This document shows, one piece after another, positions 1 through 64,000 of a stretch of 64,000 nucleotides of DNA (within the stretch, counting starts at the first letter, position 1; each line of letters starts with the position of its first letter). Source of the stretch: an uncultured Caldithrix sp. (GTDB lineage Bacteria > Electryoneota > AABM5-125-24 > Hatepunaeales > Hatepunaeaceae). The notes under the pieces were generated by a model that was given only the letters and a program-made list of their open reading frames with translations, made no database searches and was not told the origin of the DNA. The position numbers were made by a program, and so were the translations under genes. The stretch is from the NCBI GenBank assembly GCA_964355675.1, contig CAYHEC010000010.1, forward strand, positions 41,160 through 105,159. The letters run 5' to 3'.

Positions 1-102
1 CAGAAGGCTTCCCTTTTGGGATAGGCATTGTCCGATTATTTCGAGACAATATTCGCAACCGTTTGGGGTACGCACGATTTCTGGAGCGGTAAAGATTGTC
101 AT

Positions 103-1554
103 TTAAGGAATAACATCCACGCGCTGTAATAGAATGTAATCTTTGTTCCATCCGCGTTCTAATTCGTTTTCGCTAACAGTAAGTGTCGGGGGACCATATA
201 CCGATGCTCTTGCCACAGGCTTATACAGGTGCGATAAAATTGTATCATTCAGTACTTCGCGATATTCAGTACCTACATTGAGATATGCCCAATGGGGGTG
301 GAGATTCCTAAGTATATCTGCGTTTGAATCATACCTATAATAATCCTTCCAGACTAACCCATGTCTGTCAAGAAGTATCGCCTTGCTGATAAAACCGAAT
401 ACGCCGACGTCAGACACACATACTGTGTCTGATGGGTGCACAAATGTTCGAGATATTTCTTGCACTTGTGGTATGAGATACTCAGTTTCCCCGGATTTTC
501 CGTCGCGGACGACTCTGTGGGTCCAATAGAGAATTGGTAAGAGCAGTACTATGGACAGAGCCGCAATTTTCCAAGTTCTCGCAAAATATTTCTCAATAAA
601 ATAGGCTATGCCAAACGCGATAACAGCCGATCTAACAAAAAAAAGAGGCAATCCATACCAAACCCATAATGGAGGTCTCATTACGATGTAAAATAATAGA
701 TAGACCAGCGACCAGATGGTTATAAAAGTAAATTCTCTGCTGAGACGAATCACGACCGGGAGAAATCCAATCATTGCCAATGTCATTACAATCCATGGCC
801 AAGAATTTTTTCCACCAGCCCAAAAAAAGAAAGCGAGTACTTGGTTGATTGTCAGTTTATTCTCAATGGACTTTGCGGCGACAGATTGCGGTATAACGCT
901 ACCGTAAATCCAGTAGATAAAGATTGCAGGGACAATTACTACAAGCGACGCCGCGACAATTTTGGGAATTCGGTTACTTTCTTTATGAAGAAGCAGATAA
1001 ATTCCTAATATTCCTGTTAAAAGAAATCCCTCAGGGCGCACCCAAATAGCCATACTGCTAATTATCAGTGCATTACCGATGCGTCCAGACGAAGCATAGA
1101 ATAAAGCTACAATCGTGATAACAAGAAAAAGGGGACTTTCCATTCCACCAATCACGTCTCTTGTGTAAACTCTATCCGCTAAAATAATCGCGCAGAATAT
1201 AACCCACCCACTGATCATATCCATTCGTTTGGCAATCAACCAAACAAAGAAGAGTAGCGTCAATTCTGATAGAAGAGCCAAGAGTAATGCAGCTGTTTCG
1301 ATAGGAACATGGAAGAATACAGGAACGGCTAAGAGCAACGCGTACAACGGCGAGGTTGTACCCAGCAAAGATTGGCCTATATTGAAGGTAAGACCATGTC
1401 CATCCACAAAATTCGAAGTGTGTCTAAACGTGATATATGCGTCATCAAAAAATGGAGTGACATATATTGCAAGCATTCTACTGCTTAGATAGACCAATAA
1501 GGTTGTCGCACACAATATATTGTTATTAAGAGATTTAATTGAATTAATGTTCAT
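103..1554 (-). CDS. Polytopic integral membrane protein, candidate GT-C-type (ArnT/PMT-like) glycosyltransferase
   Basis: 483-aa ORF, hydrophobic throughout with many predicted TM helices; acidic 'DDAYITFRH' motif near the N-terminus as in GT-C enzymes; lies in a glycan locus. Confidence 0.4.
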   Translation of the reverse strand: MNINSIKSLNNNILCATTLLVYLSSRMLAIYVTPFFDDAYITFRHTSNFVDGHGLTFNIGQSLLGTTSPLYALLLAVPVFFHVPIETAALLLALLSELTLLFFVWLIAKRMDMISGWVIFCAIILADRVYTRDVIGGMESPLFLVITIVALFYASSGRIGNALIISSMAIWVRPEGFLLTGILGIYLLLHKESNRIPKIVAASLVVIVPAIFIYWIYGSVIPQSVAAKSIENKLTINQVLAFFFWAGGKNSWPWIVMTLAMIGFLPVVIRLSREFTFITIWSLVYLLFYIVMRPPLWVWYGLPLFFVRSAVIAFGIAYFIEKYFARTWKIAALSIVLLLPILYWTHRVVRDGKSGETEYLIPQVQEISRTFVHPSDTVCVSDVGVFGFISKAILLDRHGLVWKDYYRYDSNADILRNLHPHWAYLNVGTEYREVLNDTILSHLYKPVARASVYGPPTLTVSENELERGWNKDYILLQRVDVIP

Positions 1555-1778
1555 TATTCTTCATTTTAAGTTGGGATTCCTTGTTCCTCGTTTTCTCTAA
1601 AGTCCTTAGAGGAGTTGATTGAATATTCGAATGGACGGTTGGTGAGGTGATGTCAGGTTATGGCTTAGAGTCGCTTCGACGATTGAAGAGCGGGCGTTTC
1701 GCTCCGATGCGAGGTTTAAAAAGCTCATTTGCGAACACTTCCGAATGAGCAATTTCGGTTTGGTAAAATTTCGGCCCA

Positions 1779-3422
1779 TTACTCGGTTAGTGCAACCTCA
1801 CTGTGTATGGCCGTAAACGGACCAAGAATAGTGAAATTTTCTTTCTGTTTGTTGTACATCATCCGCAAGTCAGACGAATATCCAAAAATACATATTGAAT
1901 TTTCAAAAGCATTATGCAAGGTAGAGTCATTGTCGATTGAGTTCAGATTTTTAACCTTCAGAACTGTGATGTTGGTTTGATTATTGTAAAATATCTGTCG
2001 ATTCTGTGTATAATGATTAGTTGTTAAATAGCCCATTCTATTTAGACATAAAGCCACACTTCCTCCAACGCCGGCACGAATAGCCATAATCGGATAGCCT
2101 TTTTCAATTCCGGTTTGGACAGCAGTCTCAATTTCCAAGTTCTGCTTCTTGACGAAATCTCGCCAATCACCACCGAATAGTGTGTAGAAATGTCCCCATA
2201 ACGGTCTGGGACCTTCAGACGTCGGTAATGCGCTCCCACTTTTTAATCCTAGCCGTATATACATTTCGGTTATAGAAACGGTATCCGCCCTTCTGACCTC
2301 AAAACCAGGTCCCCAAAGGGTTCTGGGTATATTAACCTGTAATCCGACGAACCAAGGGAGTACAAGCAGGAGCAGGAAGCCTGTTCGCCAAAGTAATTTG
2401 GATCGATCTCTATACCAGATCGTTCTGAAGCCAAAGTATGCAACCGCTATCCATAGAGGCCAGGCAGGTAAGAAAAACTTAGGCTCAGATGCGAAAGGAA
2501 GGGCGACAATTGTCGCTATGCACCACAGATATGCAGTTGGTCGGGAAGTTTGAAAAACTTGTATAATTCCAAACAAGAAAAGAAGAACAAATGCTGGAGT
2601 CAGAAATGAGGGGTATGATCTAAAGAAACCTTCAATTCGTTCCTGCAATCCAGGACCTATCGATTGGGATGAGTAAGTAAAAGCCAACCCTCCTTTGGCG
2701 ATATCATAAAGATCTGTTGGCCCGTAGCCTGATATTGCAAGAAAAAGAAATGTTGAGCAAAGTAATGCTATCATCCAATATGAAATGAACGCGAGGCTTC
2801 GCCGCCATTTGGCAAGTCCCATAATAAGTTGCATATCGAAGGCGATGACAGCGGCGTAAACGATCATGCTCCACCTGAATGATACCCCAAGACCAAACAT
2901 CAATGTCGCTAACGTCAACATCGTAATCTTTCTGCCATTCAGAACAACAGGATAATCGCTCTTTGCTGAATATTCTTCAAGTAATATCGACCTGAAGATA
3001 ATATGTGACCAAAGGATGAATGCCATCGAAACTATTGAAGGGTCATAAATAAGGCCTAAATATATAATTTCTGGAACAGAAAGCAGTAATACCATCGAGA
3101 ATACCAAACCATCTCTTTTTGTTGCCAAGCCGCTGATCGAAAGTGACAGCATCACGAGAAGCGTAGTAAAAAAGACTGCTGAGATCGCAGACAATCCAAC
3201 AGCCCATTTCCATAAAATTTCAGCTCTTGCGGGAAGGAATGACAGGATGTACTCAAACATGCTGTGATATTGAATCTGAAGCATCAGATCAGGATTTCGA
3301 CCGGACGTCTGAAATGCAATAGTAGTAGCGTCATCGCCTTCCACCACGCCAAGGGTTAGACTGCAACTATAGATAACTGCGAAAACTATTGCAATTAATA
3401 GAAATATACGCCAGGTTGACAT
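1779..3422 (-). CDS. Polytopic membrane protein, function unknown (possible GT-C-like glycan assembly protein)
   Basis: 547-aa ORF, N-terminal two thirds strongly hydrophobic with multiple TM segments, C-terminal ~150 aa soluble; no recognisable catalytic motif. Confidence 0.3.
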   Translation of the reverse strand: MSTWRIFLLIAIVFAVIYSCSLTLGVVEGDDATTIAFQTSGRNPDLMLQIQYHSMFEYILSFLPARAEILWKWAVGLSAISAVFFTTLLVMLSLSISGLATKRDGLVFSMVLLLSVPEIIYLGLIYDPSIVSMAFILWSHIIFRSILLEEYSAKSDYPVVLNGRKITMLTLATLMFGLGVSFRWSMIVYAAVIAFDMQLIMGLAKWRRSLAFISYWMIALLCSTFLFLAISGYGPTDLYDIAKGGLAFTYSSQSIGPGLQERIEGFFRSYPSFLTPAFVLLFLFGIIQVFQTSRPTAYLWCIATIVALPFASEPKFFLPAWPLWIAVAYFGFRTIWYRDRSKLLWRTGFLLLLVLPWFVGLQVNIPRTLWGPGFEVRRADTVSITEMYIRLGLKSGSALPTSEGPRPLWGHFYTLFGGDWRDFVKKQNLEIETAVQTGIEKGYPIMAIRAGVGGSVALCLNRMGYLTTNHYTQNRQIFYNNQTNITVLKVKNLNSIDNDSTLHNAFENSICIFGYSSDLRMMYNKQKENFTILGPFTAIHSEVALTE

Positions 3423-3731
3423 TAGAGTTTTTCTCTGATCGGTTTCAATAAAGTAGGTTTTCGGTTAATAGAAATATTTGGTGAAGCAGTGGTTATGGGA
3501 GGAATGGGCAAAATGGTGCACATTTGACTGTTTGTGAAGAGGGCTGAAATGAATGTATTTATCAACAGGGGATTTATATGAATTTGGATACACAAGCGAT
3601 CCACCTCTTTCATACCCGTAAGAAAACGAGCTGAAATTCAAGTTTAAGACCATTGTATAACCACACGGAGAGAATCACCCGTGCTGCCACCTCAACCTCT
3701 TCCTGACCCATTAATGGTTTAATGATAGGGA

Positions 3732-4712
3732 TCATGTCTTCACTTCTACCGTTTGTTCAGCTTTCCACCAATCCACAAGTTGTCGTAAGCCATCATGCAA
3801 CGAAACTTGAGCTTGAAAGCCAAGCAATTCCATAGCTTTGACGGTACCTGCCAATCTTCTGGTTACGGAATTGGTAAGGCGAGTCTCGCGATGCTCAACG
3901 GTAAGTCCCTTTGCTCCCATAACGGAGAGAAGTTCATTGGCAAGTTGAAGCAGGCTCGTCTCGGTTCCAGATGCAACATTAAAGACCTGGTCAGTGGCAT
4001 TCGATTTTGCCGCAAGGATATTGGAACGAGCAATGTCGTCGATATAAATGAAATCCATTGTTTGGAGCCCGTCACCGAAGATAAGCGGCGGCTGACCGGC
4101 GACGATCCGTTCCATCCAGCGGATTAAGACTTCGGTATATTTTCCATAAATGTCCATGCGGGGGCCATAGACGTTAAAGTAGCGAAGCGCAACATAATCA
4201 AGCCCATACATCGCGTGGAAGCTCCGCAACATTCCCTCGAGATAGACTTTAGCGGCTCCATAAATGGTGTCATTGGCGTATGGGTGATGATCTTCGAGAG
4301 TGGGAAATGCTTCCGCCAAGCCGTAAATGGAAGCGGAGGAGGCGGCGACGACTTTACGAACTTTAGCGTTCACAGCCGCTTCGAGTACGTTGTAAGTTCC
4401 TGTGGCGAGAACGTCATGGGCAAGCTGGGGTTGTTCGGCGCACTGAGTGATACGAATCGCCGCTTGATGAAAGAGAGTGTCGATCCCGGTGCAGATTTTC
4501 GCGAGAAGCTCTATGTCGCGAATATCTCCTTCGACAATGGTTACGTTGCCATTAGCGATTGCCCAAGACAGATTCTCCATTCGGCCACGTGTAAAGTTGT
4601 CGATGATGACAATTTCTGCCGCACCTTCTTTAACCAACAGGTCGGCGATATGCGATCCAACGAGACCAGCGCCGCCGGTGATTAAGTGGCGTTTGCCTAA
4701 AAGATTACTCAA
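3732..4712 (-). CDS. NAD-dependent nucleotide-sugar epimerase/dehydratase (extended SDR)
   Basis: N-terminal Rossmann motif 'ITGGAGLVGSH'; catalytic YxxxK 'YGAAK'; about 325 aa as in UDP-sugar 4-epimerase-like enzymes. Confidence 0.8.
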   Translation of the reverse strand: MSNLLGKRHLITGGAGLVGSHIADLLVKEGAAEIVIIDNFTRGRMENLSWAIANGNVTIVEGDIRDIELLAKICTGIDTLFHQAAIRITQCAEQPQLAHDVLATGTYNVLEAAVNAKVRKVVAASSASIYGLAEAFPTLEDHHPYANDTIYGAAKVYLEGMLRSFHAMYGLDYVALRYFNVYGPRMDIYGKYTEVLIRWMERIVAGQPPLIFGDGLQTMDFIYIDDIARSNILAAKSNATDQVFNVASGTETSLLQLANELLSVMGAKGLTVEHRETRLTNSVTRRLAGTVKAMELLGFQAQVSLHDGLRQLVDWWKAEQTVEVKT

Positions 4713-5668
4713 GTTTCCTCACGATTTATTTTGGATTCTTCCATTCCTACTTCCTCTTCGATTATGTATCTCGGCCGACCACGAGACTCATCGAGCGCAC
4801 GCCAAAGATATTCCCCCAAGACGCCCATCATCAGCATCTGCAAGCCTCCAATTACTAGCACCACGACCATCAGGGATGTCCAACCCTGCACCGGATTTCC
4901 TCCGGCAATAGCGTTATATATGATGAACGATGCATAAATAAATCCGATGAGGGCTAAAACAGCACCGACGATGGACATAAGACGGATAGGCAAAAAGCTG
5001 AAAGATATAACTGAATCGACGACAAGCTTGATCTTTTTGCTGACGCTCCACCCTGAACTGCCGTGAAGTCGAGCTTGTTTATCATATTGAATGCTGTCTT
5101 GACGGAAGCCCATCCAAGTGAGCAAAGGAATGAGGCTTATGTTTAGTTCCTTGAATCGACCAATCGAATCCACAACTTTCCGGTCGAGGAGAAAGAAATC
5201 TGCACCGGTGGGTGGTAAGCCTTTAACGCCGACGAATTTCCGCATGATCAAGTAGTATAATCTTGAAAACGCGCGAGTTGACATTGATTCGCCTTCGCGT
5301 TTTGCTCGCACTGCCCAGACAATTTGTGCTCCGCCATGCCATTTTTCTAAAAGTAATGGAATTGTTTCTGGGGGGTCTTGAAGATCTGCCGCGAGGACAA
5401 CAGCGCAATCACCTGTGGCATAGGTGAGTCCGCACATAATGGCACTAAAAGAGCCTATATTTCTCGAGAGTCTTATGCCCTTCAGTTTGAAATTATTTTT
5501 TGCAAGAGCTCGAACAATCTCGAAAGTCGCATCCGGCGAATGGTCATCAACAATGATCCATTCCCATTCGACATCCAAAGTTGACATTACGGTAAAAAGT
5601 CGTTGAGAAAGTACATTTAAATTATTGCTTTCGCGATAAGTGGGAACAATAATAGAAAGCTTGTCCAT
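4709..5668 (-). CDS. GT2 polyprenyl-phosphate sugar transferase (ArnC/GtrB/Dpm1-like)
   Basis: N-terminal 'LSIIVPTYRE...IIVDDHSPDAT' GT2 signature; two C-terminal TM helices typical of ArnC/GtrB family. Confidence 0.8.
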   Translation of the reverse strand: MDKLSIIVPTYRESNNLNVLSQRLFTVMSTLDVEWEWIIVDDHSPDATFEIVRALAKNNFKLKGIRLSRNIGSFSAIMCGLTYATGDCAVVLAADLQDPPETIPLLLEKWHGGAQIVWAVRAKREGESMSTRAFSRLYYLIMRKFVGVKGLPPTGADFFLLDRKVVDSIGRFKELNISLIPLLTWMGFRQDSIQYDKQARLHGSSGWSVSKKIKLVVDSVISFSFLPIRLMSIVGAVLALIGFIYASFIIYNAIAGGNPVQGWTSLMVVVLVIGGLQMLMMGVLGEYLWRALDESRGRPRYIIEEEVGMEESKINREET

Positions 5669-5674
5669 ACTACC

Positions 5675-6607
5675 TTACCAACCTTTAGAATGAGCTTCAG
5701 CGACTCTCTTGATTCCTTCACGTAAATTTACGCTGGGCATATAGTCAAGTAGATGTGTAGTCCTTTCAATCAACCCGATATGATTAGATCGAGGAGGATC
5801 TGGTAAATGATCAATAATAGGATCATTGAAAGTCACTTCTCCAATTAGATTCAATAGCTGTTTCAAAGATACCGATTCTAAACCAGCAAAATGAAACACA
5901 CCCTTTTCAGACGAATCGACCGTAGCAACAACCCCACGAGCCAAATCTTCAACCCAGACGGGATTCAGCATGAGGCCACTCTCGCCCTCGATTGTGACCT
6001 TCTTATGCTCCAATACATTGTGGATCAGCCGATTTACAAGGAACTGATCACCAAAAGGACCAAATGGATGAAAAAATCGTAGAACTGCAACCGAGAGTTC
6101 CTCGATGTAGGATTTTGCCAATATTTCTGAACAGGCTTTAGCGGCACCATAGAAACTCAAAGGTCGATACTCAACACTATCTTCGTATAAGGGATTCTTG
6201 CTCTCACCAATTGCGTCGCCTGAGGAGGCTATCGCCACTCGCTTGATTCCATTTTTCCAAGCCTGATCCAAAAGACGAAACGGCGCCGCGACACCCAATT
6301 CGAACATCGCTTTAACATTTCCGGGGAACTCTTTTAAGTCGGTTGGATTTGCCAAATGGATGATTGCATCAATTTCTTGCCAGTGAACTTCTGGGAGTGG
6401 TTCGCGCAAAGTATCCCATACAACCCATTTGAGGGAATTTGATATATGCAAATTCTCAAGTGGAATGTGGGTTGTAGCTGTTATACAGAAATTCTGCCGA
6501 AGCAATTCCAAGATCACTGCCCGACCAATGAATCCCGATCCTCCGGTGACCAGTACGTGTGGATTCCCGATCTGAAAAACGGAATCCGTGGCTACTCGCC
6601 GATTCAC
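5675..6607 (-). CDS. NAD-dependent epimerase/dehydratase family protein (SDR)
   Basis: 'VLVTGGSGFIGRA' Rossmann motif and 'YGAAKACSE' YxxxK motif. Confidence 0.7.
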   Translation of the reverse strand: MNRRVATDSVFQIGNPHVLVTGGSGFIGRAVILELLRQNFCITATTHIPLENLHISNSLKWVVWDTLREPLPEVHWQEIDAIIHLANPTDLKEFPGNVKAMFELGVAAPFRLLDQAWKNGIKRVAIASSGDAIGESKNPLYEDSVEYRPLSFYGAAKACSEILAKSYIEELSVAVLRFFHPFGPFGDQFLVNRLIHNVLEHKKVTIEGESGLMLNPVWVEDLARGVVATVDSSEKGVFHFAGLESVSLKQLLNLIGEVTFNDPIIDHLPDPPRSNHIGLIERTTHLLDYMPSVNLREGIKRVAEAHSKGW

Positions 6608-6728
6608 TTGAGTAATCGAAAATTGAGTTTACCGACTCTATGATAGATGACGGTGCCGAAATATTTTGCCGTTCGATAGCCTCGAATTGTTATGCCGAGG
6701 AAGAGTGTACCTATTGTTGGAGGCAATT

Positions 6729-7826
6729 CTATAGCGATCTCAAAAGGATTTGAATCACTTCATTAATCATCTCGCCGGTCAGTTCCGGGAACATTGGCAA
6801 CGACAGTTCCTCATCGCCAAGCTGTTCAGCGACCGGAAAATCACCTCGTTTGTAGCCAAGTTCGGCGAAGCAGCCGAGGAGGTGTATCGGAATCGGGTAG
6901 TGAATTCCAACTCCAACGCCCGCTTCCTGCAACTTCTTCAGTACACCATCCCGGTTCTTCACCCGGACTGCATAAACGTGGTTGACATGGCGGGCATAGT
7001 CCATCTCTTTGGGAGCAATAACTCCGGGGACGGCGTTCAATAATTCACAGTAAAGCTTGCCAGCCTTCCGGCGTCCTTCCGTCCATGATTCAATGTGGGC
7101 CATCTTGACGCCCAGCACTGCGCCCTGAATGCCTTCCATCCGGTAGTTATAGCCCTTCAGGTCGTGATAGTATTTCTTCTCGGCTCCCCAGTCGCGCAGA
7201 ATTTTGACGGTCTTGGCGAATTCTTCGTTGTTGGTAGTGACCGCACCGCCTTCGCCATACGCGCCAAGATTCTTGCCGGGGTAGAAGCTGAAACCGGCGA
7301 TGTCACCCATCGACCCGCAGCGCCGGCCTTTGTATTCAGCGCCGTGAGCTTGAGCGGCGTCTTCGATGACGATCAGGTTGTGTCGTTTGGCGATTTCGAG
7401 GATCGGGTCCATATCCGCTGACTGGCCGTAGAGGTGAACTGGCATGATAGCCTTGGTTCGAGGTGTAATGGCGGCTTCGATTTTGGCTGGATCGATAGTA
7501 TAACTTTCCGGATGAATGTCAACGCAGACGGGTTTGGCGCCGGTGTAATCCACTGCCATGGCCGTTGCTACGAAGGTCATTGCCGGGATAATAACTTCAT
7601 CGCCGCGCTTGATCCCAGCGGCAAGCAACGCCAGATGAAGAGCGCTGGTTCCGGAATTAACCGCCATGGCATGTTTACAGCCGGCGTAGGGTGCGAACTT
7701 GGCCTCGAAATCAGCTACGGCGGGTCCAAGGACAAATGAGGCGTTTTCAAGAACTTTGCCGATTGCGGCGTCGATCTCGGGTTTGATACTGCGATATTGA
7801 GCTTTCAGGTCCACAAAGGGTATCAT
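6729..7826 (-). CDS. DegT/DnrJ/EryC1/StrS-family PLP-dependent sugar aminotransferase (WbpE/ArnB-like)
   Basis: 'MIPFVDLKAQY' start, 'AVNSGTSALHLAL' and 'GDEVIIPAMTFVATA' motifs typical of the DegT family; canonical ATG at 7826. Confidence 0.9.
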   Translation of the reverse strand: MIPFVDLKAQYRSIKPEIDAAIGKVLENASFVLGPAVADFEAKFAPYAGCKHAMAVNSGTSALHLALLAAGIKRGDEVIIPAMTFVATAMAVDYTGAKPVCVDIHPESYTIDPAKIEAAITPRTKAIMPVHLYGQSADMDPILEIAKRHNLIVIEDAAQAHGAEYKGRRCGSMGDIAGFSFYPGKNLGAYGEGGAVTTNNEEFAKTVKILRDWGAEKKYYHDLKGYNYRMEGIQGAVLGVKMAHIESWTEGRRKAGKLYCELLNAVPGVIAPKEMDYARHVNHVYAVRVKNRDGVLKKLQEAGVGVGIHYPIPIHLLGCFAELGYKRGDFPVAEQLGDEELSLPMFPELTGEMINEVIQILLRSL

Positions 7827-7837
7827 TCGATAATCTC

Positions 7838-8851
7838 CTAATTGTTTAATTCGATAAGGCTGCCGCGCTGGCTCATAGACTCAGTGGCGGCTTCGAGAAT
7901 GCGGACAATTCGTAATCCGGAATCGGCATTGGTGATCGGTTTCTCGCCAGTTTGAATGCAGTGTAGAAAGTGTTTTGCCATCAAGCCTAATGCTTCACTG
8001 CCGTCCAGTTTAGGACACCACATATCACCAGAACGATAGCCGACTCTCATTTCATAGATATTCTTGGGATCATTGTCGAATGTAATCCCTTTATCATATA
8101 TTTTGATTTTTTCAGTTGGTTCGATGTCATCATAGAGGATCATCTTCTGACTGCCACCGATCAATGTCTGCCGCAGCTTTACGGGTGAGAGCCAATTCAC
8201 GTGGATGTGTGCGATGATCGGCTGTTCAAAAAAAAGTGTAAGATAGGCGACATTCTCCGGCTTGCCCGGGACATGCTTGATACCGGTCGCTGATACCGAA
8301 ACCGGCTTCTCTGTGAAGATAAAGTCGAGGATCGAAAGATCATGGACTGCCAGATCCCAGAGGACGTTCACATCATGTTGAAAAAGCCCAAGATTAACTC
8401 GGACAGAATCATAATAATAAATGTCGCCTAATTGACCGCTTGAAACCAGCTCCTGAATTTTCCTTACCGCGCCGGTAAAAGGAAAAGTGTGATCGACCAT
8501 GAGGATCAGATTGCGTCGAGACGCTTCTTCAATCAGTAGTTTTGCTTTCTTCGAAGAGTCTGATAGTGGTTTTTCGACCAGAACGTGCTTGCCTGCCAAG
8601 AGCGCCGCCATTGCCAGATCGAAGTGGGTAGATACAGGCGTTGCGATAGCAACCGCATCGACTTCTTTGCTGGTGAGTAACTCGTTGAAATTAGTAGTAG
8701 TTTTAATTGATGGATATCGATTTTTTACCTGAGCGAGTCGTGATTCGATCATGTCAGAAACCCAGGTGACCTGCGCTCCGGCCGACTCCATAAAATTGCG
8801 GACCAAATTAGGTCCCCAGTAACCGTAGCCGATGACTCCTATACGGAGCAT
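7838..8851 (-). CDS. Gfo/Idh/MocA-family NAD(P)-dependent sugar oxidoreductase (WbpB-like)
   Basis: N-terminal 'LRIGVIGYGYWGPN' Rossmann motif and 'EKP' motif characteristic of Gfo/Idh/MocA. Confidence 0.85.
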   Translation of the reverse strand: MLRIGVIGYGYWGPNLVRNFMESAGAQVTWVSDMIESRLAQVKNRYPSIKTTTNFNELLTSKEVDAVAIATPVSTHFDLAMAALLAGKHVLVEKPLSDSSKKAKLLIEEASRRNLILMVDHTFPFTGAVRKIQELVSSGQLGDIYYYDSVRVNLGLFQHDVNVLWDLAVHDLSILDFIFTEKPVSVSATGIKHVPGKPENVAYLTLFFEQPIIAHIHVNWLSPVKLRQTLIGGSQKMILYDDIEPTEKIKIYDKGITFDNDPKNIYEMRVGYRSGDMWCPKLDGSEALGLMAKHFLHCIQTGEKPITNADSGLRIVRILEAATESMSQRGSLIELNN

Positions 8852-8870
8852 AATTGTAATTCCTTCCTTT

Positions 8871-9266
8871 TTATGCGCGTGCGATGATAATTATTCCAGC
8901 CAATATGACGAGAATTCCGGTAGCTTTGATCATATTGAAAGACTCATGAAATAATGGTACTGCCCCGGCTGTTACCAAGACAAAAGTCATTCCAACAAGA
9001 ATCGGGTAACTGGTGCTGATCTCAGCAATGGATAAAACTTTAAACCAGACTAGAGAAGCGATTCCATAGCAAATTATCCCTAAAACGAACACAGGTTGTA
9101 AAGCAAGCCGGAGCGCCATTTCCCAGGCTCCCCCAGAGAGTGTAAAGCCGCCGACCTTCAGCAGACCGTAGCGCATGGTCAAGTTTGCGGCCACGGTCAA
9201 TAAGGCGCTTATTACAATCAGGACGAATATCTGAAGAGTCAACCTATTTCGCCCGGTTTCGAACAT
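8871..9266 (-). CDS. Small 4-TM membrane protein, EamA/SMR-like (ArnE/ArnF-like flippase subunit candidate)
   Basis: Track ORF 8871..9344 overlaps the upstream gene by 100 nt; an internal Met (9266) gives a ~130-aa hydrophobic protein; family assignment is by architecture only. Confidence 0.45.
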   Translation of the reverse strand: MFETGRNRLTLQIFVLIVISALLTVAANLTMRYGLLKVGGFTLSGGAWEMALRLALQPVFVLGIICYGIASLVWFKVLSIAEISTSYPILVGMTFVLVTAGAVPLFHESFNMIKATGILVILAGIIIIARA

Positions 9267-9777
9267 CCCCGCGCAAGCGCGCCGGGACGCCAGCGACAAC
9301 TGCATGAGCTTCGACACTTTTTGTGACGACGGCTCCTGCGCCAATCATTGCATTCTCTCCAATAGTAATGCCTGCCAGAATTACTGCTCCAGAGCCAATC
9401 GAAGCGCCTCTTTTAATTCTTGTGGGAATTACAACCCAGTCAGCCTCAGTCTGAAGTTGTCCCTCGGAAGTAGCGCGTGGAAAAAGATCGTTGATGAACA
9501 TAACTCCGTGTCCAACAAAGACATCATCTTCAATAGTTACTCCTTCGCAGACAAACGTGTGTGAGGATATCTTGCAACGGGCTCCGATAAAGGCGTTTTT
9601 TTGAATCTCGACAAAAGCACCAATTTTGGTTTCATCACCAATTTGGCATCCATATAGATTAACCAGCTCGGGTTGAAATATGCGAACGTCCTTTCCGAGT
9701 ATGACGTTGTTACTTACGGGCATAGATTGACTCCATTGGTTTATAATAAAGTGGTGCACATCTTGTGATGCGCTCAA
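9244..9777 (-). CDS. Hexapeptide-repeat (left-handed beta-helix) sugar N-acetyltransferase (WbpD/WlbB-like)
   Basis: Repeated [LIV]-G-x-x-x-x hexapeptides ('IGAGAVVTKSV', 'IGSGAVILAGITIGENAMIGAGAVV'); ~175 aa; adjacent to DegT and Gfo/Idh/MocA genes. Confidence 0.85.
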   Translation of the reverse strand: MSASQDVHHFIINQWSQSMPVSNNVILGKDVRIFQPELVNLYGCQIGDETKIGAFVEIQKNAFIGARCKISSHTFVCEGVTIEDDVFVGHGVMFINDLFPRATSEGQLQTEADWVVIPTRIKRGASIGSGAVILAGITIGENAMIGAGAVVTKSVEAHAVVAGVPARLRGDVRNRAK

Positions 9778-9784
9778 GAAAACA

Positions 9785-11002
9785 CTACGGATTTGAATAA
9801 GGATGCATTAATTCGATCAGCTGTTTTGTGGTAACTTCTACATTGAAATCGGTCATAACACGACGCCTGCCAGCCTCGCCGATTTGCTGTCTAAGTTCTT
9901 GGTTCTGAATCAACGATTCAATCGCGTCAGCCAATGCCTGGCTATCACGAGGAGGCACGAGTATTCCAGCTTCATCGTGTAACAATTCTAGTATTCCACC
10001 AGTTGTAGTCGAGATTACTGGTATGCCATAAGACATTGCTTCCATAAGCGCGACAGGTATTCCTTCATGCACGCCGAAATCTAATTCAATACTTGGGAGA
10101 ATTACTATATCTACGGAATTGCTCGAATAGCGATTCAGTAACTCTGCATGTTCAAGATGCCCCACAAATTCAACACAACCTCCTATTCCAAGGGTAGTCG
10201 TTAAGGCACGAAGCTCAGCCTCCAAGAATCCAAATCCAGCGAGGATCAATCTACAAAAAACATTTCGTTTGATTAATATAGCCAGAGCGTTAAATAAGTA
10301 AATATGACCTTTGACGGGATACAAATGTGCTGGACAAAATAAAATAATCTCTTCATTTAAATCAAGCAACTTTTGCTTAGATGTTGGGGGAATCCTTATT
10401 CCCATATGAATTACTTTGCAGGATTCGGGCATTTTTTCACGTTGAAGGGATTGACAGAGGTGCAATCCACTTAATGAAATAAACCGAGCAAAGACTGAAC
10501 TCTTCAGCTTCTTATTAAACATATTATTATCAACGATGTCCCACCGGTGTGCAGTGAAACTCCATGGTATTCCTGTCAGATTACTGGCAATCATTGCCAT
10601 GGTTGAAGTTGCAGAAGCCCATTGCGCATGAATATGGTTCACTTTATTTTGAATAGCTACTTGAGACAACCACAGCGCCTTAGGGAAAACCAACATGTTC
10701 TTCGTAAGATGAGTTAAAGAATTACTCTTTCGAATGATTAATAAAAATAGTGAAATTACGTTTATTGGATGTTTCAACAGAACTATAATAGAACTTAATA
10801 ATATCTGAAGCGAGAAGAGTGGTTGAAAAATACAGAATTCTTGTAGTTTCGTTGCACGGTCTTGGACCACCCGACGACTGTCTGGAGATCGTGGAATTAT
10901 CAGTAGGTCTATGTCTTGATTGATAAGTTCCAGCATTTCATCAAGAAAGAACTCCTCTCCCGACCCAAGCGGTGTTCGAACTGTAAGATAAATTAATCTC
11001 AT
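9785..11002 (-). CDS. GT4-family (GT-B fold) glycosyltransferase
   Basis: C-terminal 'EGIPVALMEAMSYGIPVISTTTGGILEL' motif (E-x7-E type) typical of GT4. Confidence 0.85.
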   Translation of the reverse strand: MRLIYLTVRTPLGSGEEFFLDEMLELINQDIDLLIIPRSPDSRRVVQDRATKLQEFCIFQPLFSLQILLSSIIVLLKHPINVISLFLLIIRKSNSLTHLTKNMLVFPKALWLSQVAIQNKVNHIHAQWASATSTMAMIASNLTGIPWSFTAHRWDIVDNNMFNKKLKSSVFARFISLSGLHLCQSLQREKMPESCKVIHMGIRIPPTSKQKLLDLNEEIILFCPAHLYPVKGHIYLFNALAILIKRNVFCRLILAGFGFLEAELRALTTTLGIGGCVEFVGHLEHAELLNRYSSNSVDIVILPSIELDFGVHEGIPVALMEAMSYGIPVISTTTGGILELLHDEAGILVPPRDSQALADAIESLIQNQELRQQIGEAGRRRVMTDFNVEVTTKQLIELMHPYSNP

Positions 11003-11071
11003 AATTCAATTGAATTTAATAATAACAAAAGAGGATTATCAATAAATATATTCTTGAACATAGGTTGAAAG

Positions 11072-12160
11072 TTAGGAAGCATTGGTCAGTAATTTTTGAT
11101 AGTAATCAAATAACTGATCTATAGTAATCGAGTAGTCGTATTCAGCCAAAACCTTATCCCGACCTCGTTTGCCAAAATCCAGGACAAGTTGTGGATTATG
11201 TATCAATTGAATTAGAAGCTCAACAAGACCGTGAACATCACCCGGCGAAAATAAAAAACCTGTAACACCATGCTCAACAAGAAGTGGTATATCGCCAACA
11301 GAAGTTGCAACGACCGCTCTGCCGACAGCCATGGCTTCCATCACGGCGTTGGGCATCCCTTCATCTAAAGATGGATGGACTAAAACAGACGACTTAGCTA
11401 TTTCATGGTGAATATCAAGTGAAATACCTTTCAGTTGTATTACATCAGCGGAATTGTGTTGCTCGATTAGGTCGGATAGGTTGCCGCGCTCAGGTCCATC
11501 TCCAAACATTTCCAAGGATACGGATTCCCCCAATTCCCTCAATGTAAGAACAGCTTGGATCAATGTTGACCAATTTTTGTTCACAAGCAACGATCCAACT
11601 CCTATAATACGAAATGGATCTGTATTTGGCACAGTGTATTCAGGAAGATCTGATTTGCTTAATCCATTTGGAAGAAAGTGAACATGTCGAGGTCGATAAC
11701 GGTGATCAATACAATTTGCTTCGTTTGCTACCGCCATGCTATTGTATGTCATATGCATGGGCCACTTAGCCGAGATTATTCCCTTGAAGGAGCCGGTGCA
11801 TGTTATGGAATGTGCAATACTTCCGCGGATCGAACCCACCGGTAAGGTGGAATTGCCTAAAGAAGCTAATTGAGCAATAAAATTTGTAAAAAACGACCAT
11901 GAGTGTAAAATATGGGGTTGATACGATTCGATTAATTCTCTAAGCCATAGAATTTTACGCCATGAAGGCCAAGCATAATTTGGTAGAAAGAGTGGAATTT
12001 TCGATTCATTTAATCTGCTTTGATAGACAGTATCAGGCGTAGAATTCCAAACAGCTACAGCAATTTGGTGTTTATTGCGATCTATATTATTAACTAATTC
12101 ATATAATTGACGTTCCGAGCCGCCATAACTCATCTGACCGATAAGATAAAGTACTCTCAT
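11072..12160 (-). CDS. GT4-family glycosyltransferase
   Basis: 'MRVLYLIGQMSYGGSERQ' N-terminus and C-terminal 'DEGMPNAVMEAMAVGRAVVATSVGDIPLLV' GT4 motif. Confidence 0.8.
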   Translation of the reverse strand: MRVLYLIGQMSYGGSERQLYELVNNIDRNKHQIAVAVWNSTPDTVYQSRLNESKIPLFLPNYAWPSWRKILWLRELIESYQPHILHSWSFFTNFIAQLASLGNSTLPVGSIRGSIAHSITCTGSFKGIISAKWPMHMTYNSMAVANEANCIDHRYRPRHVHFLPNGLSKSDLPEYTVPNTDPFRIIGVGSLLVNKNWSTLIQAVLTLRELGESVSLEMFGDGPERGNLSDLIEQHNSADVIQLKGISLDIHHEIAKSSVLVHPSLDEGMPNAVMEAMAVGRAVVATSVGDIPLLVEHGVTGFLFSPGDVHGLVELLIQLIHNPQLVLDFGKRGRDKVLAEYDYSITIDQLFDYYQKLLTNAS

Positions 12161-12190
12161 GGGGATTGGAATGTCATAAATTATTAACTT

Positions 12191-13702
12191 TTAAGCGACA
12201 ATAGTTTGTTTCTTATTAATCAATTTGGTAAATGAGTGTACTGGATTCCCTTTGAGATCAATACGTGCAGTCTTCGAGTATTTGACGGATAGCGCATACG
12301 ATTGAACCATATTATAACAAGCTATTGACGAGCCCATACTGAACCAGAGTAGTTTATCATAGCTGCCTTGTGTAGTCAAATTACCTAATAACAATATCAT
12401 GAAAATACTCTGCCATGCTCCGTTAATTGCGTTTAGATGCTTAAATCGGGTTTTATTGGCCACATAAAATAAATAGCCAGCACTCCCGAACATCAGCAAA
12501 TACAGTGCTAATCCAACCGAGCCGGTCTCTGCTAAAATAGAGATATAGCCATTATGTGCAACCAAGCGCAAGTGGCCCTGGTCGAGGGTAGTGGCGGCAT
12601 ATTTTGGTAATAGTGTTTGATAATTTCCAATTCCAACTCCGGCAATAGGGTTGTCCTTCCACATATTGATAGCAGCTTTCCATAGCTCAAATCTCAATCC
12701 TACCGTGTCAGTTTTATTCACAATCGAAGGGATCAGTTTCTCTTGCAAAAAATTCAAATATGCTGGCGGTATAATTACTGCCACAGTGATCAGCAGAATG
12801 GCAATCTTACTTAATACTGGTAAATGTAATATATTTCTATATATATATATATTCAATAGAATTGCTATTAGGAGTAGTAGTATACCGGTTCTCGAACCAG
12901 TGTAAACGGTTCCCATCACCAAAATTAATGCTGCAATCAGATAATGTATATTTTGGGTTCGTTTTGGTTGATTAACCCATAAGTAAATAACCATAATTAG
13001 CGCCACCACAAAATATCGGGCAGACGAGTTCGCTGCACTCATCAATCCGCCTGATCTGATAAACACATCCGTTGAGATTTCGCCAACGAGAATTGCTGCT
13101 ATGGCGGAAATACAGCACGATATTGTAAACCAAATAAATACGAATCGGTTTGAATCAATTGAATTTAGCATGCCTTTTACCATCCAAGCCATTGCGAGCA
13201 ATTGTAAGAAAGTAAGAGTCCAAATTCTACCACCTGTTGGTAACAAAGCTTCAAAATAGGTAATAGTGATCCAAACGGTAAGTAATAACCCATATAGCAA
13301 AGGATAACTATTAGTAAATTTTTTACTCGATTGCGGTAAGATAGTGGGTGATTTAACTATAATAAAAGAGATAATAGTTAAAAAGCCAATAATTAAGTAC
13401 AGTGATGATAAATATGGTATATCAGGAAGAAGATTCTCAATCGGTAATAATATCATTATAAATGCAAGTCCGATAAGTGGTTTTTTAGTAATAATTATTA
13501 TACTTGTTATTGTAAATATAGTCAATCCAATAATTGGGGCAAAGCTAAAAATTGATTTAAAAGACGAAATACCTACTGCTAATCCAGCCGAGAGCAATAA
13601 CGCAATCACCCTTCTGTTGTTCGAGACAGGTCTTGAGGTATCACGACGAATAGCATAAGGATTACGAGGAGCTACTCGTTGTTTTGCTATATTATACTGC
13701 AT
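12191..13702 (-). CDS. O-antigen ligase / polymerase family membrane protein (Wzy_C domain)
   Basis: About 12 TM segments; conserved 'HNGYISILAETGSVGLALYLLMF' motif of the O-antigen ligase/Wzy family; very AT-rich coding sequence. Confidence 0.75.
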   Translation of the reverse strand: MQYNIAKQRVAPRNPYAIRRDTSRPVSNNRRVIALLLSAGLAVGISSFKSIFSFAPIIGLTIFTITSIIIITKKPLIGLAFIMILLPIENLLPDIPYLSSLYLIIGFLTIISFIIVKSPTILPQSSKKFTNSYPLLYGLLLTVWITITYFEALLPTGGRIWTLTFLQLLAMAWMVKGMLNSIDSNRFVFIWFTISCCISAIAAILVGEISTDVFIRSGGLMSAANSSARYFVVALIMVIYLWVNQPKRTQNIHYLIAALILVMGTVYTGSRTGILLLLIAILLNIYIYRNILHLPVLSKIAILLITVAVIIPPAYLNFLQEKLIPSIVNKTDTVGLRFELWKAAINMWKDNPIAGVGIGNYQTLLPKYAATTLDQGHLRLVAHNGYISILAETGSVGLALYLLMFGSAGYLFYVANKTRFKHLNAINGAWQSIFMILLLGNLTTQGSYDKLLWFSMGSSIACYNMVQSYALSVKYSKTARIDLKGNPVHSFTKLINKKQTIVA

Positions 13703-13804
13703 AATTCTTGCATAATTAATCTGGTCACTTTATAGGGGTCTTTTAGGGCGGACAGGAATGTCCGTTCTCCAAGTGAAGTTAAAATATTCTGCCTCCCTTA
13801 ATAA

Positions 13805-14791
13805 TCATGGGTGATTTGGGATGCTTTTCCATCTCATGATGCCATTATATAATCCAAATAGTCCGCCGGTAAATCTCGCCCAACCCGCTACCTGAAAAGG
13901 TCTTCTGATAATATCCCAATAAATAGCGCGAATTAATTCAAGAGATGCAACTCGATACCACTCGCTACGGTAGCTTTTCAAATCGGTTGCCAGCCAGCGC
14001 ATAATATGAGCCCTGCCCCAAGTTTCGTTTACACCTTGCCTCCAACCATTAAGAGCATAAGATTTTGTTGATTTAATAATAGATGGATGGATCGCTAAAG
14101 GCTCATTTAGAAGAAAAAGTTTACCATATCTTCCTGCGGAGAAACTGATAATTGCATCTTCGCCGGTCACTTTAAATTTGAGATCAATAGCAATCAAATT
14201 ATTCAATGATCCGATTTTCTTAATAATGTTTGAGGGGTATGACATCCCACGGCCACTTAATCTATCGACCTCAATCATGTCACAATTATGATCGATATTT
14301 TTAAATAGTAATGACTGTCCGCCAGGAGTCACAATTGGTTTATCACTGATTTCAAATCCCAAATATTTGAGAGTCCAATTATTAGGAATTTCTGTTTCAT
14401 AGTCATACTCCTCGATCTTTACAGTCAAGCCTATTCCCGCAATATTTGTTCCATTTTCATAAAGTAATTCGTACGATTTGACCAATTTATCAATAGTATG
14501 ATCATTGAGTCGAATATCGTCGTCGATAAATAGTACAACGTCGCTAACTGAGTGCTTAAACGCCCATAAACGCTGGTAAGGTAATGATGAGCATTCAGAT
14601 TTTACATATCTAATCGTTAAAGAAGGATTTTCTGCGGCAAACTTATTAATCAGGTCTTCTGTCTCAGTACCAGCAGAGGAATCGCTTACGATTACCTCGT
14701 CCGGTAGTCTTGTTTGCGAGGCAATTGACTGAAGAGTAGGGGTGATTAGAAACGCTCGCTCATGGGTTGCGATACACACACTAATCGTCAT
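13805..14791 (-). CDS. GT2-family glycosyltransferase
   Basis: 'ISVCIATHER...VIVSDSS' and 'DDD' GT-A motifs near the N-terminus. Confidence 0.7.
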   Translation of the reverse strand: MTISVCIATHERAFLITPTLQSIASQTRLPDEVIVSDSSAGTETEDLINKFAAENPSLTIRYVKSECSSLPYQRLWAFKHSVSDVVLFIDDDIRLNDHTIDKLVKSYELLYENGTNIAGIGLTVKIEEYDYETEIPNNWTLKYLGFEISDKPIVTPGGQSLLFKNIDHNCDMIEVDRLSGRGMSYPSNIIKKIGSLNNLIAIDLKFKVTGEDAIISFSAGRYGKLFLLNEPLAIHPSIIKSTKSYALNGWRQGVNETWGRAHIMRWLATDLKSYRSEWYRVASLELIRAIYWDIIRRPFQVAGWARFTGGLFGLYNGIMRWKSIPNHP

Positions 14792-16056
14792 TTTGTAACC
14801 TTGTCATTTTGTATTGATTTATAAAATCTTTGGAAGCTATTAGGCGTGATTCTTTTTCTACTTTTACTCTTCCCAAGCCCGAACTGCTGGACACAATCAC
14901 TGTAATGTTGCTCCACTTGGTCAAGAATTTTAGAAACCGAAAATTGTGATTCGGCTTTTAACCTGCCTGCAAGTCCAAGTCTGGCGGCAAGTTCCTTATC
15001 ATTAAGAAGCTTGATAATTGCCTCGGCAATCTCATCAGGACTTTCAGGGCTAATTAAGAGACCATCCCTCCCATCATCAATTAACTCCTCTCCACTGGTG
15101 CTTCGAGAATAAATTGTTGGGCACTCACAAGTCATCGCCTCGAGCGCCGCCAGACTGAAAGCTTCTGCGAACGAGGGAAGAATTACAACTCCGGCCTGAG
15201 GCAGAACCTCTGATATCAATTGGGAGCGATCAACTGCGCCGTGCATAAAGACGTTGTTACTTTCAGTAGCGCCATATTGCCTCATCAGCATCTCACTCAT
15301 CTTTTCTCCTGATGGTAAGATGGTATCTTTACCAAAAACATGCAATTCGGCTTCGGGCGATTCAATCCTAACTTTAGCCCAGGCAATAACAAGAGATATT
15401 ATACCTTTCTTCTCGGTCATCGTCCCAAAGAAAACGACTTTCAGTGGATCTCTAACAATTGTTGACTTCTTCATAATTATTTCGGCTGGATTGTAAATGA
15501 CATGAATATAACGCTTGTCAAGTTCATAGATTTTATTGAATATTTTGGCTGTATATGCACTGACCGCAATCCTATAGTCTGCGCGATAAAAGGAAGAATA
15601 ATCCAAGAGCGCGGTGATTCGATCTAACTCTCGATTCAATATCGCAGCAAAATACGTGGAAGAGCCGTTACAACGCATAATTACCGGAATTGGTAAGTCG
15701 CCCCAAAATGCACACCAACCACCGTAATCTGGAACTTCGATGAGATCGATTTCGCCTGACAGCGCCCAATCACAAATTTGATGGAATAATTTCCAACGCA
15801 TTCCGATCCAACTAAATCGCATCGAAGGAGCACGTAACCGAAATACTTGTACGCCCTGATCGTTTTCCGAATCAGGAGCTGGGTAAGACTTTGGATAGAC
15901 TCCCACGACACGAACCTGATGGCCACGTCGTGCAAGTTCTCTGGCGAAAAGCTGGACCATCGTGCCTATACCACCATGTGGACCAGGAGGGTATTCGGAA
16001 CAGATAAAACAAATTTTCATTATTTTATTGTTACTCAAAAGACTGATCGATGACAT
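14788..16056 (-). CDS. GT4-family glycosyltransferase
   Basis: 'MKICFICSEYPPGPHGGIGT' N-terminus and C-terminal 'EAFSLAALEAMTCECPTIYS' motif; true start probably the internal Met. Confidence 0.8.
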   Translation of the reverse strand: MSSISLLSNNKIMKICFICSEYPPGPHGGIGTMVQLFARELARRGHQVRVVGVYPKSYPAPDSENDQGVQVFRLRAPSMRFSWIGMRWKLFHQICDWALSGEIDLIEVPDYGGWCAFWGDLPIPVIMRCNGSSTYFAAILNRELDRITALLDYSSFYRADYRIAVSAYTAKIFNKIYELDKRYIHVIYNPAEIIMKKSTIVRDPLKVVFFGTMTEKKGIISLVIAWAKVRIESPEAELHVFGKDTILPSGEKMSEMLMRQYGATESNNVFMHGAVDRSQLISEVLPQAGVVILPSFAEAFSLAALEAMTCECPTIYSRSTSGEELIDDGRDGLLISPESPDEIAEAIIKLLNDKELAARLGLAGRLKAESQFSVSKILDQVEQHYSDCVQQFGLGKSKSRKRITPNSFQRFYKSIQNDKVTK

Positions 16057-17422
16057 TGACTATCCGCTTGCCTGCTTCTCCATCAACTTGCCCACAAATT
16101 AAATCTCGAACGGCAACTCGTTCTTGACGTCTCTTTCCAGGCAGTAATATTGCTTCCTCAACAAATTCGATCAACTCAGAAATGTCATTGGCAGTTGGAG
16201 CGGCTCCGGAAGCATTTATAGGTTCATAATGATGACAATGACAAATATTGTTATAGAAATCATGCTCCTTGGACTCCCTATCAACGTGAAAACCAATATT
16301 TACAAAGGGACGATCCAAAACAGCACAATCGAGCGCTATTGAGGAAGTCATGCTGAATACAACGGTAGCATACCTGATACTATTCGTAAGTAAAGCCATT
16401 TCATATAATCCAGGTGAAGCCCAGATGTTTTGGAGAGATTGACTACTTGCCCAAGGTAAGGACAACGTTACTTCTGGATAGGTCTGAATCAGATTTTGCC
16501 ATCTTGCGAAATTGTCAAACGGGTGGAGACGTAATACCCACTTTATGTCTTTACCATTTTGTATTTTACGAGTATTTTCGATAATAAAGGCTAAATTCTC
16601 TGATTCACGTGGTGTTAAGCTTTGATGATTGGCACAATACAGGAAATATTCCTGGTTTGAGACTAAACCTAATTCACTAAGTGTGTGTTGCAAATCCCAT
16701 TGAAATTTTGGTAAAATATGATAATCAAATTGAGGTGTTCCGGTTATCGTTATTTTACTCTTTGATATATTATAGAATTCAATTAGCTCTTTGGTCATCA
16801 ATTCACTCCATGTCATGTAATGATCAAATTTCGACCAAGGTCGATAACCTGCACTGGTCAGATTGTCAAAAGATAAAATGTGGGTAACAGTTGGTATGCC
16901 GATTTTTTGAAGGGCGCGGAAAGTCAGCCATTCGGATATTGTGCGAAAATTTGTTGAGAATGCAAGTGATAGCTTCAATTTTTCAAGATCCCTAAGCATA
17001 CTTTTAGAAATTAAGGTATTAAATATCTTCTCTTCGAAATTCTTTATTAGTAAATAACCTTTTTCAAAATCAGCGATAGGCGACGCAAGTTTATAATAAT
17101 GTTGACTTAATCTATCATGCAATGATTTGGTATTTAACTGAAATTTATTTTTGACCAAACTGTCGCCAGTATTGATTTGATGGCGATTAAAAAATGATTT
17201 AGTAAGGGAATCCAAAGCTAATCTATGCAGTCTTTTTGACGGATAATCCTGCAATAACCATATCTCAGCTTGTTTCCCCATTGAATTTCGAAAGCTCTCC
17301 TCTGCTTGTGGCGGGATCCCCCAGATAACTTCATATTTTGATTTCAATGAATCAGCAATGCCAGAATTGATAACATTTCTATAAGAAAACGAACTCGGAA
17401 TACTTACCAATATTCTATTCAA
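16031..17422 (-). CDS. Hypothetical GT-B-like transferase (TagF/KpsS/polysialyltransferase-like architecture), candidate nonulosonic-acid transferase
   Basis: 463 aa; C-terminal 'LRLHPFDN ... ALLTNSIRYATVVFSMTSSIALDCAVLDRPFVNIGF' resembles the HP / donor-binding region of TagF- and KpsS-like enzymes; weak call. Confidence 0.3.
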   Translation of the reverse strand: MNRILVSIPSSFSYRNVINSGIADSLKSKYEVIWGIPPQAEESFRNSMGKQAEIWLLQDYPSKRLHRLALDSLTKSFFNRHQINTGDSLVKNKFQLNTKSLHDRLSQHYYKLASPIADFEKGYLLIKNFEEKIFNTLISKSMLRDLEKLKLSLAFSTNFRTISEWLTFRALQKIGIPTVTHILSFDNLTSAGYRPWSKFDHYMTWSELMTKELIEFYNISKSKITITGTPQFDYHILPKFQWDLQHTLSELGLVSNQEYFLYCANHQSLTPRESENLAFIIENTRKIQNGKDIKWVLRLHPFDNFARWQNLIQTYPEVTLSLPWASSQSLQNIWASPGLYEMALLTNSIRYATVVFSMTSSIALDCAVLDRPFVNIGFHVDRESKEHDFYNNICHCHHYEPINASGAAPTANDISELIEFVEEAILLPGKRRQERVAVRDLICGQVDGEAGKRIVNVIDQSFE

Positions 17423-17437
17423 GAAACGATCTCATTA

Positions 17438-19279
17438 TCAAAATTGTTTGTTTATAAACTGTCTGTGCCACAGCTCGACATTGATCCATTGCCAAATAAA
17501 AAAGGCATTGCTGTTATCACCTTTGCAATAACCATCAAATAGTCGCTTCACTTCAGAAACTTTAAAGTACCCTCTGTTTGCAAATTCTGAACTATTAATC
17601 AATTCGATAACCCAAGATCGCAATGGACCTAAAAACCACTCACGCTGTGGAGAGACTACTGCCCGTTTGCCCGACCAACAGAGTTGCCGAGGCAATTTTT
17701 CAGTCATCGTCCTGCGCAAAAGATATTTACCTAAACCATTCTTGATTCGTAAATGACCTGGTAAGCGAAACAAATACTCTACGATTCGATGATCTAAATA
17801 GGGTTCGCGCAATTCGCGGCTAAATGCCATCGATAACCGATCATTCATGCGCAAAACTCTTGGCAATTTTGTCCAACGCAGGTCACGAAATAATATTCTT
17901 CTTAACGAATCAGGGTATGAGCTATCGAAATTTGGCGCCACCATGCCGTGATCGGCTATATCATTACTTACTCCTTCTGGACGAAGGTGGTTTGTACCGT
18001 CTTGATACACATTTATCCAGCCACCATTGCTGAGGATGGATTTTGCCTGAGATAATTCAGTTTTCCAACTTTTACCCAAGCCACGAAGATTGGCATGAAG
18101 CTCCGCCCATATACGATTATGTATTAAATCTGCAAGATAATAGGGTCTCATATAATTATAGCCTGCCAGCATTTCATCGACTCCCTGTCCTTCGAGCAGT
18201 ACCGTAACTCCCATCTCTTTTGCTAATTTATGTTGATAATGATAGGCTATCGTCGAAACCCCACCGAACGGAGCTTCCTGATGCCACATAACCTCATCGG
18301 CAAGCTTTATCACATCGACTGGGGCGAGCCTTTGGTAATTCCTTTTCCAATTTGAATGAGTTATAATACTATCGGCAAATCCCTTTTCGTCATATTGTGG
18401 ATCATCATATCCGGCTGTAAATGTTTGTATTTCGCCATCTTTATCAATAATATCATCGACCGTAACAAGCAGACTTGCCGAATCCAGTCCTCCACTTAGA
18501 TTAACACCTACCGGGACATCACTTCGCAGGCGCAAACGAACCGAATCATTCAATAACCTACGAAATTCTTTCACGACCTCGTCCTCAGGAGCATTTACAA
18601 TATCTAAGGTTAAATCAGCCAAGTCCCAATATCGACAAATAGTGATTTCGCCATCGTTAACTGTCAGCGTACATCCGGGAGGGAGTACCTTTATCCCAGC
18701 GAAAAAGGTGTCGTCTGAATGATCAAAATAGCCATGTACAAGGTAATCTGCCCAAATTCGATGGTTTGGTTCGGCTTTGAAACCAGAGGCCAGAATTGCC
18801 TTGATTTCTGAGGCAAATAGGAACAAATTACTGTTAACTACATAGTGAAATGGCTTGATTCCAAGACGATCACGCGCGCAAAACAAGCAGTTTTTACGCG
18901 GGTCCCAAATTGCAAATGCAAACATGCCGATAAAGTGGTCAACACATTTTTCACCCCATCGATCGTAAGCGGCTAATACTACTTCTGTATCAGTTGCGCT
19001 TCGATAGGGGTAATCAAATAGTTCTTGTTTTAATTCAATATAATTATATATTTCACCATTCAGTACGATCCATCTTCCACTACGCGAATCTTCCATTGGT
19101 TGACTTCCAGAGGTCGAAAGATCGATGATGCTGAGTCGATTGTGACCCAAGCCAACCCGTCCGTCGTCAGAAATCCATGTTCCGTCTGAATCAGGACCGC
19201 GATGATGTTGAACTTTGACCATCGCCAACAAGTCCGGGAGCCGCCAACCCTTGCCGATTATCCCTGAGATGCCACACAT
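17438..19279 (-). CDS. Asparagine synthetase B-like glutamine amidotransferase (WbpS-like sugar amidotransferase)
   Basis: N-terminal nucleophile 'MCGISG' (class II GATase) plus PP-loop 'LSGGLDSAS'; 613 aa. Confidence 0.9.
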   Translation of the reverse strand: MCGISGIIGKGWRLPDLLAMVKVQHHRGPDSDGTWISDDGRVGLGHNRLSIIDLSTSGSQPMEDSRSGRWIVLNGEIYNYIELKQELFDYPYRSATDTEVVLAAYDRWGEKCVDHFIGMFAFAIWDPRKNCLFCARDRLGIKPFHYVVNSNLFLFASEIKAILASGFKAEPNHRIWADYLVHGYFDHSDDTFFAGIKVLPPGCTLTVNDGEITICRYWDLADLTLDIVNAPEDEVVKEFRRLLNDSVRLRLRSDVPVGVNLSGGLDSASLLVTVDDIIDKDGEIQTFTAGYDDPQYDEKGFADSIITHSNWKRNYQRLAPVDVIKLADEVMWHQEAPFGGVSTIAYHYQHKLAKEMGVTVLLEGQGVDEMLAGYNYMRPYYLADLIHNRIWAELHANLRGLGKSWKTELSQAKSILSNGGWINVYQDGTNHLRPEGVSNDIADHGMVAPNFDSSYPDSLRRILFRDLRWTKLPRVLRMNDRLSMAFSRELREPYLDHRIVEYLFRLPGHLRIKNGLGKYLLRRTMTEKLPRQLCWSGKRAVVSPQREWFLGPLRSWVIELINSSEFANRGYFKVSEVKRLFDGYCKGDNSNAFFIWQWINVELWHRQFINKQF

Positions 19280-19998
19280 TATTTATCTATTCCCAATTTT
19301 TTACGCATTAGGACTTCAACCATTGCCATATCGTTTTCGTCATCGACGCCTACAGAGCGTTCGGGAGGCATTATATAAGGAATAATCTTGTGACCCCAGA
19401 TTGAATTTTCTTCCAGTAGAACATCGCGCCGCGTAAGATAAATTGCACCATTCCGCATATACGCTGGGGGAGAGTAATCTTGTCTTCTTGTGCCCTCTTT
19501 TTCCTCAATACAAAATGGCTGAAGGTATCCTTCTTCGATCTTCTTCATTAACATAGGGTGAACCGAAAATACCTGGACTACGCTAATCACAGAGTCGCCA
19601 TTACCTTGTACACCAAGTTTTATGGCTTCCTCAATATCTTGCACTGTTCGGAAAGGTTCTGTTGGCTGTAAAAGGCATATCCAGTCAAGTCTTTGATTAT
19701 CACGCTGTTCAATGAAATGGGCTGAATGCTGGAGAACGGGTATCATGGGAACTTTATCATGGGACAGCTCTGGTGGCCTAATAAATGGAACAGTTGCCCC
19801 TGCTTCCCTCGATATTTGTGCTATCTCCTGATCATCAGTAGAAACAACAATATCGCAGAAAAGGTGCTTTGCGGCAAGAGCGGTTTCTATGGTATAAACG
19901 ATCATCGGTTTACCGCATACCTCGCGCACATTCTTCCGGTGAACGCCTTTTGATCCACCTCGTGCAGGGATAACTGCCAATATTCTTGGGTCTGCCAT
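19279..19998 (-). CDS. Acylneuraminate cytidylyltransferase family (CMP-nonulosonic acid synthetase, NeuA/LegF/PseF-like)
   Basis: 'ILAVIPARGGSKGVHRKN' signature; canonical ATG at 19998 overlapping the upstream stop (TAATG). Confidence 0.85.
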   Translation of the reverse strand: MADPRILAVIPARGGSKGVHRKNVREVCGKPMIVYTIETALAAKHLFCDIVVSTDDQEIAQISREAGATVPFIRPPELSHDKVPMIPVLQHSAHFIEQRDNQRLDWICLLQPTEPFRTVQDIEEAIKLGVQGNGDSVISVVQVFSVHPMLMKKIEEGYLQPFCIEEKEGTRRQDYSPPAYMRNGAIYLTRRDVLLEENSIWGHKIIPYIMPPERSVGVDDENDMAMVEVLMRKKLGIDK

Positions 19999-21149
19999 TA
20001 GTAGGTAAGTTTTTTGTCGATTTTTAATTCGATTGTAGATAGAATATCAGCGATTCGGTCTCCGGCACAGCCATCGCCGTATAGACTATCTGATGGGTAA
20101 TGTCCATGTGCAAGCTGGTGGGCAATTGCTTCTGTAATCTCTTGATGATCGTATCCGACATCCAACACATTCGAAGCGCGATCCCGACCACCCTGCCGAC
20201 TACCAATATTTACCACAGGAACTCCCAAGAAGGAAGATTCCCGTATTCCAACGCTTGAATTGCCAATTAGACAACGAGCTTGAGTGAGTAGATTCAGAAA
20301 ATCTTCAGGTGGTAAATTCTTATAAAAATATATATTACGAATATCATTTTGCTCGCGGAATAATCTCATCCCTTTAGAGATATGGTCAGAACCTGCGTCA
20401 ACATTGGGCCAGAACCAGAAAGTCGGCAGGTCAAGAGTTTTGACAGCCTTAAGGGTTTCGGTAATTTGAAAGAGCCCCTCATCGACTTCGGTCGTCACCG
20501 GATGTTGCATTACAATCAAATATCCGTTTTCAAGATTGAATGTGTGCCCAACTCCGCCATATTTGACCAAAGGGTTAAAATGCGAAATTGGATTCTTCTT
20601 GACTCGATCAGCCAAATCTATGGATGGACAACCGGTAATGAAAATCGTAGTAGGATCTTCCCCCATTTTTTCCACACGAACTTTGGCTTGAGAGTTAGAA
20701 ACGAAGTGAAAATTTGAGAGTTTGGTTACAGCATGCCGGACTTTCTCATCGATAGAGCCTGTTACTTCCCCGCCTTGAACGTGAGCAACGGTGATATTCA
20801 AATAGGATGCGGCTATAGCCGTTGCGATTGTCTCGTATCGATCTGCAACAGTTACAACAATATCAGGCTTGAGATTATCGAAAATCGTAGCAAGCTCAAC
20901 AACGCCTAATCCGGTTGATTTGGCGGCGGTGACAAGATTCTCACCCTCCAAAACCATATAGACAACGGCGTCGGGTGTAAAGCCATCACTCCGAATAACA
21001 TCGATGACAGGTCCATAACGCTCCAGGAGCGCCGAGGCGCCTACCACCAATTGTAATTTTAAATCCGGATGCAACTGCACAGCCTCCAGAACAGTCTTAA
21101 TACGAGAATAGCTTGGGCGCGCGGTTACAACGATACAGATATTTCGGAT
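19998..21149 (-). CDS. UDP-N-acetylglucosamine 2-epimerase, NeuC/WecB family; 5' end extended beyond the track ORF, candidate ATC start
   Basis: 'HVQGGEVTGSIDEKVRHAVTKLS' core motif; in-frame upstream codons encode 'RNICIVVTARPSYSRIKTVLEAV', which is the conserved NeuC/WecB N-terminus, with no ATG/GTG/TTG between the in-frame TAA TAA (21162-21167) and the GTG at 21080. Confidence 0.8.
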   Translation of the reverse strand: MRNICIVVTARPSYSRIKTVLEAVQLHPDLKLQLVVGASALLERYGPVIDVIRSDGFTPDAVVYMVLEGENLVTAAKSTGLGVVELATIFDNLKPDIVVTVADRYETIATAIAASYLNITVAHVQGGEVTGSIDEKVRHAVTKLSNFHFVSNSQAKVRVEKMGEDPTTIFITGCPSIDLADRVKKNPISHFNPLVKYGGVGHTFNLENGYLIVMQHPVTTEVDEGLFQITETLKAVKTLDLPTFWFWPNVDAGSDHISKGMRLFREQNDIRNIYFYKNLPPEDFLNLLTQARCLIGNSSVGIRESSFLGVPVVNIGSRQGGRDRASNVLDVGYDHQEITEAIAHQLAHGHYPSDSLYGDGCAGDRIADILSTIELKIDKKLTY

Positions 21150-22111
21150 AGTAAAATACCTTTATTAAAATTTGATGTTGAAATAAAAGACATTAGCTTT
21201 TCAGCCATAAATCGCTCTGTCGCATGCATCGACTGCCATGTTGCGCCACCGAGATGAGGTGTGATTAACAAATTCTCATTGGTTCTTGCATAATCGATCA
21301 GTATGTTCGAAGTATCAGTATTTGTTCTTTCCTCTGACAATACATCGAGTGCGGCGCCGGCTAAATGACCAGATTTCAGATGCTCAAGAAGTGCCGGATC
21401 ATCAATAATTGCTCCCCGCGAAGTATTTATCAATAATGATCCTTTGGGTAGCCAATCGAATTCTTCGGAACCGACCATCCCGGATGTATCTGCATTTAAA
21501 GGGACATGGATCGAAAGGACATCACAATTCTGAAAAAGCTCCTTCATGGTGTTATAGCGAACAAGACTGGGATGATTAAAATCCTCAATATCAAAATATC
21601 CAACCGACATCTTGAAAGCTTGCCCGAAACTTGCGACTTGTTTCCCCACTCGACCAAGACCAAGGATGCCAAGCCGTTTTCCAGCTAATTCAATTCCTTT
21701 AAAACGATCGCGATCCCACTGACCTTCACAAACAGAATTGAAGGCTTGAGGTATATTTCTCGCAAGTGAAAGTAATAGCGCCCAGGTATGCTCGGCAGTG
21801 GCGCGAATTGAAGAAAGAAACTCGTACTCACCACGAAGACTTAATACGGTAATCCCCAATTGCTTAGCAGAGTCCATGTCGATATGATCGACTCCGGTCG
21901 TTGGTGTGACTATCACTTTTAGTCTATGCCCTGAAGACATAAGTTCTTTATCAATATTGTGTTTCAGTCGTGTAATTAACACTTCGATAGACGGGATTTC
22001 GGTCAATAGCTCTTGTCTGGTCAGCTCTCCTTCACAATATTCACCCAACTTCTTATAAATATTCTGCGCTTCTGATGAGTAGTCAGACGGTTCAAGATTC
22101 CATATTCGCAC
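21125..22111 (-). CDS. D-isomer-specific 2-hydroxyacid dehydrogenase family (NAD-binding)
   Basis: 'GKRLGILGLGRVGKQVA' Rossmann motif and 'NTSRGAIID' / 'AALDV' catalytic region typical of D-2-hydroxyacid dehydrogenases. Confidence 0.8.
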   Translation of the reverse strand: MRIWNLEPSDYSSEAQNIYKKLGEYCEGELTRQELLTEIPSIEVLITRLKHNIDKELMSSGHRLKVIVTPTTGVDHIDMDSAKQLGITVLSLRGEYEFLSSIRATAEHTWALLLSLARNIPQAFNSVCEGQWDRDRFKGIELAGKRLGILGLGRVGKQVASFGQAFKMSVGYFDIEDFNHPSLVRYNTMKELFQNCDVLSIHVPLNADTSGMVGSEEFDWLPKGSLLINTSRGAIIDDPALLEHLKSGHLAGAALDVLSEERTNTDTSNILIDYARTNENLLITPHLGGATWQSMHATERFMAEKLMSFISTSNFNKGILLSEISVSL

Positions 22112-23118
22112 TATGCGAAGTCCTCTTCAGTTACCGGTCTGTTTTCGAGAACATCGTTCTTCAGTCTGCGTCCAATAATGGTTTCCAATTTGTCGAATCG
22201 CAAGCCTGCTCCGGCTTTCTTTAGAGTAACATCGTTCCTGGCTAAAACGCTCCCGGCTTTAAGATCATGAGAAGCAACCAGACTTTTTGCGAATATACTC
22301 CGAGTGGTTGAAAGCTCTTCGGCTATGGTATTTTTGGTCACGGGATTATTCTGGACCGTTTCGATAAACCTCACACCTGCCACCAAGTCTTTCAATTCCG
22401 AGGTAGTTATCGATGAGGAAACATCGGGGCCAAACATTTCTCGAGATAGGGTCACATGCACTTCAATTAGATCGACGCCGAGCATCGCAGAAGCAATCCC
22501 GGGATAGATTGTACCGCTGTGGTCGGAAAGCCCAACTTTACAACCGTAACGATTTTTATACAGCGGTATCAAATTCAATCCGACCTTTTCGGGAGGCGTA
22601 GGATACATCGATGTGCATTGTAATAAAGTAAGTTCATTCCCAAGAGTCTTGATGTACGATACAATTTCGTCTAATTCGGAAAGAGAACTCATTCCAGTAG
22701 AAATCCAAATTGGTAAAGCGGTGTCTGCCATCAATTGAAGTAGTGGCTTATTGGTGACTTCACCTGAGCCAACTTTCCATGCGGCGACACCGATTTTCGA
22801 GAGCATCTCGGCGGCTTCCATGGAAAAGGGAGAGCTTAAGAACAGCAAATTTTGTTCAACAGCATGTGCATTTAGCCCAAGCCACTGCTCCTGAGTGAAT
22901 TCCATTCGGCGCCAGTAATCATATCTGGTAGAGTCCTGATAACTGAATTTGACCCGCCATGGTTCGCTGGGAGTGCTTTCTGCCGCGGCAATATGCGTTT
23001 GAAACTTTATGCCATCAGCCCCGGTCCGTGCGACCGCATCGATGAAGGCATGGGCTTGGCCAAGACTGCCATCGTGGGTTTGGGAAACTTCGGCGATGAT
23101 CAGGATACTGTTTTTCAT
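22111..23118 (-). CDS. N-acetylneuraminate synthase family (NeuB/LegI/PseI-like nonulosonic acid synthase) with C-terminal SAF domain
   Basis: 'ILIIAEVSQTHDGSL' TIM-barrel start, 'GLSDHSG' metal-binding motif, C-terminal SAF/antifreeze-like domain. Confidence 0.9.
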   Translation of the reverse strand: MKNSILIIAEVSQTHDGSLGQAHAFIDAVARTGADGIKFQTHIAAAESTPSEPWRVKFSYQDSTRYDYWRRMEFTQEQWLGLNAHAVEQNLLFLSSPFSMEAAEMLSKIGVAAWKVGSGEVTNKPLLQLMADTALPIWISTGMSSLSELDEIVSYIKTLGNELTLLQCTSMYPTPPEKVGLNLIPLYKNRYGCKVGLSDHSGTIYPGIASAMLGVDLIEVHVTLSREMFGPDVSSSITTSELKDLVAGVRFIETVQNNPVTKNTIAEELSTTRSIFAKSLVASHDLKAGSVLARNDVTLKKAGAGLRFDKLETIIGRRLKNDVLENRPVTEEDFA

Positions 23119-23124
23119 CGAATA

Positions 23125-24180
23125 TTAATTTAAGCTATCTCTCAAATAACTTTCGAGTGTTTTCTCTATGTCCGGTCGATGCCGTATATTATAGTAATGG
23201 CGCATTTTCAATATCTTCAACTGAAGCGTACTCAAACTACTCAGGATCCGGTAGTGGGTCACAATATCGGCTGAAGCGCCGCTTTGTGCCATGTGGTTTA
23301 TTGCCAATTCAGCAGTCTGGCGAGAGTTCGCTAACAATTCCCATAATGCGATTTTTGCCCAGAACTGTTGACGTTCCCATGAATACTCGGGATTGAGGAT
23401 TTTCCTGATTAGCCACCTGAGCCTTGCTTTCCCTCTTACTTCCTTTATATTCGATACCCATTCCCCAGTTATCGGCTCTTTCTTATAATAGTCAGGAAAG
23501 TACTTTGCCCTTACTCGATTTCCTTCAATCTGTGTAGAGGTCATACTATTTGCTGATAAAGAAACAAGATATAAAGGCTCAGCTATTTCATAACCATTTG
23601 CAACTTGCAATATTCTTATCCAGAGCGGTACATCACCCATAGTAAAATCTGTATCATAACCACCGACGCTCAAAGCTACTTTCCGGTCGAAAATCACTGT
23701 AGCATCACCAAATCGGCGTCTTTTGAAAAATTGTCCAGTTAACATTTCGACACTAAGTTTTCTGGATTTAAATCTATTCTGAAAGACCTCTTCAAAAATA
23801 TGATTAAAAGGGGTTAAATACATAAAGCCAGTACCGACCATTTTATATTCGGGATTTTCTTTTAAGAATGACATTTGTTTTTCGATTCGGAGTGGGAAAC
23901 TAATATCATCAGCATCCATTCGTGCAATCCACTCCGTTGTAGCATTATCCAAACCCCATTGTAAAGCTCCCTGAAATCCAACGGGACCCAATTCAAATAC
24001 TTTTACACGGTGATCTGTTAAGAAAGTGCGGGCAATTTCGGCAGTGTTATCCGATGATCCGTTCTCTAAAACCCATAATTCAAAATCAGAGAAGGTCTGA
24101 TTAAGAATACTCCGAATCGCTGGGCGTATCGTGGATTCGGCATTATGGGCAGGAAGGAAAACTGTTAATGCAGAATTAAT
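23125..24180 (-). CDS. GT2-family glycosyltransferase; conserved N-terminus lies upstream of the track ORF, candidate ATT start
   Basis: Track ORF starts at TTG 23991 inside the domain ('RMDADD' follows); in-frame upstream codons encode 'LTVFLPAHNAESTIRPAIRSILNQTFSDFELWVLENGSSDNTAEI' (GT2 N-terminal motif) back to TAA at 24241-24243, with no ATG/GTG/TTG. Confidence 0.65.
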   Translation of the reverse strand: MNSALTVFLPAHNAESTIRPAIRSILNQTFSDFELWVLENGSSDNTAEIARTFLTDHRVKVFELGPVGFQGALQWGLDNATTEWIARMDADDISFPLRIEKQMSFLKENPEYKMVGTGFMYLTPFNHIFEEVFQNRFKSRKLSVEMLTGQFFKRRRFGDATVIFDRKVALSVGGYDTDFTMGDVPLWIRILQVANGYEIAEPLYLVSLSANSMTSTQIEGNRVRAKYFPDYYKKEPITGEWVSNIKEVRGKARLRWLIRKILNPEYSWERQQFWAKIALWELLANSRQTAELAINHMAQSGASADIVTHYRILSSLSTLQLKILKMRHYYNIRHRPDIEKTLESYLRDSLN

Positions 24181-24250
24181 TTCTAATTCTCTGACCGAAC
24201 GAGGTTCAAATTGAATATTCGAAGAACTGAATATGAAGCCTTAAAATCAA

Positions 24251-25306
24251 TTAATTTCCAAAGACACGAAGCGCTAAACGCTTACAAAAAAGTAAAGTTG
24301 AACGCGGCCATCCAGCAAGCAGAAAATAATACCAACTACTATTAGAATTTGGACTTATTTGGCGAAGCGCCGTTCTCGGATGACAAATTATTGAACGGAT
24401 AAAGTACAAACGAAACTCTGACAATTTGTGAATACTAAGTTTATCTCGCGCACATGCCATATATGCCGCAGCTTTGAACGACTTAATTTCAAAATCCTTA
24501 ATGCCCCATTTTTGCTTATCATTTTCCAATAATTGAGCGATTTTTAAAGTATCTCGTCCGAAGCCAACAACTGATGATGTTTTTGATGCCTGATGGAGTC
24601 GAAATAACGATAAAATCCGTGGTATAAATACGAAGCGCAAATCAGATAATTCTGTTATTAACCAATAATATAAATCCGCAGTCATGTCCATATCTTCGTT
24701 CAAGAATCCGACAGACTCGAAAGTCTGCCGCGTTATGAAAGTTGAAGGTTGGGCAATAGAATTGCCGCCGCGCTTGAGCGCATCAACAATGGGAGTATCT
24801 CGGCCAGAGAGTCCTACTGAGCGTCCCGTTTGGTCTATTATGACCGCTTGCCCATGAATTAAGCCAACATCAGGATTTTCTGCCCAGCAGGTGGCTACAA
24901 GGCGCATCGCCCCCAAACTGTATTGATCATCACTGTTTAGCCAGCCGATAAGATTGCCTGTCGAGATATTCCATCCTCTATTGACAGCAGGCAATTGTCC
25001 ATTGTCTTTCTCACTCACCCACTGGGTTAACCAAGGTTCGTATTTTCTGATAATATCGACGCTGTCGTCGTTGCTACCTCCATCCATAACAAAATACTCA
25101 AGATCTGGATATCCTTGTAATAAGACGGATCGAATCGTTTCTTCGATAAATTCGCCCTGATTATAGGATGGAGTACTGACACTGATTCTTGGCCAGTTAC
25201 GTCCATCAGGCATCGTGTCAGGTAACTGAGCGCTTTCCTCGTTCCATGGCCAGCCGTTTTTTCCCGTGGGCGGGGATGGCAACTCACTCAATGTAGGGCA
25301 ACGCAA
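24251..25306 (-). CDS. GT2-family glycosyltransferase
   Basis: 'ISVSTPSYNQGEFIEETIRSVLLQGYPDLEYFVMDGGSND' GT-A signature; true start probably internal Met. Confidence 0.75.
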   Translation of the reverse strand: MRCPTLSELPSPPTGKNGWPWNEESAQLPDTMPDGRNWPRISVSTPSYNQGEFIEETIRSVLLQGYPDLEYFVMDGGSNDDSVDIIRKYEPWLTQWVSEKDNGQLPAVNRGWNISTGNLIGWLNSDDQYSLGAMRLVATCWAENPDVGLIHGQAVIIDQTGRSVGLSGRDTPIVDALKRGGNSIAQPSTFITRQTFESVGFLNEDMDMTADLYYWLITELSDLRFVFIPRILSLFRLHQASKTSSVVGFGRDTLKIAQLLENDKQKWGIKDFEIKSFKAAAYMACARDKLSIHKLSEFRLYFIRSIICHPRTALRQISPNSNSSWYYFLLAGWPRSTLLFCKRLALRVFGN

Positions 25307-25389
25307 TTCTAATTTCCCCTGAACAAAATATTCCAGCTAATTCGGCAAGAAATCATAATAGTGCCCTAAGCTTAGCGAAACATAACACG

Positions 25390-26409
25390 TCATCTCCCAC
25401 GGTAAATGTTTTCGCTTTTTCCGTGTAGCTCCAAATCAAGAATCGCGATATCAGCATCAACCATCAGTTTGACCAGTTGATCAAATCGTATTTTTGGTTC
25501 CCAACCAAAATCTCGCTTTGCTTTCGACGCATCGCCGCATAGCAAATCAACTTCTGTCGGGCGAAAATAATTTGAGTCCACTTCCACGTAGTCCTTCCAA
25601 TCTAAATCGACATGGGAAAATGCCGCGTCCAAGAACTCCCTGATCGTGTGGGTTTCTCCGGTTGCACATATATAGTCGCCCGGATTATCTTGTTGCAGCA
25701 TCATCCACATCGCTTCGACATACTCAGGCGTATAACCCCAATCCCTTTTGGCGTCGAGATTGCCTAAATATAATTTTTTATCAAGTCCAGCCATGATTCG
25801 AGCCAGAGCTCGAGTGATTTTTCGCGTTACAAACGTTGGACCTCGTCGAGGAGACTCGTGGTTGAATAAAATGCCATTGCTGGCAAATATTCCGTATGCT
25901 TCGCGGTAATTCACCGTCATCCAATAGGCGTAAACTTTGGCAATTCCGTAGGGACTGCGTGGATAAAATGGGGTCGTTTCCTTCTGAGGAGTCTCGACCA
26001 CCTTACCAAACATCTCCGAGCTTGAGGCTTGATAAAAACGACATTTTAGGTTTGTCTCACGAATTGCTTCGAGTAGTCGGATAGTTCCCAGAGCGGTGAT
26101 ATCTCCAGTGTATTCAGGGATTTCAAAGCTAACCTTGACATGGCTTTGAGCGCCTAAATGATAGATTTCATCGGGTGAAAAGCGATACAAAAGTTTGATG
26201 AGACTGGTGGAATCGCTTAAATCAGCATAGTGGAGGAATAACTTGACGCCATTGATATGCGGGTCCCGGTAGAGATGATCGATGCGCTGAGTATTGAAGG
26301 TGCTGGCTCGACGGATGATTCCATGAACTTCATATCCCTTGTTGAGGAGGAACTCCGCGAGGTACGATCCGTCCTGTCCAGTGATTCCGGTGATTAAGGC
26401 TGTTTTCAT
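25390..26409 (-). CDS. gmd: GDP-mannose 4,6-dehydratase
   Basis: '[34 protein letters not shown]' is the classic Gmd N-terminus; 339 aa. Confidence 0.95.
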
Positions 26410-26410
26410 A

Positions 26411-27604
26411 TTAAGGCAATGGCTGAGTTTGTGGTTTGTGGTGCAATCCAGAATTTATAATTGCTTGTTTTAACTCTCTCGCAATCATGTCTGGATCGAT
26501 TTCTTGGATACAGCGCGTTGTATCATATTTGCATTTCCAACTGCAGTTGTAACAATCCATTTTATGATTAGCTACCCTATTTATTTTTGGATTACCCCAT
26601 GGGTAGAATCGCCCAAAGTGGCCGCCACCCATTATCCCAACAGTAGGTTTACGCAATGCAACACCGGCATGGAGACCGGCAGATTCGACGCTTAAAACAG
26701 CATCCGAGGATTCTATGGCGCTGATGAATTCCCTTGTTGATGTTTTGCCGCAATGACTAGCGGCAGACTTAACATTAGCACAGGAATCAAGATACTTCAA
26801 TATCTGTTCTCCTATTATTCTGTCCTCTGGAGCCCCTAAGATATTGATGCTGAAGCGAAATTCGCTCAGCTTTTCGAGCACGAGTCTGTACTTCTCTGCA
26901 GGGTAAACTCTTGTTTGAACTGCGGCGCCCGGACAAAGGGTAAGCTTAATGCAATCAGGCTTGGCAGTAATTCTTTCCGTTGCCCATTCCTTATCTGAAC
27001 CATTGAGCCAGAATTCAGGCCAAATGTCAATCGGCTCAACTTGCATGCCCAGCATGTTGAGAAACCTTGCTGTCACCACTAATTCATGAATAAGTTCTTC
27101 ATCTTTTGTCAACTTCAATTGGGTCGAATAATACGGGGCGGCAAACTCATCCTCATGTAATGATTGATTGCAATAATCGCCTGAAATTCCGTATTTGAGC
27201 GGTGATCTAATCGACTTGAGCAACGAATGATGACCGTTTATCTTTCCGGTTGGCGAGCGAACTGGTAAAATAAGTAAATCGCATTTATATTTTCTGTTGA
27301 TACTTCTTCTGATCAGCATTCTCAAAGTATCGCTACGATAGAGCCTCCAAACTCCTTTGGAATTCTGAAACGGCAGAGTCAATAAATCTTCCCATAGAAT
27401 TATCTTATCGACGTATGGACACAATTCAATTAAATTGCGAATTCGTTCTTTAACACATATTGTGATTTCTGCATTTGGATAGAAATTCCGAATGTGCCGT
27501 AATGCACCAGAGAAAAGAATTACGTCGCCAAGGTTATCAGGACGTAATATTAAAATTCGTTTAATTATATGACTATACGATGTTAAATTGGGATTCACAT
27601 GCAT
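26411..27604 (-). CDS. GT9-family glycosyltransferase (heptosyltransferase-like)
   Basis: '[23 protein letters not shown]' N-terminal motif typical of GT9 (RfaF/RfaC-like). Confidence 0.65.
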
Positions 27605-27611
27605 TAATTAA

Positions 27612-29699
27612 TTATCTAAATAGTAGCGAATCTATTTTTTGCGGTATCCTCCGGATACGCTTATATAATTTTCCATGTCTAATAGAACCATATGATAAAC
27701 CAAACCCTATATATTTCTGCGCAGGCACGCCGATCTTGTTGGATATTTTAGCATAATTTAAAATTGCCGTCGCGTGTTCTGCTAAACCTACCGACCACTT
27801 TCCGCCATCCCATTTAAGGTCTGTGCGGCAACCTTTTTGTTCAAATGCATTTGCCAGCTTGGGTTCGCGATTAATGTAGTACGAGATAACATATTCGAAA
27901 CTTTCCGGGTTCAGCCAAATATTGGGAGGTACATTACTCAAATCATTTAGTTCCTTGGCTAATTTCTCAGTAATTTGCCAATCTGATATAAACCGATAAT
28001 AACTCCTGCCTTTATTGTTATCGAGAATGTCGCGCTTTTTCTGCAAAGGTATTGTGCTTAAAATCGACTCATTTACAGTCGCAACCAATTGCAAGGCGGA
28101 AATAATTGATGTCTTAGTTAATTCCTCCAGTATGCGGTATTTGTTTTCGTCCATCGTAAACCATTCTTGCCTCAAGTTATCCACGAGAGCCGACGAATGT
28201 TCATGTTTATTTTCTACCGAAATACCAGACCGTTCAGCAAGTGAATAAGTGTATTTAAGACTATTTAACATACAAAGAAGGACTCGAATCCGGACGGGAC
28301 TACTATACGCAATCCAAATTATGTCATGCGGTATTTTTACTAATAAGTAATCTACCAACATACCGAAAAAGGCGCCTTGCGAAACTGACGACGATGAAAC
28401 ATCGCCTAAGTCTATTCCAGAAAGAAGCCTATAATTAAATATAGGAAATAGCTTTGGGAGTATTCCAATAGCACCTTCCGTGCAGACGTATGGTGGATGC
28501 GTCATGAGTAATCGAACCCATTGAGGAAAGTTTTCAGGCTTGTAATTTTGCCAGGTCAATTTCACATCGTCTGGGTACACAATCAAATAATCAAGGTCGG
28601 AAATGCCAGGTGCACCAACTTGTCCAATTTGATATATTGCAATCGGTTTTGGGGCAAGTGAGTTCCAGAATTTCGTTACAAGTTCAGTCGTTTCTTGATA
28701 ACGTTGGTCTTGAATTTGAAGAGGTAGATCAGTTACCGGGCGAGAGAAAACACGTGGACCAGGTTCCTTGGGAGCGACATCTCGTATTTTTGTTTGCATG
28801 CTATGGAGTAATGCAAGTACACGTCGCGGGAAATCTTCTCCTAAAACATTTTGAACATCGATGACTTGCTTACTATTTCGAGAATTCCGTCTTGCAATCT
28901 TTTGTAATAACGATGGACGATGAATTTGGAGCGCAAACCAAACTAATATCCGTGATGGCTTATGTCGCGGCCCAAGAGTTGCCCTTAAATTTGTCGCTAA
29001 TACTATTGGTTCCCATTCTTCTTTCGTGAAGTATTTTTCTGCGATAGGGAATGTGTCCCTTTTGTATCTAAATTCTCCTGTCATACGTTGGAGAAATAAG
29101 GCTGGTAAAATCATCAGATTCCCCAAGCAGTGTTCCACATCGTAATAATCTCTCATCATAAATGGTTTCGAACTCCAAGCATTGAAGTAACCAGAAAACA
29201 TTACAAGCATGGAATCTGTAATTTCGTTGGAAGGTACGACCATCACTTCGATTGGATCATTGGATTCAAAAAGATCAACGCCATAATTAAAGAGTATCAG
29301 TGGAAATTTCGCTTCTGGATAAGAGGACAACTCGCTTTGCATTAGATAATAGGGTTCATGATGCATAAAAGGATCGAAGGCATAAGTTAAGGCAAGAATC
29401 TCGCTACGAAGCTTATTATACTTACTCTGCATTCGCGTATCTGTTAAAGTCGAATCCTTCACAATAAACGTCAAATCTAAGTCGCTAAATCCTTCAACAT
29501 CATCAAGTGTCGCGACACTTCCATGAATAATCGCCCGTAAAAACAGATCTTTGTTTTGGTTTGCCAATTTATGCAACTTCCATACGGGCCAATATTTTGA
29601 CTGGCTGCCACCTCTGTCAAGCCATGATTGATAATTTGTGCCAGATGGAACTTGATGGATCATAATCTGTTTATCAGACTTATTCAACTTGCTTGCCAT
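27612..29699 (-). CDS. Uncharacterised protein with two Pol-beta-like nucleotidyltransferase-fold motifs
   Basis: 695 aa; 'HGSVATLDDVEGFSDLDLTFIV' and 'IGQVGAPGISDLDYLIVYPDD' both fit the G[GS]-x(9-13)-D-h-D-h nucleotidyltransferase signature; no closer family recognised. Confidence 0.4.
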   Translation of the reverse strand: MASKLNKSDKQIMIHQVPSGTNYQSWLDRGGSQSKYWPVWKLHKLANQNKDLFLRAIIHGSVATLDDVEGFSDLDLTFIVKDSTLTDTRMQSKYNKLRSEILALTYAFDPFMHHEPYYLMQSELSSYPEAKFPLILFNYGVDLFESNDPIEVMVVPSNEITDSMLVMFSGYFNAWSSKPFMMRDYYDVEHCLGNLMILPALFLQRMTGEFRYKRDTFPIAEKYFTKEEWEPIVLATNLRATLGPRHKPSRILVWFALQIHRPSLLQKIARRNSRNSKQVIDVQNVLGEDFPRRVLALLHSMQTKIRDVAPKEPGPRVFSRPVTDLPLQIQDQRYQETTELVTKFWNSLAPKPIAIYQIGQVGAPGISDLDYLIVYPDDVKLTWQNYKPENFPQWVRLLMTHPPYVCTEGAIGILPKLFPIFNYRLLSGIDLGDVSSSSVSQGAFFGMLVDYLLVKIPHDIIWIAYSSPVRIRVLLCMLNSLKYTYSLAERSGISVENKHEHSSALVDNLRQEWFTMDENKYRILEELTKTSIISALQLVATVNESILSTIPLQKKRDILDNNKGRSYYRFISDWQITEKLAKELNDLSNVPPNIWLNPESFEYVISYYINREPKLANAFEQKGCRTDLKWDGGKWSVGLAEHATAILNYAKISNKIGVPAQKYIGFGLSYGSIRHGKLYKRIRRIPQKIDSLLFR

Positions 29700-30921
29700 A
29701 TTTTAAAATGAGCCACATCTTAATTATGAACTTTTCAATAATGAGTGGGAAGTAAGTCAAAACAATAAAGCGCAAAGCCACACTTTCAGGCATATATCGA
29801 CGTGCCTGACGCAGTTCGTCTCTGGCAAGGGTTTGATAGCCAGCGAGTCTTAATGCATTACCCCACTTCAAATGGAATTTAGACGCACTCACCTTAGCTT
29901 CTTGAAGCTCACTCTCTGGAAGTTGAACAGGTTGACGACCTCGAACGGGGTTTCTTTCTAATTGCTCAAAGATCGAATTCAATCGAATTAGCCAGGTGTG
30001 ATCTTTCAGACATCTTTCTCTGCCGCGTCTGGCAATTTGCTCTCTTTCTTCGTCATGCGATAGATAGTATTCGATCTTTCGGCGAGCCTCATCTGGATCT
30101 CTGAAGCAAACTACTTCCTGATCCAACACAAAACAATCTTCCAATCCGTCGGTGTATTCGGTAAGCAAAAATCCACCGCACATACAAACCTCAAAGACAC
30201 GTGCTTTGAGTGTCTTGATATTTTTGTTATGCACATCTTTTGCAAAATCCAGGTTAATTTTGCTGACATTAAAAACCCTGACCATCTCATCAAAAGGCAG
30301 GAAGCGATTCCAACCTCCGCCAAACTTTTCGATCTTCAGATCCGTCGTTTCTATGGCTGTCATAAACGCCTCGCGGTCAGCTATCTTGGTCCCAACAAAG
30401 GAAACATCATATTCATAGGTAACATTAATCTTCTTAAATAATTCTGGAGATGCGGCGGGGGGAACATAAAAATAGGGGATTTTCAACGACTGGTATTTTT
30501 CTATCACTGATGGTGCTACGGTAACACAATAATCCAGATGAGGGATATAGAGCTTGGTAAAACTATCAAAAGCGGAGTGATCGTCCCAAAACCAACAAAT
30601 TACGATGCAACCTTGCGACCTTATAAAATCAAAAGTCTCTTCCATAACTTCAAATCCCCAGCGTTGGGCGAGCCACAAGACGTATTTAGGTCGCTCCCTT
30701 TTAACCAAATCAATAATTTCTTGGTTGGTTTTCTTCATCCCAACATCGAAATATCTTTTGAACCAATCGTAGCGAACAAATTTTGAAAATACTTGAGGTA
30801 GCGCTTCTGAAAAAGGTCGGTCCTTATCAAAACGCACCAACCCTATAATGCCGTTTTTTCCGGCTAAAGGGTGCTGGCTATAATCGCTGTTGGTCAGCAA
30901 TAATATCTTAGCGTCGATCAT
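29680..30921 (-). CDS. CgeB-like glycosyltransferase (Glyco_trans_1_2 / DUF3880-type)
   Basis: 'KARVFEVCMCGGFLLTEYTDGLEDCF' matches the CgeB-family C-terminal motif. Confidence 0.55.
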   Translation of the reverse strand: MIDAKILLLTNSDYSQHPLAGKNGIIGLVRFDKDRPFSEALPQVFSKFVRYDWFKRYFDVGMKKTNQEIIDLVKRERPKYVLWLAQRWGFEVMEETFDFIRSQGCIVICWFWDDHSAFDSFTKLYIPHLDYCVTVAPSVIEKYQSLKIPYFYVPPAASPELFKKINVTYEYDVSFVGTKIADREAFMTAIETTDLKIEKFGGGWNRFLPFDEMVRVFNVSKINLDFAKDVHNKNIKTLKARVFEVCMCGGFLLTEYTDGLEDCFVLDQEVVCFRDPDEARRKIEYYLSHDEEREQIARRGRERCLKDHTWLIRLNSIFEQLERNPVRGRQPVQLPESELQEAKVSASKFHLKWGNALRLAGYQTLARDELRQARRYMPESVALRFIVLTYFPLIIEKFIIKMWLILKYGKQVE

Positions 30922-30969
30922 ACGGCGTCGCCTTTAACAGGGATTTCAGGTCGTGCTGGTTCTGTGTCC

Positions 30970-32124
30970 TTAGAAGAAATTATCCATAATGCCTTCAAGT
31001 ATGGTAAGCCTCCCATCGTTGACGGACTGATTGTTGCCTATATAGAAGGCGTTGGTGTGTAGGAAATCTGCGTTTTTAAATCCTTCGGCGTTATAGTGTT
31101 TCTTCAGGAAAGGTTGGCGCAGGAGGTTTCCGGCAACGAGTGGGCGGGACTCGATGCCAGCATCGGCAATAATCTTCTGAAACCTTTTCTTTTGTTCACA
31201 GTCCTTAAACAGAAATTGAAGAACAAAAGAGGATATCCCTTCGGATTCCGCTACAATAAGGGCGTCGCTATATTTCTTACATATCTCAACAAAACGGCTA
31301 TAGTTGCGATTCCTTATTTCAATGAATTGGTCTAATTTGTCAAGTTGTGTTAGACCCAAAACCGCGTGGAGTTCAGTGTTTCGAACATTGAACCCGTCGG
31401 TAAGAAATAGAAATTGAAAATCAATGTACGGATACTTAGTTTTGATGTCGTCATGGTATTCAATCGGCAGTTCGCGAGCCAGTCCATGCGACCTTTTCAA
31501 CAACAACAACCGGTATAATTCTTCGTTGTTGGTGCAGACCATGCCGCCTTCGACTGTAGTCATGTGGTGACCCCAGTAAAAGCTGAAGGTGCTGCCTATT
31601 CCGAAGTTCCCAACCTTTACCTTGTCAATAGTGGCTCCATTTGCTTCACAGCAATCCTCCATGATCAAAATGCCACGATCGCCGATGATTTTCTTGATGC
31701 GGGAAATGTTAGCTGGAAACCCGATCAGGTGAGTAATAAATATCGCTTTTGTTCTGTCGGTGATGCATTTCTGAAGCTGATCGTAATCAAAGGAGAAATC
31801 CTGAAGATTGACGTCAACAAAGACAGGTTTCAACCCGCTCTGCATTACCGGGGTAACATTGGTTGTCCATGTAACGGCGGGTACGACAACTTCATCGCCA
31901 TCATTCAAGCCATACATCTCCTTCAAAGCATTGATTAATACCAGATTGGCTGAACTGCCCGAATTGACAAACACGCTATACTTACATCCCTGCCATTTGG
32001 AATAGCGGTTCTCAAATTCTTTTACTTTTGAAAATTGAGTAAATCTGGTTGTTTCCCTGATAAAGGAGACAAGAGTGCTAAGGTCATCTTGACTCAATAT
32101 ATCTTCTTGTAGTTTCCAGAGCAA
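30970..32124 (-). CDS. DegT-family PLP/PMP-dependent sugar 3-dehydratase (ColD / E1-like)
   Basis: DegT-family motifs 'VNSGSSANLVL', 'GDEVVVPAVTWTTN'; the usual Schiff-base Lys is replaced by His in 'GSTFSFYWGHHMTTVEGG', the hallmark of ColD/E1 3-dehydratases. Confidence 0.75.
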   Translation of the reverse strand: MLWKLQEDILSQDDLSTLVSFIRETTRFTQFSKVKEFENRYSKWQGCKYSVFVNSGSSANLVLINALKEMYGLNDGDEVVVPAVTWTTNVTPVMQSGLKPVFVDVNLQDFSFDYDQLQKCITDRTKAIFITHLIGFPANISRIKKIIGDRGILIMEDCCEANGATIDKVKVGNFGIGSTFSFYWGHHMTTVEGGMVCTNNEELYRLLLLKRSHGLARELPIEYHDDIKTKYPYIDFQFLFLTDGFNVRNTELHAVLGLTQLDKLDQFIEIRNRNYSRFVEICKKYSDALIVAESEGISSFVLQFLFKDCEQKKRFQKIIADAGIESRPLVAGNLLRQPFLKKHYNAEGFKNADFLHTNAFYIGNNQSVNDGRLTILEGIMDNFF

Positions 32125-32186
32125 TTTATAAATTCCCCATGGTTGTTTTGCCCGATTTGATCAGTATTCCAGTTTGAAAGTCCATT

Positions 32187-33137
32187 TCAAACCCTGATAT
32201 ATGGGTAATTGGCTACAAACCAATTAATGGTATTTTCAATTCCTTGTTCTATCTTAGTGTATTCGAAATTAGGAAGATATTTCGCCAATTTGGAAGTGTC
32301 GGCAGGTTTGCGGTATTGTCCATCAGACTTGGATGTATCCCAAATCACCTTACCCATAAATCCGATTTTTTCGACTATAGTTTCAATCAGATATTTTATC
32401 GTTACTTCTTCTCCAGTGGAGAAATTAATTGGGGTTTCTTCTTCGTAATATTTCAGTGCCCAAACGGCCAATTTGGCGGCGTCATCAGATAACAAAAACT
32501 CCCTTAATGGCGTCCCGCTCCCCCAGACAATAAAGTCCGTATTATTCTTTTTGGCTAAATAACACTTGTGAATTAGTGATGGAATAGCATGTCCATCTTC
32601 CAGATTCCAGTTATCATTTGGCCCGTACATGTTTGTTGGTATGGCAGTAATGAAATTGCAACCCCATTCGTTCCGGTATGCCCGACTCTGCACATCTAAC
32701 ATCCTTTTTGCATAGGAGTATCCATAATTAGACGGGTGGGGTTGACCGTCATGGATCGCCTCTTCTTTTAACGGGAAGGCAATATTATCGGGATAAACAC
32801 ATGTCGATAGAAAAGACATTAATTTATTTACCTTGATTAGGCGAGAGCATTCTAATACATTAGTATTTATCAATATATTGCTTCTATAGAATTCACCGAG
32901 ATGTGCCATATTTCCGCCCAATCCACCGACTCGAGCCGCCAAATGAATCACGCCTTCGGGATGGATATCCTTAATTATTTTTAAGGTTTCATCAAATTTC
33001 GTAAGGTCGGCATCCTTATGTGTGATAAATACAAAATTCGGGAGATTTAACCTCTGGATGGCGTGACCAACCAATCCATCTCCACCGGTCACTAAAATTC
33101 TACTCATTGATTGCTCCCTGATTGAGATTCCACTCAA
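32187..33137 (-). CDS. GDP-L-fucose synthase-like 3,5-epimerase/4-reductase (Fcl / ColC family)
   Basis: 'RILVTGGDGLVGHAI', 'LAARVGG', 'PTNMYGPNDNW', 'VWGSGTPLREFL' closely match the Fcl family. Confidence 0.8.
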   Translation of the reverse strand: MSGISIREQSMSRILVTGGDGLVGHAIQRLNLPNFVFITHKDADLTKFDETLKIIKDIHPEGVIHLAARVGGLGGNMAHLGEFYRSNILINTNVLECSRLIKVNKLMSFLSTCVYPDNIAFPLKEEAIHDGQPHPSNYGYSYAKRMLDVQSRAYRNEWGCNFITAIPTNMYGPNDNWNLEDGHAIPSLIHKCYLAKKNNTDFIVWGSGTPLREFLLSDDAAKLAVWALKYYEEETPINFSTGEEVTIKYLIETIVEKIGFMGKVIWDTSKSDGQYRKPADTSKLAKYLPNFEYTKIEQGIENTINWFVANYPYIRV

Positions 33138-34116
33138 TCGTTCGTTGTAAACCGTCTTTAAAAGAAATAAACTGCTTTATTTTAAATTCATTACACACTT
33201 TGCTTACGTCAAGCTTTACGATGCCCGGGGCATCCTTCATCATCTTTCCCGTGCCAGCTTCGCACGTTGCTCCATATACTTCAGCAATTAACTGGGCCAT
33301 TTCGTAAATAGATACGGTTTCTGTTGCCCCGACGTTATATAGTAACTCTTTTCCTTCAAGCATTATCTTGAACATCATAAATAGTGCGTCTGAAATATAA
33401 CAATACGAACGAAGATCTTTTCCTTCATCCATTAGTTTGATGTGCTTATCAATAAAGGCTTTTTTCATAAAGTTGCCCATCGCCCGTTCATCATGGATTG
33501 AAAGACCAGGTCCATAGACTAAGGCTACGCGTGCGATCTTGGCATCTACACCAAACTTTCGATTATAGATAAAGCACAGCGCTTCCCCGACTTTTTTAGA
33601 CTCAATATAAGAGGCTCTGCCACTTGAAGTCAGGGAATTTCCTGGATATGATTCCTTCGTCGGTATTTCATTCGGAGGCGGGTTTCCATAAACTTCACTG
33701 GTGCTAAGGAGAAGAAATTTTGCGTTATTTGCCTTGCTGATATCTAATAGGTCTTTGGTAGCGTTTACATTCAGTGAGATAGTTTTTAGTTCATCCCCCA
33801 AGAACATTTTTGGCCCGCTATAACAGGCGGAATGAATTACGAAATCAACAGGATGTGAAAATGAGAAGGGTTGTGAAAGGTCATGAGTGATATAATTAAA
33901 TCTATCATCCTTCCATACCGGAGGATTCTTACTGACACAATGTGCCATAATATTCGCATTATAATATTCATTAGCAGTACTTAACAAGTTCACTATGTAA
34001 TTTCCAATAAGTCCGTTACTGCCTGTTACGAGAAAACGTTTATCGAACAGTGCTTCGAAGTTGCCAAAATTCGTTAGCAGGTTTCGGCAATCTTCTCTAA
34101 TCAAGGTTGAATTCAT
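33100..34116 (-). CDS. NAD-dependent epimerase/dehydratase (UDP-glucuronate decarboxylase-like SDR)
   Basis: 'FLVTGSNGLIGNYI' Rossmann motif and 'YIESKKVGE' YxxxK motif; start taken at internal Met 34116, giving an ATGA stop/start overlap with the upstream gene. Confidence 0.7.
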   Translation of the reverse strand: MNSTLIREDCRNLLTNFGNFEALFDKRFLVTGSNGLIGNYIVNLLSTANEYYNANIMAHCVSKNPPVWKDDRFNYITHDLSQPFSFSHPVDFVIHSACYSGPKMFLGDELKTISLNVNATKDLLDISKANNAKFLLLSTSEVYGNPPPNEIPTKESYPGNSLTSSGRASYIESKKVGEALCFIYNRKFGVDAKIARVALVYGPGLSIHDERAMGNFMKKAFIDKHIKLMDEGKDLRSYCYISDALFMMFKIMLEGKELLYNVGATETVSIYEMAQLIAEVYGATCEAGTGKMMKDAPGIVKLDVSKVCNEFKIKQFISFKDGLQRTIEWNLNQGAINE

Positions 34117-35006
34117 ATTAGCCGTTCGATTTTGTTTTTTATTCCTGGCGCATCCAAGCCCAAGGCAGAACAATGCTGCTCATAGCTTCCATAGTTTGTC
34201 AGGAATTTGTCTTCTATCCCCAAACGAAACTGCCGGACATTTTCAAGACCTTCAAGCGCTCTGGACACTTCATCACCAAGTCCCCCGATAATGTTATGTT
34301 CTTCGATGGTTAGCACCTTGCCAGTTTTAATAGCGCTTTGCCTTATAAGCTCAATGTCCAGTGGTTTGATCGTATGAATGTAAATAATTTCTGCATCCAT
34401 TAATTTCGCTACTGTGATAACATCTTTAAGTTGAGGCCCCGTAACAATGATCGAAAGAGATTTACCTTCTTTAATCTTAATGCCTTCGCCAACCTTTATC
34501 TGGATCGAATCAAATTGAACGCCATGTTTTACCGCGGGTAATCTAAAATAGGTTGGATTGCAATTATTGTAAGTTTGTTTAAAAAGTTCATCGAACTCAA
34601 GCTCGGAGGTTGGATATACAATTTGCATCCCAGACAAGGGTTTTAAAATGGCAAAATCCTCATAACAGTGATGAGTACATCCGAGCGAAGCGTAATCAAA
34701 TGCTGAACCGACGCTAATTATGCTGGCGCCTAACTTTTGATAGCAAAGATCTACTTTGATTTGTTCATAACATCTTTCGAGAATGAAAGGCGCAATGCTG
34801 TGCACTACAGGATACATGCCAGTTGCCGATAAACCAGCCGCCATGCTGATAATTGTTTGCTCGCAAATTCCCAAGTTGTAAAATCGTTCGGGATGTTTAT
34901 TTTGAAAATTCCGTAATAGAAATACACTGATATCGCCCATCAATACGACTAATTTTTCGTCAAAATCGCCGACAGCTTCAATTGTCCGAGAAAATTGATT
35001 TCTCAC
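34113..35006 (-). CDS. Transketolase, C-terminal (pyrimidine-binding) subunit of a split transketolase
   Basis: Pyrimidine-binding and C-terminal regions recognisable; ~300-aa size typical of split TktB-type subunits. Confidence 0.8.
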   Translation of the reverse strand: MRNQFSRTIEAVGDFDEKLVVLMGDISVFLLRNFQNKHPERFYNLGICEQTIISMAAGLSATGMYPVVHSIAPFILERCYEQIKVDLCYQKLGASIISVGSAFDYASLGCTHHCYEDFAILKPLSGMQIVYPTSELEFDELFKQTYNNCNPTYFRLPAVKHGVQFDSIQIKVGEGIKIKEGKSLSIIVTGPQLKDVITVAKLMDAEIIYIHTIKPLDIELIRQSAIKTGKVLTIEEHNIIGGLGDEVSRALEGLENVRQFRLGIEDKFLTNYGSYEQHCSALGLDAPGIKNKIERLI

Positions 35007-35827
35007 TCCAATTCCTTCAGGATGACCTTTAATTCTTCCTCAGTTGGGCTCCTGTGGTGCCAAGTGAAGCCGTTGTTTTCCAAAGTCTTCGATCCTTTCC
35101 CTTTTACCGTGCGAGCGATTACCATTGAAGGTCTATCCGTTTTACAGTTTGAAATAGTTCTAAAGGTTTGTTTCAGCTCATTGATATCATGGCCGTTGAC
35201 ATCATAGACTTTCCAGCCAAACGCTGACCATTTTTCGACCGGGTTAGTAATTGGCAAGCACCTGCTGGTTGATTCATTCAAATCTAAAATTCCAATAAAA
35301 TTATTCAATTTACAATTTGCGGCAACCATAGCGGTTTCCCAGATAGTTCCTTCGTTACACTCTCCATCACCGATCAGAGAATAAACATAATTGGGTTTAC
35401 ATTTTATTTTCATGCTTAACGCGATACCGGCAGCGAATGGAAAACCGTGTCCGAGGGATCCAGTGGAAGCCTCGACTCCCGGAACTTTGTTTCTATCGGG
35501 GTGTCCGCCGAGTGGGCTGTCATATTTACCGAAAGTGATAAGATCATTCTCGGAAATATATCCTGCCTTTTGTAATACCGCATACAAAGCAACGGAAGCA
35601 TGACCTTTACTGAGAATAAAATAATCTCTATCCTCCCAATCCGGGTTTTCCGGGTGATATTTCAGCACATCCTTATAGAGAACAGTCAGTATATCCACGA
35701 TCGAGAAAGAGCTGGGGATATGACCTTCTTTTGCTTCAAAACACAATTTCAGAATTGATTTTCTGATTTCGATTGGATTTATCATTTTAGAGCAATATTT
35801 GGAAAACCGTGAGCGTTTACGGACCAT
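35003..35827 (-). CDS. Transketolase, N-terminal TPP-binding subunit
   Basis: 'GHASVALYAVL' and TPP-binding 'GDGECNEG' motif; overlaps partner subunit by 4 nt. Confidence 0.85.
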   Translation of the reverse strand: MVRKRSRFSKYCSKMINPIEIRKSILKLCFEAKEGHIPSSFSIVDILTVLYKDVLKYHPENPDWEDRDYFILSKGHASVALYAVLQKAGYISENDLITFGKYDSPLGGHPDRNKVPGVEASTGSLGHGFPFAAGIALSMKIKCKPNYVYSLIGDGECNEGTIWETAMVAANCKLNNFIGILDLNESTSRCLPITNPVEKWSAFGWKVYDVNGHDINELKQTFRTISNCKTDRPSMVIARTVKGKGSKTLENNGFTWHHRSPTEEELKVILKELE

Positions 35828-35839
35828 CTCTTGAAATAC

Positions 35840-36657
35840 TTAAGATAATTTGCTTTTAAATCTTTCCATTTCAATAAATATTGAATCTCTACCATTATCA
35901 TAAACCATTAAATAATTTAAGCTTGATAAGTAATTATTGATATTATGATAGTTATAATGGACCGTCTCCACAATCAGAAGACTTGGACGGTATTTTCCCC
36001 AATCATTACTCTTCAATACTTCTAATTCATATCCTTCAACATCTATTGACATAAAATCAATAGTGTCAGATGGTTTCAAGTATTTTTCTAAAATATTAGA
36101 TAAAGGTGCCACTTCGACTTCTATTGTTTTTATGGCGGAAGCTTTATGCCAGATAAATGATTTTCTGCCATTTTATTATTGAAAGAAGATCCGTTACTAA
36201 ATCCTTCTATCATATAAAAATCAGCTTTGCCCAACATTGGACCAATGCCAATGTTCAGATTAATATCTTCTGGCCTAGCCTCAACTAGTTTATTAAAAGG
36301 ACTTAATTGTGGTTCAATGTTAATTCCTCGCCAGCCTTTTAAGTAGAACCTAGTAGCATGAGAAGGAAACTCGTTGGGATCATTGGCTCCTATCTCAACA
36401 TAATACCCATGACTCTTAAAATCTAGGAGAAAATCTATCAACAGATCCTCATGATCATAACCATCATAAGATCCGAAAACCTTATGTATGAATTTTTTGC
36501 CTCTCCCAGAAAAGTCATTATAGTTCGGATCATTGCATTCCTCAGCGTTTTTTGCCAGAATGTTTTTTGCCAGAATAGACTTTATTTTCCTCAAGATTCT
36601 GACAATTAGAGGTGGTATAAAATCTAATAGTGTAATGTGTTTGTTAAAGATCTTCAT
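35840..36657 (-). pseudogene. FkbM-family methyltransferase interrupted by a frameshift (two ORFs 36130..36657 and 35840..36112)
   Basis: Upstream ORF carries 'YYVEIGANDPNEF' (SAM-binding), downstream ORF carries 'IDFMSIDVEGYELEVL' (FkbM C-terminal motif); the two are in different frames, junction near the A5 run around 36127-36131. Confidence 0.55.
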
Positions 36658-36792
36658 GAAAGGTAGTTCCTTGTTGTTTCATGTGAGTATGTGAAAAGGT
36701 TATCTGTTATTTTGTTGCTTCGATTGTCCGTGTCAAAAGCAATATTGTATTTCATGACTCTATGTCATTAAATTTTATGTTGTTCAAAATGA

Positions 36793-38067
36793 TTATTTTA
36801 AACTTAAGCTCCAATTTGTCCCACCCAGAACACAGCTAAAATGCCTCGCTACTGCGCCATAGCGTGCCATTGTGGAACCGGTTTCTATGATGTTAAAACT
36901 TGAAACATTTTTACGTGTATCAATGCTTAGCTTGTTTGGATTGTGTGCAGAAATATAAACAGTATACATGTCAGGGACAAGAAAGTTCTCCCTTATCCGA
37001 ATGGTTGCTTGATACAAACCGGGCTTAAGTTCCACAAACGCCTTATTATTTCCATCAGATAAACTACTAAATAATACATTAACATCATTAGAATTAGATA
37101 ACATAAAAGTGATTTCAGTATCTGTAGTGTGGCGCAATACTCTGAATTCAAGTCCAATCATAAACGGATTCAGAACATCTATATCCGCGCTCAGATTACC
37201 TTGATGGTCAGTTATCCAAACTTTTGTAAAGGATACGTTGGCGTCCAATTGAGGAACCAACGTAACAACTTTAGTTGTTTCTACTCTTTTATCAGTTATA
37301 TACTGGCTTATAATATCAGATACTACTCCAGTACCAGATATTCTGCCATTATCAAGTAATATCGCTTGAGTACACAATGACCGTACCGCTCCCATATTAT
37401 GACTCACAAACAGCACCGTCCGACCCTCGTGCGCGACTTCTCCCATTTTCCCAAGGCATTTTTTCTGAAACTCAACATCGCCAACGGCGAGTACTTCGTC
37501 AATAACAAGTATCTCCGGGTCCAGATGCGCCGCCACCGCGAATGCCAGGCGCACCTTCATGCCCGACGAATACCGCTTGACAGGAGTATCGATAAATTGC
37601 TCAACGCCGGAAAAGTCAACAATCTCATCGAACTTTCTGGTCACTTCAGCTTTTGTCATTCCAAGGATCGCGCCATTCAGAAATACATTCTCCCTACCCG
37701 TCAATTCCGGGTGAAATCCAGTCCCGACCTCAAGCAAAGCCCCGATTCGTCCTTTTATCTTGATCTCACCTGAGGTTGGCGCAGTTATATGTGAGATGAT
37801 TTTTAATAATGTTGACTTACCAGAACCATTCTTGCCGATAATGCCGAGTACCTCACCTTGATTAACTTCAAAGTTTATATCGCGCAACGCCCAGATGTAT
37901 TCGCCGCTCTTGTTGCCATGATCCATCTCGCCGATTTTTAGCAGTGGGTCAGGTTTGCCTCTCGCTCTCGCCCACCAGCGACTAAGGTCTCCTGACAATG
38001 TACCTCCCCCGATAAGTCCCAATTTATAGAACTTAGAGAGGTTTTCGACCTTGATAACGACACTCAT
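36793..38067 (-). CDS. ABC transporter ATP-binding protein for glycan export (Wzt/TagH/KpsT-like) with C-terminal extra domain
   Basis: Walker A 'GKNGSGKST', signature 'YSSGMKVRLAFA', Walker B 'ILVIDEV'; ~180-aa C-terminal extension as in Wzt carbohydrate-binding domains. Confidence 0.9.
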   Translation of the reverse strand: MSVVIKVENLSKFYKLGLIGGGTLSGDLSRWWARARGKPDPLLKIGEMDHGNKSGEYIWALRDINFEVNQGEVLGIIGKNGSGKSTLLKIISHITAPTSGEIKIKGRIGALLEVGTGFHPELTGRENVFLNGAILGMTKAEVTRKFDEIVDFSGVEQFIDTPVKRYSSGMKVRLAFAVAAHLDPEILVIDEVLAVGDVEFQKKCLGKMGEVAHEGRTVLFVSHNMGAVRSLCTQAILLDNGRISGTGVVSDIISQYITDKRVETTKVVTLVPQLDANVSFTKVWITDHQGNLSADIDVLNPFMIGLEFRVLRHTTDTEITFMLSNSNDVNVLFSSLSDGNNKAFVELKPGLYQATIRIRENFLVPDMYTVYISAHNPNKLSIDTRKNVSSFNIIETGSTMARYGAVARHFSCVLGGTNWSLSLK

Positions 38068-38107
38068 TGCGCGCTCAACAGGTCGATGATTGCAGTTACT
38101 ATGCCGC

Positions 38108-38959
38108 TCAAATTGTGTCCTCGAAAGTCCGTTCGACGCGGTTAAACAACGAGATTCCGATCAGAAGGATAGTGATAGACATCACAGCGCTATAGGAAAG
38201 ATAAATTAAATCAGCTTTACCGGCTCCTAAGAAGGCATAACGGAAAGTCTCGATCACTGGCGCCATCGGGTTGGCAACAACAATCCACTTGTATCGTTCG
38301 GGAATGCTCGACACCGGATAAATCACTGGCGTCGCATACATGAACAGGTGAATTCCAAAAGTCACCAAAAATCTTAAATCGCGGTAACGAATCGTCAACG
38401 AGGAGACGATTATGCCTAAGCCCAATCCGAGACTACCCATGATGATCAGAAGAACGGGAGTAAGTAAAATCCAAATATTCGGAGATACGCTGGCTCCGTT
38501 GATCAGAAAATAGATGAGAAAACCAATGAAAAAAAGGAACTGAATTCCGAAGGCTATAATATTAGAAATTACAATACTTACAGGCATTACGAGCCGTGGG
38601 AAATATACTTTGCCGAAGATGGCGGAATTTGCAAGAAATGTTTCCGCTGATTTGGTGATAACATTTGAGAAGTATGTCCAGGCGACCGTGCCAGACATAT
38701 AGAAAAGGAAGGGCGGCAGTCCATCAGTGGATAACTTCGCAACCTTGCCGAATATAATAGTGAACACTACGGACGTCAACAACGGCTGAATTATGTGCCA
38801 GAGCGGGCCGAGAATTGTCTGTTTGTACTGCGCCACAAAGTCGCGCCGCACAAATAGCGATACCAAATCTCTGTAGCGCCACAATTCTTTAAGACGAAGA
38901 TCAAACCACTTGCCCCGTGGCTGAATTACCGTCGTCCACTCAGTCTGGGTTTCCATCAT
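38108..38959 (-). CDS. ABC-2 type permease for glycan export (Wzm/TagG/KpsM-like)
   Basis: 283 aa, six hydrophobic segments, 'RDFVAQYKQTILGPLWHIIQP' N-terminal motif typical of ABC-2 permeases; adjacent to the ATPase. Confidence 0.85.
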   Translation of the reverse strand: MMETQTEWTTVIQPRGKWFDLRLKELWRYRDLVSLFVRRDFVAQYKQTILGPLWHIIQPLLTSVVFTIIFGKVAKLSTDGLPPFLFYMSGTVAWTYFSNVITKSAETFLANSAIFGKVYFPRLVMPVSIVISNIIAFGIQFLFFIGFLIYFLINGASVSPNIWILLTPVLLIIMGSLGLGLGIIVSSLTIRYRDLRFLVTFGIHLFMYATPVIYPVSSIPERYKWIVVANPMAPVIETFRYAFLGAGKADLIYLSYSAVMSITILLIGISLFNRVERTFEDTI

Positions 38960-39088
38960 TTAGTTAATGTCGTGATTATGTCGTTTTCGAGATCCGAACC
39001 AATTTCATCGATTTTGTTCGCCCGGAAAACAGGCATCGTTATCTCGTGATTAGAACGCAAATTATGATTTCCTCCGATGCTATGCAAA

Positions 39089-39970
39089 TTAGTTTTCCAC
39101 ATCATAAGTACTCAGTATATTTTCTAATTCTGATAGAAGTTGTCGTAATGAATCGAGAGAGTCATAACGAAGACTTATGCGGTTTTTAAAGATGTGGACA
39201 GAATCATTAGCTTTGGCGAATTGTTTTAGTTCGGGCAGGACATCCCATTTCTCGTTTGGGTTCCTCTTTTGTTTGCGACGGATAATTTCGTCATCGATCA
39301 ATTGCTTGAATTGCTCCAAGTCAAGGCTGGCGCCTCTCAAGATCAGCTTTGCCCTAAGGCGCTCAATAGGAATCTTCGATAATGCCAGCGCTTTCTTCAA
39401 TGAAAGGGTCTTGTCGGCGATTGCCTTTTTCAGGTCCGCTGGTAGAAGCAAGAGTGATAAGCGATCATTCACAAAAGACGCAGACTTACCGATTTTGGTG
39501 GCAATATCCCGGTAGGTTAATCCAAGTTGTTCGATTAATTGCTTGATGGCTCTGGCTTCCTCCATCGGTTCCAAGTCAGAGCGTTGCAAGTTCTCTATCA
39601 GGGAATATAGAAGGAAATCTTCTTGTGACAGATCTAACACAATACAAGGAACAGCTGTCAATTCTGCGCGCTTGGCCGCTTCCAATCTACGGTGACCAGC
39701 AATCAGAATATAGTGCTTGCGACCTTTGCGAATAACCAGCAAAGGCTCAAGGACCCCAACGTCTTTTATTGAGGCGGTGAGCTCATCAAGCGAGCGTTGG
39801 TCGTTCTCAACCCGTAGTGGAAATGAATTGGGGTAAAGAAATCCAATCGGCATCAGTTGGGCGTTCTGAAGAGGTTCAGGTTTGTTCGATGGAAGAGTTT
39901 GACCGAACGCTTCATGAAGTTCAGGCGCCTGCAGACCTATTGCAGGATTGTTATCAGGGTCGTAAGGCAA
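39089..39970 (-). CDS. ParB/Spo0J-family protein (ParB N-terminal CTP-binding domain + HTH), orphan
   Basis: 'LEPLLVIRKGRKHYILIAGHRRLEAAKRA' (GxRR box) and HTH-like 'LTYRDIATKIGKSASFVNDRLSLL'; no ParA gene in the window. Confidence 0.8.
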   Translation of the reverse strand: MPYDPDNNPAIGLQAPELHEAFGQTLPSNKPEPLQNAQLMPIGFLYPNSFPLRVENDQRSLDELTASIKDVGVLEPLLVIRKGRKHYILIAGHRRLEAAKRAELTAVPCIVLDLSQEDFLLYSLIENLQRSDLEPMEEARAIKQLIEQLGLTYRDIATKIGKSASFVNDRLSLLLLPADLKKAIADKTLSLKKALALSKIPIERLRAKLILRGASLDLEQFKQLIDDEIIRRKQKRNPNEKWDVLPELKQFAKANDSVHIFKNRISLRYDSLDSLRQLLSELENILSTYDVEN

Positions 39971-40302
39971 CGTTTTTGATCAGTCCGAAAGTCGATTGTG
40001 AAATCCAACTGTTTCATTGCTACAAATATCACATACTTATCGTTTGAATAAATATGTATCACAATGATGCAGTTTTCAAAAGTGCGAACACTCAAAGTAA
40101 CTATTTTCATTGTTAAAGTCAAGATTAGCATGGAAATTGTAAGATGTGGCGTCTTTTTTGATTGGTCTATCCTTGATAGATGTCTGTTGAAAAAGTCCTC
40201 GCAAGACCAAGCGGACGCGGATGTCCGCTTGAACACATCCGAGTGAATATCGATGATTTAAAGAACCGATACTAACGAAGTCGAAATTTTGTGCCTTACT
40301 AA

Positions 40303-40331
40303 TTGACATGTACTTGACATTAAGGAATATA
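40303..40331 (+). promoter_or_regulatory. Candidate sigma70-like promoter upstream of the giant gene
   Basis: TTGACA (40303-40308), 17-nt spacer, AATATA (40326-40331); about 90 nt upstream of the ATG at 40419; consensus of this lineage unknown. Confidence 0.2.
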
Positions 40332-40418
40332 GAGACTAACTTGAATATGCCGTCACAAAGTAGCCATAAACCAATTCTATTATAAGTTTTACGAAACAGT
40401 CACCATAAGGTCAAACTA

Positions 40419-43400
40419 ATGAAAACGATCACTGGAATGCTACTCGCAGTAGTTCTTGTTTTGGTGGTGCCGCAGTTCGGTTTCGCCAGAATAATCAACG
40501 TCCCCGAAGAAAATCAGACTATTCAGGCGGCTATTAATACTGCAGAAGCAGGAGATACCGTTCTGGTTCAGCCGGGAATATACGGTGAAAATATTCTTTT
40601 TAACGGAATCGATATTGTCGTTGGCAGTCTGCTCCTGACGACCGGCGATCATGCTTATATCGACTCGACAATTATTGATGGAAACGCCAGCGCATCGGTT
40701 GTTAGAATCCGTACTGGTGAAACTGATGCTACTGTATTAACAGGCTTTACGATTATTAACGGCAGAGCAAATTATGGCGGCGGAGTTTATATTAACGCCG
40801 CCAGCCCGACACTCGATCATCTCATTATAACTCGAAATCACGCGATCAGAGACGGCGGCGGGATTTACTGCACGCATAACGCCAATCCCATTTTTAAACA
40901 TTTGACCGTGTCAGCCGATACTGCCGAACGGAGTAACGGCGGTCTGTTTACCTTTGATAATTCTTCAGCCACTATAATCAACTCCATCTTCAGGAGTAAC
41001 ATCCCTATCGGAACTCCTGCAGGACAAACGATTACCTTTTCCAACATTCAAAATGGTTACGCCGGACAGGGCAATATAAACAGTAATCCCCTCTTCGTCG
41101 ATCCGGGAAATGGTAACTTCCATCTGCAAGAAAATTCGCCGTGTATCGACGCTGGCGATCCGAATTCGCCTCCCGATCAAGATGAGTCTCGCGCTGATAT
41201 AGGGGCTTTTTATTTTGACCAGACTCCCTATCCGCGTATAGTTGCCTCGCATGACTCATTGGACTTCGGAGGCGTTCTTCCCGGTGCAGAACTTGCCAGA
41301 ATAATTACAATTATTAATCAAGGCGACGCCGACCTAATCGTTCAGCATCCCACGACCGACGGCGAACCTTTCCATGCCGATCCGGAGGATTGGGAGTCCG
41401 TTACTCTCGAACCGTTAGATACGCTCGAAGCCGAAGTTTTTTTCGCTCCAACCGAAATCGGGGATTTCGTGGGGCATTTCATCATCGAATCAAATGACCC
41501 TGATAACGAGACTCTTGATATAATACTCATCGGAAGTGGTGCTGTCCCGATCATAGCCGTAGCTTCTGATTCGCTTGATTTTGGTGTTGTTTTAATTGAT
41601 AATAGCTCCGAACTGCCTCTCGTCGTGAGCAATAATGGGGGAGCCGATCTGACAATAAGCGACGCCAGCGTTCAAGGAGATAACTACTCGATTGATTTTG
41701 GTGGTGAGTTTACCGTTCATCCCGATGAATCTGCTGAGATAATTGTCACATTTTCCCCGTCAGAAGCAGGCGGCTTCGATGGGGAAGTCACGATCACTTC
41801 TGATGATCCAGAGAATGCCGAAATGACTGTGGCCCTGGTCGGAGTCGGCAGAGAGCGAACCATCACAGAATTAGGGGCAATCGATACGCCGGGACAAGCG
41901 CTGGGAGTTGCTATCGTTGGATCTCTTGCACTCTTGTCCGACGGTCAGGGCGGTCTTCGAATAATCGATTATTCCGATCCTGCTAATCCTGCCGAAATTA
42001 GCTCCATCGAAACGCCGGGCAACGCCAGAGATATTGTTGTAGTAAATGGTTTAGCTTTTATCGCTGATGAGGAAAGCGGGCTGAGGATGATTGATTTCTC
42101 CGATCCCGAGCATCCTGCCGAAGTCTGGACGTTCGACACGCCCGGTCGGGCTTATGGAGTTGCGGTTGTTGGTTCGTTTGCTTATGTAGCCGATTACGAG
42201 GGAGGGCTCCGTATCGTAGATATTTCTGACCCCGAATCTCCCCATGAAGTAGGGGCATCCGAAACGAACGGCAATGCTCGAGCGGTAGCCATACTCGGTG
42301 ATTATGCGTACATAGCCGCGGAAGAGGGTGGCTTGGAAATAATCGATATTTCTGATCCGGAAAGTCCCCACCGAATTGGTTCTGTCGAAACTCCGGGGAG
42401 TGCCTATGGAATTATAGCTCGGGGAGGTTATGTTTATGTGGCCGATGGAGATAATGGTCTTTGTGTGATCGATGTTTCCACACCTGCTAACCCATCAGTA
42501 ATTACCAGCTACAACACGCCGGGGATTGCGTCCAACGTCACATCGACAGGTGAATTGATCTACGTTGCTGATTCGACCACTGGTATTCAAGTGATTAATA
42601 TAGCTGATCTTGAAAATATTGAAACGGTTGGTACATTCAACACGCATGCCGAAGCTTGTGATATTGCCATTCTTGGCGACTACTGTTTCGTCGCCGATGG
42701 AGAAAGCGGACTTCATGTATTGGACGTCTCGGAGATTGCTCAATACCCGGTTGTTTCCGTCACCCCAGAGGCGCTGAGGTTTCAGCGTACCGTTACCGGC
42801 TATAGTTCAGATATCACGTTGACAATCCATAATCGCGGTAATTGTACGTTGAATATTTTCGCGGTAGCGGTCGAGGGAAATTACTTCGAAAGTGAAATCG
42901 CAAATCCGGTGGCGATTGAGCCAATGGAGAGCTATGATTTGGCAGTTACTTTCACTCCGGAAGAAGCCGGCGATTTTGCTGGAACGCTAACAATTATTTC
43001 GGATGATCCATACCAACCTCACAAGCAAATCTCGTTGTCGGGAAGCGGGCTGGTCTTTGATCTTATCGAAGAGACCGGTTCACTCTTAGAGTTTTTCGCC
43101 GGAACTGAAGATGGATGCGCGTATGACAACTGGGTAAGCCATATCTCCGAGGGGGTTGCCCGAGACGGTTACAACGAATACTGTCCTCCGGAACTTGACC
43201 GGCAGACGAACGGCTTCGGCTCATTTACGATAATCGATAGTCTCGAAAATCCGGACGAAATAACCGCGAGTTGGTATGAGATATTTTCCAGCCTGTATCA
43301 TGGGGACATCGAAACCGCACGCGTAACCCTTGCTCTATCAAGTTTCAGCGATAAGTATCAGATAGTTCGTCTCGAAGATGGTGAGAAGAACTATGTAATC

Positions 43401-46400
43401 TTGAGAGAAAACCTGAATAATGAATACTTTGATGACAATGGTACTCAGGACGCCGCCGATGACGTTCGCGGGTCGTTCGACTTGGGATGGGGGTTGTTTG
43501 TCTTCGATCTTGACCCTTTCACGCCGGATGTTATCATCGAAGTACCTCACCCGGAAGACGATTTTCTTGCTCCTCCATCTGGGATCGATGCATTTTTTAC
43601 GATTGGCGCGAGAGCGCTCTTCGTAGCAGGAGCCGGTCGTGAAGTCAGCTGGACCGGTGAGGGAAACTATACAAATCTGAAGTCATTTTCAGATCCTACA
43701 CGCATTGAGGGTAGTGCTTTCAATCAAGCACATAAAGCGGGGGTGGACTTGATTGATCAGGAATTTGTCATCCAGATTCACAGTTACGACAGCGAATCGC
43801 ATCCCACTTTGATGCCCGCCGAACTTTCCACACGGCTCGACTACTATCCTAATCGCCCAGTTCTGGATTTTGAGAATCACTTCGATATCGTAAGTCTCAC
43901 GCCGGAGATTCCGGTTCCCGCCAATTCAACTGGACATGAAAACCACGATTCGCTACGGGTCGATGATTTCTATGCTGTCTGGTATGATATCGACGTCTTA
44001 GGTACTTATCGCTATCACAATCGCTTGGATATATCGAACGACGTGGTGATGTTCGCATCGAGCATGAATGAACAGATGCTTTACTCGATGGCTGGCCATG
44101 ATACTCTGCGGGACGATGAAAAATGGCTTCATGTCGAACAGGACGAATTTCCAAATGTCATTACTGAGGATATTCTAAACTATTATAGCGCTGGCGGAGC
44201 TATGACCTACCATAATTTCAGCCCAGCAGTTCAGTTTTACCGCCCGGTGTACACGGCGGTAAGAAACTATTACCATCATAGAACCCTGCATAACGTTCCT
44301 GATGATTATCAGACAATCCAGGCCGCTGTTGACGCTTCAGTCAGTGGAGACACAGTGCTGGTTCAGCCCGGGACTTACGTTGAAACCGTCAACTTCAAGG
44401 GCAAAGACATCACGGTGGGAAGCCTCTTCCTGAACACCGGAGACCAAGCCTACATAGAATCAACTATCATAGATGGCAACCGCAACGGCAGTGTGGTGAG
44501 ATTTGACAGTGGTGAGACCAATAATGCCTTGTTGACCGGATTCACTATTCGAAACGGTTCCGGTTCCATCGATGCTGAAAATGACATCAGCGGCGGGGGG
44601 ATACATTGCCACAACGCATCGCCCCGTCTGAATTATCTCAAAATTGTTAACAATAATGCCTGGTATGCCGCGGGTATTTATTGCGAATTAGGTTCCGATG
44701 CGATTATCGATCATTGTCTGATTACTAACAACGTCGCCGCTATTGCTGGTGGTGGTATGGATTGCTATGCCGCCAGCCCCACCATGAGCAACTGTACCAT
44801 TGCGGATAATCAGGCAATCAGGGGAGGCGGGCTCTACCTATTCGATGGCTGTAATCTGACTATTACGAACAGTATCTTCTGGAATAACGCTCCGCAAGAA
44901 CTTCTTTATTCACTTAGCGGAGTTCCCGATACGGTTATATTTCAGTACACTGACATTATGGGTGGTGAGCGTCGAGTCAACACTCACCGTAACGGCGCTG
45001 TCATCTGGGGAGAAGGCAACATCGATCAGGATCCCCGATTTGTTGCCCCTGAGGAGGGTGACTACTCTCTAAGCGAAGGAAGCCCCTGCCAAGACGCCGG
45101 AAATCCTGGCGATACACGTGATCCCGATGACACGTGGATCGATATGGGAGCGCTCTATTCTCCTTATGAGCGAGACAATCAGCCGCGCATGGTTGTTAAT
45201 TCTAATAGATTTGGCTTCGGAACTGTCGAAGTCGGGCAGAACCTTCACTTGATATTGCAGATTCACAACACGGGCTATGCCGCTCTTACGGTTTCAGAGA
45301 TGAGGCTATCAGGAGATCATCCCGACGACTTCAGCGCAGACTTCGGACAGGAGTTAACGGTCGATCCCGGTCAGATTCGCAACGTCACATTGACATTTGC
45401 CCCCGGCGATGCAGGTCGTCGAGAAGCCAATATGGTCGCCACAAGTAATGATCCGGTGCAGGCAGAGACTCAAATGGCACTTGGTGGATTCGGATTAATC
45501 CGTGGAGATCGTCATTTATGGATTGTTCCGGATGACCTTGAAAGAATTCAGGAAGCTATTGATATATCAGTCGATGGCGATACTATTCTCGTTAGATCGG
45601 GTGTTTACCAGGAGAATATCGATTTTTCGGGCAAAGCGCTTGTAGTAGGTAGCTTCTTCCTGACCGATCGTGACCCGGAATTGATCACAAATACCGTTAT
45701 CCGAGGCGACAACAGCGGCGGAGTGGTTTCTTTCATCAGCGGAGAGGATACGAACTCTGTATTATCAGGATTCACAATAACGGGTGGGCAAGATGGAGTT
45801 TACAGCGCGTCTTCAAATCCAACTATAAGTTATTGTGTTATAAATAGTAACGCGGCAGTGAACACCGGCGGCGCGGGATTGTACTGCCGCGGTGGCGCTT
45901 CGCCAAGCCTTCTTAACTGTACTTTGGTTGATAATTCAGCTCGATGGGGCGGTGGTATGTACATTCGAGAAGGAAGTGGCGTCACCTTGACCAACTGTAT
46001 TGTTTGGGCAAATGATCCAAACACAGTTTACTCATCGGGTAACGGCGTAAGAAATCGACTTTCGGTGGATCACTCGAATATTGAGGGTGATCGACAGGGG
46101 GTTGTTACCAACAATAATTGTCAGGTCACCTGGGGCGAAGGCAATATCAACACAGATCCTCTGTTTGTTGATTTGGGTAATGGAGACTTCCGTCTGGGAG
46201 CCAACAGTCCCTGCGTCGATGCAGGCAATGCCAATTCGCCGCTCGATGCCGACAGCACCCGCGCCGATCTTGGCGCTCTTTACTATGACCATCGGACGCC
46301 TCGTATCGCTGTGGAGCCTGCCGAGCTCGATTTTGAACTGACAAGAATAGGCGAATTGTCAGAGAAAGAGATAGTTATCTTTAACAGGGGTGTTGCTGAC

Positions 46401-48908
46401 CTGACCGTTACAAATCTCCCCATAGAAGGCGAATACTTCTCTTGCGATTTCAGGCAGGAACTCGTGATCCACCCGGATGACTCTACCGTTGTCACTGTAG
46501 CCTTCATACCTGAGGTGCAAGGCGATTTCGAAGCTGTTCTGACGATTTTGTCCGATGACCCTAACAATTGGGCGATTCCTGTTCGTCTTCATGGTGTTAG
46601 TGGGAGCCAACCACCGGAAATCATCAGCGAGATAGGAGATCTGTCCTACCCAGAAGACTCTGGTCCCTGGACAATCGCCGATCTCGATACGGTCTTCAAT
46701 GATCCGGAGGGAGATAACCTGACTTTCAGCGCTATAGCGCCTGACCCGTTGACGGTGTTAATTGGGAACGAAGATCATGTCTTGGTTCTTGAAGCGCCCG
46801 CCAACTTTAACACCGAAGGACTCGAAATTCAAGTTACCGCATCGGATAGTATTGGCGGAAGACGGGTGATGATAATAAGGACTTTACGCGGAACCGCTAA
46901 TCAAATGGTACGGCTTACAGATTTAGGCTCAGTACAGCCGAAAGATGTCGGCAGTACCAATGAAGGAATTAATTCCTCATCGACCCCATTCAAAATTCAC
47001 CAGATCAGTCGCGATGGATCAGCAGAGGATATATTTACGCTTGTTATAGAACCAATCAACGATGAACCAGTGTGGGTGAATTACCCGCAAGAGATCATCC
47101 GAGTCGAGAGTGGTGGCGTTATCGAGTTTGTAGTAGTAACGGAAGACGTCGATGGTGATCGGTTGAATTTGAGGATGATTGGCAACGATCTCCCGGATGA
47201 AGTCCAGTTTGTCGTAACTGAAAATGGCCGAGGTCGCTTAAATTGGCAAACCACAATTGAAACGGTTGGTCATTTTGAAGTAGTCCTGTCGGTTTCTGAC
47301 GGTGCGGTTTCGTCGGAGATCACTGTAAACGTGATTGTCATCCACCCGCCTCAGCACTTCACGGAATTTGACCAGACAGAGCAAAGCCACAATTTGCATG
47401 TAACAGGCGTCTCAATCAACGGTGACCCGGTCTCTGCTGGCTGGGAAGTCGGCGTCTTTACGCCTGCCGGTGTTTTGGCAGGTGGGGACGCTTGGACGGA
47501 AGTTGAGATGGATCTGCCAGTCTGGGGCGCTGATGACAACCATCAGGATTATTTCCACGAAGGCGAGACAATGAGTCTCAAGTTGTGGGACTACCAAGCT
47601 GATGCGGAGTGGGATGGTGGGGCAGTGGTCGAAGAAGGTGAAATGAATTGGGTGAATAACGGCAATACCGTTCTTACTGTCGAAAGCAACAGCCTAAAAA
47701 CATTGGAAGTAGCCATGCGTCTGGGCTGGAAACTGATTTCGGTCAACGTGATCCCATCCGATCAGGATTTCTGGGCTGGCGACCCCGGTCCTGAAATTGT
47801 TCCGATGATGTCCCAGCTCCGCCGTCCGAACAACGGAGCACATCATCTAATTCTGATGAAGGATGAGCGTGGGCGGTTCTATATACCGGAACGTGGTTTC
47901 GGCAATATGTCTTATTGGAATCTCGCAGAGAGCTATCAGGTTCGTATCGACTCCGCTATGTCGGCATTCTGGACAGGAACGCCGATCAATCCACAAGCCG
48001 ATGTTCCGATTACCCGTGGTTGGAATTATATTGCTTACTTTCCGGATTATCAACTTTCTGCGTACAGCAGAGATGGTTGCTATGTGTTATCGCCGATCAT
48101 CGATCACGTTCTCCTAGCCAAGGACGGCCTTGGTAACTTTATGATCCCGTCACGCGGATTCTTCAGCAATATGCCGCCATGGCGGGAAGGACAGGGCTAC
48201 CAGATCAATGTCGATCAAGATGTTGTCCTGAATTACCCACAAGCACAGAATCAGGCCGCGGCATTGTCAGTCGATCCTGAGTCTGTCAAGGGTCGTTGGG
48301 CCGATGTACCTTCGACCGGTGCAAACATGAGCGTGTTGGTCACCAAGGTATCGGGCGTCGATCTTTCGACTTCCGACCAGGTTGCCGCGTTCAGCCCGTC
48401 CGGTCTTATGGTTGGCGTAGGCCGAGTAATCGATGGACAGATTGGTATTGCAGTCTGGGGCGACGACGCCTCAACCCAAGCGGTGGACGGCCTGAAAGAC
48501 GGCGAAGCGTTCACGCTGAAGTTGTGGAATGCCGCTGAAGACGTAGTTGTCGATCTTAGTTCGCGGGTTATCGAAGGCGACCGCCTTGTCTATTTGACAG
48601 ACGGTTTCACGGTAATCGACGCGTCTGTAACGACAGCACTTCCGACCGAGTTCTATCTCAGTCAGAACTACCCGAACCCGTTCAATGCAGTGACTCGTGT
48701 AGCCTTCGGCTTGCCGGAAGCATCACGTGTGACGGTTCGCGTGTTCGATCTGTCTGGACGTGAAGTATCGACGTTGGTGAGTGGTGAGCTTCAGGCTGGC
48801 CATCACAGTGTCGTGTTGGATGGCGAATCGATGGTATCGGGCGTTTACATCGTCAAGATGGAAGCGACGAACTTCAGCGCCGTTCGTAAAGTAATGCTCG
48901 TGAAGTAA
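40419..48908 (+). CDS. Giant secreted multidomain surface protein: signal peptide, three parallel beta-helix (Pmp/pectin-lyase-like) modules, Ig-like domains, LVIVD beta-propeller, T9SS C-terminal sorting domain
   Basis: 2829-aa uninterrupted ORF; signal peptide 'MKTITGMLLAVVLVLVVPQFGFA'; module 'VP..QTIQAA...GDTVLVQPG.Y.E...F.G.DI.VGS' occurs three times; GGG[IV]Y / F..N repeats; C-terminal 'NYPNPFNAVTRVAFGLPEASRVTVRVFDLSGREV...SGVYIVKMEATNFSAVRKVMLVK'. Confidence 0.85.
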   Translation: MKTITGMLLAVVLVLVVPQFGFARIINVPEENQTIQAAINTAEAGDTVLVQPGIYGENILFNGIDIVVGSLLLTTGDHAYIDSTIIDGNASASVVRIRTGETDATVLTGFTIINGRANYGGGVYINAASPTLDHLIITRNHAIRDGGGIYCTHNANPIFKHLTVSADTAERSNGGLFTFDNSSATIINSIFRSNIPIGTPAGQTITFSNIQNGYAGQGNINSNPLFVDPGNGNFHLQENSPCIDAGDPNSPPDQDESRADIGAFYFDQTPYPRIVASHDSLDFGGVLPGAELARIITIINQGDADLIVQHPTTDGEPFHADPEDWESVTLEPLDTLEAEVFFAPTEIGDFVGHFIIESNDPDNETLDIILIGSGAVPIIAVASDSLDFGVVLIDNSSELPLVVSNNGGADLTISDASVQGDNYSIDFGGEFTVHPDESAEIIVTFSPSEAGGFDGEVTITSDDPENAEMTVALVGVGRERTITELGAIDTPGQALGVAIVGSLALLSDGQGGLRIIDYSDPANPAEISSIETPGNARDIVVVNGLAFIADEESGLRMIDFSDPEHPAEVWTFDTPGRAYGVAVVGSFAYVADYEGGLRIVDISDPESPHEVGASETNGNARAVAILGDYAYIAAEEGGLEIIDISDPESPHRIGSVETPGSAYGIIARGGYVYVADGDNGLCVIDVSTPANPSVITSYNTPGIASNVTSTGELIYVADSTTGIQVINIADLENIETVGTFNTHAEACDIAILGDYCFVADGESGLHVLDVSEIAQYPVVSVTPEALRFQRTVTGYSSDITLTIHNRGNCTLNIFAVAVEGNYFESEIANPVAIEPMESYDLAVTFTPEEAGDFAGTLTIISDDPYQPHKQISLSGSGLVFDLIEETGSLLEFFAGTEDGCAYDNWVSHISEGVARDGYNEYCPPELDRQTNGFGSFTIIDSLENPDEITASWYEIFSSLYHGDIETARVTLALSSFSDKYQIVRLEDGEKNYVILRENLNNEYFDDNGTQDAADDVRGSFDLGWGLFVFDLDPFTPDVIIEVPHPEDDFLAPPSGIDAFFTIGARALFVAGAGREVSWTGEGNYTNLKSFSDPTRIEGSAFNQAHKAGVDLIDQEFVIQIHSYDSESHPTLMPAELSTRLDYYPNRPVLDFENHFDIVSLTPEIPVPANSTGHENHDSLRVDDFYAVWYDIDVLGTYRYHNRLDISNDVVMFASSMNEQMLYSMAGHDTLRDDEKWLHVEQDEFPNVITEDILNYYSAGGAMTYHNFSPAVQFYRPVYTAVRNYYHHRTLHNVPDDYQTIQAAVDASVSGDTVLVQPGTYVETVNFKGKDITVGSLFLNTGDQAYIESTIIDGNRNGSVVRFDSGETNNALLTGFTIRNGSGSIDAENDISGGGIHCHNASPRLNYLKIVNNNAWYAAGIYCELGSDAIIDHCLITNNVAAIAGGGMDCYAASPTMSNCTIADNQAIRGGGLYLFDGCNLTITNSIFWNNAPQELLYSLSGVPDTVIFQYTDIMGGERRVNTHRNGAVIWGEGNIDQDPRFVAPEEGDYSLSEGSPCQDAGNPGDTRDPDDTWIDMGALYSPYERDNQPRMVVNSNRFGFGTVEVGQNLHLILQIHNTGYAALTVSEMRLSGDHPDDFSADFGQELTVDPGQIRNVTLTFAPGDAGRREANMVATSNDPVQAETQMALGGFGLIRGDRHLWIVPDDLERIQEAIDISVDGDTILVRSGVYQENIDFSGKALVVGSFFLTDRDPELITNTVIRGDNSGGVVSFISGEDTNSVLSGFTITGGQDGVYSASSNPTISYCVINSNAAVNTGGAGLYCRGGASPSLLNCTLVDNSARWGGGMYIREGSGVTLTNCIVWANDPNTVYSSGNGVRNRLSVDHSNIEGDRQGVVTNNNCQVTWGEGNINTDPLFVDLGNGDFRLGANSPCVDAGNANSPLDADSTRADLGALYYDHRTPRIAVEPAELDFELTRIGELSEKEIVIFNRGVADLTVTNLPIEGEYFSCDFRQELVIHPDDSTVVTVAFIPEVQGDFEAVLTILSDDPNNWAIPVRLHGVSGSQPPEIISEIGDLSYPEDSGPWTIADLDTVFNDPEGDNLTFSAIAPDPLTVLIGNEDHVLVLEAPANFNTEGLEIQVTASDSIGGRRVMIIRTLRGTANQMVRLTDLGSVQPKDVGSTNEGINSSSTPFKIHQISRDGSAEDIFTLVIEPINDEPVWVNYPQEIIRVESGGVIEFVVVTEDVDGDRLNLRMIGNDLPDEVQFVVTENGRGRLNWQTTIETVGHFEVVLSVSDGAVSSEITVNVIVIHPPQHFTEFDQTEQSHNLHVTGVSINGDPVSAGWEVGVFTPAGVLAGGDAWTEVEMDLPVWGADDNHQDYFHEGETMSLKLWDYQADAEWDGGAVVEEGEMNWVNNGNTVLTVESNSLKTLEVAMRLGWKLISVNVIPSDQDFWAGDPGPEIVPMMSQLRRPNNGAHHLILMKDERGRFYIPERGFGNMSYWNLAESYQVRIDSAMSAFWTGTPINPQADVPITRGWNYIAYFPDYQLSAYSRDGCYVLSPIIDHVLLAKDGLGNFMIPSRGFFSNMPPWREGQGYQINVDQDVVLNYPQAQNQAAALSVDPESVKGRWADVPSTGANMSVLVTKVSGVDLSTSDQVAAFSPSGLMVGVGRVIDGQIGIAVWGDDASTQAVDGLKDGEAFTLKLWNAAEDVVVDLSSRVIEGDRLVYLTDGFTVIDASVTTALPTEFYLSQNYPNPFNAVTRVAFGLPEASRVTVRVFDLSGREVSTLVSGELQAGHHSVVLDGESMVSGVYIVKMEATNFSAVRKVMLVK
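41880..42735 (+). repeat. Seven tandem LVIVD-type repeats (beta-propeller) within the giant protein
   Basis: Recurring ~40-aa unit 'TPG.A.GVA..G..AY.AD...GL.I.D.SDP..P' seen seven times. Confidence 0.7.
48651..48905 (+). other. T9SS (Por secretion system) C-terminal sorting domain of the giant protein
   Basis: Final ~85 aa begin 'FYLSQNYPNPFNAVT' and end 'KVMLVK', matching the conserved type-A CTD pattern. Confidence 0.8.
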
Positions 48909-48929
48909 AGAAGTAGTAGCTCAAGCAGT

Positions 48930-48951
48930 GGGGCGGATTGCAATCCGCCCC
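48930..48951. terminator. GC-rich hairpin between convergent genes (candidate bidirectional terminator)
   Basis: GGGGCGGAT-TGCA-ATCCGCCCC, 9-bp perfect stem with 4-nt loop, 22 nt after the giant gene stop; no clean U-tract. Confidence 0.4.
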
Positions 48952-48988
48952 TACGGCAATTCAATATTCTATCGAATTCAACTTAATA

Positions 48989-50485
48989 TTAGAAATTATG
49001 GGAAATCATTAGCTGGTGAAATCCGCCTCCATAGGGAGCGCTGGCTCCTCGAGTCGTTGGCGCAGGCGACGCCGCGGGTAAACTGCGACGCCAGGTTTTT
49101 ACCGGGATTAATTGTGTGAATTGGTAGCTGACCCCTAATCCAATTAGAGTAGTGGAAATCTCAAGCTGTGGAATGCATCCCAAAATTCGGCGAACCGGAA
49201 GTTCGGAGTGTTGCAAATCATCTTGACCGAAGATCAGGAATTCAGGTCGCCAATGTTCGAGCGTAGCTTTTGGCCGAACATCGAACAGATGCGTTCCGAA
49301 CGACCATCTGAAAATATCGTTGCCTGCTTCAGATTTAAATCTGCTGAAGTGGGCTAAATAAAGTCTCCAAAGCGTCCCTTCAGAAGAGGTAATGAAGTAT
49401 CGCCTCATGCCGAGTAAATCAATAAATCCACTGGTGAAGGGCCAGAACTCTATGTGTCCCCGGCTTGCCGCGTCCCATTGAAAATACTCCAGTTCACCCT
49501 TCATCGACCGCGACGCCAATTTAGATAACTCACTATCAAACCCGGCAAAAATAGTTCGGACGTCAGTATCGAAACGGGTGATCTTGGCAAAGGATGACCC
49601 TCCCTCCAGTCCGCGAGCCTGAAGGCGCGACACATGCCCGCGACTCCCGACCCAAAACAAGTGACCTTCCTTCCCATATTCGATTGCCGCCCGATAATTT
49701 TTCACGATTCCAGTCGGTTCAAAGTTTGGAATAGGGGACATTTTATCAGGTGATCGAAGGCTACTCTGACTATATGAGGCGACGGCTTTAAAACCTCTCA
49801 GCTTGGGTGTGCGCAGAGAAATGCCATAAGTATCGTAGGATAGTGGTAGCTCGACTGCGGCGTTCTCTTCCTGCCAATCTCCTGACAGCCTCCATAAATC
49901 ACTCTGCCGCCGCCACCTGAATGTTACCCCACCGTCGCGATATGCCAACAACCTGCCGGCAATATCGAAACCAGCCGGATTGCTATAATTGTTGACGTCG
50001 GACTTTAACGTGACGTCTGCTTCCGCTCGGACAGCTAACTTCGACGTGGCAACACTGCCAGCAATCCCAAGCTTGGCTCCTTCAATATCGATGTGAATGA
50101 TTTGCTGAGCGAGACGTTGTTGGAGTTTCATCGACGTTCGGCTTGCAGAAGTTCCGACTTCGAGAGTCCAATCTGCCATCCCTTTTCTGCTGACAAACGC
50201 CTTCCCAAGAACCCTTCTGCCGAAGGATGCGCTCGGCCTCTCGATAGCGCCTTGACGGTAATAATCTGAATAGGTCGAAAAGAGAGAGAACCCTCCGGTC
50301 AGCCGCGAGCGGCCAACCGGAGGGTCTGTGACATTTGAATTGGGAAGACGATGCAACTCTGCCTCTGTCATCCATACGGATTCGTGTGTGGTCAGCAGGT
50401 AGTCGATGAAGGGATCAATCGTCAATGCTGACAAATTGCTCGCGGTCAAAAGCACCGCACCAAGCGCAATAATCAGCAGTGGCAA
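48989..50485 (-). CDS. Secreted protein, probable outer-membrane beta-barrel, function unknown
   Basis: N-terminal signal-peptide-like 'MPLLIIALGAVLLTASNLSA'; alternating amphipathic strands with many aromatic residues; no catalytic motif. Confidence 0.4.
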   Translation of the reverse strand: MPLLIIALGAVLLTASNLSALTIDPFIDYLLTTHESVWMTEAELHRLPNSNVTDPPVGRSRLTGGFSLFSTYSDYYRQGAIERPSASFGRRVLGKAFVSRKGMADWTLEVGTSASRTSMKLQQRLAQQIIHIDIEGAKLGIAGSVATSKLAVRAEADVTLKSDVNNYSNPAGFDIAGRLLAYRDGGVTFRWRRQSDLWRLSGDWQEENAAVELPLSYDTYGISLRTPKLRGFKAVASYSQSSLRSPDKMSPIPNFEPTGIVKNYRAAIEYGKEGHLFWVGSRGHVSRLQARGLEGGSSFAKITRFDTDVRTIFAGFDSELSKLASRSMKGELEYFQWDAASRGHIEFWPFTSGFIDLLGMRRYFITSSEGTLWRLYLAHFSRFKSEAGNDIFRWSFGTHLFDVRPKATLEHWRPEFLIFGQDDLQHSELPVRRILGCIPQLEISTTLIGLGVSYQFTQLIPVKTWRRSLPAASPAPTTRGASAPYGGGFHQLMISHNF

Positions 50486-50498
50486 TGCCTTAAACAGA

Positions 50499-52118
50499 TC
50501 AGTTTCCCATGCCGAAATCTTTCTGCCAATCTTCCTCAGTAAAACCCATAATCCGCTTCAAACGGCTGTCGGTCATACCGGGCAGAAGTCCACCTACCGT
50601 CGGGTTGGGAAAAATCCACTCAGCATAGCTATTAGCCTGCCAGGTGATATGCGGCGAATACCTCCACTTGGTTGACTCATTATATTGGCAACTTATGTTA
50701 GCCATCACATTTTGAACGCCAGCATCCAACCACCAGCCGTTAAAACTAATACGGATATAGGCATTGGATTTAGAGCTGTATTGCGCCACCCAACGGTCGA
50801 ATTCTATATCCCATGCCGGTGCGGGGAATGATTTTTCCTCACGGTATTCCTGCAATTGACCATTGTCATAATAAGCATAGCGACTCCAATAGTAAACGCC
50901 CGATGTGGGAATTTCTACTCCTGCCACTACCTGAGAGTCGATATAGTGATACTCCGTCTCTGACTCCACCGTGTCGAGGGTGACGCTGTAAGCGGGTAAC
51001 AGGGACTTCAAATCATTGACCGGGTGGTTGAACATTGCCGAAAGAGCGATAGCAAGGTCTTCGTCACCATCGCCAAAATCAACCTTGAATGTCTCTTGTC
51101 CCGTCAGAGCGCGCCGTACACGCGGGATGTAGGCTTTCAGAGAGTCAAGATCGGCGTCGTTATCGTGGTCCAATTTAATCAGGTCATTGTCTTGATCATC
51201 GGTTTCGCTCTCAAGGAAAGCGACGCCGCTTTCTACACTGTTCGCCGCGTCGAGCCAGGCTTGCCCGGCGGCTCCCATACGGATTGCCCCACTGGAGCGA
51301 AGCGCCATAAACGGCGAACCTTGGGTCAGCGCGACCCGCATTGCATTGCCGGTCCAGTCGCCCATATCATAGCTGTAGGCACAAAACTGGTTCAACAGCG
51401 CGAGCTGTACATCGACAGCAGTGATGGCGGCATAGATCTCGGTCAGGTCGAGCTCCAATGCATCTTCGTTGGGATCGCCCTGCATGCGTGGGGTAATCAT
51501 GAACTTGAAGTCAGGATGAGAAGTGATTTTTTTCAGCCTCGCAACGGCCCACTCAAGACGCGGAATCAGTTCGCTTGCCAGCAGATCCTGAAACTCCCCG
51601 ATGGTCGGATCACCCGCGGCGGCCGCTCGACTCATATTGGTTTCCATTCTCAGTACAGCAGAGATGGGCAGAACCGTCTCGGTAAGCCGGAGCGATAGTC
51701 CTGGGCCTGGTCTGGGAGCTCCCGCCATACCCGGTACTTCGAAGAAGGCGCCGCTATCCATAAAAGTCTTGGCGCGATCGAAGAAATCTTGAAAATCATG
51801 ATCCTGACTGATCATAATGATTTCCAGCACCCCTGCTCCAAAGTTGGCGGCTGGATTGGAGTCATCTGCTTCGAGGGCTTTCATATAAGCACTGTAAGGA
51901 CCGGTCAAGTCAACATCATCAGGCTTTTCCGGATTCTGGCCGTTGATTAGATCCATAAGGACGGCTTCAAGCTGAGTGTTGCCAGTCCCGACCCATGCAT
52001 TTGCGGCGGTGGTATCAGTCGGCGTTGAGACAGTTGGATTATCTTCGCCGCATCCAATAGTTAAAGCCATCCCGACGAAGAATACGATTGCGATTGATAA
52101 ACGAGTTATTGCAGACAT
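50499..52118 (-). CDS. Lipoprotein, function unknown
   Basis: Internal Met at 52118 gives 'MSAITRLSIAIVFFVGMALTIGCGEDNP' with lipobox L-T-I-G-C; track ORF extends 52 codons further upstream. Confidence 0.5.
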   Translation of the reverse strand: MSAITRLSIAIVFFVGMALTIGCGEDNPTVSTPTDTTAANAWVGTGNTQLEAVLMDLINGQNPEKPDDVDLTGPYSAYMKALEADDSNPAANFGAGVLEIIMISQDHDFQDFFDRAKTFMDSGAFFEVPGMAGAPRPGPGLSLRLTETVLPISAVLRMETNMSRAAAAGDPTIGEFQDLLASELIPRLEWAVARLKKITSHPDFKFMITPRMQGDPNEDALELDLTEIYAAITAVDVQLALLNQFCAYSYDMGDWTGNAMRVALTQGSPFMALRSSGAIRMGAAGQAWLDAANSVESGVAFLESETDDQDNDLIKLDHDNDADLDSLKAYIPRVRRALTGQETFKVDFGDGDEDLAIALSAMFNHPVNDLKSLLPAYSVTLDTVESETEYHYIDSQVVAGVEIPTSGVYYWSRYAYYDNGQLQEYREEKSFPAPAWDIEFDRWVAQYSSKSNAYIRISFNGWWLDAGVQNVMANISCQYNESTKWRYSPHITWQANSYAEWIFPNPTVGGLLPGMTDSRLKRIMGFTEEDWQKDFGMGN

Positions 52119-52326
52119 TGTTACCTCATGTAATAATTTGCACAAGATTGAGGTGTTTCTGTGATTGGATGTGCGACCAATTTCACAAGATTGCCTATAA
52201 AGGCCACCTCCGACGTTTAATATAAATACAATAGTTGAGGAACTCAAGTTGAAATCAAAAGAATCTAAAAACAAGTTAGTTAAGTGGCGCGATTTATAGT
52301 AATGATCAGGTCAAATTAGTGTAGTA

Positions 52327-52359
52327 CTAGGCGAGCGGCTTGAAAAGTCGCTCGCCTAG
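52327..52359. terminator. Strong palindromic hairpin downstream of the minus-strand glycosyltransferase gene ending at 52379
   Basis: CTAGGCGAGCG-(GCTTGAAAAGT)-CGCTCGCCTAG, perfect 11-bp stem; no adjacent U-tract on either strand. Confidence 0.35.
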
Positions 52360-52378
52360 AGACCGAAACAATACAAAC

Positions 52379-54610
52379 TCATTTAATTAATTCTACGTAA
52401 AGATTTATAATCTTCGACGCATCCTCTTCAATTCCCTTTACTGGTTTTATATTCTGACGAAAGGTATCGATAATCTTCTGATTATCTAATACATACGTCA
52501 TCTTCTCAGCAAGATCTTCCATGTTCCCTGCTTCGAAGAGCAATCCATTCGAGCCATCCTCGATTAATTCAGGCAAGCCTCCTACGTTCGACGCGATTAT
52601 TGGAACACCGGCATGAAGCGCTTCGCGAGCCGTGGTCGGGTAGGTTTCAAAGCGAGAGGGAATAATGAGAACGTCATATTTCGACAGTATTTCAGGCAGA
52701 TCTTCCGGGCCGTATGAACCGCGGTAACGGACTTCGTGGTTATCGGAGAGTGATCTGAAATTGTCTTCGAGGATCTCCGGATTACGAATTTTACCGTAAA
52801 TATCAAGACTTGCCTTTGATGGATCGACCTTCGAAAAGGCCTGCAAGAGAATGTCCAATCCTTTAACAGGGGCAATGTTCCCGATAAACAAAAAACGAAC
52901 TCTATCGCTACCCTTATGGAAGATCTGGGGCTGGAAGAGGTTCATTCCAAGCGTGGAATGAATTGTTGCAGGATTTTCAAAACCATTTGCGCGTAAACGA
53001 TTAATCAGATCGAGGGAAGGAACCAACACTTTATGGAATTTCTGGTAAATTTCGCGATGTCGTCGAAGCCGGTGTGACATATATGCTTCGACATTTTCAT
53101 ACTTCTCGGCCGATGGGTTAAGCTGGCGATTCATGTAACATGTTGCACAATTCATTATAGAGGATGGTTCTTTCACACAATTATCAACACCTTCAAATTG
53201 CATGTGAATCTGGTCGCAGATCAGAAATGTATCGTGCAGGGTCAACACAAGAGGAATGCCTTTGGCGGCCACGGCATCGACGGCGGAGGTTGTCCAAAAC
53301 AACAAGTGCTGGAAATGAACGAGGTCAAAGTGATTGGCATCCAGCCACAACGAAAGCAACTGCCCCACATCAGGATAATCGACGTTATGACTTAATCTAT
53401 GCTTGGGCGGTAAGTTTAAGCCAACGGTAGTAACATTGTCATAAGTTCCCTTAGTTGCGTTTCCCACCGGTCTTGATGAATCGAATTCCGGATAGAGAAT
53501 TGTCACCTCTACACCTTTTTTCGAGATCGTACGGGCAAGATTAAGTGTGTAGAGTTCCGTTCCCGCAACTGATCGTACCAGAAAATCGTGAACTATAAAT
53601 AACACCTTGGGAAGACTATCGACGGTGCGAGAAGGCTTCACCCCACTCTCCATTGGCTCCATAATTAATTTGTTCTCGATTTCCAAGATCAATTGACTTA
53701 ATTGTTTATCGGGGTTAATTTTAAAGCAAATATTGAGATACTTCAATCCCCCTCTAAGATCACCCAAGCTGATCAACCTTATTGCAACAGTTATCAAAGC
53801 CTTTGCCTCTGAGCTTTGATTGCTGTTCCGATCCCAATCAATTTCGGGCGTTAATTCTCGTAGAGGATGACGCGCCAGTAATCCATTGACAACCAGAGCT
53901 TGGAAAGAAGTGACAACTTTTTCTTCGTTAGGGGACAGAATATCCTTGTTTCCGCGACACTTGACGACGGGGCGGGGGAGCAGTTTACAACGAATGAGTG
54001 AGGCAATGCGACTGCACCATTCATAATTGTGAGAGTGACGGAATGACTCGTCGTAATAACCGTAGGTGGCGTAACACGCTCGTTTAACCAGAGATCCAGA
54101 AAGGGGAAGGGGATCTTCAAGAAGAAACTTGGCAAGCAGTCCGGGGGAATCTGTGTACCAGTCTTTATAATTTATTTTATTAATAACATTAAGGTTGACA
54201 TCCGTTACAAACAAATTCCCATAGTAGAGCGATGCATCGGGGAATTCTGTGATTTTATCTGAGTAGCTCTGGAGTACGCCCTTTAACAACACATCACCCG
54301 AATCGAGCCAAAGAATGTATTCCCCTTTCGACTCGATAATTCCTCTGTTGCGTGCGGCTGGGGCGCAAAAATAATTCTGACGGAAGTAGCTCAGCCTTGG
54401 ATTAGAAAATCGATTGAACATTTCCGCGGTCTCATCCGTCGAACCATCATCGACAATAACCACTTCAACGGCAGGATAATCCTGCATTAGCGCGCTGTCG
54501 ATAGTTTCGGCGAGGATTTTGGCTCGATTGTGAGTCACAATGACAATGCTGATCAAAGGAGCAATCTTATGCTCCCTGATTGGTAGAGGATTTTCTTTAA
54601 ATGGGTCCAT
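52379..54610 (-). CDS. Bifunctional glycosyltransferase (N-terminal GT2 + C-terminal GT4 domain)
   Basis: N-terminal 'ISIVIVTHNRAKIL...VVIVDDGSTDET' (GT2); C-terminal 'IPSRFETYPTTAREALHAGVPIIASNVGGLPELI' (GT4 E-x7-E). Confidence 0.8.
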   Translation of the reverse strand: MDPFKENPLPIREHKIAPLISIVIVTHNRAKILAETIDSALMQDYPAVEVVIVDDGSTDETAEMFNRFSNPRLSYFRQNYFCAPAARNRGIIESKGEYILWLDSGDVLLKGVLQSYSDKITEFPDASLYYGNLFVTDVNLNVINKINYKDWYTDSPGLLAKFLLEDPLPLSGSLVKRACYATYGYYDESFRHSHNYEWCSRIASLIRCKLLPRPVVKCRGNKDILSPNEEKVVTSFQALVVNGLLARHPLRELTPEIDWDRNSNQSSEAKALITVAIRLISLGDLRGGLKYLNICFKINPDKQLSQLILEIENKLIMEPMESGVKPSRTVDSLPKVLFIVHDFLVRSVAGTELYTLNLARTISKKGVEVTILYPEFDSSRPVGNATKGTYDNVTTVGLNLPPKHRLSHNVDYPDVGQLLSLWLDANHFDLVHFQHLLFWTTSAVDAVAAKGIPLVLTLHDTFLICDQIHMQFEGVDNCVKEPSSIMNCATCYMNRQLNPSAEKYENVEAYMSHRLRRHREIYQKFHKVLVPSLDLINRLRANGFENPATIHSTLGMNLFQPQIFHKGSDRVRFLFIGNIAPVKGLDILLQAFSKVDPSKASLDIYGKIRNPEILEDNFRSLSDNHEVRYRGSYGPEDLPEILSKYDVLIIPSRFETYPTTAREALHAGVPIIASNVGGLPELIEDGSNGLLFEAGNMEDLAEKMTYVLDNQKIIDTFRQNIKPVKGIEEDASKIINLYVELIK

Positions 54611-56046
54611 TATTGGAGATTTTGACCCGAGAGAATTTCAATGCGTGGATTCATCTGAGCTTCCAGACTAAATATCCTTCGAAATGCCAGTTGCCCCTGC
54701 CGACTTAATAAAACGAGTTTGTCTGGATTGATCCGGTAGTCGTCAACAACGTCAGCAATATCTCCCGGCTCGCGTGATATTATGCGAATCTCTTCACCAT
54801 CAATCAAAGCTGAATTGAGAGAGAGTTCATCAGTACAAAACAATGCTACGCCACAAAGCCCTGCTTCGATGCAGGCTCCGGTCGGGAACCCATCAAATGC
54901 TCCGGGGCTCAACACAAATGGCACGTTGGGCGATAAGATAGCATCCATCCGGTTGTAAAATTCAGAGAAGAAATCGGTCTTTTGTGTTCCATAAAAGCGA
55001 ATCCGTTCAGCGAAGTCACTTACCTCGATATCGCTTGAGTCGAACGATCCGACAACATGGAAGCTGTAGTTACGACTCCTTTTAAGCAACTCCCTTGCGG
55101 TTTGTATGAAAACGTCATATCCCTTGTCGATGCCCTGTTCCATGTATTTATTTGCCACGAAGCAGACGTCGAATGTTTTTTTATTCGTCCCGTAATGTTT
55201 CCGCTCCGTTGGAAATGCCGATAGCTGGTTCGAGGGTAAGACACCGCCGTAAATGAACTCGATTATTTCTGGATCGCAGTACCCTTTCGATAAAAGGTAA
55301 TCACGGGTTACTCTCTGCGTTGTGATGATTTTTTTTAAGTACTTGGATGAACAGACTCGTTTCAGTTTCTCATCAGAAATATCTTGATCGAGTGCGAATC
55401 CTCCACCCGGATATAGGGTAAAGATAAAAGGAATGCCACTTCGCTCAATATCTGCAAGGAAATAATCCGCGTTATTCAAAAATATCATATAGACAAGCTC
55501 TCCCGCCAAATTTGATCCTTGCCTGTATTTGACAACGCGATTCCGGTATTGGGGGTAGTATCCAAGGTACTCCTCACGCACTTCCTCGAAAGTGCGTGAT
55601 TCGTTGATGGCTGGAAAGGTAGAGGCTGTAGATTGGACTTCCGCATCAGGGAATTCGTCAAGGAATGCATTGAATTCGGCAACGCGGAATGCAGATAACA
55701 GGTGCGGAAAGATGTCATCCAGAATTATGAGAGATTTATGGGGCTTACCGCTGATACTATTGGCACGAGGCGAGAAGTCCGAATCTTTCTTAAGAAACTC
55801 TTCAATTTTCTTTGACAGCTCCGTCAGTCTGGCAATCACGCGGGCATTTTCGACAAACCCGGGGGGAAGAGCATTAGCCAGATTCATCGACCGCTCCAAT
55901 AGTGGCGCAACAATGTCGATCTCTCCAGCCTCAATAAGGCGATCAGCCGCGTCGCATATCAAGAGAATCTTTTGGATGCTGTCCTGAATCATCGAATGAT
56001 CATATAAATCAATCTGTATTTCGAGACATTGACTTTGCTTCGGCAA
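54610..56046 (-). CDS. GT-B fold (GT4-like) glycosyltransferase
   Basis: C-terminal 'FDGFPTGACIEAGLCGVALFCTD' donor-binding-like motif; 5' end overlaps upstream gene so true start probably internal. Confidence 0.55.
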   Translation of the reverse strand: MPKQSQCLEIQIDLYDHSMIQDSIQKILLICDAADRLIEAGEIDIVAPLLERSMNLANALPPGFVENARVIARLTELSKKIEEFLKKDSDFSPRANSISGKPHKSLIILDDIFPHLLSAFRVAEFNAFLDEFPDAEVQSTASTFPAINESRTFEEVREEYLGYYPQYRNRVVKYRQGSNLAGELVYMIFLNNADYFLADIERSGIPFIFTLYPGGGFALDQDISDEKLKRVCSSKYLKKIITTQRVTRDYLLSKGYCDPEIIEFIYGGVLPSNQLSAFPTERKHYGTNKKTFDVCFVANKYMEQGIDKGYDVFIQTARELLKRSRNYSFHVVGSFDSSDIEVSDFAERIRFYGTQKTDFFSEFYNRMDAILSPNVPFVLSPGAFDGFPTGACIEAGLCGVALFCTDELSLNSALIDGEEIRIISREPGDIADVVDDYRINPDKLVLLSRQGQLAFRRIFSLEAQMNPRIEILSGQNLQ

Positions 56047-57238
56047 TAATCGAGCGAAGGGTGGTGCAAATCCGGAATATCTCGGTTTCGCCCATCGATG
56101 TGCCAGTTGGGAGGGAGATGACCCTTTCGGTCAATTTCTCCGTCACTGTCAGGAGGAGGCCGGCGTTGGGGAAATAGGAGCGATACGGTTCCATCTTGTG
56201 GCAACCCGGGTGAAAGTATCGTCTGCAGAGGATGTTCAGATCGTGCATCTTACGAACGATTTCATCACGCGAAACGCCAGTTATCTGTTCATCGATGTCC
56301 AGGATGATGTATTGGTAATTATTGCTTTCGTGCGCGGGATGTTCGACAAGATGTATCCCGGGAATTTCCGAGAGAGCGGTACGATAAAGATCGTAGTTAC
56401 ACTTGTTTACGTCGATGAATTCGTCTATGCTTTCGAGGTTTGTAAGTCCCATTATGGCAGAAATTTCGGACATTTTGCCATTAGTGCCGATGTAGATAAC
56501 ATTGTCGTAACCACTGAATCCGAAATTCTGCATTAGTCTGGTTTTCTCAGCAACTTCGTCGCTATTGGTCAATACTGCTCCTCCTTCGAAGGAGTTGAGA
56601 AATTTTGTGGCGTGGAAGCTAAGCACCTCTGCATCTCCAAAACGACCGATCATTCTGCCTTTGTAGGTACAACTGAGTGCATGTGCCGCATCGTAGATCA
56701 CTTTCAAGTTGTGTTCTTGGGCAATTTCGGCTATTTCATCGACCGGGCAGGCATGTCCCCAGATATGAACGCCGATAATGCCGGTTGTTCGCGGCGTTAT
56801 GAGCCTGCGAATCTGCGCAGGATCGATGGTATGAGTAATCGGATCAATATCGCAGAAGACCGGTGTAATTTCCTGCCATTGCAGTGCGTGCGCAGTTGCA
56901 ACAAAAGTGAATGACGGGACGATCACCTCGCCTTTCATCTCCAGTGCCCTGATTATAATCTCGAGCGCAATAGTGCCATTGCACATGGCAATGCAATGCT
57001 TTACCTGACAATATTCTGCCAGACGTGCTTCGAACTCACGCAGGAACGGCCCTCGATTGGTCAACCACCGGTTGTCGAGCATTTCATTGATGCGTTCGAA
57101 CAACCGTTTTCTATCGCCAATGTTAGGTTTGCCAACGTGTAGTGGTTCAAGATGCGCATCACTCTGATAGGAAGAAACCAGGTCGGTAGTGAATGTCTTG
57201 GTTGTATTTGCTGGAAGAGAGAAATTCCTTGCAACCAT
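56009..57238 (-). CDS. DegT/DnrJ/EryC1/StrS-family PLP-dependent sugar aminotransferase
   Basis: 'CNGTIALEIIIRAL', 'GEVIVPSFTFVATA' and lysine-containing 'SFHATKFLNSFEGG' motif. Confidence 0.9.
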   Translation of the reverse strand: MVARNFSLPANTTKTFTTDLVSSYQSDAHLEPLHVGKPNIGDRKRLFERINEMLDNRWLTNRGPFLREFEARLAEYCQVKHCIAMCNGTIALEIIIRALEMKGEVIVPSFTFVATAHALQWQEITPVFCDIDPITHTIDPAQIRRLITPRTTGIIGVHIWGHACPVDEIAEIAQEHNLKVIYDAAHALSCTYKGRMIGRFGDAEVLSFHATKFLNSFEGGAVLTNSDEVAEKTRLMQNFGFSGYDNVIYIGTNGKMSEISAIMGLTNLESIDEFIDVNKCNYDLYRTALSEIPGIHLVEHPAHESNNYQYIILDIDEQITGVSRDEIVRKMHDLNILCRRYFHPGCHKMEPYRSYFPNAGLLLTVTEKLTERVISLPTGTSMGETEIFRICTTLRSIIAEAKSMSRNTD

Positions 57239-57405
57239 AGGATCGCCTCGGATTATTAAGGTTTGATGTTAAAAAAAATCGAACGAATGCAATACTGTAT
57301 TTAGGGAAAATTTGGAATAATAATGTCATCTGTAAATACTAAAATAGGTGTCTCTATGCGAGGACGAGTTCTTCGAATTATTCTGAATTTGCGCCGACAT
57401 GTCCA

Positions 57406-57433
57406 CGCGGACGCCCTCGTCCGCGCTTTTTTT
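57406..57433 (+). terminator. Intrinsic-terminator-like hairpin with T7 tract on the plus strand
   Basis: CGCGGACG-CCCT-CGTCCGCG (8-bp stem) followed by C + TTTTTTT (57427-57433); a second interrupted hairpin + T5 at 57448-57479; both flanking genes are minus-strand. Confidence 0.45.
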
Positions 57434-57502
57434 GTGCTCGAATGTTCGGCGGCCGTAGGCGTCCGCCTGGACACTTTTTGGCATAAAGTTCGTCTGTGAA
57501 TA

Positions 57503-60259
57503 CTAACATCTGTGCTTCATTGTGAAGACGTTCTGCGGCAGGAAATCATCCCGTTTTGCTTGCTTCAACTTTTTTAACTTTTGCATGAGGGTATTCGTAT
57601 CCTCGGAAGGAACAAGTTCATAACTTCTGGCTATCACCTCGAGCGCCGCCGTTACATCATTCGATTGTAAAAATTGTTCTGCCGCTAAAAGTAAGGCAGA
57701 AGCTTTGGCTTCTTTTTCAGGTAGAGTCTTCCACTGAATTTCCGGGAAAACATCCATCAGCGAATGAGCGCCTAACAATATTTTTAATACCCGAACCCGC
57801 GATGCTGTATCCAGTTGATTGCTTTCGGACCCAGGCTTGTCGTTGAGAATTTTGCAAATCGGAAACCCAATGTGTTTGATTTTCAACGATCCGATATTTT
57901 GCGCCCAGAACTTGTGATCGAATTGAAAAGTTCCTGTGTCTTCACCCCTCTTCAGTTCGCTAAGGCGACGTCTTCTTATCATCAAACCGGAGGACGGCAA
58001 GCAATCCCCTGATCTTAGTTTGGCGACGAGGAGCCTTTCACGATTATACCAATCCTCGTACCTTTTAGCCGATTTGACTCGCATGTTTTCATCTACAAGC
58101 ATAGAATCGCCGTACAGCACGTCGGCCGTGGGGATGATAGAATGTGCCTTTACCAAATTGTCTATCGCGTGAGGAAGCAGAACGCTGTCTCGATCAAGCC
58201 AGACGAGAAATTCCCCCTTTACCTCCGAAGTACCTGATCGAAAAATTGTGTCGAAGGCATCTTCGGTTACACTCTGCACGCGGTTATCCAAAACATAGGC
58301 ATCGCCCGATTGATCTACCAGAAAAACATCGAAGAAGGGATAATTTTGTGACAGAACACTATGCAGAGATTGCTCAAATAATGCTGATTCACGATTCGCG
58401 AACAATACTACCGTAATGTGCGGAGTAGGATCGATCTCATCGATTGTCCCGGCAATAGGAGCTGAATCGAAGACGATCTGTTTAAATTGATTAATCTCGG
58501 AATCGAGATTGAAGCGCTCCTCGACGAAATTTCTATATTCAATCGGTTGATGGTCATCTGAAAGAATCAGTTGGGCGGCCTCTTCAGGAGTGTCGAAGAT
58601 ATATTTGGTGTCGAACGACTCGCCTTGATTACCCAAATAATTATGAATAATGGGCTTCAGCCCAAGAGCCATGCCTTCGATAATTTCAAAGTGGTTGTTT
58701 TCGACTATACTGGTCGAAAGGATAAAATCCTTGTCACTCAACCACTCAATCATATTTTCGACCTGACCGTCGTAAGTAAAGTTCTGCTCGATTTTCAATT
58801 TCTTAATAACATCGATTATATAGCGATGCAGGGTTAAGTCTCTTATTCGACCGGCCATAAACAGATGATAGGACGGATCATTTTTCACAATCTGATTAAG
58901 TATCAAAGGCATTAGGGCTGGATTCATTTCACTATGGAAGTCGGACAAATAGGCAATTCGCTTTTCGCAACCCCTCTCGATCATATTAAATTCTCTTAAA
59001 TCAATGCCGTACGGAATTACATGAACTTGAGTATTTTGATCGATGTTACCTTGCAGTAATTGTTCGAAAAGTGCCCTGATCGATTTGCTCACGAAAATGA
59101 GATGGTCGATATTTTGCCAGTTGATCTGGCTTGGGGCTGGGGAGAATACTTCGGTGTTATGGAGCCGGCAAATCATTTTGCACACTTTGGGCATTCTTGA
59201 TGCCGGGATTACCGGGCCATTAGCCCATTCGAACCAGGAGACGTCGCTCCATTTCATCTGTTCGTGAAGCGTTTGCAAGGACAAATCAGTCGATTCAATA
59301 ACACGTACTTCACAGCCATCTAATCTCAATAAAGATGTGAATTCATTGATATATTTAAAATTATTATTGTCACCTGCAAAAAAAGCAAATTTGAAGGAGC
59401 TTGAAGCTCGAAGCACAGATTTTGGCGCGGAATTAACAATGGAGCGTGGTTGGAGCGTGGTTTTTGAGTTTGGGTCAGCAGATTTTAGTTTTGAAATCTC
59501 GGCCTGTCTCGATTCAATATTCGGAAGTATAATTTTGGAATACTTTCCCTTAAAATGGTCATTTACCTTAACATACATATCGATATCAACTTCACATTGT
59601 CGAATTCGCGAAAGAGACGTCCACATACCCGCGGTGTGGATTCGGTAATTTGCCATTATTTCATTAATATATCCGATTTTACCATGCTCTGCGTTCATAA
59701 TGTGGAGCGGCCAGTCACCCATCAATGTGGTTAAATACCATTCTGGAAAATCTTTTATTAATCCATTTCGGAACATTACCGAACATGTGGGGATGAAATT
59801 TCCGTGAAGAAGATCCTCAAGAGTTGAGATCGGTTTCTGGTTTCTTTGACAGTACTCCCAAGGCTGTTTACTGCCATCTTCGTAAAAACAGATGATGTTG
59901 TGAAATGAAATTGCTAATTCAGGATTTGCATCAAGCATATCCACTTGCTTCTGAAGCTTGTCCGGCGATATCCAGTAATCATCTCCCTCCAACATGGCGA
60001 TATACTCGCCTTGGCATGAGGCGAGAACTGATAAAAAATTCTTCGATGCGCCGAGATTCTTCTGTCGTAAAATGGGTCTGATCTTTTCGGGATTCTTGAT
60101 CGCCAATTCACGAATGATTTCCTGGGTTCGATCAGTCGAACAGTCATCACCAATAACAATTTCGTAGTCGAAATCTGTTAGTTGGAAAAGAGCGCTCTTC
60201 ACGGCCTGCGCGATAAACTTCTCATGATTGTAGGTTAGCATGATGATGCTAACTTTCAT
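57503..60259 (-). CDS. Large multidomain glycosyltransferase (GT2 - GT-B - GT2), WbdA-like polymerising transferase candidate
   Basis: N-terminal 'VSIIMLTYNHEKFI...IVIGDDCSTDRT' (GT2); second GT2-like 'ITVVLFANRESALFEQSLHSVLSQNY...DVFLVDQSGD' near residue 620; intervening GT-B-like region; 918 aa. Confidence 0.75.
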   Translation of the reverse strand: MKVSIIMLTYNHEKFIAQAVKSALFQLTDFDYEIVIGDDCSTDRTQEIIRELAIKNPEKIRPILRQKNLGASKNFLSVLASCQGEYIAMLEGDDYWISPDKLQKQVDMLDANPELAISFHNIICFYEDGSKQPWEYCQRNQKPISTLEDLLHGNFIPTCSVMFRNGLIKDFPEWYLTTLMGDWPLHIMNAEHGKIGYINEIMANYRIHTAGMWTSLSRIRQCEVDIDMYVKVNDHFKGKYSKIILPNIESRQAEISKLKSADPNSKTTLQPRSIVNSAPKSVLRASSSFKFAFFAGDNNNFKYINEFTSLLRLDGCEVRVIESTDLSLQTLHEQMKWSDVSWFEWANGPVIPASRMPKVCKMICRLHNTEVFSPAPSQINWQNIDHLIFVSKSIRALFEQLLQGNIDQNTQVHVIPYGIDLREFNMIERGCEKRIAYLSDFHSEMNPALMPLILNQIVKNDPSYHLFMAGRIRDLTLHRYIIDVIKKLKIEQNFTYDGQVENMIEWLSDKDFILSTSIVENNHFEIIEGMALGLKPIIHNYLGNQGESFDTKYIFDTPEEAAQLILSDDHQPIEYRNFVEERFNLDSEINQFKQIVFDSAPIAGTIDEIDPTPHITVVLFANRESALFEQSLHSVLSQNYPFFDVFLVDQSGDAYVLDNRVQSVTEDAFDTIFRSGTSEVKGEFLVWLDRDSVLLPHAIDNLVKAHSIIPTADVLYGDSMLVDENMRVKSAKRYEDWYNRERLLVAKLRSGDCLPSSGLMIRRRRLSELKRGEDTGTFQFDHKFWAQNIGSLKIKHIGFPICKILNDKPGSESNQLDTASRVRVLKILLGAHSLMDVFPEIQWKTLPEKEAKASALLLAAEQFLQSNDVTAALEVIARSYELVPSEDTNTLMQKLKKLKQAKRDDFLPQNVFTMKHRC

Positions 60260-60752
60260 CTTATGTTCCTTGCGTTGATGGATAGGATGGACAGAGTAGT
60301 CCAGAGACCGAGCTTTAGCTTGGATTGAGCAAACCCAATGCCATAGGAATTAATGGAAAGATAGGTGGAGGAGTTGAAATTCGAGAGGCAGTTATTGCTG
60401 AAAGGGATTCCCAACAGAGACAAATGGGAAAATATTGCCGATGTGTTTATACTATTGAGTCGGTTGAAAAACTCCCCGTCTTACCGAGTAAAATGTTCAA
60501 CCTCCTGACTTTTTCAGCAGACTCATAATGTCATTCTTCAATTTAGATTGATACTGCATAGAGATCAATCCGCTGTATTGCGGCAGATTGTGTCTTAACC
60601 CAAAACAAAATGCTTATTGGCACGAAGCGGTTTGACGACCGCTTCGGCCTCTAAGCGAAATGGGCGTATAGAGAGATACATCTTGATGAGCCCAACCTAC
60701 TGATATTCGTGGGCAGATATACATGAGTTTTTCTGAACAACTCACGGCACGA

Positions 60753-61415
60753 TCAGCCATCGCTCATATGCCACCCCTTCTCCATGGCCTTCACAGCCTT
60801 CCCAGGGCAACCAACAACAGTCGTGTTAGGCTCCACTGGATTGATTATGGTGCTACCAGCCCCAATGCGCGACCACTCGCCGATAGGGAGTTTCTCGAGT
60901 ATATTTGCTCCTGTTCCGATGAATGCTCCCTCATTGATACTCACATTTCCCGAAATGTGACATCCAGGTGAGACGGTAACAAAATCCGCGATTGTTGAAT
61001 CGTGCCCGATGGTACAGTCCAAATTGACATGAACATGCTTCCCGATCGTTATGTTCGTCGTGAGAATGCACCCGGCAGTGATGATACTTCCCTCACCAAT
61101 TACCACGCGACGAGTCACTATCGCCCGCGGATGCACGATGGAGCAGTACTTTGCCCCAAGAGTCTCCAACCGCTTGATCATACGATATCTGAGGTCAGGT
61201 GTACCTATCGCGCACGTCAACTCAACCCTGTTGACGTTTTTGGCGATCCACCTTGTATCTCCGAGGATTGGCAGTCCATTTATCAGTGTTCCCGGCGTTC
61301 CATATTGTCCATCAACTATGAACCCGATGCACTCCACCGAATTATCTCTCTCTTGGATGGCTTCGACAACATCAAGGACCTCGCGCGCGAAGCCGCCAGC
61401 GCCAATGATTGCAAT
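60753..61415 (-). CDS. NeuD/PglD-family sugar N-acyltransferase (hexapeptide repeat); N-terminus upstream of track ORF, candidate ATT start
   Basis: Hexapeptide repeats 'IGEGSIITAGCIL', 'IGTGANILEKLPIGEWSRIGAGSTI'; in-frame upstream codons encode 'KQIAIIGAGGFAREVLDVVEAIQ' (NeuD/PglD N-terminal motif) with no ATG/GTG/TTG back to TAG at 61515-61517. Confidence 0.7.
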   Translation of the reverse strand: MAIIGAGGFAREVLDVVEAIQERDNSVECIGFIVDGQYGTPGTLINGLPILGDTRWIAKNVNRVELTCAIGTPDLRYRMIKRLETLGAKYCSIVHPRAIVTRRVVIGEGSIITAGCILTTNITIGKHVHVNLDCTIGHDSTIADFVTVSPGCHISGNVSINEGAFIGTGANILEKLPIGEWSRIGAGSTIINPVEPNTTVVGCPGKAVKAMEKGWHMSDG

Positions 61416-62134
61416 TTGTTTTGGTTTGTTCGTTTTTAATCCATTTGTTTGGTAAACTTCGCAAGTCTGGCATGTTACGCTACATGCTGATTTCTCTGTC
61501 GCAAGGGAAAACTAAAACTCGTTTTTTCATATCAGTAATAATTTGCCATTTAGGTTTTTATTTGCTACTGTCTCGAAGATTATTTTTCGCAAGCTGAATC
61601 TGTTGACAGCAAAATAAGATACACCTGTATTTAGAAAAATCGATTTATAATCAGGTTTTTCGATTTACGAAATTTATTTAGGGTCTGCTGAAAAAGTCTA
61701 GCGACATTCAGGGAGTTGCCCTCGTCTGCTATTCCAGCGTACTTGACCAAACGGCTGACAAGGACATCCGAATGAACTCCATGTGCCGTCACGCGACAGC
61801 TTGGCCCGCCCAGCTATGCTGTGCGGGCTACTCGCCACGATTTTTATCATTTGGAATTTGGGCAATAGCCCCTCTTAGTCTTGCAATAGCATTGCTGATT
61901 CACTATCCTTGACATTGGTGAGGATGAATATTATCTTTGCAGTTTATATGAAGGTTGCGTGATTCTTGGCGACCTGGCAGAATAAGCATCCCGCTTACTT
62001 TCGCAATTGCCGTAAAACAATCTCAGTTAAGACCTGCCAAGAATAGGGTACGGCTTAAATGTAAGAGGAGTTTCCCAACTTATGGAGTTGCAGAAGGAAA
62101 GTAGAAGCCTCGAATCGGTTGAAGCACATTAGGC

Positions 62135-63340
62135 GTGAGAAAGCCGTTCGGGTTGCCATATCTGAAAATCAAAGGAATCCTATTCGATGAGCATCGCATC
62201 TATATGAGCGAATTTCTAACGAGTCTTCCACAAAAAGGGAGATTCACTGTCCGACTGCTTCTCTTCTGCTTGCTTTTTCTACTGATCTCTGAGATGGGGA
62301 TTCGTGTCTTTATCCCTACTTCAGATCCCCTCGCTTCAATCGCAGACAGTCACTATCTGATCAAACGCTATGATCCATCACAATACCACGAGGGAAGGTG
62401 GGTCTCAGGAAACCTTGCGCAGATCATTGGTCGATGGCGAGTCAACAACCTCGGCTACTTGTCTGAAATCGACTTTTCCCCCGATTCAATCCGCGTCAAA
62501 CCGGCGATTGGGTTGATCGGTGATTCCCATGTCGAGGCGTTTCAAGTTGATTTTAACAGACAGATGTCAGCGTTCCTTCAGAGTGAATTCGGCGATTCAA
62601 TTCTGGTTTATCGATATGGTAGATCGGGGTGGGCGTTTTCCCAATATCTCCACCAGACTCGCGTCGCGATGGCGGAAGTCTCATTAGATGCAATAATTTA
62701 TCTTTGTGCTCCAGAAGATATTTGGAATAGCGATTATTCAATAAATCACACACCATTTAATGTTCTGTTGAAGATAACCCCGACCGGAATTCAAGAAACC
62801 ACGCCAGTGATCGAGCAGAGATCGACGCTTGAACTGAGATTAATGCATAGTGCTATTCTACGGTACTTGGTATGGAACCGCAAATTCGACTTCGCCACTG
62901 GGTTGCATAGAAAGTCGGTAAAACTGATCCAAAATTCGGCCCCCCCTACAAATCATTCAAGTTATGACGACGAACAGAAGATGCGCATGATTACCGACTA
63001 CATCGTCGGATCACTTCGGCGAGAATTTCTCGGCACGCCGATTCTGTTCGTTATTAAACCTGAAAATGATCGTGCTCCTGAAGAGGAGGCAATTCTCCGG
63101 ATGATTGTGAGAGCGGCGGCTACGAATAACTGCGGGTACCTCGATTTGACAAGCGCTTTTAAGACTGCCAGTGAACAAGGCATTAAAGTTCGATTCGAAG
63201 GAGATTCTCATTTTACGGAGGCAGGGCATCAAGTTGCGGCAAAGGCGATCAAAGATTATCTCAGTTCATGGGAAGAATTCAGATCCAACTTCCGTCTCTC
63301 GCCAGACCCACTGTTTGATCGGCAAGAGTCTGCCCGATGA
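62135..63340 (+). CDS. SGNH/GDSL-type hydrolase-like protein (AlgX/AlgJ/PatB-like O-acetyltransferase partner)
   Basis: N-terminal signal anchor, 'GLIGDSHVEAF' GDS(H) block, C-terminal 'GDSHFTEAGH'; directly precedes an MBOAT gene with ATGA overlap. Confidence 0.55.
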   Translation: MRKPFGLPYLKIKGILFDEHRIYMSEFLTSLPQKGRFTVRLLLFCLLFLLISEMGIRVFIPTSDPLASIADSHYLIKRYDPSQYHEGRWVSGNLAQIIGRWRVNNLGYLSEIDFSPDSIRVKPAIGLIGDSHVEAFQVDFNRQMSAFLQSEFGDSILVYRYGRSGWAFSQYLHQTRVAMAEVSLDAIIYLCAPEDIWNSDYSINHTPFNVLLKITPTGIQETTPVIEQRSTLELRLMHSAILRYLVWNRKFDFATGLHRKSVKLIQNSAPPTNHSSYDDEQKMRMITDYIVGSLRREFLGTPILFVIKPENDRAPEEEAILRMIVRAAATNNCGYLDLTSAFKTASEQGIKVRFEGDSHFTEAGHQVAAKAIKDYLSSWEEFRSNFRLSPDPLFDRQESAR

Positions 63341-64000
63341 ACTTCACATCCACAATATTCTATCTGTTTTTCCCATTGGTGTTGGCGGCTTATTATCTGA
63401 TGGGAGTCGAAAAGCGTTTGCAGAACGGCATATTACTTATAGCGAGCGCAGTTTTCTATTGCTGGTTTGATTGGCGTATCTACGGATTGCTCATCGTGAG
63501 CGCTACGCTCGATTTTCTTATTGCGCGGATGATCTCCATACAATCCAGTCAGACTCAAAAGCGTGGATGGTTTATTGTCAGCATATTGGTTAACTTGCTT
63601 CCTTTGATATTTCTAAAGTATGCAACACTTTTGTTAGGGTCTTTAACCAGCGTAGCAGTCGCCATCGGCTTCAAGGACGGTTACAGGCTTGCTCCATTGA
63701 TGATACCTCTCGGGATCAGTTACTTCACCTTCGTGAAAATCAGCTACATGTCGGACATCTATCGAGGTAATCGTTCTCCTGAACGGAACTACCTTGATTT
63801 CATTGCCTTTATAACGTTCTTTCCAACCATCATTGCCGGCCCTATCGAACGATCCAAAACTCTACTCGATCAGTTGAAGGTGAAACGACTATTCGACGAT
63901 CAAAGGATGAGAACCGGATTGCGAATGATTTTATGCGGGTTTTTCAAGAAGTTGGTGATTGCAGATAATCTGGAACCGGTTATAAGCCGGGTATTCGCAA
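63337..64000 (+). CDS. MBOAT-family membrane-bound O-acyltransferase (AlgI/DltB/PatA-like), 3' end beyond window
   Basis: ATG at 63337; translation contains 'GISYFTF' and 'FFPTIIAGPIER' conserved MBOAT motifs; ORF runs to the window end and is therefore absent from the track. Confidence 0.85.
   Translation, partial: MNFTSTIFYLFFPLVLAAYYLMGVEKRLQNGILLIASAVFYCWFDWRIYGLLIVSATLDFLIARMISIQSSQTQKRGWFIVSILVNLLPLIFLKYATLLLGSLTSVAVAIGFKDGYRLAPLMIPLGISYFTFVKISYMSDIYRGNRSPERNYLDFIAFITFFPTIIAGPIERSKTLLDQLKVKRLFDDQRMRTGLRMILCGFFKKLVIADNLEPVISRVFA

Follow-up and report, generated by a model that had tools for sequence, protein, structure and literature searches.

Within a 64,000-nucleotide stretch of DNA (the window, to which all coordinates refer), we find, in an ABC-transporter-type surface-glycan locus of an uncultured bacterium, one minus-strand operon containing a two-subunit transketolase, TK-N and TK-C, that belongs by its sequence to a large subfamily of non-canonical split transketolases. 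Active-site residues and the analogy with the YerE/YerF system suggest that the pair most likely transfers a two-carbon unit onto an NDP-keto-sugar, and the adjacent FkbM-family methyltransferase gene carries a genuine single -1 frameshift, most likely a recent loss-of-function mutation. We regard this explanation as a whole, two-carbon transfer together with recent loss of FkbM, as evenly balanced between right and wrong.

A split transketolase in a surface-glycan operon

The operon reads wzm, wzt, fkbM (broken), tkN, tkC, sdrA, sdrB and a colD-like gene, followed by glycosyltransferases and gmd (Table 1). TK-N and TK-C are adjacent ORFs that overlap by 4 nt (GTGA) and carry their Pfam domains in the arrangement of a split-gene transketolase; the TK-C stop overlaps the sdrA start codon (ATGA), and sdrA overlaps sdrB by 8 nt. 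An earlier note on this DNA had described a split transketolase inside a glycan locus, and both parts of that description hold, with nucleotide-sugar and glycan genes on the flanks. TK-N probably starts at Met15 (position 35785), giving a protein of 260 aa that matches its relatives (257–263 aa).

Table 1 Features of the locus, in window coordinates.
Feature	Position	Strand	Evidence
wzm, ABC-2 permease of polysaccharide exporter	38108..38959	-	PF01061 ABC2_membrane, E 7.2e-18
wzt, ABC ATPase	36793..38067	-	PF00005, E 1.1e-24
FkbM N-terminal fragment, 175 aa, ends TAA 36132-36130	36130..36657	-	PF05050 positions 1-76
Perfect 15-bp tandem duplication in FkbM N-fragment (AKNIL-AKNIL)	36547..36576		TRF period 15, 2.0 copies, 100% match
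Frameshift zone, sole stretch with both FkbM frames open	36133..36172	-	Frame bookkeeping
FkbM C-terminal fragment, 90 aa from GTG 36112	35840..36112	-	PF05050 positions 101-172, E 4e-11
TK-N, ThDP/PP-domain subunit, 274 aa	35003..35827	-	PF00456 Transketolase_N, E 1.7e-42
TK-C, Pyr + C-terminal-domain subunit, 297 aa	34113..35006	-	PF02779 Transket_pyr, E 2.2e-20; PF02780 Transketolase_C, E 6.1e-16
sdrA, UXS/ArnA-like extended SDR, 338 aa	33100..34116	-	PF01370; gene call in L001
sdrB, GDP-fucose-synthase/ColC-like SDR, 306 aa	32187..33107	-	NCBIfam GDPFucSynFcl, 235 bits, below 500 cut-off; gene call
ColD-type sugar 3-dehydratase	30970..32124	-	PDB 2GMS (ColD), 253 bits
Gmd, GDP-mannose 4,6-dehydratase	25390..26409	-	TIGR01472, 535 bits, above 415 cut-off

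The ATPase encoded by wzt continues at its C terminus into a region of weak similarity to the glycan-binding domain Wzt_C (PF14524, 28.9 bits, just under the 30.4 cut-off), and its NCBIfam matches are teichoic-acid and galactan export ATPases. Gmd is the predicted source of a 4-keto-6-deoxy precursor. The ColD-type protein, whose top NCBIfam match is RfbH, has a DegT fold in which the Schiff-base (PLP-binding) Lys is replaced by His: its motif SFYWGHHMTTVEGG aligns with SFYSHHIATMEGG of ColD, the GHH within SFYWGHHMTTVEGG lying opposite the SHH of ColD. The top PDB match of sdrA is human UDP-glucuronate decarboxylase (127 bits); it retains STSEVYG and YxxxK, and its GPR motif has become GPG, so that the carboxylate-binding Arg is lost. 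Members of the sdrB protein cluster (17) adjoin the transketolase module in other loci too. A similar order of methyltransferase, TK-N, TK-C and DegT genes is found in the wps-2 EPS cluster of Actinoplanes missouriensis (AMIS_56700-56750), a Wzx/Wzy polysaccharide cluster compared here by gene order and published domain annotation alone (PMC13390465).

Active-site replacements and the non-canonical subfamily

An alignment of TK-N to E. coli TktA, whose residue numbering we use throughout, shows that H26, H66, H100, G114, L116, D155 of GDG-D155, N185 and H261 are kept, and TK-N thus combines the ThDP/Mg motif of canonical transketolases, GDG(X)nN, with their four histidines of the PP domain (His26, His66, His100 and His261). 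TK-C keeps R358, E411 and H473, and Ser385 aligns; the window shares the cofactor-activating Glu411 and His473 with all 119 relatives of the subfamily set (P0122-P0240). Judged by these residues, the pair retains all that is needed for binding and activating ThDP and for holding the dihydroxyethyl-ThDP intermediate.

In transketolase, Arg358, Ser385, His461 and Arg520 bind the sugar phosphate, and Asp469 recognises the C2-OH of the acceptor. TK-C departs from canonical transketolase (EC 2.2.1.1) in both respects, with H461 replaced by Gly, D469 by Leu (the GEDG motif reading ASLG) and R520 by Ala. Gly461 is universal among the relatives (119/119) and Leu469 nearly so (109/119), and none of the 119 has Arg520, while canonical split transketolases (L013, L024, L051) and TktA keep His461, Asp469 and Arg520. 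The canonical signature occurs in about 35 of 80 GTDB split-transketolase loci, and nine of the ten GTDB loci with glycan-type neighbours fall in the Gly461 class.

The best PDB matches point to the split transketolase of Carboxydothermus hydrogenoformans, with TK-N scoring 225 bits to its N-chain (6YAK) and TK-C only 144 bits to 6YAJ. Like this enzyme and TktA, the pair conserves GDG...N, Glu411 and His26, 66, 100, 261 and 473, and, as in the split enzyme, its domains are divided between two chains, PP on one and Pyr plus C on the other. It differs from both in the three replacements, in an altered S-x-S-T loop around Ser385, and in lying among nucleotide-sugar genes to which it is translationally coupled.

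Relatives in the subfamily occupy glycan loci in many phyla, where the same UXS-like SDR gene usually follows them and genes for Gmd, a ColD-type 3-dehydratase and an Fcl/ColC-like SDR often lie alongside. In 16 related loci (~12 distinct), from bacteria and an archaeon-labelled contig, TK-N and TK-C occur together with sdrA, which holds the +1 position behind TK-C, and each of these is a glycan locus. A housekeeping role is therefore unlikely, because the phosphate-binding residues are lost subfamily-wide and the relatives lie in glycan loci.

We accordingly give a slim chance to an ordinary pentose-phosphate transketolase that supplies sedoheptulose-7-phosphate for heptose, or that is present by chance, even though the window contains a GT9 (heptosyltransferase-family) gene, the related locus L088 has genes of the kinds expected in heptose synthesis (GHMP-kinase, SIS and nucleotidyltransferase), and TK-N is 40–49% identical to housekeeping split transketolases. 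The canonical split transketolases keep His461, Asp469 and Arg520, which are lost across the subfamily; moreover, translational coupling ties the pair to NDP-sugar SDRs, the module is restricted to glycan loci, and GmhA and HddA were not found among the scanned window ORFs of at least 150 aa. The signature of Gly461, Leu469 and no Arg520 offers a practical rule against misannotating such pairs as pentose-phosphate transketolases in metabolic reconstructions.

Predicted two-carbon transfer to a nucleotide sugar

In the most likely reading, hydroxypyruvate or a ketose would donate a two-carbon (glycolaldehyde) unit, and the pair would join this unit to a nucleotide-activated keto-sugar at its carbonyl. 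The acceptor would most likely be the product of Gmd and the ColD-type dehydratase, GDP-4-keto-3,6-dideoxymannose, or alternatively a 4-keto sugar made by the coupled UXS-like SDR, and one or more SDRs would then reduce or epimerise the product to a hydroxyacetyl- or dihydroxyethyl-branched deoxysugar. We infer donor, acceptor and product alike from sequence. The earlier note had likewise proposed two-carbon transfer onto a sugar in place of a housekeeping role, a prediction that the active-site signature, the coupling to SDR genes and the conserved glycan neighbourhood support.

Such a route would put a transketolase in the part that YerE/YerF play in yersiniose synthesis. YerE-type ThDP enzymes branch NDP-3,6-dideoxy-4-ketohexoses in LPS (PMC12247030). 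The logic proposed for the pair is that of YerE/YerF in yersiniose A synthesis, where a 4,6-dehydratase and a PMP-dependent 3-dehydratase yield an NDP-3,6-dideoxy-4-ketohexose whose C4 receives a short carbon unit from the ThDP enzyme before an SDR reduces the side chain (PMC12247030). A 4,6-dehydratase and a 3-dehydratase co-occur in the window, and do so again in L087, L088, L089 and L094. Gmd-like, Fcl/ColC-like and His-type ColD-like genes all accompany the module in the window, L087, L089/90/98 and L094; L088/L097 combine it with Gmd-like and His-type ColD-like genes but no Fcl-like gene, and L172 has the transketolase pair with Fcl-like and His-type genes but no sdrA.

The two systems differ in their enzymes, YerE belonging to the decarboxylase (AHAS-like) ThDP superfamily and using pyruvate, and the pair to the transketolase superfamily, so that the unit transferred here would be hydroxyacetyl or dihydroxyethyl. 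The nucleotide is probably GDP for the window (Gmd/ColD), as against CDP for YerE systems. We considered and rejected membership of the YerE superfamily (decarboxylase/AHAS-like, TPP_enzyme_N/M/C), the Pfam domains being Transketolase_N, Transket_pyr and Transketolase_C; TPP_enzyme_C matched the pair only below threshold (21.2 bits). Though outside that superfamily, the pair may act like YerE. To our knowledge, YerE-type enzymes are the only ThDP enzymes known to branch cell-surface sugars, and branching of the transketolase type is so far a proposal for two nucleoside antibiotics.

[quoted passage not shown] These enzymes and those of 13 Streptomyces BGCs resemble the pair, by description only, in their predicted keto-sugar acceptor (PMC12247030), but they belong to actinomycete secondary-metabolite clusters, whereas the subfamily described here occupies cell-surface glycan loci in many uncultured lineages.

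The pair could instead extend a chain without branching it, adding the C2 unit to an NDP-sugar aldehyde (for example a 6-aldehyde or a pentodialdose) whose ketone product sdrA would reduce to a heptose- or octose-type sugar. Aldehydes are the usual acceptors of transketolase, the clade of sdrA, UXS/ArnA, acts on NDP-uronic acids by oxidation and decarboxylation, and several loci carry the module without Gmd or ColD (L092, L099, L100, L175). We nevertheless consider chain extension unlikely: sdrA has lost the carboxylate-binding Arg, the Asp that reads the aldose C2-OH is gone, and His-type 3-dehydratases, which would make a ketone acceptor, recur beside the module.

Split transketolase-like enzymes make glycolyl-ACP in tetrahydroisoquinoline antibiotic pathways, a precedent for a pair that makes an activated glycolyl or glycolaldehyde unit for N- or O-glycolyl acylation of an amino sugar. 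Several aminotransferases and NeuB/NeuC/NeuA amino-sugar genes lie within the locus; however, the pair has no coupled ACP, lipoyl carrier or acyltransferase, and its invariant partner is an NDP-sugar SDR. Glycolyl supply therefore seems to us very unlikely.

Within the preferred reading of two-carbon transfer to a keto-sugar, the acceptor leaves some latitude. Gmd, ColD and the Fcl-like SDR by themselves make up a complete GDP-colitose pathway, and the transketolase/sdrA module could therefore act on an unrelated sugar. Relatives that are 45–57% identical sit in a different cassette (C-methyltransferase, short SDR, Zn-ADH and E1 alpha/beta genes), so the acceptor may differ across the family. 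More broadly, and with a little less than even confidence, we propose from these sequences that the TK-N/TK-C/SDR trio is a widespread C-C bond-forming module acting on nucleotide sugars, in which a re-tooled transketolase (Gly461, Leu469, no Arg520) would move a glycolaldehyde unit onto NDP-keto-sugars, so that many uncultured bacteria, candidate-phyla organisms and archaea would have undescribed hydroxyacetyl-/dihydroxyethyl-branched or two-carbon-extended deoxysugars in their surface glycans. If true, this sequence-defined subfamily in glycan loci would represent a new route to branched or extended sugars, predict sugar structures so far unseen in environmental microbes, and supply biocatalysts for hydroxy-functionalised tertiary alcohols.

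The frameshift in the FkbM gene

The FkbM-family gene consists of two ORFs in different frames, where a functional member would be a single uninterrupted one. The N-terminal fragment corresponds in alignment to the first two thirds of intact homologues, scores 185 bits against an HMM of such homologues and on its own scores 20.2 bits on PF05050, under the 22.7 cut-off. The C-terminal fragment lies in the -1 frame relative to it, in a frame open from 36172, and scores 114 bits against the same HMM. Joined, the halves match positions 1–172 of the 173 in PF05050 at 80 bits and TIGR01444 at 49.8 bits, above its 37.7 cut-off. The homologues are intact single ORFs of 260–294 aa, up to 54% identical, and besides the single -1 shift the gene has no further lesion and no other stop codons. 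The split into two frames noted earlier is thus borne out.

Since both frames are open only in the frameshift zone, the lesion must lie there. Candidate sites are an A4 run (36164-36161), A_AAG (36145-36142) and the GC-rich 8-mer CTTCCGCC (36141-36134); the homologue HMM gives no finer position, every repair scoring 317–319 bits. The earlier note had placed the split near an A5 run (T5 on the plus strand, 36127-36131), which cannot be the site because it overlaps the stop codon: it covers the last two bases of the N-frame TAA and runs 3' of it, outside the permissive zone, and the gain or loss of an A at this point would not remove the stop.

The same split is found at 100% identity in contigs from runs ERR3856787, ERR3856788 and SRR6684601, and also in the ENA SPAdes assembly ERZ4201064, which agrees with the window at all but 2 of 20,825 bases; copies of the region are essentially identical across all available contigs. 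Because it is shared by contigs of three runs and a separate ENA assembly, the split did not arise as an error of assembly. An artefact of sequencing or assembly, including the homopolymer error considered earlier, is extremely unlikely despite low coverage in one assembly (contig name cov 6.6) and the AT-rich character of the gene (32% GC): the contigs were built separately, and the zone where an error would have to be has no run longer than 4 nt.

Expression of the gene by a low-level -1 ribosomal shift at ATA AAG (the A_AAG site), or a population-variable, contingency-like site, would also fit two halves that are intact apart from the shift. A -1 slip of tRNA-Lys from AAG to AAA would give ...SGIK|ASAIKTIEVEV..., leading into the conserved C-terminal half, and the 15-bp slippage duplication, which is absent from homologues and appears as an insertion in the alignment, shows that the gene is prone to replication slippage. 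However, as read from the sequence, the zone contains no X_XXY_YYZ heptamer, the downstream RNA (MFE -8.3 kcal/mol, z = -0.73 against shuffled sequences) forms no stimulatory structure, and no relative among the matches listed has the shift, the best being single ORFs over 97–100% of the joined query. The longest homopolymer in the zone, A4, is too short for phase variation, and all recovered contigs carry one allele. We therefore assign a low probability to a gene that is still alive in either way; of the slippery site raised earlier, the A_AAG tetranucleotide leaves a weak possibility, otherwise without support.

A recent inactivating mutation is most likely, because a slippery heptamer, a stimulatory structure and a long repeat are all lacking, and of the options in the earlier note a genuinely broken gene is the best reading. 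Loss of FkbM would remove a methyl decoration from the glycan, a small, clean case of decoration loss in an uncultured organism, seen in separately sequenced runs. In Vibrio cholerae O1, spontaneous mutations including frameshifts inactivate the methyltransferase gene wbeT/rfbT, changing the antigen from Ogawa to Inaba (PMC3727987, PMC5051702). The families differ, since the window gene matches PF05050 (FkbM) and PF05575 (RfbT) was not detected in it, but wbeT/rfbT too encodes a methyltransferase that decorates an ABC-transporter-exported O-polysaccharide and is lost by mutation (PMC3727987, PMC5051702).

Active site of the split transketolase

The two subunits of the split transketolase, TK-N and TK-C, match transketolase Pfam families far beyond chance (Transketolase_N, 1.7e-42; Transket_pyr, 2.2e-20; Transketolase_C, 6.1e-16). 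Alignment of both subunits to E. coli TktA from MG1655, whose numbering is used here, shows that TK-N retains His26, His66, His100, Gly114, Leu116, Asp155 of the GDG motif, Asn185 and His261, while TK-C retains Arg358, the cofactor-activating Glu411 and His473. TK-C is substituted at His461 (to Gly), Asp469 (to Leu, with GEDG becoming ASLG) and Arg520 (to Ala). In transketolases, the substrate phosphate is bound by His461 together with Arg520, and the C2 hydroxyl of the acceptor is read by Asp469. We conclude that the pair probably remains competent for ThDP catalysis, with the donor chemistry of a transketolase and an acceptor/phosphate site that has been rebuilt, and that it is unlikely to be a pentose-phosphate enzyme.

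The same pattern extends to relatives at 52-76% identity, in which Gly461 is invariant (119/119), Leu469 is present in 109 of 119 and Arg520 in none of the 119. Dehalococcoidia and archaea have canonical split transketolases with His461, Asp469 and Arg520 in place, and in a GTDB scan of split-transketolase loci (80 species representatives) ~35 carry this canonical signature and ~18 belong to the Gly461 class (Gly461, mostly Leu469, no Arg520), with no relative closer than 49% identity. Glycan-type neighbours (wzt, Gmd-like, DegT, NeuC or sdrA-like genes) were found in ten of these GTDB loci, nine of them of the Gly461 class. A housekeeping enzyme is a weaker rival explanation of the pair. Among solved structures, the nearest is that of the split transketolase from C. 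hydrogenoformans, matched at 225 bits by TK-N and at only 144 bits by TK-C.

A second non-canonical class, with Ser461 and Leu469 but Arg520 kept, was seen in Paenibacillus, Cohnella, Bacteroidales and others (GTDB loci L010, L017, L020, L022, L025, L029, L037, L052, L058 and L085).

Operon structure and conserved neighbourhood

The genes considered here all lie on the minus strand in a single, tightly packed operon, with overlaps between TK-N and TK-C (GTGA), TK-C and sdrA (ATGA), and sdrA and sdrB (8 nt). As listed, TK-N exceeds its relatives (257-263 aa) by 11-17 residues; translation probably begins in fact at Met15 (ATG at 35785), in which case the fkbM C fragment and TK-N would be 55 nt apart.

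Genes of the operon and the associated Gmd gene, in 5' to 3' order
Gene	Position	Strand	Length	Description
wzm	38108-38959	-		ABC-2 permease; first in 5' to 3' order
wzt	36793-38067	-		ABC ATPase
fkbM N fragment	36130-36657	-	175 aa	FkbM-family methyltransferase
fkbM C fragment	35840-36112	-	90 aa	FkbM-family methyltransferase
TK-N	35003-35827	-	274 aa (as listed)	split transketolase subunit
TK-C	34113-35006	-	297 aa	split transketolase subunit
sdrA	33100-34116	-	338 aa	extended SDR, UXS/ArnA-like
sdrB	32187-33107	-	306 aa	extended SDR, GDP-fucose-synthase/ColC-like
colD-like	30970-32124	-	384 aa	DegT-fold protein
Gmd	25390-26409	-		after the glycosyltransferases downstream of colD-like

The window at large is a big glycan locus that also encodes GT2, GT4 and GT9 proteins, a Wzy_C protein, NeuB/NeuC/NeuA, AsnB and more aminotransferases. 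No housekeeping marker was found among the window ORFs scanned. The Wzt C-terminal domain gives a sub-threshold match (28.9 bits). A search of the related loci for a homologue of the downstream 695-aa protein (27612-29699), as a possible recurring glycosyltransferase or polymerase, found none. One GT2 gene (23125-24240, minus strand) is open from 24240 with the conserved N-terminal motif LTVFLPAHNAESTIRPAIRSILNQTFSDFELWVLENGSSDNT in frame, and its first ATG/GTG/TTG comes not before 23991, leaving only ATT (24180, 24216) and ATA (24234); it has either a non-canonical start or a lost start codon. Overlapping ORFs at 8871-9777, considered as a further frameshift, are two normal genes. Beyond the operon, with a ParB-like gene (39089-39970) in between, lies the gene for a 2829-aa secreted protein (40419-48908, plus strand) with LVIVD repeats, HYDIN/VesB-like Ig domains and a Por_Secre_tail sorting domain of type IX secretion, which suggests that the organism has a type IX secretion system.

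Close TK-C relatives were looked up and metagenomes scanned; clustering of the ORFs called in 89 loci revealed two gene contexts, A and B. Context A, which includes the window, comprises 16 loci (~12 distinct) in which an sdrA orthologue directly follows TK-N and TK-C, often with a Gmd-like SDR, an Fcl/ColC-like SDR and a DegT-fold protein close by. The DegT-fold proteins adjoining the module carry His in place of the Schiff-base Lys in the window and in loci L087, L088/L097, L089/90/98, L094 and L172, and are therefore sugar 3-dehydratases, not aminotransferases; the window protein matches ColD at 253 bits, its GHH aligned to the SHH of ColD. The window Gmd scores 535 bits against a cut-off of 415, and with a genuine Gmd and a ColD-type 3-dehydratase the locus is predicted to be able to make GDP-4-keto-3,6-dideoxymannose. 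SdrA is nearest to human UDP-glucuronate decarboxylase (127 bits) and has the UXS/ArnA decarboxylase signature STSEVYG and YxxxK, with GPG in place of GPR, as also in the sdrA orthologue of L092. The Arg of the GPR motif holds the uronate carboxylate in UXS/ArnA enzymes.

Context B holds most relatives at 45-57% identity. Here, the transketolase pair is flanked upstream by a C-methyltransferase (PF08421) and a short-chain SDR, and on the other side by small methyltransferases, a Zn-ADH, E1 alpha/beta genes and B12-radical-SAM genes, so that each locus has two kinds of ThDP enzyme pair. Distant subfamily members with this cassette include L093, L101-L104, L108, L114, L127, L139, L149, L155, L161-L164 and others.

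Candidate reactions and acceptors

The earlier note had proposed two-carbon transfer onto a sugar by the split transketolase; this gains new support from the residue pattern, operon coupling and neighbourhood, all of them direct observations, but is still unproven. Hydroxypyruvate or a ketose would be the donor from which the pair forms dihydroxyethyl-ThDP; the dihydroxyethyl unit would then be added to the carbonyl of a keto-sugar activated by a nucleotide, and the coupled SDR(s) may reduce or epimerise the product. The best candidate acceptor would be the ColD product, which would make the pair a transketolase-superfamily analogue of YerE/YerF; alternatively, sdrA itself may generate the keto-sugar from a common NDP-sugar. 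The ColD-product model is weaker for two reasons: a full colitose pathway is already formed by Gmd, ColD and the Fcl-like SDR, and the TK/sdrA module is also present in L092, L099, L100 and L175, loci that have no Gmd or ColD. We give C2 transfer onto an NDP-keto-sugar roughly an even chance of being correct, and the two acceptor models share this chance about equally. Weaker rivals to it are that the pair extends a sugar chain or donates a glycolyl unit.

YerE/YerF add an acetyl unit to CDP-3,6-dideoxy-4-ketoglucose, and ThDP-dependent branching in LPS is the work of YerE-like enzymes of the decarboxylase superfamily (PMC12247030). For miharamycin and amipurimycin, hydroxyacetyl transfer by split-gene transketolases has been proposed, not proven, and a bioinformatic survey found 13 further split transketolases, all in Streptomycetes (PMC12247030). 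A comparable gene order (methyltransferase, TK-N, TK-C, DegT) occurs in an Actinoplanes missouriensis EPS cluster, with no function assigned there (PMC13390465). The literature yielded no characterised split transketolase for an O-antigen, capsule, EPS or other surface-glycan locus, only unannotated mentions and one review. The subfamily is a lead, open to testing, towards sugar-modifying chemistry of a new type.

Additionally, a D-2-hydroxyacid dehydrogenase gene (PGDH or glyoxylate/hydroxypyruvate-reductase-like; 21125-22111) lies between neuB and neuC, and its relatives adjoin other split-transketolase pairs in L012 and L030; as speculation, it might supply hydroxypyruvate for the donor.

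The frameshifted fkbM gene

The split of fkbM into two frames is borne out by the Pfam matches: the N fragment covers PF05050 positions 1-76 and the C fragment, in the -1 frame, 101-172, while the joined halves match 1-172 of 173 (80 bits) and exceed the TIGR01444 cut-off. Homologues (identity up to 54%) are intact single ORFs of 260-294 aa within polysaccharide loci, and none among those listed bears the same shift. An assembly or homopolymer sequencing error, one of three explanations raised earlier, is very unlikely, since Logan contigs of three runs (ERR3856787, ERR3856788 and SRR6684601) carry the split and match at 100% identity, and the ENA assembly ERZ4201064 (2 of 20,825 bases differ from the window) carries it too; the split is a genuine mutation.

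The C frame is closed by a TAA at 36175-36173 and the N frame by a TAA at 36132-36130, placing the shift within 36133-36172, where both frames are open. The A5 run at 36127-36131, previously taken as its site, overlaps the N-frame stop and the following bases, and an A gained or lost there would not fuse the frames. As for a slippery site, the permissive zone contains no slippery heptamer and no homopolymer longer than 4 nt, and the RNA downstream is not more stable than shuffled sequence (z = -0.73); low-level -1 slippage is kept as a possibility only by an A_AAG tetranucleotide. Two kinds of lesion are candidates: loss of a single nt, for instance in the A4 at 36164-36161 or at ATA AAG, or gain of a GC-rich 8-mer, CTTCCGCC, at 36141-36134. 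Removal of the 8-mer gives exact homologue spacing, although this case cannot be told from a 1-nt deletion. An HMM built from 42 intact homologues was used to score all 1-nt insertions and all 2-, 5- and 8-nt deletions as repairs; throughout the permissive zone the scores were 317-319 bits, showing that the loop is too variable for the HMM to choose among lesions.

Because both halves are otherwise intact, the best reading is the pseudogene option, through a recent, single inactivating mutation. A similar case is known from V. cholerae O1, where Inaba strains have lost the terminal-methylating wbeT/rfbT (PMC3727987, PMC5051702); on its own, the frameshift is ordinary.

The GC content is 32% in fkbM (35840-36657), ~39-40% across the whole 32-38 kb stretch and 44% in the window overall, values that fit horizontal acquisition of the glycan genes. 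The N fragment also contains a perfect 15-bp tandem duplication at 36547-36576 (GTTTTTTGCCAGAAT twice, encoding AKNIL-AKNIL) that is absent from homologues and is a second replication-slippage event in fkbM.

Follow-up and report, generated by a model that had tools for sequence, protein, structure and literature searches.

ParB-fold CTP switches serve functions beyond DNA segregation, as in Noc, KorB, VirB and BisD, and all transcriptional examples characterised to our knowledge sit on a plasmid or an ICE. The clamps formed by KorB (RK2), VirB (Shigella pINV) and BisD (ICEclc) load at a specific site near the genes that they regulate and act at a distance (PMC11790492, PMC10770331, PMC12409273). 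The gene considered here, from a 64-kb stretch of DNA that was analysed as a whole and is referred to as the window, shares the ParB fold and an HTH with these three proteins (the Foldseek TM-score against the KorB-KorA-DNA complex is 0.76), and a candidate site lies between parB and the next gene, which is wzm in the window and DegT in a related locus, L100. However, KorB, VirB and BisD are plasmid- or ICE-encoded, whereas the window ParB lies in a chromosomal-looking glycan locus devoid of mobile-element genes, and it is only distantly related to KorB in sequence (E 7.8e-10; KorB Pfam domain 21.3 against a cut-off of 22.3). ParB-like clamps of this kind also have a partner such as KorA/TrbA or counteract H-NS; none resembling KorA/TrbA was recognised for the window ParB. 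It also resembles the orphan ParBs of a published survey in being TIGR00180-positive, in its canonical organisation, in its position outside a parAB operon and in having no ParA-binding motif; that survey mentions no polysaccharide or glycosyl contexts and does not describe the 17-bp site presented below (PMC12704722). The model that we favour, with a probability of roughly 45%, proposes that the gene encodes an orphan CTP-switch clamp that would load at its own 17-bp site and have a local effect on the transcription of neighbouring glycan genes. The features on which the argument draws are as follows.

39089..39970, minus strand: orphan ParB-family gene (parB), 293 aa, TTG start
39015..39031, no strand: candidate cognate site TGTTCGCC-C-GGAAAACA, a degenerate copy of the clade's 17-bp palindrome
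38108..38959, minus strand: wzm-like ABC-2 permease gene, with which the glycan genes downstream of parB begin
36793..38067, minus strand: wzt-like ABC ATPase with a Wzt_C glycan-binding domain
5675..36657, minus strand: remaining co-directional glycan array, GC 0.37-0.44
39971..40418, no strand: intergenic region that separates parB from the divergent giant T9SS gene, with promoter-like hexamers and two 7-mers
40208..40231, no strand: GC-rich hairpin CAAGCGGAC-N6-GTCCGCTTG, of the GCGGAC..GTCCGC hairpin family
40419..48908, plus strand: T9SS cargo protein of 2829 aa with LVIVD repeats, encoded divergently from parB

An earlier note on this DNA, made from the letters alone, had recognised a ParB-family gene with a GxRR box and an HTH, and these assignments are borne out by Pfam ParB_N (5.9e-19), TIGR00180 (124.7 bits against a cut-off of 58.45), HTH_ParB (1.4e-16) and the presence of the string AGHRRLEAAKRA in the translation of the minus-strand parB ORF. 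The gene had, however, been extended to 40020, about 50 nt too far; it starts at 39970 with a TTG, and no other ATG, GTG or TTG codon lies 5' of the LPSNKP..NAQL stretch, which is conserved. An ATG at 40017-40015 lies 47 nt upstream of this start and is thus out of frame with parB, and it forms part of a separate 99-aa ORF. The N-terminal CTPase-fold domain carries Box I, Box II (GHRR) and Box III (ENLQR), residues 122-235 align to the ParB/Noc DNA-binding domains 6S6H and 6Y93, and the fold matches 7BNK with an E of 5.7e-16. At the C-terminus, an AF2 model predicts a diverged alpha-beta-beta-alpha unit (residues 246-292), which hhalign compares with ParB_C C-termini at a probability of 64% (E 6.6e-5), while the Pfam ParB_C domain finds no match in the protein even at E <= 1. 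The first 27 residues are acidic, variable and predicted to be disordered (pLDDT < 50). The gene product is thus a complete member of the family of ParB CTP-switch clamps, and it is an orphan. A PADLOC search gave only a weak match to a methyltransferase model, and this arose through the ParB_N fold, so no defence system is assigned.

Compared with the chromosomal ParB/Spo0J proteins of M. xanthus (7BNK), B. subtilis (Spo0J, 6SDK) and Caulobacter (6T1F), the window ParB shows 36-37% identity over ~190 residues and shares Box I, the GxRR box, ENLQR, the HTH, a probable C-terminal dimerisation domain and a palindromic site adjoining its own gene. It differs from them in lacking a ParA neighbour and the LG[KR]GL motif, in having GHRR for GERR, no R173 and K for G201, in a C-terminus that misses the Pfam ParB_C model, and in a clade site of 17 bp with an odd central base, where parS has 16 bp. 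In the 64-kb window, no ORF contains the ParA-type deviant Walker A (KGGxGK[ST]), in agreement with the missing ParA partner reported previously, and the sole Walker A belongs to the Wzt ABC ATPase. The label of orphan can be extended to the whole clade, as a ParA-like ORF occurs within 4 kb in 0/12 clade loci, against 71/80 generic ParB loci (p = 8e-10), these 80 controls being the generic ParBs among the matches listed in a profile search of genome contigs. The N-terminal ParA-binding motif [LIFVM]G[KR]G[LIFVM] likewise occurs in 43/97 generic matches but in 0/23 clade proteins. Every feature that would connect ParB with ParA is lost from the clade. A genome-contig profile search with the clade alignment returned unrelated ParBs only, and no clade genome, among the matches listed. 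The supplement of a PNAS survey credits 12/12 Calditrichales species with a chromosomal parB, a count that is uninformative here because canonical and orphan copies are pooled in it.

It is possible, if somewhat doubtful, that the protein is simply the centromere-binding or SMC-loading ParB of its lineage, or a paralogue with this task, while ParA is lacking or encoded at another place. The palindrome would then be its parS, and the adjacency to glycan genes would reflect inherited synteny without significance for regulation. Such a chromosome-organising role is consistent with the canonical three-domain architecture, with chromosomal ParBs as the closest solved relatives, with a cognate site beside its own parB gene, as is typical of parS, and with reports that orphan ParBs are common in lineages that lost parAB (PMC12704722). 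However, the ParA-binding motif is absent, origin-type genes such as dnaA, dnaN and gidAB are missing from the neighbours in 12/12 clade loci, and the sites stand singly and not in clusters, L102 being the locus with two. Shared ancestry of the neighbourhoods, in which LVIVD/T9SS genes recur, would also be expected under this scenario, yet the flanks vary among loci while glycan genes keep returning.

The clade of the window ParB is small, rare and sharply separated, comprising ~20 sequences. Homologue scores fall from 181 to 129 bits after the first 23 sequences, the C-terminal 104 aa of the window protein matched only 13 representatives among 1.84 billion, and a metagenome scan with a narrower alignment yielded only 3 loci. 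The clade occurs in FCB/Calditrichota-like metagenome bins, one member being labelled Calditrichota. The counts given here refer to 23 proteins for the motif, 20 aligned proteins for individual residues and 12 distinct loci for neighbourhoods. ENLQR is invariant across the clade. In 19/20 clade proteins, His takes the place of the catalytic Glu of GERR (window H93 aligns with M. xanthus E93); the Gln of the QPR motif is retained in 18/20, and in the window P51 aligns with M. xanthus Q52. The window protein departs from its own clade at two near-invariant positions, P49S and Q51P. In M. xanthus, the E93A and Q52A variants still load, and they spread over 14-44 kb as opposed to 3 kb (bioRxiv 10.1101/2021.05.05.442810). 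The positions equivalent to Caulobacter R173/T179/A184/G201 read A/R/L/K in the window ParB. The first of these is never R in the 20 aligned clade proteins, the second is an invariant R, the third is variable and the fourth is K or R in 19/20. These DNA-specificity residues agree with those of neither ParB nor Noc.

A Noc-like nucleoid occlusion factor is nevertheless brought to mind by several features, as the Noc model is the top NCBIfam match by score, and, like Noc, the protein would be an orphan ParB paralogue with a palindrome of its own, no ParA motif and, among the four specificity positions, two that are basic (179 and 201). The Noc-binding site (NBS), TATTTCCC-GGGAAATA, also has the same inner CC..GG core as the clade's site. 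However, the score against the Noc model (TIGR04285) is 146.7 bits for a cut-off of 315, the specificity residues are A/R/L/K and not Q/K/K/R, position 173 being A or K where Noc has Q, and the clade site measures 17 bp against 16 for NBS. In addition, the acidic, variable and presumably disordered N-terminus described above is unlike a membrane-targeting helix, no N-terminal amphipathic helix being present, and Noc has been described in Firmicutes only (PMC7383237), to which this lineage does not belong. Nucleoid occlusion is thus very improbable as the function of this gene.

The clamp model draws on a 17-bp palindrome, TGTYCRCC-N-GGYGRACA, that lies directly 3' of parB in 7/12 distinct clade loci. 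The palindrome was derived from 4 clade loci and then checked in 4 new ones, of which three carry it with <= 1 mismatch and <= 300 nt from the stop codon (p ~4e-13). Each long clade locus has one strong site, with L102 as the locus that has two, and other ParB loci, ~1.3 Mb in all, contain no exact match. In five of the clade loci (L005, L011, L012/L096, L093, L099), the palindrome is absent from the DNA available, and the 10-12-mers that these five share are at chance number, which provides no second common motif. In the window, the candidate copy at 39015-39031 has 2 mismatches, one half-site being perfect and the other weak, and is the only match with <= 2 mismatches in 64 kb. It occupies the 129-nt spacer between parB and wzm, where 58 nt separate it from the parB stop and 56 nt from the wzm ATG; in L100, the palindrome is found inside the 45-nt gap between parB and DegT. 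The orthologues P0015 and P0019 have perfect copies. The leave-one-out PWM score of the window copy is 14.3 bits; control loci spanning 1.3 Mb give 7 matches as good as this, and a shuffled window gives 0.165. The window site is degenerate yet significant by its position. Its reading as a transcription terminator was considered and rejected: no T-run follows any copy, no terminator was called, and neither the window RNA nor that of L009 adopts the hairpin of the palindrome. From these results, the palindrome behaves as a DNA site. Binding of the window ParB to it is suggested by their co-location and by the precedent of the family.

A different site had been proposed in the earlier note, namely two parS-like half-sites in swapped order, GTGAAAT (39998-40004) and TGTTTCA (40010-40016), situated just upstream of the start of the gene, from which ParB would exert its regulation. 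Both strings do exist at 39998-40016, in the region that also contains promoter-like hexamers for parB (40079..40051), and to this extent the observation holds. Their parS-like meaning does not, since GTGAAAT occurs 10 times and TGTTTCA 7 times in the window, and swapped-order pairs of such quality number 2, against 1.67 +/- 1.35 in Markov simulations. The two strings are not conserved in the homologous loci, one of them overlaps the ATG, out of frame with parB, at which the gene had been taken to begin, and the R173 needed for parS recognition (PMC7383237) is missing in 20/20 aligned clade proteins. Regulation from these half-sites can hardly be credited. The canonical 16-bp parS (TGTTTCACGTGAAACA), for which a search had been suggested, is absent from the 64-kb window at up to 3 mismatches. 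The GC-rich hairpin at 40208-40231 in the same intergenic region was also considered as a ParB site and set aside. Members of its family also occur at a distance from parB, one at window position 57407 and two in L005, and for this reason it looks like a generic intergenic element. A search of Rfam over 38000-41000 gave no match.

The glycan genes that adjoin parB in the window are extensive. Past wzm and wzt, the array at 5675..36657 encodes a split FkbM methyltransferase, transketolase halves, epimerases, DegT and glycosyltransferases of GT1/2/4/9, together with a GDP-mannose dehydratase, NeuB, a cytidylyltransferase, a 2-epimerase, an Asn synthase and Wzy_C. It had been proposed that parB heads a ~40-kb minus-strand glycan array; it is indeed the first gene of a ~33-kb minus-strand block that begins after 39971-40418, but it heads this one block and not the whole locus, because further minus-strand glycan genes resume at 48989-61337, past the giant plus-strand gene. 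Across the clade, glycan genes are nearby in 6/12 loci as compared with 3/80 control loci (p = 9e-5), a statistic that overstates independence, as the clade loci share ancestry in their LVIVD/T9SS neighbours and Wzi synteny. An LVIVD/T9SS cargo gene like that of the window adjoins clade members in three other loci, and L009 and L011 have common Wzi synteny. The glycan genes of the clade loci vary (wzm/wzt, DegT, CapD, Wzi), parB is placed at the tail and not the head of the glycan genes in two loci, and no glycan gene is adjacent in four. Homologues at 43-57% identity adjoin differing glycan genes. The co-option of this ParB as a regulator, which had been raised previously, is strengthened by these recurring neighbours, although they do not amount to proof.

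The array is also of lower GC (0.37-0.44) than its neighbours (0.49-0.52), as might be expected if the glycan cluster had arrived on a plasmid, ICE or genomic island and parB were a partition or regulatory gene remaining from that element. An IS1595 transposase directly after the parB homologue in L007, and the enrichment of divergent orphan ParBs on mobile elements (PMC12704722), would be in keeping with such a relic. However, integrase, relaxase and conjugation genes are absent from all flanks, no plasmid or phage record covers >= 80% of the protein (matches are to the generic N-terminal half only, <= 48%), and protein and site are conserved over loci with different cargo. A mobile origin of this kind is therefore regarded as improbable.

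The favoured model, an orphan clamp with local action, may be envisaged as follows. A ParB dimer would nucleate on the 17-bp palindrome, which in the window lies at 39015-39031 in the parB-wzm spacer; the binding of CTP would close the dimer into a clamp, and the closed clamp could then slide onto flanking DNA, where CTP hydrolysis is probably slow. The clamp may thereby have a local effect on how the neighbouring surface-glycan genes are transcribed, as a roadblock, silencer or anti-silencer and not as a partition protein. Local action is proposed because the site lies at the entry of the wzm/wzt operon and because hydrolysis is probably slow. Local regulation of the glycan operon, after the manner of KorB, VirB and BisD, is plausible on this basis. 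If the repeated placement by O-antigen- or capsule-type clusters is functional, the surface-glycan loci of FCB-group bacteria, which are little studied, would gain a regulator of a new class. Otherwise, the clade would still offer a new orthogonal pair of ParB and site, of the kind used in DNA-labelling tools.

A more far-reaching version of the clamp model, which we consider unlikely, holds that a chromosomal clamp with replaced catalytic residues loads at the 17-bp site, is long-lived and slides over the ~33-kb low-GC glycan operon to set its expression. If true, this would make it the first of the ParB family to regulate a chromosomal polysaccharide locus over a long range, and its recognition code would differ from those of parS and NBS. 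The clade may in any case represent a third candidate recognition code, x/R/x/K with an odd-spaced 17-bp palindrome, beside R/T/A/G of ParB and Q/K/K/R of Noc. It further offers a natural GERR-to-GHRR variant at the position of the catalytic base, and the His of GHRR might yet serve as a catalytic base itself.

The gene considered here encodes a ParB-family protein and is read from the minus strand:

39089-39970, minus strand: parB ORF, 293 aa, TTG start

This TTG is the only ATG, GTG or TTG start upstream of LPSNKP..NAQL, a stretch conserved among parB homologues, and independent gene calls on this contig from other assemblies use it as well. The family assignment made in an earlier note is borne out by Pfam (ParB_N, 5.9e-19; HTH_ParB, 1.4e-16) and NCBIfam scores (TIGR00180, 124.7 bits; cut-off, 58.45), whereas the end coordinate proposed there, 40020, overshoots by ~50 nt; the ATG at 40017-40015 stands 47 nt before the parB start, out of frame, and is part of a 99-aa ORF read in a different frame. 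The protein includes IAGHRRLEAAKRA, and its nearest solved relatives are Myxococcus xanthus ParB (E 2.9e-30), Bacillus subtilis Spo0J, Thermus thermophilus Spo0J, Noc and Caulobacter ParB, with KorB a distant relative; Foldseek with an AlphaFold model built from the clade alignment (mean pLDDT 82) matches the same solved structures. A Noc-like function is very improbable, the Noc model (NCBIfam) scoring 146.7 bits, far under its cut-off of 315.

A search of 5.8 billion clusters returned a clade of 23 sequences (38-100% identity, at least 181 bits), after which scores fall sharply to 129 bits and generic ParBs; the sole named member comes from a Calditrichota MAG. No full-length relative was found among plasmid or phage records, and the view of parB as the relic of a mobile element is improbable. 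Pfam ParB_C (PF23552), present in many generic ParBs, is never matched by the clade, and the C-terminal 104 residues have 13 representatives only among 1.84 billion. Since the last ~46 residues align with canonical ParB_C by profile-profile comparison (probability 64%, E 6.6e-5) and AF2 predicts an alpha-beta-beta-alpha arrangement there, the C-terminus is likely to be a dimerisation domain that has diverged.

The ParA-binding motif [LIFVM]G[KR]G[LIFVM] occurs in 0/23 clade proteins vs 43/97 generic matches, and clade N-termini are acidic, variable and predicted to be disordered. The missing ParA partner remarked on in the earlier note holds across the 64-kb window, where no ORF carries a ParA-type deviant Walker A. 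Box II reads GHRR in 22/23 clade proteins, and on alignment to M. xanthus ParB the window protein has H93 at catalytic E93 and P51 at catalytic Q52; as 18/20 clade members retain Q at the latter position, P in its place is a peculiarity of the window protein. The Caulobacter residue register used below was checked by a constant-offset test on the Caulobacter sequence. In M. xanthus ParB, Q52A and E93A retain CTP binding and parS loading, with poor hydrolysis, retention on DNA and spreading over ~44 and ~14 kb, respectively, vs 3 kb (bioRxiv 10.1101/2021.05.05.442810). Four specificity positions are R173, T179, A184 and G201 in ParB and Q, K, K and R in Noc (PMC7383237); the window equivalents are A164, R170, L175 and K192. 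Across the clade, position 179 is invariably R, 201 is K or R in 19/20, and the position adjoining a specificity residue, H in GHAR, is invariably K. Because position 173 is never R there, and R173 is invariable among parS-specific variants (PMC7383237), clade proteins are predicted not to read parS. Given that the fold and HTH of ParB/Spo0J are present and the ParA motif, parA neighbour, parS, R173 and catalytic Glu are all missing, the protein is classed as an orphan ParB-family protein and not as a partition ParB, a Noc, or a member of the KorB/VirB/BisD family.

The earlier note had also placed two swapped parS-like half-sites upstream of parB (39998-40004 and 40010-40016). These 7-mers exist as strings, yet they are frequent (10 and 7 copies in the window), and swapped-order pairs of like quality number 2 in the window vs 1.67 +/- 1.35 in first-order Markov simulations; nor are they common to the upstream regions of homologous loci. 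The pair is thus attributable to chance, and action of ParB through this upstream site is very unlikely. Canonical parS is absent from the window at up to 3 mismatches.

A candidate site lies on the other side of the gene. Flanks of eight clade loci were scanned for palindromes, and in four of them related 17-mers stood directly 3' of the stop codon; the consensus TGTYCRCC-N-GGYGRACA was fixed before new loci were retrieved.

Copies of the 17-bp palindrome at the compared loci (L-numbers), with distance from the parB stop codon
L094: +17, TGTCCACCCGGTGGACA
L009: +29, TATTCACCCGGTGAACA
L095: +19, AGTCCACCGGGCGGACG
Window: +58, 39015-39031, TGTTCGCCCGGAAAACA
L104 (new locus): +24, TGTCCACCGGGTGGACA, exact match
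L100 (new locus): +29, TGTCCGCTTGGCGGACA, within the 45-nt parB-DegT gap
L097/L102 (new locus): +265, TGTTCGCCGGGTGAACA, exact match
L097/L102 (new locus), second copy: +129, TGTCCACAGCGTGGACA

Three of the four new loci carry the palindrome with at most one mismatch within 300 nt (chance probability ~4e-13), and no exact match occurs in 80 control ParB loci (1.3 Mb). Long loci have one strong copy each; five loci show none within the DNA available for them (L005, L011, L012/L096, L093 and L099). The window copy is the weakest, with a leave-one-out score of 14.3 bits on the position weight matrix (PWM), a level attained at 7 places in the 1.3 Mb of control DNA and at a rate of 0.165 per shuffled window; the chance of such a score in the 129-nt parB-wzm spacer is roughly 3e-4 to 7e-4. 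Within the clade set, both the site and the protein of the window diverge most. As no copy is followed by a T-run, no terminator is called at the window palindrome, RNA folding predicts no palindrome hairpin in the window or L009, and conservation extends beyond symmetry (T1 G2 T3 C5 C7 C8), the palindrome behaves as a candidate protein-binding DNA site. In its outer TGT it resembles parS (TGTTTCAC-GTGAAACA) and in its inner CC/GG it resembles NBS (TATTTCCC-GGGAAATA; PMC7383237), a mixture that fits the clade's mixed specificity residues. That this is an orphan ParB with its own cognate site is, on these comparisons, probable.

A second PWM match in the window, TGTCCGCCGAGTGGGCT (35502-35518), scores 15.2 bits with one perfect half-site and falls within the transketolase-N gene, at a distance of 3.5 kb into the operon, so that the 64 kb holds two matches of at least 14.3 bits, above the 0.165 expected. 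A 49-aa ORF called by gene finders (38956-39105, minus) encloses the palindrome, its overlap being 17 nt at the parB stop and 4 nt at the wzm ATG; no homologue backs it, and an equivalent in L100 is impossible, the gap there being just 45 nt. The L095 homologue (6573-7396) is broken into 201-aa and 79-aa ORFs while its cluster mate P0121 is intact (274 aa), which points to frameshift or decay in that contig; the palindrome is still present.

Downstream of parB on the same strand, a 129-nt spacer precedes wzm (ABC-2 permease) and wzt (ABC ATPase with Wzt_C), and farther along the array are a split FkbM methyltransferase, two transketolase halves, epimerases, DegT, many glycosyltransferases, GDP-mannose dehydratase, NeuB, cytidylyltransferase, UDP-GlcNAc 2-epimerase, an Asn-synthase-type amidotransferase and a Wzy_C protein, the array reaching to ~5.7 kb of the window. 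Its GC content is 0.37-0.44 vs 0.49-0.52 in the giant gene that is the divergent upstream neighbour of parB and encodes a 2829-aa LVIVD-repeat T9SS cargo protein. Past that gene lie further minus-strand glycosyltransferase and DegT genes; the earlier description of parB as first gene of the minus-strand array is thus right for the 39-kb block and fails for the whole locus, which has glycan genes on both sides.

Neighbours of clade parB genes
Window: parB, then wzm/wzt
L005: parB, then DegT, GFO/hexapeptide, UDP-sugar dehydrogenase, 2-epimerase
L100: parB, then DegT, MaoC
L093: parB, then CapD-type dehydratase
L009: GT4, Bac_transf, DegT, Wzi-like, epimerase, then parB
L011: GT2, epimerases, GT4, Bac_transf, Wzi, then parB
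L012/L096: parB convergent with CTP_transf_3 cytidylyltransferase
L094, L095, L099, L102, L104: no glycan gene in flanks, which are often short

By Pfam annotation, glycan genes adjoin parB at 6/12 distinct clade loci vs 3/80 control ParB loci (p = 9e-5), and a ParA-like ORF lies within 4 kb at 0/12 vs 71/80 (p = 8e-10), in a small clade sample with many short contigs and with both p-values overstating independence, since the loci share ancestry: genes for LVIVD/T9SS cargo are found next to parB in the window and again at L005, L094 and L095, and Wzi synteny is common to L009 and L011. The main rival reading proposes a ParA-independent role in chromosome organisation, with glycan adjacency as inherited synteny; it is less probable than the reading favoured below, yet the most serious alternative to it. 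A sigma-70-like promoter stands directly upstream of every homologue, even behind same-strand glycan genes.

In the ParB cycle, nucleation at a palindrome is followed by CTP-dependent N-gate closure and sliding. From this cycle we infer that a dimer would load on the 17-bp site and then slide over flanking DNA, which in the window would be the DNA where the wzm/wzt operon begins. Replacement of the catalytic base may lengthen residence on DNA, and the 14-44 kb over which hydrolysis-poor ParB spreads is of the order of the array's length. The most economical reading thus seems to be a local transcriptional role. One form of it could be a roadblock standing between parB's promoter and wzm; others could be KorB-like silencing (PMC11790492), VirB-like anti-silencing of low-GC DNA (PMC10770331), or BisD-like long-range activation (PMC12409273). 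For the whole proposal, an orphan ParB clamp acting at its own site with a local transcriptional role, we would put the probability at roughly 45%; regulation of the glycan genes in particular is a tentative suggestion, rather less likely than not. Orphan ParBs are widespread as a class (PMC12704722); polysaccharide contexts are absent from that survey, and a literature text search gave no paper tying ParB-like proteins to polysaccharide clusters. Neither the clade nor its 17-bp site, residue code and glycan association appears to have been described.

Several further features of these loci may be recorded. T9SS-sorted cargo adjoins clade parB in the window (40419-48908), L005 (4505-9439), L094 (1-2142) and L095 (2-5445), with LVIVD repeats in three of the four and an ECF sigma factor ahead of the cargo genes in L005; the pattern suggests that cell-surface genes have long kept company with clade parB. 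ParB P0010 is followed by an IS1595-family transposase in L007 (11015-11956) and by the DegT sugar operon in L005 (11041 onward); the two contigs come from different lake samples, and the difference is a rearrangement at population level immediately 3' of parB. The FkbM-type methyltransferase forms two adjacent minus-strand ORFs (36130-36657, N-terminal half, 175 aa; 35840-36112, C-terminal half, 90 aa), possibly a pseudogene or frameshift, and not a read error, as contigs from other samples (L001-L003) share the split. GC-rich hairpins of one family, GCGGAC(G)-N4-6-(C)GTCCGC, occupy AT-rich intergenic DNA in the window (40208-40231 and 57407-57424) and in L005 (2521-2538 and 9586-9603), one copy standing 238 nt upstream of parB in the window and one 418 nt upstream in L005; an identical 18-mer, GCGGACGAGGGCGTCCGC, is found in the window and twice in L005, a Calditrichota locus whose ParB is just 49% identical. 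The half-site GTCCGCC is that of the 17-bp palindrome but tail-to-tail, and the hairpin may represent either a REP-like element or another type of site. With its outer stem and U5 run (40190-40250, minus; -23.1 kcal/mol, z = -3.4; no Rfam match) the window copy looks, by folding prediction, like an intrinsic terminator within the divergent promoter region, and together with promoter-like hexamers at 40403..40374 (minus) it could bound a small transcript of ~175 nt. Another hairpin, GGGGCGGATTGCAATCCGCCCC (48925-48955), separates the giant plus-strand gene's stop from the end of the minus-strand gene that converges on it, and is probably a terminator shared by both.

Follow-up and report, generated by a model that had tools for sequence, protein, structure and literature searches.

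The long open reading frame analysed here comes from an uncultured FCB-group bacterium that most probably belongs to the Calditrichota, and it encodes a genuine secreted surface protein of 2829 residues, which is of the ordinary kind of giant type IX secretion system (T9SS) cargo apart from one domain. This domain, termed X and located mid-chain, is zinc-hydrolase-like and belongs to a widespread family that has no description in the databases. On balance, we favour reading the whole as a giant modular surface protein, sorted by the T9SS, in which binding modules would be combined with a zinc-dependent amidohydrolase/carboxypeptidase-like head. Giant modular T9SS cargo is abundant in FCB-group genomes, and one more example therefore changes little. 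The main value of the analysis lies in mapping the 39% of the protein that had gone unannotated, which revealed a conserved, widespread and database-orphan hydrolase-like domain.

The gene and its recognisable modules

The first-pass annotation of the window (the whole 64,000-nucleotide stretch of DNA that was analysed) had described one unbroken 8.5-kb reading frame, located on the strand opposite to the surrounding genes. Both observations hold: the frame runs uninterrupted from its ATG start through 2829 codons at 40419..48908 on the forward strand, and it is the sole long forward-strand frame amid reverse-strand genes. The probability of a 2829-codon open frame at 45-50% GC is (61/64)^2829, or ~1e-59, and the frame can hence not be a product of chance. 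A protein on a 132,883-bp contig at NCBI (P0102) is identical to it, and a variant in ENA (P0222) presents nine differences. The neighbouring Wzt gene led to the contig of the giant protein in ENA ERZ4201064, whose NODE_526 carries the variant. A GC-rich hairpin, GGGGCGGATTGCAATCCGCCCC, can be read directly from the sequence at 48930..48951, between the convergent stops of the giant gene and of the open reading frame at 48989-50485; because it lacks a T-run, it is at most a putative terminator.

Searches with Pfam and NCBIfam domain models placed the beta-helix, LVIVD and T9SS C-terminal domain (CTD) models above their cut-offs. The modules listed previously proved mostly real, but the list had left out aa 880-1287, 2065-2320 and 2325-2749, which amount to ~1,100 residues (~39% of the chain). 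The three diverged beta-helix copies that had been proposed are present at 40491..41228 (BH1, aa 25-270), 44280..45173 (BH2, aa 1288-1585) and 45510..46283 (BH3, aa 1698-1955), all on the forward strand like the features that follow, and are mutually 44-64% identical. The Beta_helix model PF13229 (cut-off 25.9 bits) matches BH2 with 44.2 bits (2.1e-11) and BH3 with 50.2 bits (2.8e-13), and BH3 also matches DUF5123 (6.8e-7). The Pfam matches of BH1, which is assigned as a right-handed beta-helix of the CASH/NosD type whose C-terminal cap resembles DUF5123/choice-of-anchor Q, are weak (DUF5123 3e-5; Chlam_PMP under its cut-off), and its designation as a probable beta-helix follows from its identity to BH2, which reaches 64% over the first 89 aligned residues and 50% in the whole-module alignment (46% and 44%, respectively, to BH3). 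The Pmp-like repeats attributed to these modules did not hold up, with PF02415 scoring 16.8 bits against a cut-off of 20.6 on one repeat, in BH1 only.

The seven LVIVD repeats reported earlier are found, exactly seven in number and in an exact 42-residue register, at 41868..42749 (aa 484-777; PF08309, 1.5e-62, 207 bits against a cut-off of 20.2), and presumably form a seven-bladed beta-propeller. The multiple Ig-like domains number five according to the choice-of-anchor D model NF012200 (184 bits in five stretches, cut-off 45), with PF22544 matching as well. The first two, of the choice-of-anchor-D/HYDIN type, lie at 41232..41849 (aa 272-372 and 377-477; NF012200, PF22544 and internal repeats). 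The third is located at 42750..43055 (aa 778-879; PF22073, PF15780, NF012200), the fourth at 45183..45503 (aa 1589-1695; best NF012200 stretch aa 1591-1679; CARDB) and the fifth at 46299..46598 (aa 1961-2060; PF12371, PF22544 and self-similarity). The 'ADL.V' motif thought to be common to them occurs in three of the five and is missing from the other two. Two Big_9/cadherin-like domains follow at 46611..47378 (aa 2065-2320; PF17963, 2.4e-9 in two stretches; Cadherin_4, 5e-4), succeeded by a 425-aa pre-CTD module at 47391..48665 (aa 2325-2749). This module is all-beta, with an A-B-B'-A' internal duplication and many invariant Trp and Tyr residues, and among its homologues it appears almost only immediately before T9SS CTDs. 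It is putatively a stalk or binding module that accompanies these sorting domains.

An orthologue of 2845 aa (P0104) presents 60% identity to the giant protein and is collinear with it over aa 1-2210. Identity amounts to 72% in X and in BH2, 67% in BH1, 64% in BH3 and 57% in the LVIVD region, compared to 47-55% in the Ig-like and 45% in the Big_9 spacers. Domain X thus shares the first rank in conservation with BH2, and the beta-helices rank above the Ig domains. These per-domain identities indicate tighter constraint on the presumed functional heads than on the spacers, and the pair cleanly illustrates how, within one chain, Ig-type spacers evolve faster than heads. The giant protein itself appears to have arisen by the joining of an adhesin-type block (aa 1-879) to a T9SS cargo that is headed by X and complete in itself (aa 880-2829).

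The first-pass annotation had also entertained a polysaccharide-active enzyme, and the three beta-helix modules might accordingly be pectate-lyase or GH28-like enzymes that degrade extracellular glycan. Sub-threshold matches to PF12708 (Pect-lyase_RHGA_epim; E 0.022, 15 bits against a cut-off of 27) and to DUF1565 point in this direction, as do the presence of DUF5123, a companion of pectate-lyase-like proteins, the better conservation of BH1-3 relative to the spacers, and the frequent annotation of homologues as parallel beta-helix repeat proteins, some of them with pectinesterase domains. We nonetheless regard this explanation as improbable. None of the CAZy-type catalytic family models reaches its cut-off on the giant protein, the pectate-lyase models fall far under theirs on the beta-helices, and a profile of the three modules retrieved no lyase or hydrolase from the PDB. 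Since the beta-helices match only the generic Beta_helix and DUF5123 models, the polysaccharide-active assignment finds no direct support. A PDB match of the beta-helix profile to AMA1 was discarded as spurious, as it falls on an expression tag, and the NosD family model TIGR04247 matched BH2 only in part, reaching 47.8 bits where its cut-off is 300.

Domain X and its family

Domain X (43056..44279, aa 880-1287) is an unclassified, putative zinc amidohydrolase/carboxypeptidase-like domain. It is the one domain of the giant protein with a catalytic-looking invariant set, and it had been overlooked earlier. Pfam returned no match to it even at E<=1 and NCBIfam returned none, while a phmmer search and two profile searches against PDB sequences found no known enzyme, matching only the Fn3 domains of its homologues. 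The alignment of X across 35 homologues contains 32 invariant columns, with H1044, D1047/D1048, R1074-E1075, D1092/R1095, H1121, H1238, E1240 and D1242/E1243 as invariant residues. AF2 models X with confidence (pLDDT 85, pTM 0.90), and X has the three-layer alpha/beta fold of the M14/FGase/PghP superfamily (Zn-dependent exopeptidase-like). In the numbering of X, the PHPxDD motif directly follows strand 156-163 and GAGRE follows strand 185-190, whereas QxHSYD and HxExDE lie inside strands 237-244 and 357-363, respectively; SDPxR is another invariant motif. Conservation and the AF2 model together place the candidate active-site residues H1044, D1047/8, H1121 and E1240 on secondary-structure elements equivalent to those of the M14/FGase/PghP metal site, which consists of two His and one acidic residue next to a general-base Glu. 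The order of the motifs is that of H69/E72, R127, R145, H196 and E270 in M14 enzymes, and carboxypeptidase A has an IHSYSQ motif comparable to QxHSYD.

No support was found for placing X in two known families. For the M14 metallocarboxypeptidases, PF00246 does not match, hhalign against E. coli MpaA yields a probability of 0.06, and the first motif of X is H-P-E-D (HxxD) instead of HxxE. For N-formylglutamate amidohydrolase (PF05013) and DUF867 PghP, there is no Pfam, NCBIfam or PDB sequence match.

Among GTDB genomes, the domain was detected at 183 loci, which belong to Calditrichota, Cloacimonadota, Marinimicrobia/Fidelibacterota and KSB1, lineages that are thought to degrade detrital organic matter. 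In the 148 clusters obtained (50% identity, E<=1e-30), it nearly always starts at ~residue 20, directly after the signal peptide, and sampled family members carry a C-terminal PF18962 domain. Domain X nearly always takes the position of a working head in a secreted protein, and the lineages concerned are known from metagenomes alone. A Calditrichaeota protein (P0001) presents the unfused form, with a signal peptide, X and a beta-helix. A fusion with a PGA_cap domain occurs in one family member, an observation that is suggestive only.

A purely structural or adhesive coat protein, such as an adhesin or an S-layer-like fibre, would use all of its modules, X included, for binding or surface architecture and none for catalysis. 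The Ig-like, cadherin-like, propeller and beta-helix modules that make up the bulk of the chain are typical of adhesins, and the pre-CTD module resembles the beta-sandwich arrays of pilins, CnaB and macroglobulins. In addition, one of two tandem X copies at another locus (L001) has lost GAGRE and HSYD, indicating that the X fold can persist without these motifs. We consider this reading unlikely, however, because the His, Asp, Glu and Arg residues that X positions as Zn hydrolases do are invariant in 35 diverse homologues, and because X is among the domains best conserved in P0104 and occupies the N-terminal head position in hundreds of secreted proteins. Returning to a catalytic X, we tentatively propose, as a possibility rather less likely than not, that X represents an undescribed secreted metallo-amidohydrolase/peptidase family, with an HxxD...H...E site on an M14/FGase/PghP fold, serving as the catalytic head of T9SS proteins across the uncultured FCB phyla Calditrichota, Cloacimonadota, Marinimicrobia and KSB1, and that the pre-CTD module is a binding or stalk domain of T9SS cargo, rich in aromatic residues and specific to the lineage.

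Export, proposed function and gene neighbourhood

The predicted Sec signal peptide occupies 40419..40487 (aa 1-23). Its sequence, MKTITGMLLAVVLVLVVPQFGFA, comprises a Lys in the n-region and a 13-residue hydrophobic core that includes LLAVVLVLVV, and ends in an AxA-like site with predicted cleavage after GFA (GFA/R). An 11-residue hydrophobicity peak of 3.6 agrees with the signal peptide recognised in the first-pass annotation, and the hydrophobicity scan detected no further TM-like segment in the giant protein. The equivalent region of P0104 reads ...LWA/RVINVP. At the opposite end, the type-A T9SS CTD reported previously is found at 48669..48905 (aa 2751-2829). Both curated models identify the extreme C-terminus as a sorting domain over aa 2751-2826 (TIGR04183, 38.6 bits, cut-off 23; PF18962, 34.1 bits, cut-off 27), with the motifs YPNPFN, SGVYIVKM and KVMLVK, and a CTD profile also weakly touches the RgpB CTD.

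Choice-of-anchor domains are typical of sorted surface proteins, and their presence together with a Sec signal and a CTD supports, at the sequence level, the proposed export to the cell surface through a type IX system. The secretion machinery is not part of this support: no T9SS component genes are located within the 64-kb window, and a literature search found nothing specific on T9SS in Calditrichota. The system has been reported as probably present in further FCB phyla, including Cloacimonadota and Fibrobacterota (PMC11285876). The alternative that the C-terminal domain is only a FlgD-like Ig domain, or that it serves another sorting system in this lineage, could draw on a FlgD_ig match of 31.3 bits over the same residues, on the partial documentation of T9SS beyond the Bacteroidota and on the empty literature search for Calditrichota. 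Given that both curated CTD models exceed their cut-offs at the extreme C-terminus, with canonical motifs, and that in FCB phyla the same CTD is found at the end of hundreds of related secreted proteins, we deem this alternative very improbable.

The best reading is that of a surface-tethered protein combining binding and putative amidohydrolase activity. The signal peptide would direct Sec export, and a type IX system recognising the type-A CTD would mediate passage across the outer membrane; the CTD would then be removed and the protein attached to the cell surface or released. The three CASH-type beta-helices and the seven-bladed LVIVD propeller may bind an extracellular polymer or particle, with the Ig-like, cadherin-like and pre-CTD beta-sandwich domains acting as likely spacers and stalk. 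Domain X, of a previously unmodelled family, would be the one catalytic head, zinc-dependent and cleaving an amide or peptide bond beside a carboxylate. The candidate metal ligands are His1044, Asp1047 (or Asp1048) and His1121, Glu1240 may act as the general base, and Arg1074 and Arg1095 may grip the substrate carboxylate. What the analysis demonstrates is the order of domains, their family assignments, the fold of X and its pattern of conservation; the route of secretion, the binding of metal, catalysis and the type of substrate are inferred. If active, X would define a new enzyme family for inferring the breakdown of peptides or acidic polyamides by sediment and digester bacteria, and a model for annotating several hundred 'hypothetical' proteins.

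The genes flanking the giant gene encode a WbpB-like dehydrogenase, a DegT aminotransferase, an LbH acetyltransferase, an AsnB/eps_aminotran_1-type amidotransferase (WbpS-like), an O-antigen ligase domain and Wzm/Wzt. A coupling to this LPS/O-antigen-type cluster could consist in anchoring via a Wbp-like glycan, as P. gingivalis cargo is anchored to A-LPS, or in polysaccharide remodelling. The Wbp-like sugar genes, the O-antigen ligase domain and Wzm/Wzt fit such a role, and the Wbp/Vim pathway is the source of the T9SS linking sugar in P. gingivalis (PMC7468200). Such sugar genes are, however, common in any O-antigen locus, and the giant gene is encoded on the other strand, has an upstream region of its own of 448 bp and exceeds its flanks in GC content. 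Moreover, P0104 is collinear with the giant protein and yet adjoins a GH94-type protein and a lectin-Ig protein, which weakens the tie to the surrounding glycan genes implied by the first-pass annotation and suggests that these genes are probably incidental. A functional coupling to them appears decidedly improbable. Two family-less downstream open reading frames (48989-52274) were dismissed as partners of the giant gene, since they have no counterpart near P0104. A mobile-element origin, prompted by an adjacent ParB-like gene and by the higher GC content, was also considered.

Comparison with known systems

The closest parallels to the putative active site of X are families with which it shares no sequence similarity. 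Its relationship to the M14 metallocarboxypeptidases (carboxypeptidase A/B/T, MpaA, Csd4) is one of mechanistic analogy only. The N-formylglutamate amidohydrolases (PF05013; PDB 2q7s, 2odf) and PghP/YndL (PDB 3a9l, 5onj) are likewise without sequence similarity to X, which is ~2x their size, has an additional helical/hairpin subdomain at its N-terminus (aa 1-150 of X) and differs in being secreted and fused to surface modules.

The remaining modules resemble those of CASH/NosD-type and choice-of-anchor B/D/Q surface proteins. The beta-helix modules open with the same cap (...IQ.AI....GDT[IV]L[VI]..G.Y) and close with the motif DPLFVD...GDF.L...SPC.DAG, while choice-of-anchor D is matched by the Ig-like domains and the LVIVD/choice-of-anchor-B type by the propeller. 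In contrast, the NosD and choice-of-anchor B scores of the giant protein lie far below their cut-offs, and only this protein and its orthologue carry three beta-helix copies interleaved with X on a single chain.

As a whole, the giant protein has the layout of T9SS type-A cargo from Bacteroidota/FCB bacteria (for example gingipain RgpB, the Flavobacterium SprB/RemA-type giant adhesins and multimodular CTD-bearing hydrolases), in which a Sec signal is followed by a long modular passenger and the chain closes with a CTD, here of ~78 aa and matching TIGR04183/PF18962. It likewise mixes presumed enzymatic and adhesive modules on Ig-like spacers. It differs from them in originating from a Calditrichota-like lineage without T9SS studies, in the make-up of its passenger (three beta-helices together with an LVIVD propeller and a hydrolase-like domain that no model covers), and in the lineage-specific 425-aa module that precedes its CTD.

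The giant gene and its domain architecture

The giant gene is a single ATG-initiated reading frame spanning 2829 codons (window 40419-48908, + strand). No other long gene lies on the + strand in this run of - strand genes, in line with the first-pass annotation, which placed the frame opposite the surrounding glycan genes. A GC-rich hairpin beginning 22 nt past its stop codon separates it from a convergent ORF. An identical protein (P0102) is encoded in a 132,883-bp NCBI contig, an ENA assembly holds a variant with 9 differences, and the contig could be placed in ENA ERZ4201064 via a gene neighboring the giant gene. These public records show that the gene is genuine rather than a product of misassembly in the window. 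The gene product is highly acidic and contains hardly any lysine (D 8.3%, E 6.1%, D+E 14.4%, K 1.0%, R 3.9%), and GC content is 0.49-0.52 at window 42000-52000, versus 0.37-0.45 across most of the flanking cluster. Amino-acid composition may account for this raised GC, or the giant gene and the pair of ORFs downstream may be of foreign origin.

The domain layout was established with Pfam, NCBIfam and fragment-against-self BLAST. A signal peptide (aa 1-23) precedes a first beta-helix module (BH1, aa 25-270), two Ig-like domains (aa 272-372, 377-477), a run of seven LVIVD repeats spaced exactly 42 residues apart (aa 484-777), another Ig-like domain (aa 778-879) and a 408-aa region without annotation, domain X (aa 880-1287). 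These are followed by BH2 (aa 1288-1585), an Ig-like domain (aa 1589-1695), BH3 (aa 1698-1955), an Ig-like domain (aa 1961-2060), two Big_9/cadherin-like domains (aa 2065-2320), a pre-CTD module of 425 aa, also without annotation (aa 2325-2749), and a type-A T9SS C-terminal sorting domain (CTD, aa 2751-2829). The LVIVD region scored 207 bits, the choice-of-anchor D model 184 bits over five stretches, and the Beta_helix model 44 bits on BH2 and 50 bits on BH3, with the three modules sharing 44-64% mutual identity; the CTD was detected by both TIGR04183 (38.6 bits, cut-off 23) and PF18962 (34.1 bits, cut-off 27). These results bear out the signal peptide, beta-helix triplication, LVIVD repeats, multiple Ig-like domains and sorting domain of the first-pass annotation, but the Pmp-like repeats that it also proposed scored 16.8 bits, under the 20.6 cut-off of the Pmp-repeat model. 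That description is right on all main points yet incomplete, leaving approximately 1,100 residues undescribed.

Relatives of the giant protein

Searches with the whole protein returned hundreds of giant FCB-group proteins carrying subsets of the same modules, annotated as choice-of-anchor D or parallel beta-helix repeat proteins, and one true orthologue (P0104, 2845 aa). P0104 is collinear with the giant protein from residue 1 to ~2210, with numbering shifted by +2 throughout this stretch; past that point it diverges in the stalk, with a CTD at its end. Identity between the two proteins is 72% for both X and BH2, 67% for BH1, 64% for BH3, 57% for the LVIVD repeats, 47-55% for the Ig domains and 45% for Big_9, indicating that the head domains are under more constraint than the spacers. 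Near P0104, a 134-aa gene (L081 5342-5746, + strand) encodes barely more than a T9SS CTD/FlgD_ig domain.

Given that a Calditrichaeota protein (P0001) presents a signal peptide-X-beta-helix architecture, and that X nearly always occupies the N-terminus in other proteins, the giant protein looks like an adhesin-type block (aa 1-879) fused onto a complete X-headed cargo. Such a fusion would be older than the split between the giant protein and P0104.

The pre-CTD module has 37 homologues, the named ones from the Calditrichota, with PF18962 directly downstream in nearly all of them and variable N-terminal parts (LVIVD, Big_9, Exo_endo_phos, Ig). It is internally duplicated (A-B-B'-A'), is rich in invariant Trp, Tyr and Gly, and is predicted with confidence (pLDDT 88.7) to be all-beta; its PDB neighbors are generic beta-sandwiches only. 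We interpret the module as a stalk or binding element specific to this lineage.

Genomic context and the flanking glycan cluster

Upstream of the giant gene, the - strand encodes a ParB/Noc-like protein, Wzm and Wzt. The ParB/Noc-like gene (window 39089-39970, - strand; TIGR00180, 124.7 bits) lies directly upstream of Wzm/Wzt and is transcribed divergently from the giant gene, an unusual place for a partition-type protein. Convergent with the giant gene are two adjoining - strand ORFs of 498 aa (48989-50485) and 591 aa (50499-52274, with a lipoprotein-like LTIGC signal), which have no Pfam or NCBIfam match, lie where the GC of the window peaks (0.51-0.52) and have no counterpart beside P0104. 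Beyond them lie GT2/GT4 fusion glycosyltransferases and a DegT aminotransferase.

The flanking glycan cluster (6729-9777, 12191-13702, 17438-21080, 36793-38959) comprises a WbpB/WbpE/WbpD-like triad (WbpB-like dehydrogenase, DegT, LbH acetyltransferase), an AsnB/eps_aminotran_1-type (WbpS-like) amidotransferase, NeuC, a PseF-like gene, an O-antigen-ligase-domain protein and Wzm/Wzt. It also includes four sizeable - strand ORFs without a family assignment: those at 103-1554 and 1779-3422 have no Pfam or NCBIfam match, one at 16031-17422 has no NCBIfam match at E<=1e-10, and one at 27612-29699 has none among the precomputed Pfam hits listed for L084. A functional tie, in which the Wbp-like cluster builds the anchor for the giant protein, is conceivable because the sugar that joins T9SS cargo to A-LPS in P. 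gingivalis is a product of the Wbp/Vim pathway (PMC7468200). Such a tie is nonetheless unlikely, since the neighbors of P0104 are instead a GH94-type and a lectin-Ig protein, and the giant gene has a separate upstream region of 448 bp and exceeds its flanks in GC content.

Domain X

Searches of Pfam (E<=1), NCBIfam and PDB sequences, with a single sequence or with a profile, found nothing matching domain X. A word-indexed search identified 64 homologues, most of them about 615 aa long and derived from Calditrichaeota, Cloacimonetes and unclassified MAGs. Among GTDB representatives, genomes of Calditrichota, Cloacimonadota, Marinimicrobia/Fidelibacterota and KSB1 contain 183 confirmed loci, and an exhaustive profile search (E<=1e-30) yielded 148 clusters (50% identity). 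In nearly all homologues X starts at about residue 20, straight after the signal peptide, and the longer members sampled end in a T9SS CTD, often preceded by Fn3 domains. Alignment of 35 members revealed 32 invariant columns, including PHPxDD, GAGRE, SDPxR, QxHSYD and HxExDE. A 1192-aa T9SS cargo from a Calditrichaeota MAG (L001 51-3626, + strand) carries two tandem X copies, the first of which has lost GAGRE and HSYD (NGASRN, LHGFN), suggesting a degenerate, possibly non-catalytic partner copy.

The closest fold kin of X were an FGase family protein (2odf, 13.3), N-formylglutamate amidohydrolase (2q7s, 12.4), carboxypeptidase B (7eqx, 10.9) and the poly-gamma-glutamate hydrolase PghP (3a9l, 10.7), followed by YndL, succinylglutamate desuccinylase, MpaA and Csd4. 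Comparison of X with E. coli MpaA by hhalign found no similarity, placing this kinship at the level of the fold and not of family membership. The invariant residues of X fall at places equivalent to those of the M14 residues and outline a putative metal site: a His-x-x-acid motif lies between a central strand and the helix after it, two arginines come next, a strand carries a His within the HSY motif, and a Glu is placed on a late strand. P0301 (1584 aa) combines X with PKD, PGA_cap (CapA-like poly-gamma-glutamate capsule) and dockerin domains; given the resemblance of the X fold to poly-gamma-glutamate hydrolases, this weakly hints at acidic polyamide substrates.

In the best-supported account, the giant protein would be exported by Sec, directed across the outer membrane by its CTD through a T9SS, for which no machinery genes lie within the 64-kb window, and then attached to the surface or released. 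The beta-helices and propeller might bind a polymer or particle, and X could hydrolyze an amide or peptide bond next to a carboxylate.

Overall, the protein is another giant modular T9SS cargo, of a kind well known in FCB bacteria, and the most useful product of this analysis is the recognition of X as a widespread, unmodelled and probably catalytic family.

Follow-up and report, generated by a model that had tools for sequence, protein, structure and literature searches.

Organization of the giant surface protein

The DNA analysed here is a stretch of 64,000 nucleotides, referred to as the window, in which a long open reading frame (40419..48908, +) encodes a mosaic surface protein of 2829 aa that is predicted to be T9SS-secreted. 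No competing long open reading frame was found on either strand, the longest comprising 85 aa. The protein begins with a hydrophobic, signal-peptide-like N-terminus, MKTITGMLLAVVLVLVVPQFGFA (40419..40487, +), recognized by eye from the translation, and continues with a beta-helix, two Ig-like domains, an LVIVD propeller (Pfam repeats at approximately aa 480-770), a further Ig-like domain, and the domain studied here. These modules are followed by a beta-helix, an Ig-like domain, another beta-helix, another Ig-like domain, Big_9 together with unannotated repeats, and a T9SS type A C-terminal sorting domain at aa 2751-2826 (48669..48896, +), which is matched by PF18962 (E 3.4e-8) and TIGR04183 (E 7.7e-10). 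The protein carries both features of T9SS type A cargo, namely a Por_Secre_tail/TIGR04183 C-terminal domain and a signal-like N-terminus.

The studied domain occupies aa 879-1291 (43053..44291, +), limits defined by homology, and is zinc-hydrolase-like, with an alpha/beta core of the M14/FGase/PghP type and a conserved N-terminal extension. An earlier, sequence-only reading had described nt 43029-44274, corresponding to residues 871-1285, as an unassigned insert between the LVIVD propeller and the second beta-helix module, and both strings that it quoted are present, PHPEDDFLAPPSGIDAFF at aa 1043 (nt 43545) and QIHSYDSESHP at aa 1119 (nt 43773). Its downstream neighbor was correctly placed, as the second beta-helix module begins at aa 1291 with HNVPDDYQTIQAAVD (44289..44400, +), which sets the downstream limit of the domain, with NosD beta-helix similarity from aa 1300 in Pfam. 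The neighbor directly upstream, however, is not the LVIVD propeller itself but an Ig-like domain of the ASH / Cep192_D4 / choice-of-anchor-D type (aa 778-877; 42750..43049, +), whose best Pfam stretches are PF22073 at 778-877 and PF15780 at 780-867. The stretch is a discrete domain but not an insert peculiar to this protein: it is normally an N-terminal head domain, as in the other family members, and has been internalized here to a mid-protein position. The closest relatives, P0001 and L001-L004, also have this domain followed by a beta-helix.

The exact window protein is present in a public collection (P0046), and an independent ENA assembly encodes a protein of 2830 aa that is 99.7% identical to it (2821/2830). 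The alignment with the latter was inspected to approximately aa 1512, a range that spans the boundaries of the domain with the Ig-like domain upstream and with the beta-helix downstream, and because the independent copy has the same architecture across both junctions, the arrangement is not an assembly chimera.

An unannotated family and its distribution

The description of the roughly 415-aa stretch as unassigned was borne out by searches of Pfam, NCBIfam, PHROGs, and the PDB sequences, all of which were empty between aa 877 and 1291. Scanning the window domain against Pfam, NCBIfam, and PHROGs returned nothing relevant, and scans of 20 diverse family members against Pfam and PHROGs were likewise empty; neither PF00246 (Peptidase M14) nor PF05013 (FGase) gave a match at E<=10 with the window domain or the 20 members, PF05908 (PghP/PghL) was not matched in the Pfam and PHROGs scans of the same sequences, and the M14-type pro-domain PF02244 was not detected. 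PDB searches, whether run with the single sequence or with the family profile, produced chance matches only (E 0.05-0.5), 2odf and 2q7s being absent from them, and a word-index profile search for Pfam-annotated distant relatives recovered only the same family. In profile-profile comparisons with hhalign, the family profile gave a non-significant probability of 0.04% against Escherichia coli MpaA (M14C), a comparator of low diversity, and an equally non-significant 0.15% against a CPA1 alignment, a shallow profile seeded with a CPA1 sequence and restricted to vertebrate CPA1 of at least 78% identity. A tblastn search of phages with MpaA yielded two Stenotrophomonas phage M14 genes only. The domain was not filed as an M14 member because the profile-profile comparison with M14A was not significant.

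The domain belongs to a large family without prior annotation. A word-index search identified 35 homologs, an exhaustive HMM search identified 147 clusters at E<1e-30, and GTDB species genomes yielded 250 loci carrying the domain. The family records are labelled mainly as metagenome-assembled genomes of Cloacimonadota, Marinimicrobia, and Calditrichota-like bacteria, and a dockerin or a T9SS C-terminal sorting domain is present in those family proteins that were checked. No neighboring gene is conserved among 80 loci, any one being shared by at most five of them, and the viral contigs of IMG/VR yielded no member of the family. In 27 of the 83 family ORFs of the GTDB loci, the domain is fused to a PGA_cap/CapA-like domain (Pfam E ~1e-57); these fusions represent a type of 1.55-1.9 kaa that is mostly labelled Marinimicrobia.

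Predicted structure of the domain

The AF2 model of the domain reaches a pTM of 0.88. The best Foldseek matches were FGase-family structures, M14, PghP/PghL, and AstE/AspA, with the same families recovered from the PDB and from BFVD; the best single match was a carboxypeptidase of Bacillus phage Moonbeam in BFVD (E 1.4e-4, probability 1.0), and E-values against the PDB were only about 2e-3. The model displays the alpha/beta fold of carboxypeptidases, built around a central mixed sheet, as well as the FGase fold. Because the predicted fold and the fold-search result are of the zinc amidohydrolase/carboxypeptidase type, and not those of a known non-catalytic linker or an Ig-like module, the readings of the stretch as a linker, an Ig-like domain, or a repeat module were rejected.

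The layout of the model can be summarized as strand-[HxxDD]-helix-strand-[R...DPxR]-helix-strand[H]-...-strand[E]-C-terminal helix. Confidence is low (pLDDT 45-52) in the loop 1079-1090 and in the SDPTR region, and lies at 60-77 in aa 879-940. On the basis of their secondary-structure positions and of the co-loss pattern described below, the candidate ligands probably cluster in space.

Conserved residues and the putative active site

The suggestion that the stretch is rich in His, Asp, and Glu holds modestly for bulk composition (D 9.9 vs 8.3%, E 7.5 vs 6.1%, and H 3.1 vs 2.1%, stretch vs whole protein); the conservation of specific His, Asp, Glu, and Arg residues is strong. Among 186 copies that share 25-60% identity, conservation reaches at least 95% at approximately 35 positions. 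These include H1044, D1047, D1048, R1074, D1092, R1095, H1121, H1238, and E1240, which follow one another as the active-site residues do in M14. Conservation of His, Glu, and Asp in homologs had been proposed as a check of a possible catalytic core, and this near-invariant set, in which Arg also takes part, supports such a core together with the fold and the co-loss of D1048, H1121, and E1240.

The N-terminal conserved sub-region, aa 879-940 (43053..43238, +), contains the motifs CAYDNWxSHxSEG and LDxQTNGFG, with Y902, D903, H908, E911, D927, F933, and G934 conserved in 92-100% of the 186 copies and with E911 covarying with D927; the known structures have no equivalent of it in their matched core. 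The LRE motif includes R996-E997 (43404..43409, +), which is 100% conserved and located in the beta-strand of a hairpin before the putative metal-site strand. The PHPEDD motif, aa 1043-1048 (43545..43562, +), in which H1044 (99%), D1047 (98%), and D1048 (99%) are conserved, lies in the loop between strand 160-167 and helix 176-187 in model numbering. The AGAGREVSW motif, aa 1070-1078 (43626..43652, +), with R1074 conserved at 100% and E1075 at 95%, follows the second core strand at the place of the M14 'NPDG...R127' segment, although R1074 does not align exactly with R127 in the hhalign alignment, which is non-significant overall. In that same alignment, the hexapeptide SDPTRN, which includes the SDPTR motif, aa 1091-1095 (43689..43703, +; D1092 and R1095 100% conserved), is paired with VDPNRN of CPA1. 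The QIHSYD motif, aa 1119-1124 (43773..43790, +; H1121 and D1124 both 99%), lies within strand 241-248 of the model, and the HVEQDEFP motif, aa 1238-1245 (44130..44153, +; H1238 97%, E1240 98%, E1243 99%), within strand 361-367.

Substitutions at D1048, H1121, and E1240 occur only together, in P0147 (G/D/S) and P0158 (S/E/A), which are 25% identical to each other and whose alignments are clean. Because the three residues were lost together in two mutually distant homologs, they can be regarded as one functional unit, and the co-loss points to D1048, rather than D1047, as the probable metal-binding acid, giving an HxxxD arrangement. H1044 is kept in both putative pseudo-enzymes.

These apparent pseudo-enzymes, together with the degenerate first copy in each of the tandem proteins P0036 and P0037, bear on the possibility that the domain is non-catalytic, either as a pseudo-enzyme binding a ligand in the old active-site cleft or as a structural spacer in an adhesin, a view with which the adhesin-type modules in the rest of the giant protein (beta-helix, Ig-like, and LVIVD) and the lack of a sequence-level match to any enzyme family would also agree. 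Such a role is very unlikely, as the window copy retains all 35 of the positions conserved at 95% or more, every proposed catalytic residue included, the triad is lost in just 2 of the 186 copies, and near-invariant His, Asp, Glu, and Arg at this level of divergence are what active enzymes typically show.

The invariant acidic and His residues exceed the requirements of a mono-zinc M14 site (D1047, E1075, D1124, H1238, and E1243), and E1075 covaries with D1047 and N1086, forming a second coupled set that, with D1124 and D1150, could represent a second metal or substrate site. Accordingly, the domain might be a metal enzyme of the same phosphorylase/peptidase-like fold with another chemistry, such as that of an N-acetylmuramoyl-L-alanine amidase, a deacylase or desuccinylase with a small-molecule substrate, a glutaminyl cyclase, or a binuclear aminopeptidase of the M28/M20 type. 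In M28/M20 enzymes, the metal ligands follow the order H-D-E-D/E-H, whereas the order found here, HxxD(D)...R...DPxR...HSY...xE, is the mono-zinc M14 layout. In addition, the families concerned score below FGase, M14, and PghP in the fold search, and a T9SS-exported surface protein fits small-molecule cytosolic roles poorly, which makes this alternative distinctly unlikely.

A probable zinc hydrolase of the cell surface

Taken together, aa 879-1291 probably constitute a catalytically competent metal-dependent amidohydrolase/peptidase, with zinc the most likely metal, of an unannotated family with the same fold and active-site layout as M14, FGase, and PghP. The domain is best read as a new family within a known fold. 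In the proposed mechanism, zinc would be held by H1044 and D1048, both in the loop that follows the first core strand, and by H1121 in a later strand, and the zinc-bound water would be activated by E1240 of the penultimate core strand as the general base. The substrate carboxylate would be bound by the invariant R1095 of SDPTR, possibly with R1074, and cleavage would occur at an amide or peptide bond beside a free carboxyl group, with either an exo mode of action or an acidic polyamide as the substrate. This activity would be positioned at the cell surface by the beta-helix, Ig-like, and LVIVD modules that flank the domain.

A more specific proposal retains the fold and the metal site and regards the domain as an extracellular depolymerase or processing enzyme for poly-gamma-glutamate (PGA) or a related gamma-glutamyl or acidic polyamide, a functional analog of phage PghP and Bacillus subtilis PghL with which FCB-group bacteria would remodel or consume PGA. 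It draws on the PGA_cap/CapA-like fusions, on the resemblance of HxxxD...H...E to the HxxxxE...H...E165 pattern of PghP/PghL, and on the frequency of the family in Cloacimonadota, in which the consulted passages of two reports describe PGA synthesis genes as almost universal and mention no hydrolase (PMC13082233, PMC8542988). However, PGA_cap is a broad metallophosphatase-like family that lacks a proven PGA role in most of its members, and its fusion is found in one sub-lineage and may reflect a single event; the PGA_cap domain is absent from the window protein and its closest relatives, and no PGA_cap-like or M14A-like ORF is encoded elsewhere in the window. Moreover, the PF05908 model gave no match, and no H-x-T-S element corresponding to the PGA-binding residues H77/T79/S80 of PghL (also given as His78/Thr80/Ser81) is recognizable, invariant Arg residues being located in that segment, where M14 has R127/N144/R145. 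This specificity is accordingly rather unlikely. It is similarly doubtful that the family is the missing extracellular PGA depolymerase or processing enzyme of Cloacimonadota, Marinimicrobia, and Calditrichota-like bacteria, operating with CapA-like domains and perhaps through a metal site to which the second acidic cluster (D1047/E1075/N1086/D1124/D1150) and a family-specific N-terminal lid are added. If PGA were the substrate, the domain would represent a new peptidase family and also a new specificity, one linked to a polymer of capsules or biofilms for which a part in the syntrophy of these uncultured phyla has recently been suggested.

If the zinc-hydrolase assignment is correct, an unrecognized family of secreted enzymes with hundreds of species-level members joins the M14/FGase/PghP fold group, one that is familiar in fold and likely chemistry. 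This family is largely confined to uncultured phyla of the FCB group, degraders of proteins and other polymers in anoxic sediments, oceans, and digesters, and its domain would be the only recognizable enzymatic part of many large T9SS- or dockerin-bearing surface proteins, so that naming it would turn a 'hypothetical adhesin' into a 'surface enzyme'. H1044, D1048, H1121, E1240, and R1095 are offered as a residue set for mutation, and the fusions to CapA-like domains open a connection with PGA turnover to testing.

Comparison with known enzyme families

Members of the AstE_AspA family (succinylglutamate desuccinylase/aspartoacylase; 2bco, 1yw6, 2qj8, and 2i3c) differ from the new family in having no sequence match to it, in acting in the cytosol as deacylases of small N-acyl amino acids, and in their C-terminal domain. 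FGase proteins (2odf, which is Atu2144, and 2q7s; PF05013) are cytosolic enzymes acting on small molecules and comprise approximately 250-280 residues, whereas the new domain comprises approximately 415 and is exported, embedded in multi-domain surface proteins.

PghP (3a9l) and PghL/YndL (5onj; PF05908) possess a mono-zinc His/acid/His site with a distal Glu and a spacing other than HxxE, HxxxxE...H...E165 (PMC6506827). The H...D...H...E pattern of the new domain, proposed to read HxxxD...H...E, resembles this arrangement, and the fusion of part of the family to CapA-like PGA_cap is a further likeness. Differences include the lack of a sequence match, the size of the new domain, which is twice as large, its absence from viral contigs, and the ligand acid, which is Glu in PghP and probably Asp in the new family.

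In carboxypeptidase A, the functional residues are H69xxE72, R127, N144-R145, H196, and E270 (PMC7698808). The M14 family (carboxypeptidase A/B, CPT, and CCPs; PF00246) differs from the new family in that there is no significant sequence or profile similarity between them, in its ligand acid, Glu within HxxE instead of Asp, probably within HxxxD, and in the distance from the second His to Glu, 74 residues in carboxypeptidase A compared with approximately 120. The new family additionally has about 65 extra N-terminal residues with their own invariant motifs and further invariant acidic and His residues. Nevertheless, M14 enzymes are secreted, as the window protein is predicted to be, and they share with the domain the order of the candidate active-site residues, their secondary-structure setting, and the long C-terminal helix. 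The likeness extends locally to SDPTRN and VDPNRN, QIHSYD and SIHSYS, and HIELDE and FTFELRD. By an equivalence that is topological, H1044-P-E-D1047-D1048 would take the place of H69xxE72, and H1121 would correspond to H196 (IHSYS) and E1240 to E270 (FTFELRD), with R1095, the candidate carboxylate anchor, as the counterpart of DPNR (D142/N144/R145).

Location of the Domain in the Giant Protein

The window contains a single very long open reading frame (ORF), located at 40419-48908 (+) and encoding 2829 residues, of which residues 871-1285 correspond to window positions 43029-44274; the two peptides quoted by the sequence-only reading are found at residues 1043 and 1119. Annotation with Pfam and NCBIfam lists a NosD-like beta-helix at the N-terminus, followed by two Ig-like domains of the ASH/choice-of-anchor-D type, six LVIVD repeats, a further Ig-like domain (residues 778-877), a second beta-helix from about residues 1291-1300, additional Ig and beta-helix modules past it, and a T9SS sorting domain at residues 2751-2826. 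The domain under study (residues 879-1291, window 43053-44291) is real and unassigned, as residues 878-1290 match nothing in Pfam or NCBIfam at E<=10 or in the PDB sequence library, and no competing ORF longer than 85 residues overlaps it. It had been placed between the LVIVD propeller and the second beta-helix; the downstream neighbor is as described, while the direct upstream neighbor is the Ig-like domain rather than the propeller.

In the C-terminal part of the protein (window about 47400-48660, residues about 2330-2750), internal repeats without a Pfam match are observed, for example the pair '...GVFTPAGVLAGGDAW...LPVWGADD...GETMSLKLWD' and '...AAFSPSGLMVGVGRV...IAVWGDDAST...GEAFTLKLWN', together with two 'GW(K/N)xI...' modules that also have no Pfam match. 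Upstream of the giant gene, at 36793-39970 (-), are a ParB-like gene and a Wzm/Wzt-type ABC-2 polysaccharide exporter; directly downstream on the opposite strand, two ORFs at 48989-50485 (-) and 50499-52274 (-), of 498 and 591 residues and neither with a Pfam match, are situated between the giant gene and a cluster of GT2/GT4 glycosyltransferases at 52379-56046 (-). Since these flanking genes are all on the opposite strand, the giant gene is set in a cell-envelope polysaccharide locus without an operon link to it.

Distribution and Architecture of the Family

A search of residues 876-1295 against 5.8 billion proteins identified 35 homologues with 33-60% identity, most spanning the whole query; the majority are 600-735 residues long and derive from MAGs of Calditrichaeota, Cloacimonadota, and Marinimicrobia, and no Pfam domain is present on the homologous region in any of the 35. 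When 1.84 billion cluster representatives were searched exhaustively with a profile, 1015 proteins were recovered at E<1e-3 (147 at E<1e-30). Pattern scanning of the species genomes in GTDB established 250 family loci; in the best 80, the predominant labels are Cloacimonadota, (Neo)marinimicrobiota, Calditrichaeota, Ca. Hatepunaea, Fidelibacterota, and unclassified bacteria. No neighboring gene is conserved among the 80 loci, and no family members were found in IMG/VR. All Pfam-scanned family proteins are multi-domain, including fn3, PKD, Big_9 or cadherin-like, beta-helix or CarboxypepD_reg modules, and for most of them the final element is a T9SS sorting domain or dockerin. The domain is a discrete, widespread module. 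Family members of the short type (about 615-750 residues) are often encoded by adjacent tandem paralogue genes, as at loci L008, L048, and L066 and in the protein pairs P0015/P0185 and P0193/P0195; named pairs are HUU59_07950/07955 and IPK53_01585/01590.

Across 186 full-length copies in 184 proteins, the domain starts within 60 residues of the N-terminus, directly behind the signal peptide, in 183 cases, the sole exceptions being the window protein, in which it starts at residue 876, and the second copy in each of two tandem-domain proteins. The closest relatives (protein P0001 and loci L001-L004, 51-55% identity) are built from a signal peptide, the domain, a beta-helix, (Ig), and a C-terminal sorting domain (CTD), in that sequence; past the domain, the window protein aligns collinearly with these relatives for about 400 residues (37-40% identity). 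At L001 (Ca. Hatepunaea meridiana), an Ig-LVIVD-Ig block with 40.6% identity to residues 377-877 over 510 residues is separate from the family gene, being encoded by genes that flank it at 2-4630 (-) and 10617-12626 (-), an arrangement that shows module shuffling between neighboring T9SS cargo genes. This separate block and the prevailing N-terminal start indicate that the supposed insert, correctly described as unassigned, is not a peculiar insertion; it is the normal N-terminal head domain of the family, internalised in the window protein, where adhesin-type modules totalling about 875 residues have accreted ahead of it. An assembly chimera was excluded, as an independent ENA assembly contains a 99.7% identical protein in which, over the alignment up to about residue 1512, the Ig-to-domain junction and the domain-to-beta-helix boundary are the same.

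Conserved and Coupled Residues

At 35 positions, conservation across the 186 copies is 95% or higher; the majority of these positions are polar or charged, with specific His, Glu, and Asp residues among them. The set includes Y902, D903, H908, and E911 (motif CAYDNWxSHxSEG), F933 and G934, R996 and E997, W1024 and G1025, H1044, D1047, and D1048 (PHPxDD), R1074 and E1075 (GAGREVxW), N1086, D1092 and R1095 (SDPTR), Q1119, H1121, and D1124 (QxHSYD), D1150, and H1238, E1240, and E1243 (HIELDExP). In the AF2 model, the loop linking strand 160-167 to helix 176-187 carries H1044, D1047, and D1048, R1074 is behind the next strand, H1121 and E1240 are within strands 241-248 and 361-367, respectively, and the last element is a long helix. 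From these positions and the co-loss pattern below, the candidate active-site residues are predicted to cluster in space.

The strongest internal evidence for a putative active site is a pattern of co-loss. D1048 and H1121 are each substituted in exactly 2 of the 186 copies and E1240 in exactly 2 full-length copies, with P0147 (G, D, S) and P0158 (S, E, A) accounting for all of these substitutions. The two proteins share only 25% identity, and their local alignments are unambiguous. By this shared loss, the three residues, 73 and 119 positions apart, behave as one functional unit, in the way expected of a metal-ligand plus general-base set. A second coupled set, consisting of D1047, E1075, and N1086, changes jointly in P0156 and in the first copies of the tandem-domain proteins, with D1124 and D1150 joining it in P0036 and P0037 only; it may bind a second metal or form a subsite for the substrate.

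Tandem two-copy relatives include P0036, P0037, L005:4537-11601, and L007:3-3626. In the first copy of P0036 and P0037, the D1047 equivalent is replaced by T/A, E1075 by N, N1086 by E/T, D1124 by P/N, and D1150 by S, with the His/Asp/His/Glu set retained, and this copy could be specialised or regulatory. Covariation is also observed between E911 (43149-43151) and D927 (43197-43199), with E911 changed to K/R and D927 to N/Y in five proteins (P0086, P0125, P0135, P0138, and P0149), which looks like the exchange of an N-terminal cation site for a basic side chain.

Predicted Fold and Proposed Function

The model resembles metal-hydrolase folds of the FGase, M14, and PghP groups. The best structural matches, with their scores, include 2odf (Atu2144, FGase family, 12.9), 2q7s (N-formylglutamate amidohydrolase, 11.4), 7eqx (carboxypeptidase B, 11.0), 3a9l (PghP, a poly-gamma-glutamate hydrolase, 10.2), 1jqg (carboxypeptidase A, 10.0), 8v3q (CCP5, 9.9), 2bco (succinylglutamate desuccinylase, 9.8), and 5onj (YndL/PghL, a poly-gamma-glutamate hydrolase, 9.6), with M17, M28, M20, and M42 peptidases and Amidase_3 enzymes ranking lower. 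Foldseek results are weaker and point in the same direction, the top match being the aspartoacylase-family structure 2qj8 in the PDB (E 1.9e-3, probability 0.90) and a phage carboxypeptidase in BFVD (E 1.4e-4, probability 1.0), followed in BFVD by PGA hydrolase, FGase, AstE/AspA, and zinc carboxypeptidase.

The fold and the conserved and coupled residues lend support to the earlier suggestion of a possible catalytic core. Alongside these observed features, and the export signals and surface-protein context that accompany them, we infer a zinc-dependent hydrolase at the cell surface, which would cut an amide bond next to a carboxylate, the beta-helix, Ig, and LVIVD modules on either side having a putative binding or spacing role. 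Both coupled residue sets are intact in the window protein; a pseudo-enzyme, or a domain with a different chemistry, is possible and less likely.

As to the substrate of such a hydrolase, action on poly-gamma-glutamate (PGA) is a minority hypothesis and rather improbable. In its favor are fusion to a CapA-like PGA_cap domain in 27 of 83 family ORFs from GTDB loci, the PghP-like fold, and PGA synthesis genes, described in two reports as near-universal or common in Cloacimonadota (PMC13082233, PMC8542988), which together make PGA-directed activity testable. Family proteins of 1.55-1.9 kaa, mostly labelled Marinimicrobia, combine the domain with PKD and CapA-like PGA_cap, the last module being either a dockerin or a T9SS CTD; fusion examples are L014:5926-10692 and L028:5956-11568, plus 25 other loci. 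A very weak similarity (6.6 bit) between the PGA_cap segment and the YDNYxSHxSEG motif at the N-terminus of the domain is probably due to chance.

Comparison with Known Metal Hydrolases

When the model is set against the secondary-structure layout of carboxypeptidase A, the H69/E72, R127, N144/R145, H196, and E270 residues and the C-terminal helix of that enzyme appear to have counterparts in the domain in matching order and setting. The roles of these active-site residues in carboxypeptidase A have been described (PMC7698808). Local motifs can likewise be paired with those of M14A, namely SDPTRN with VDPNRN, QIHSYD with SIHSYS, and HIELDE with FTFELRD.

Assignment to M14, FGase, or PghP was rejected, as the domain matches the sequence models of none of the three and profile-profile comparison with M14 comparators, which were shallow, was not significant. 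The domain is therefore a new family inside the known fold group of M14/FGase/PghP. In contrast to M14, it probably has an Asp where the M14 ligand is Glu, with HxxxD spacing, and it is further characterized by a conserved stretch of about 65 additional residues at the N-terminus, by inserts of greater length, and by extra invariant acidic and His residues.
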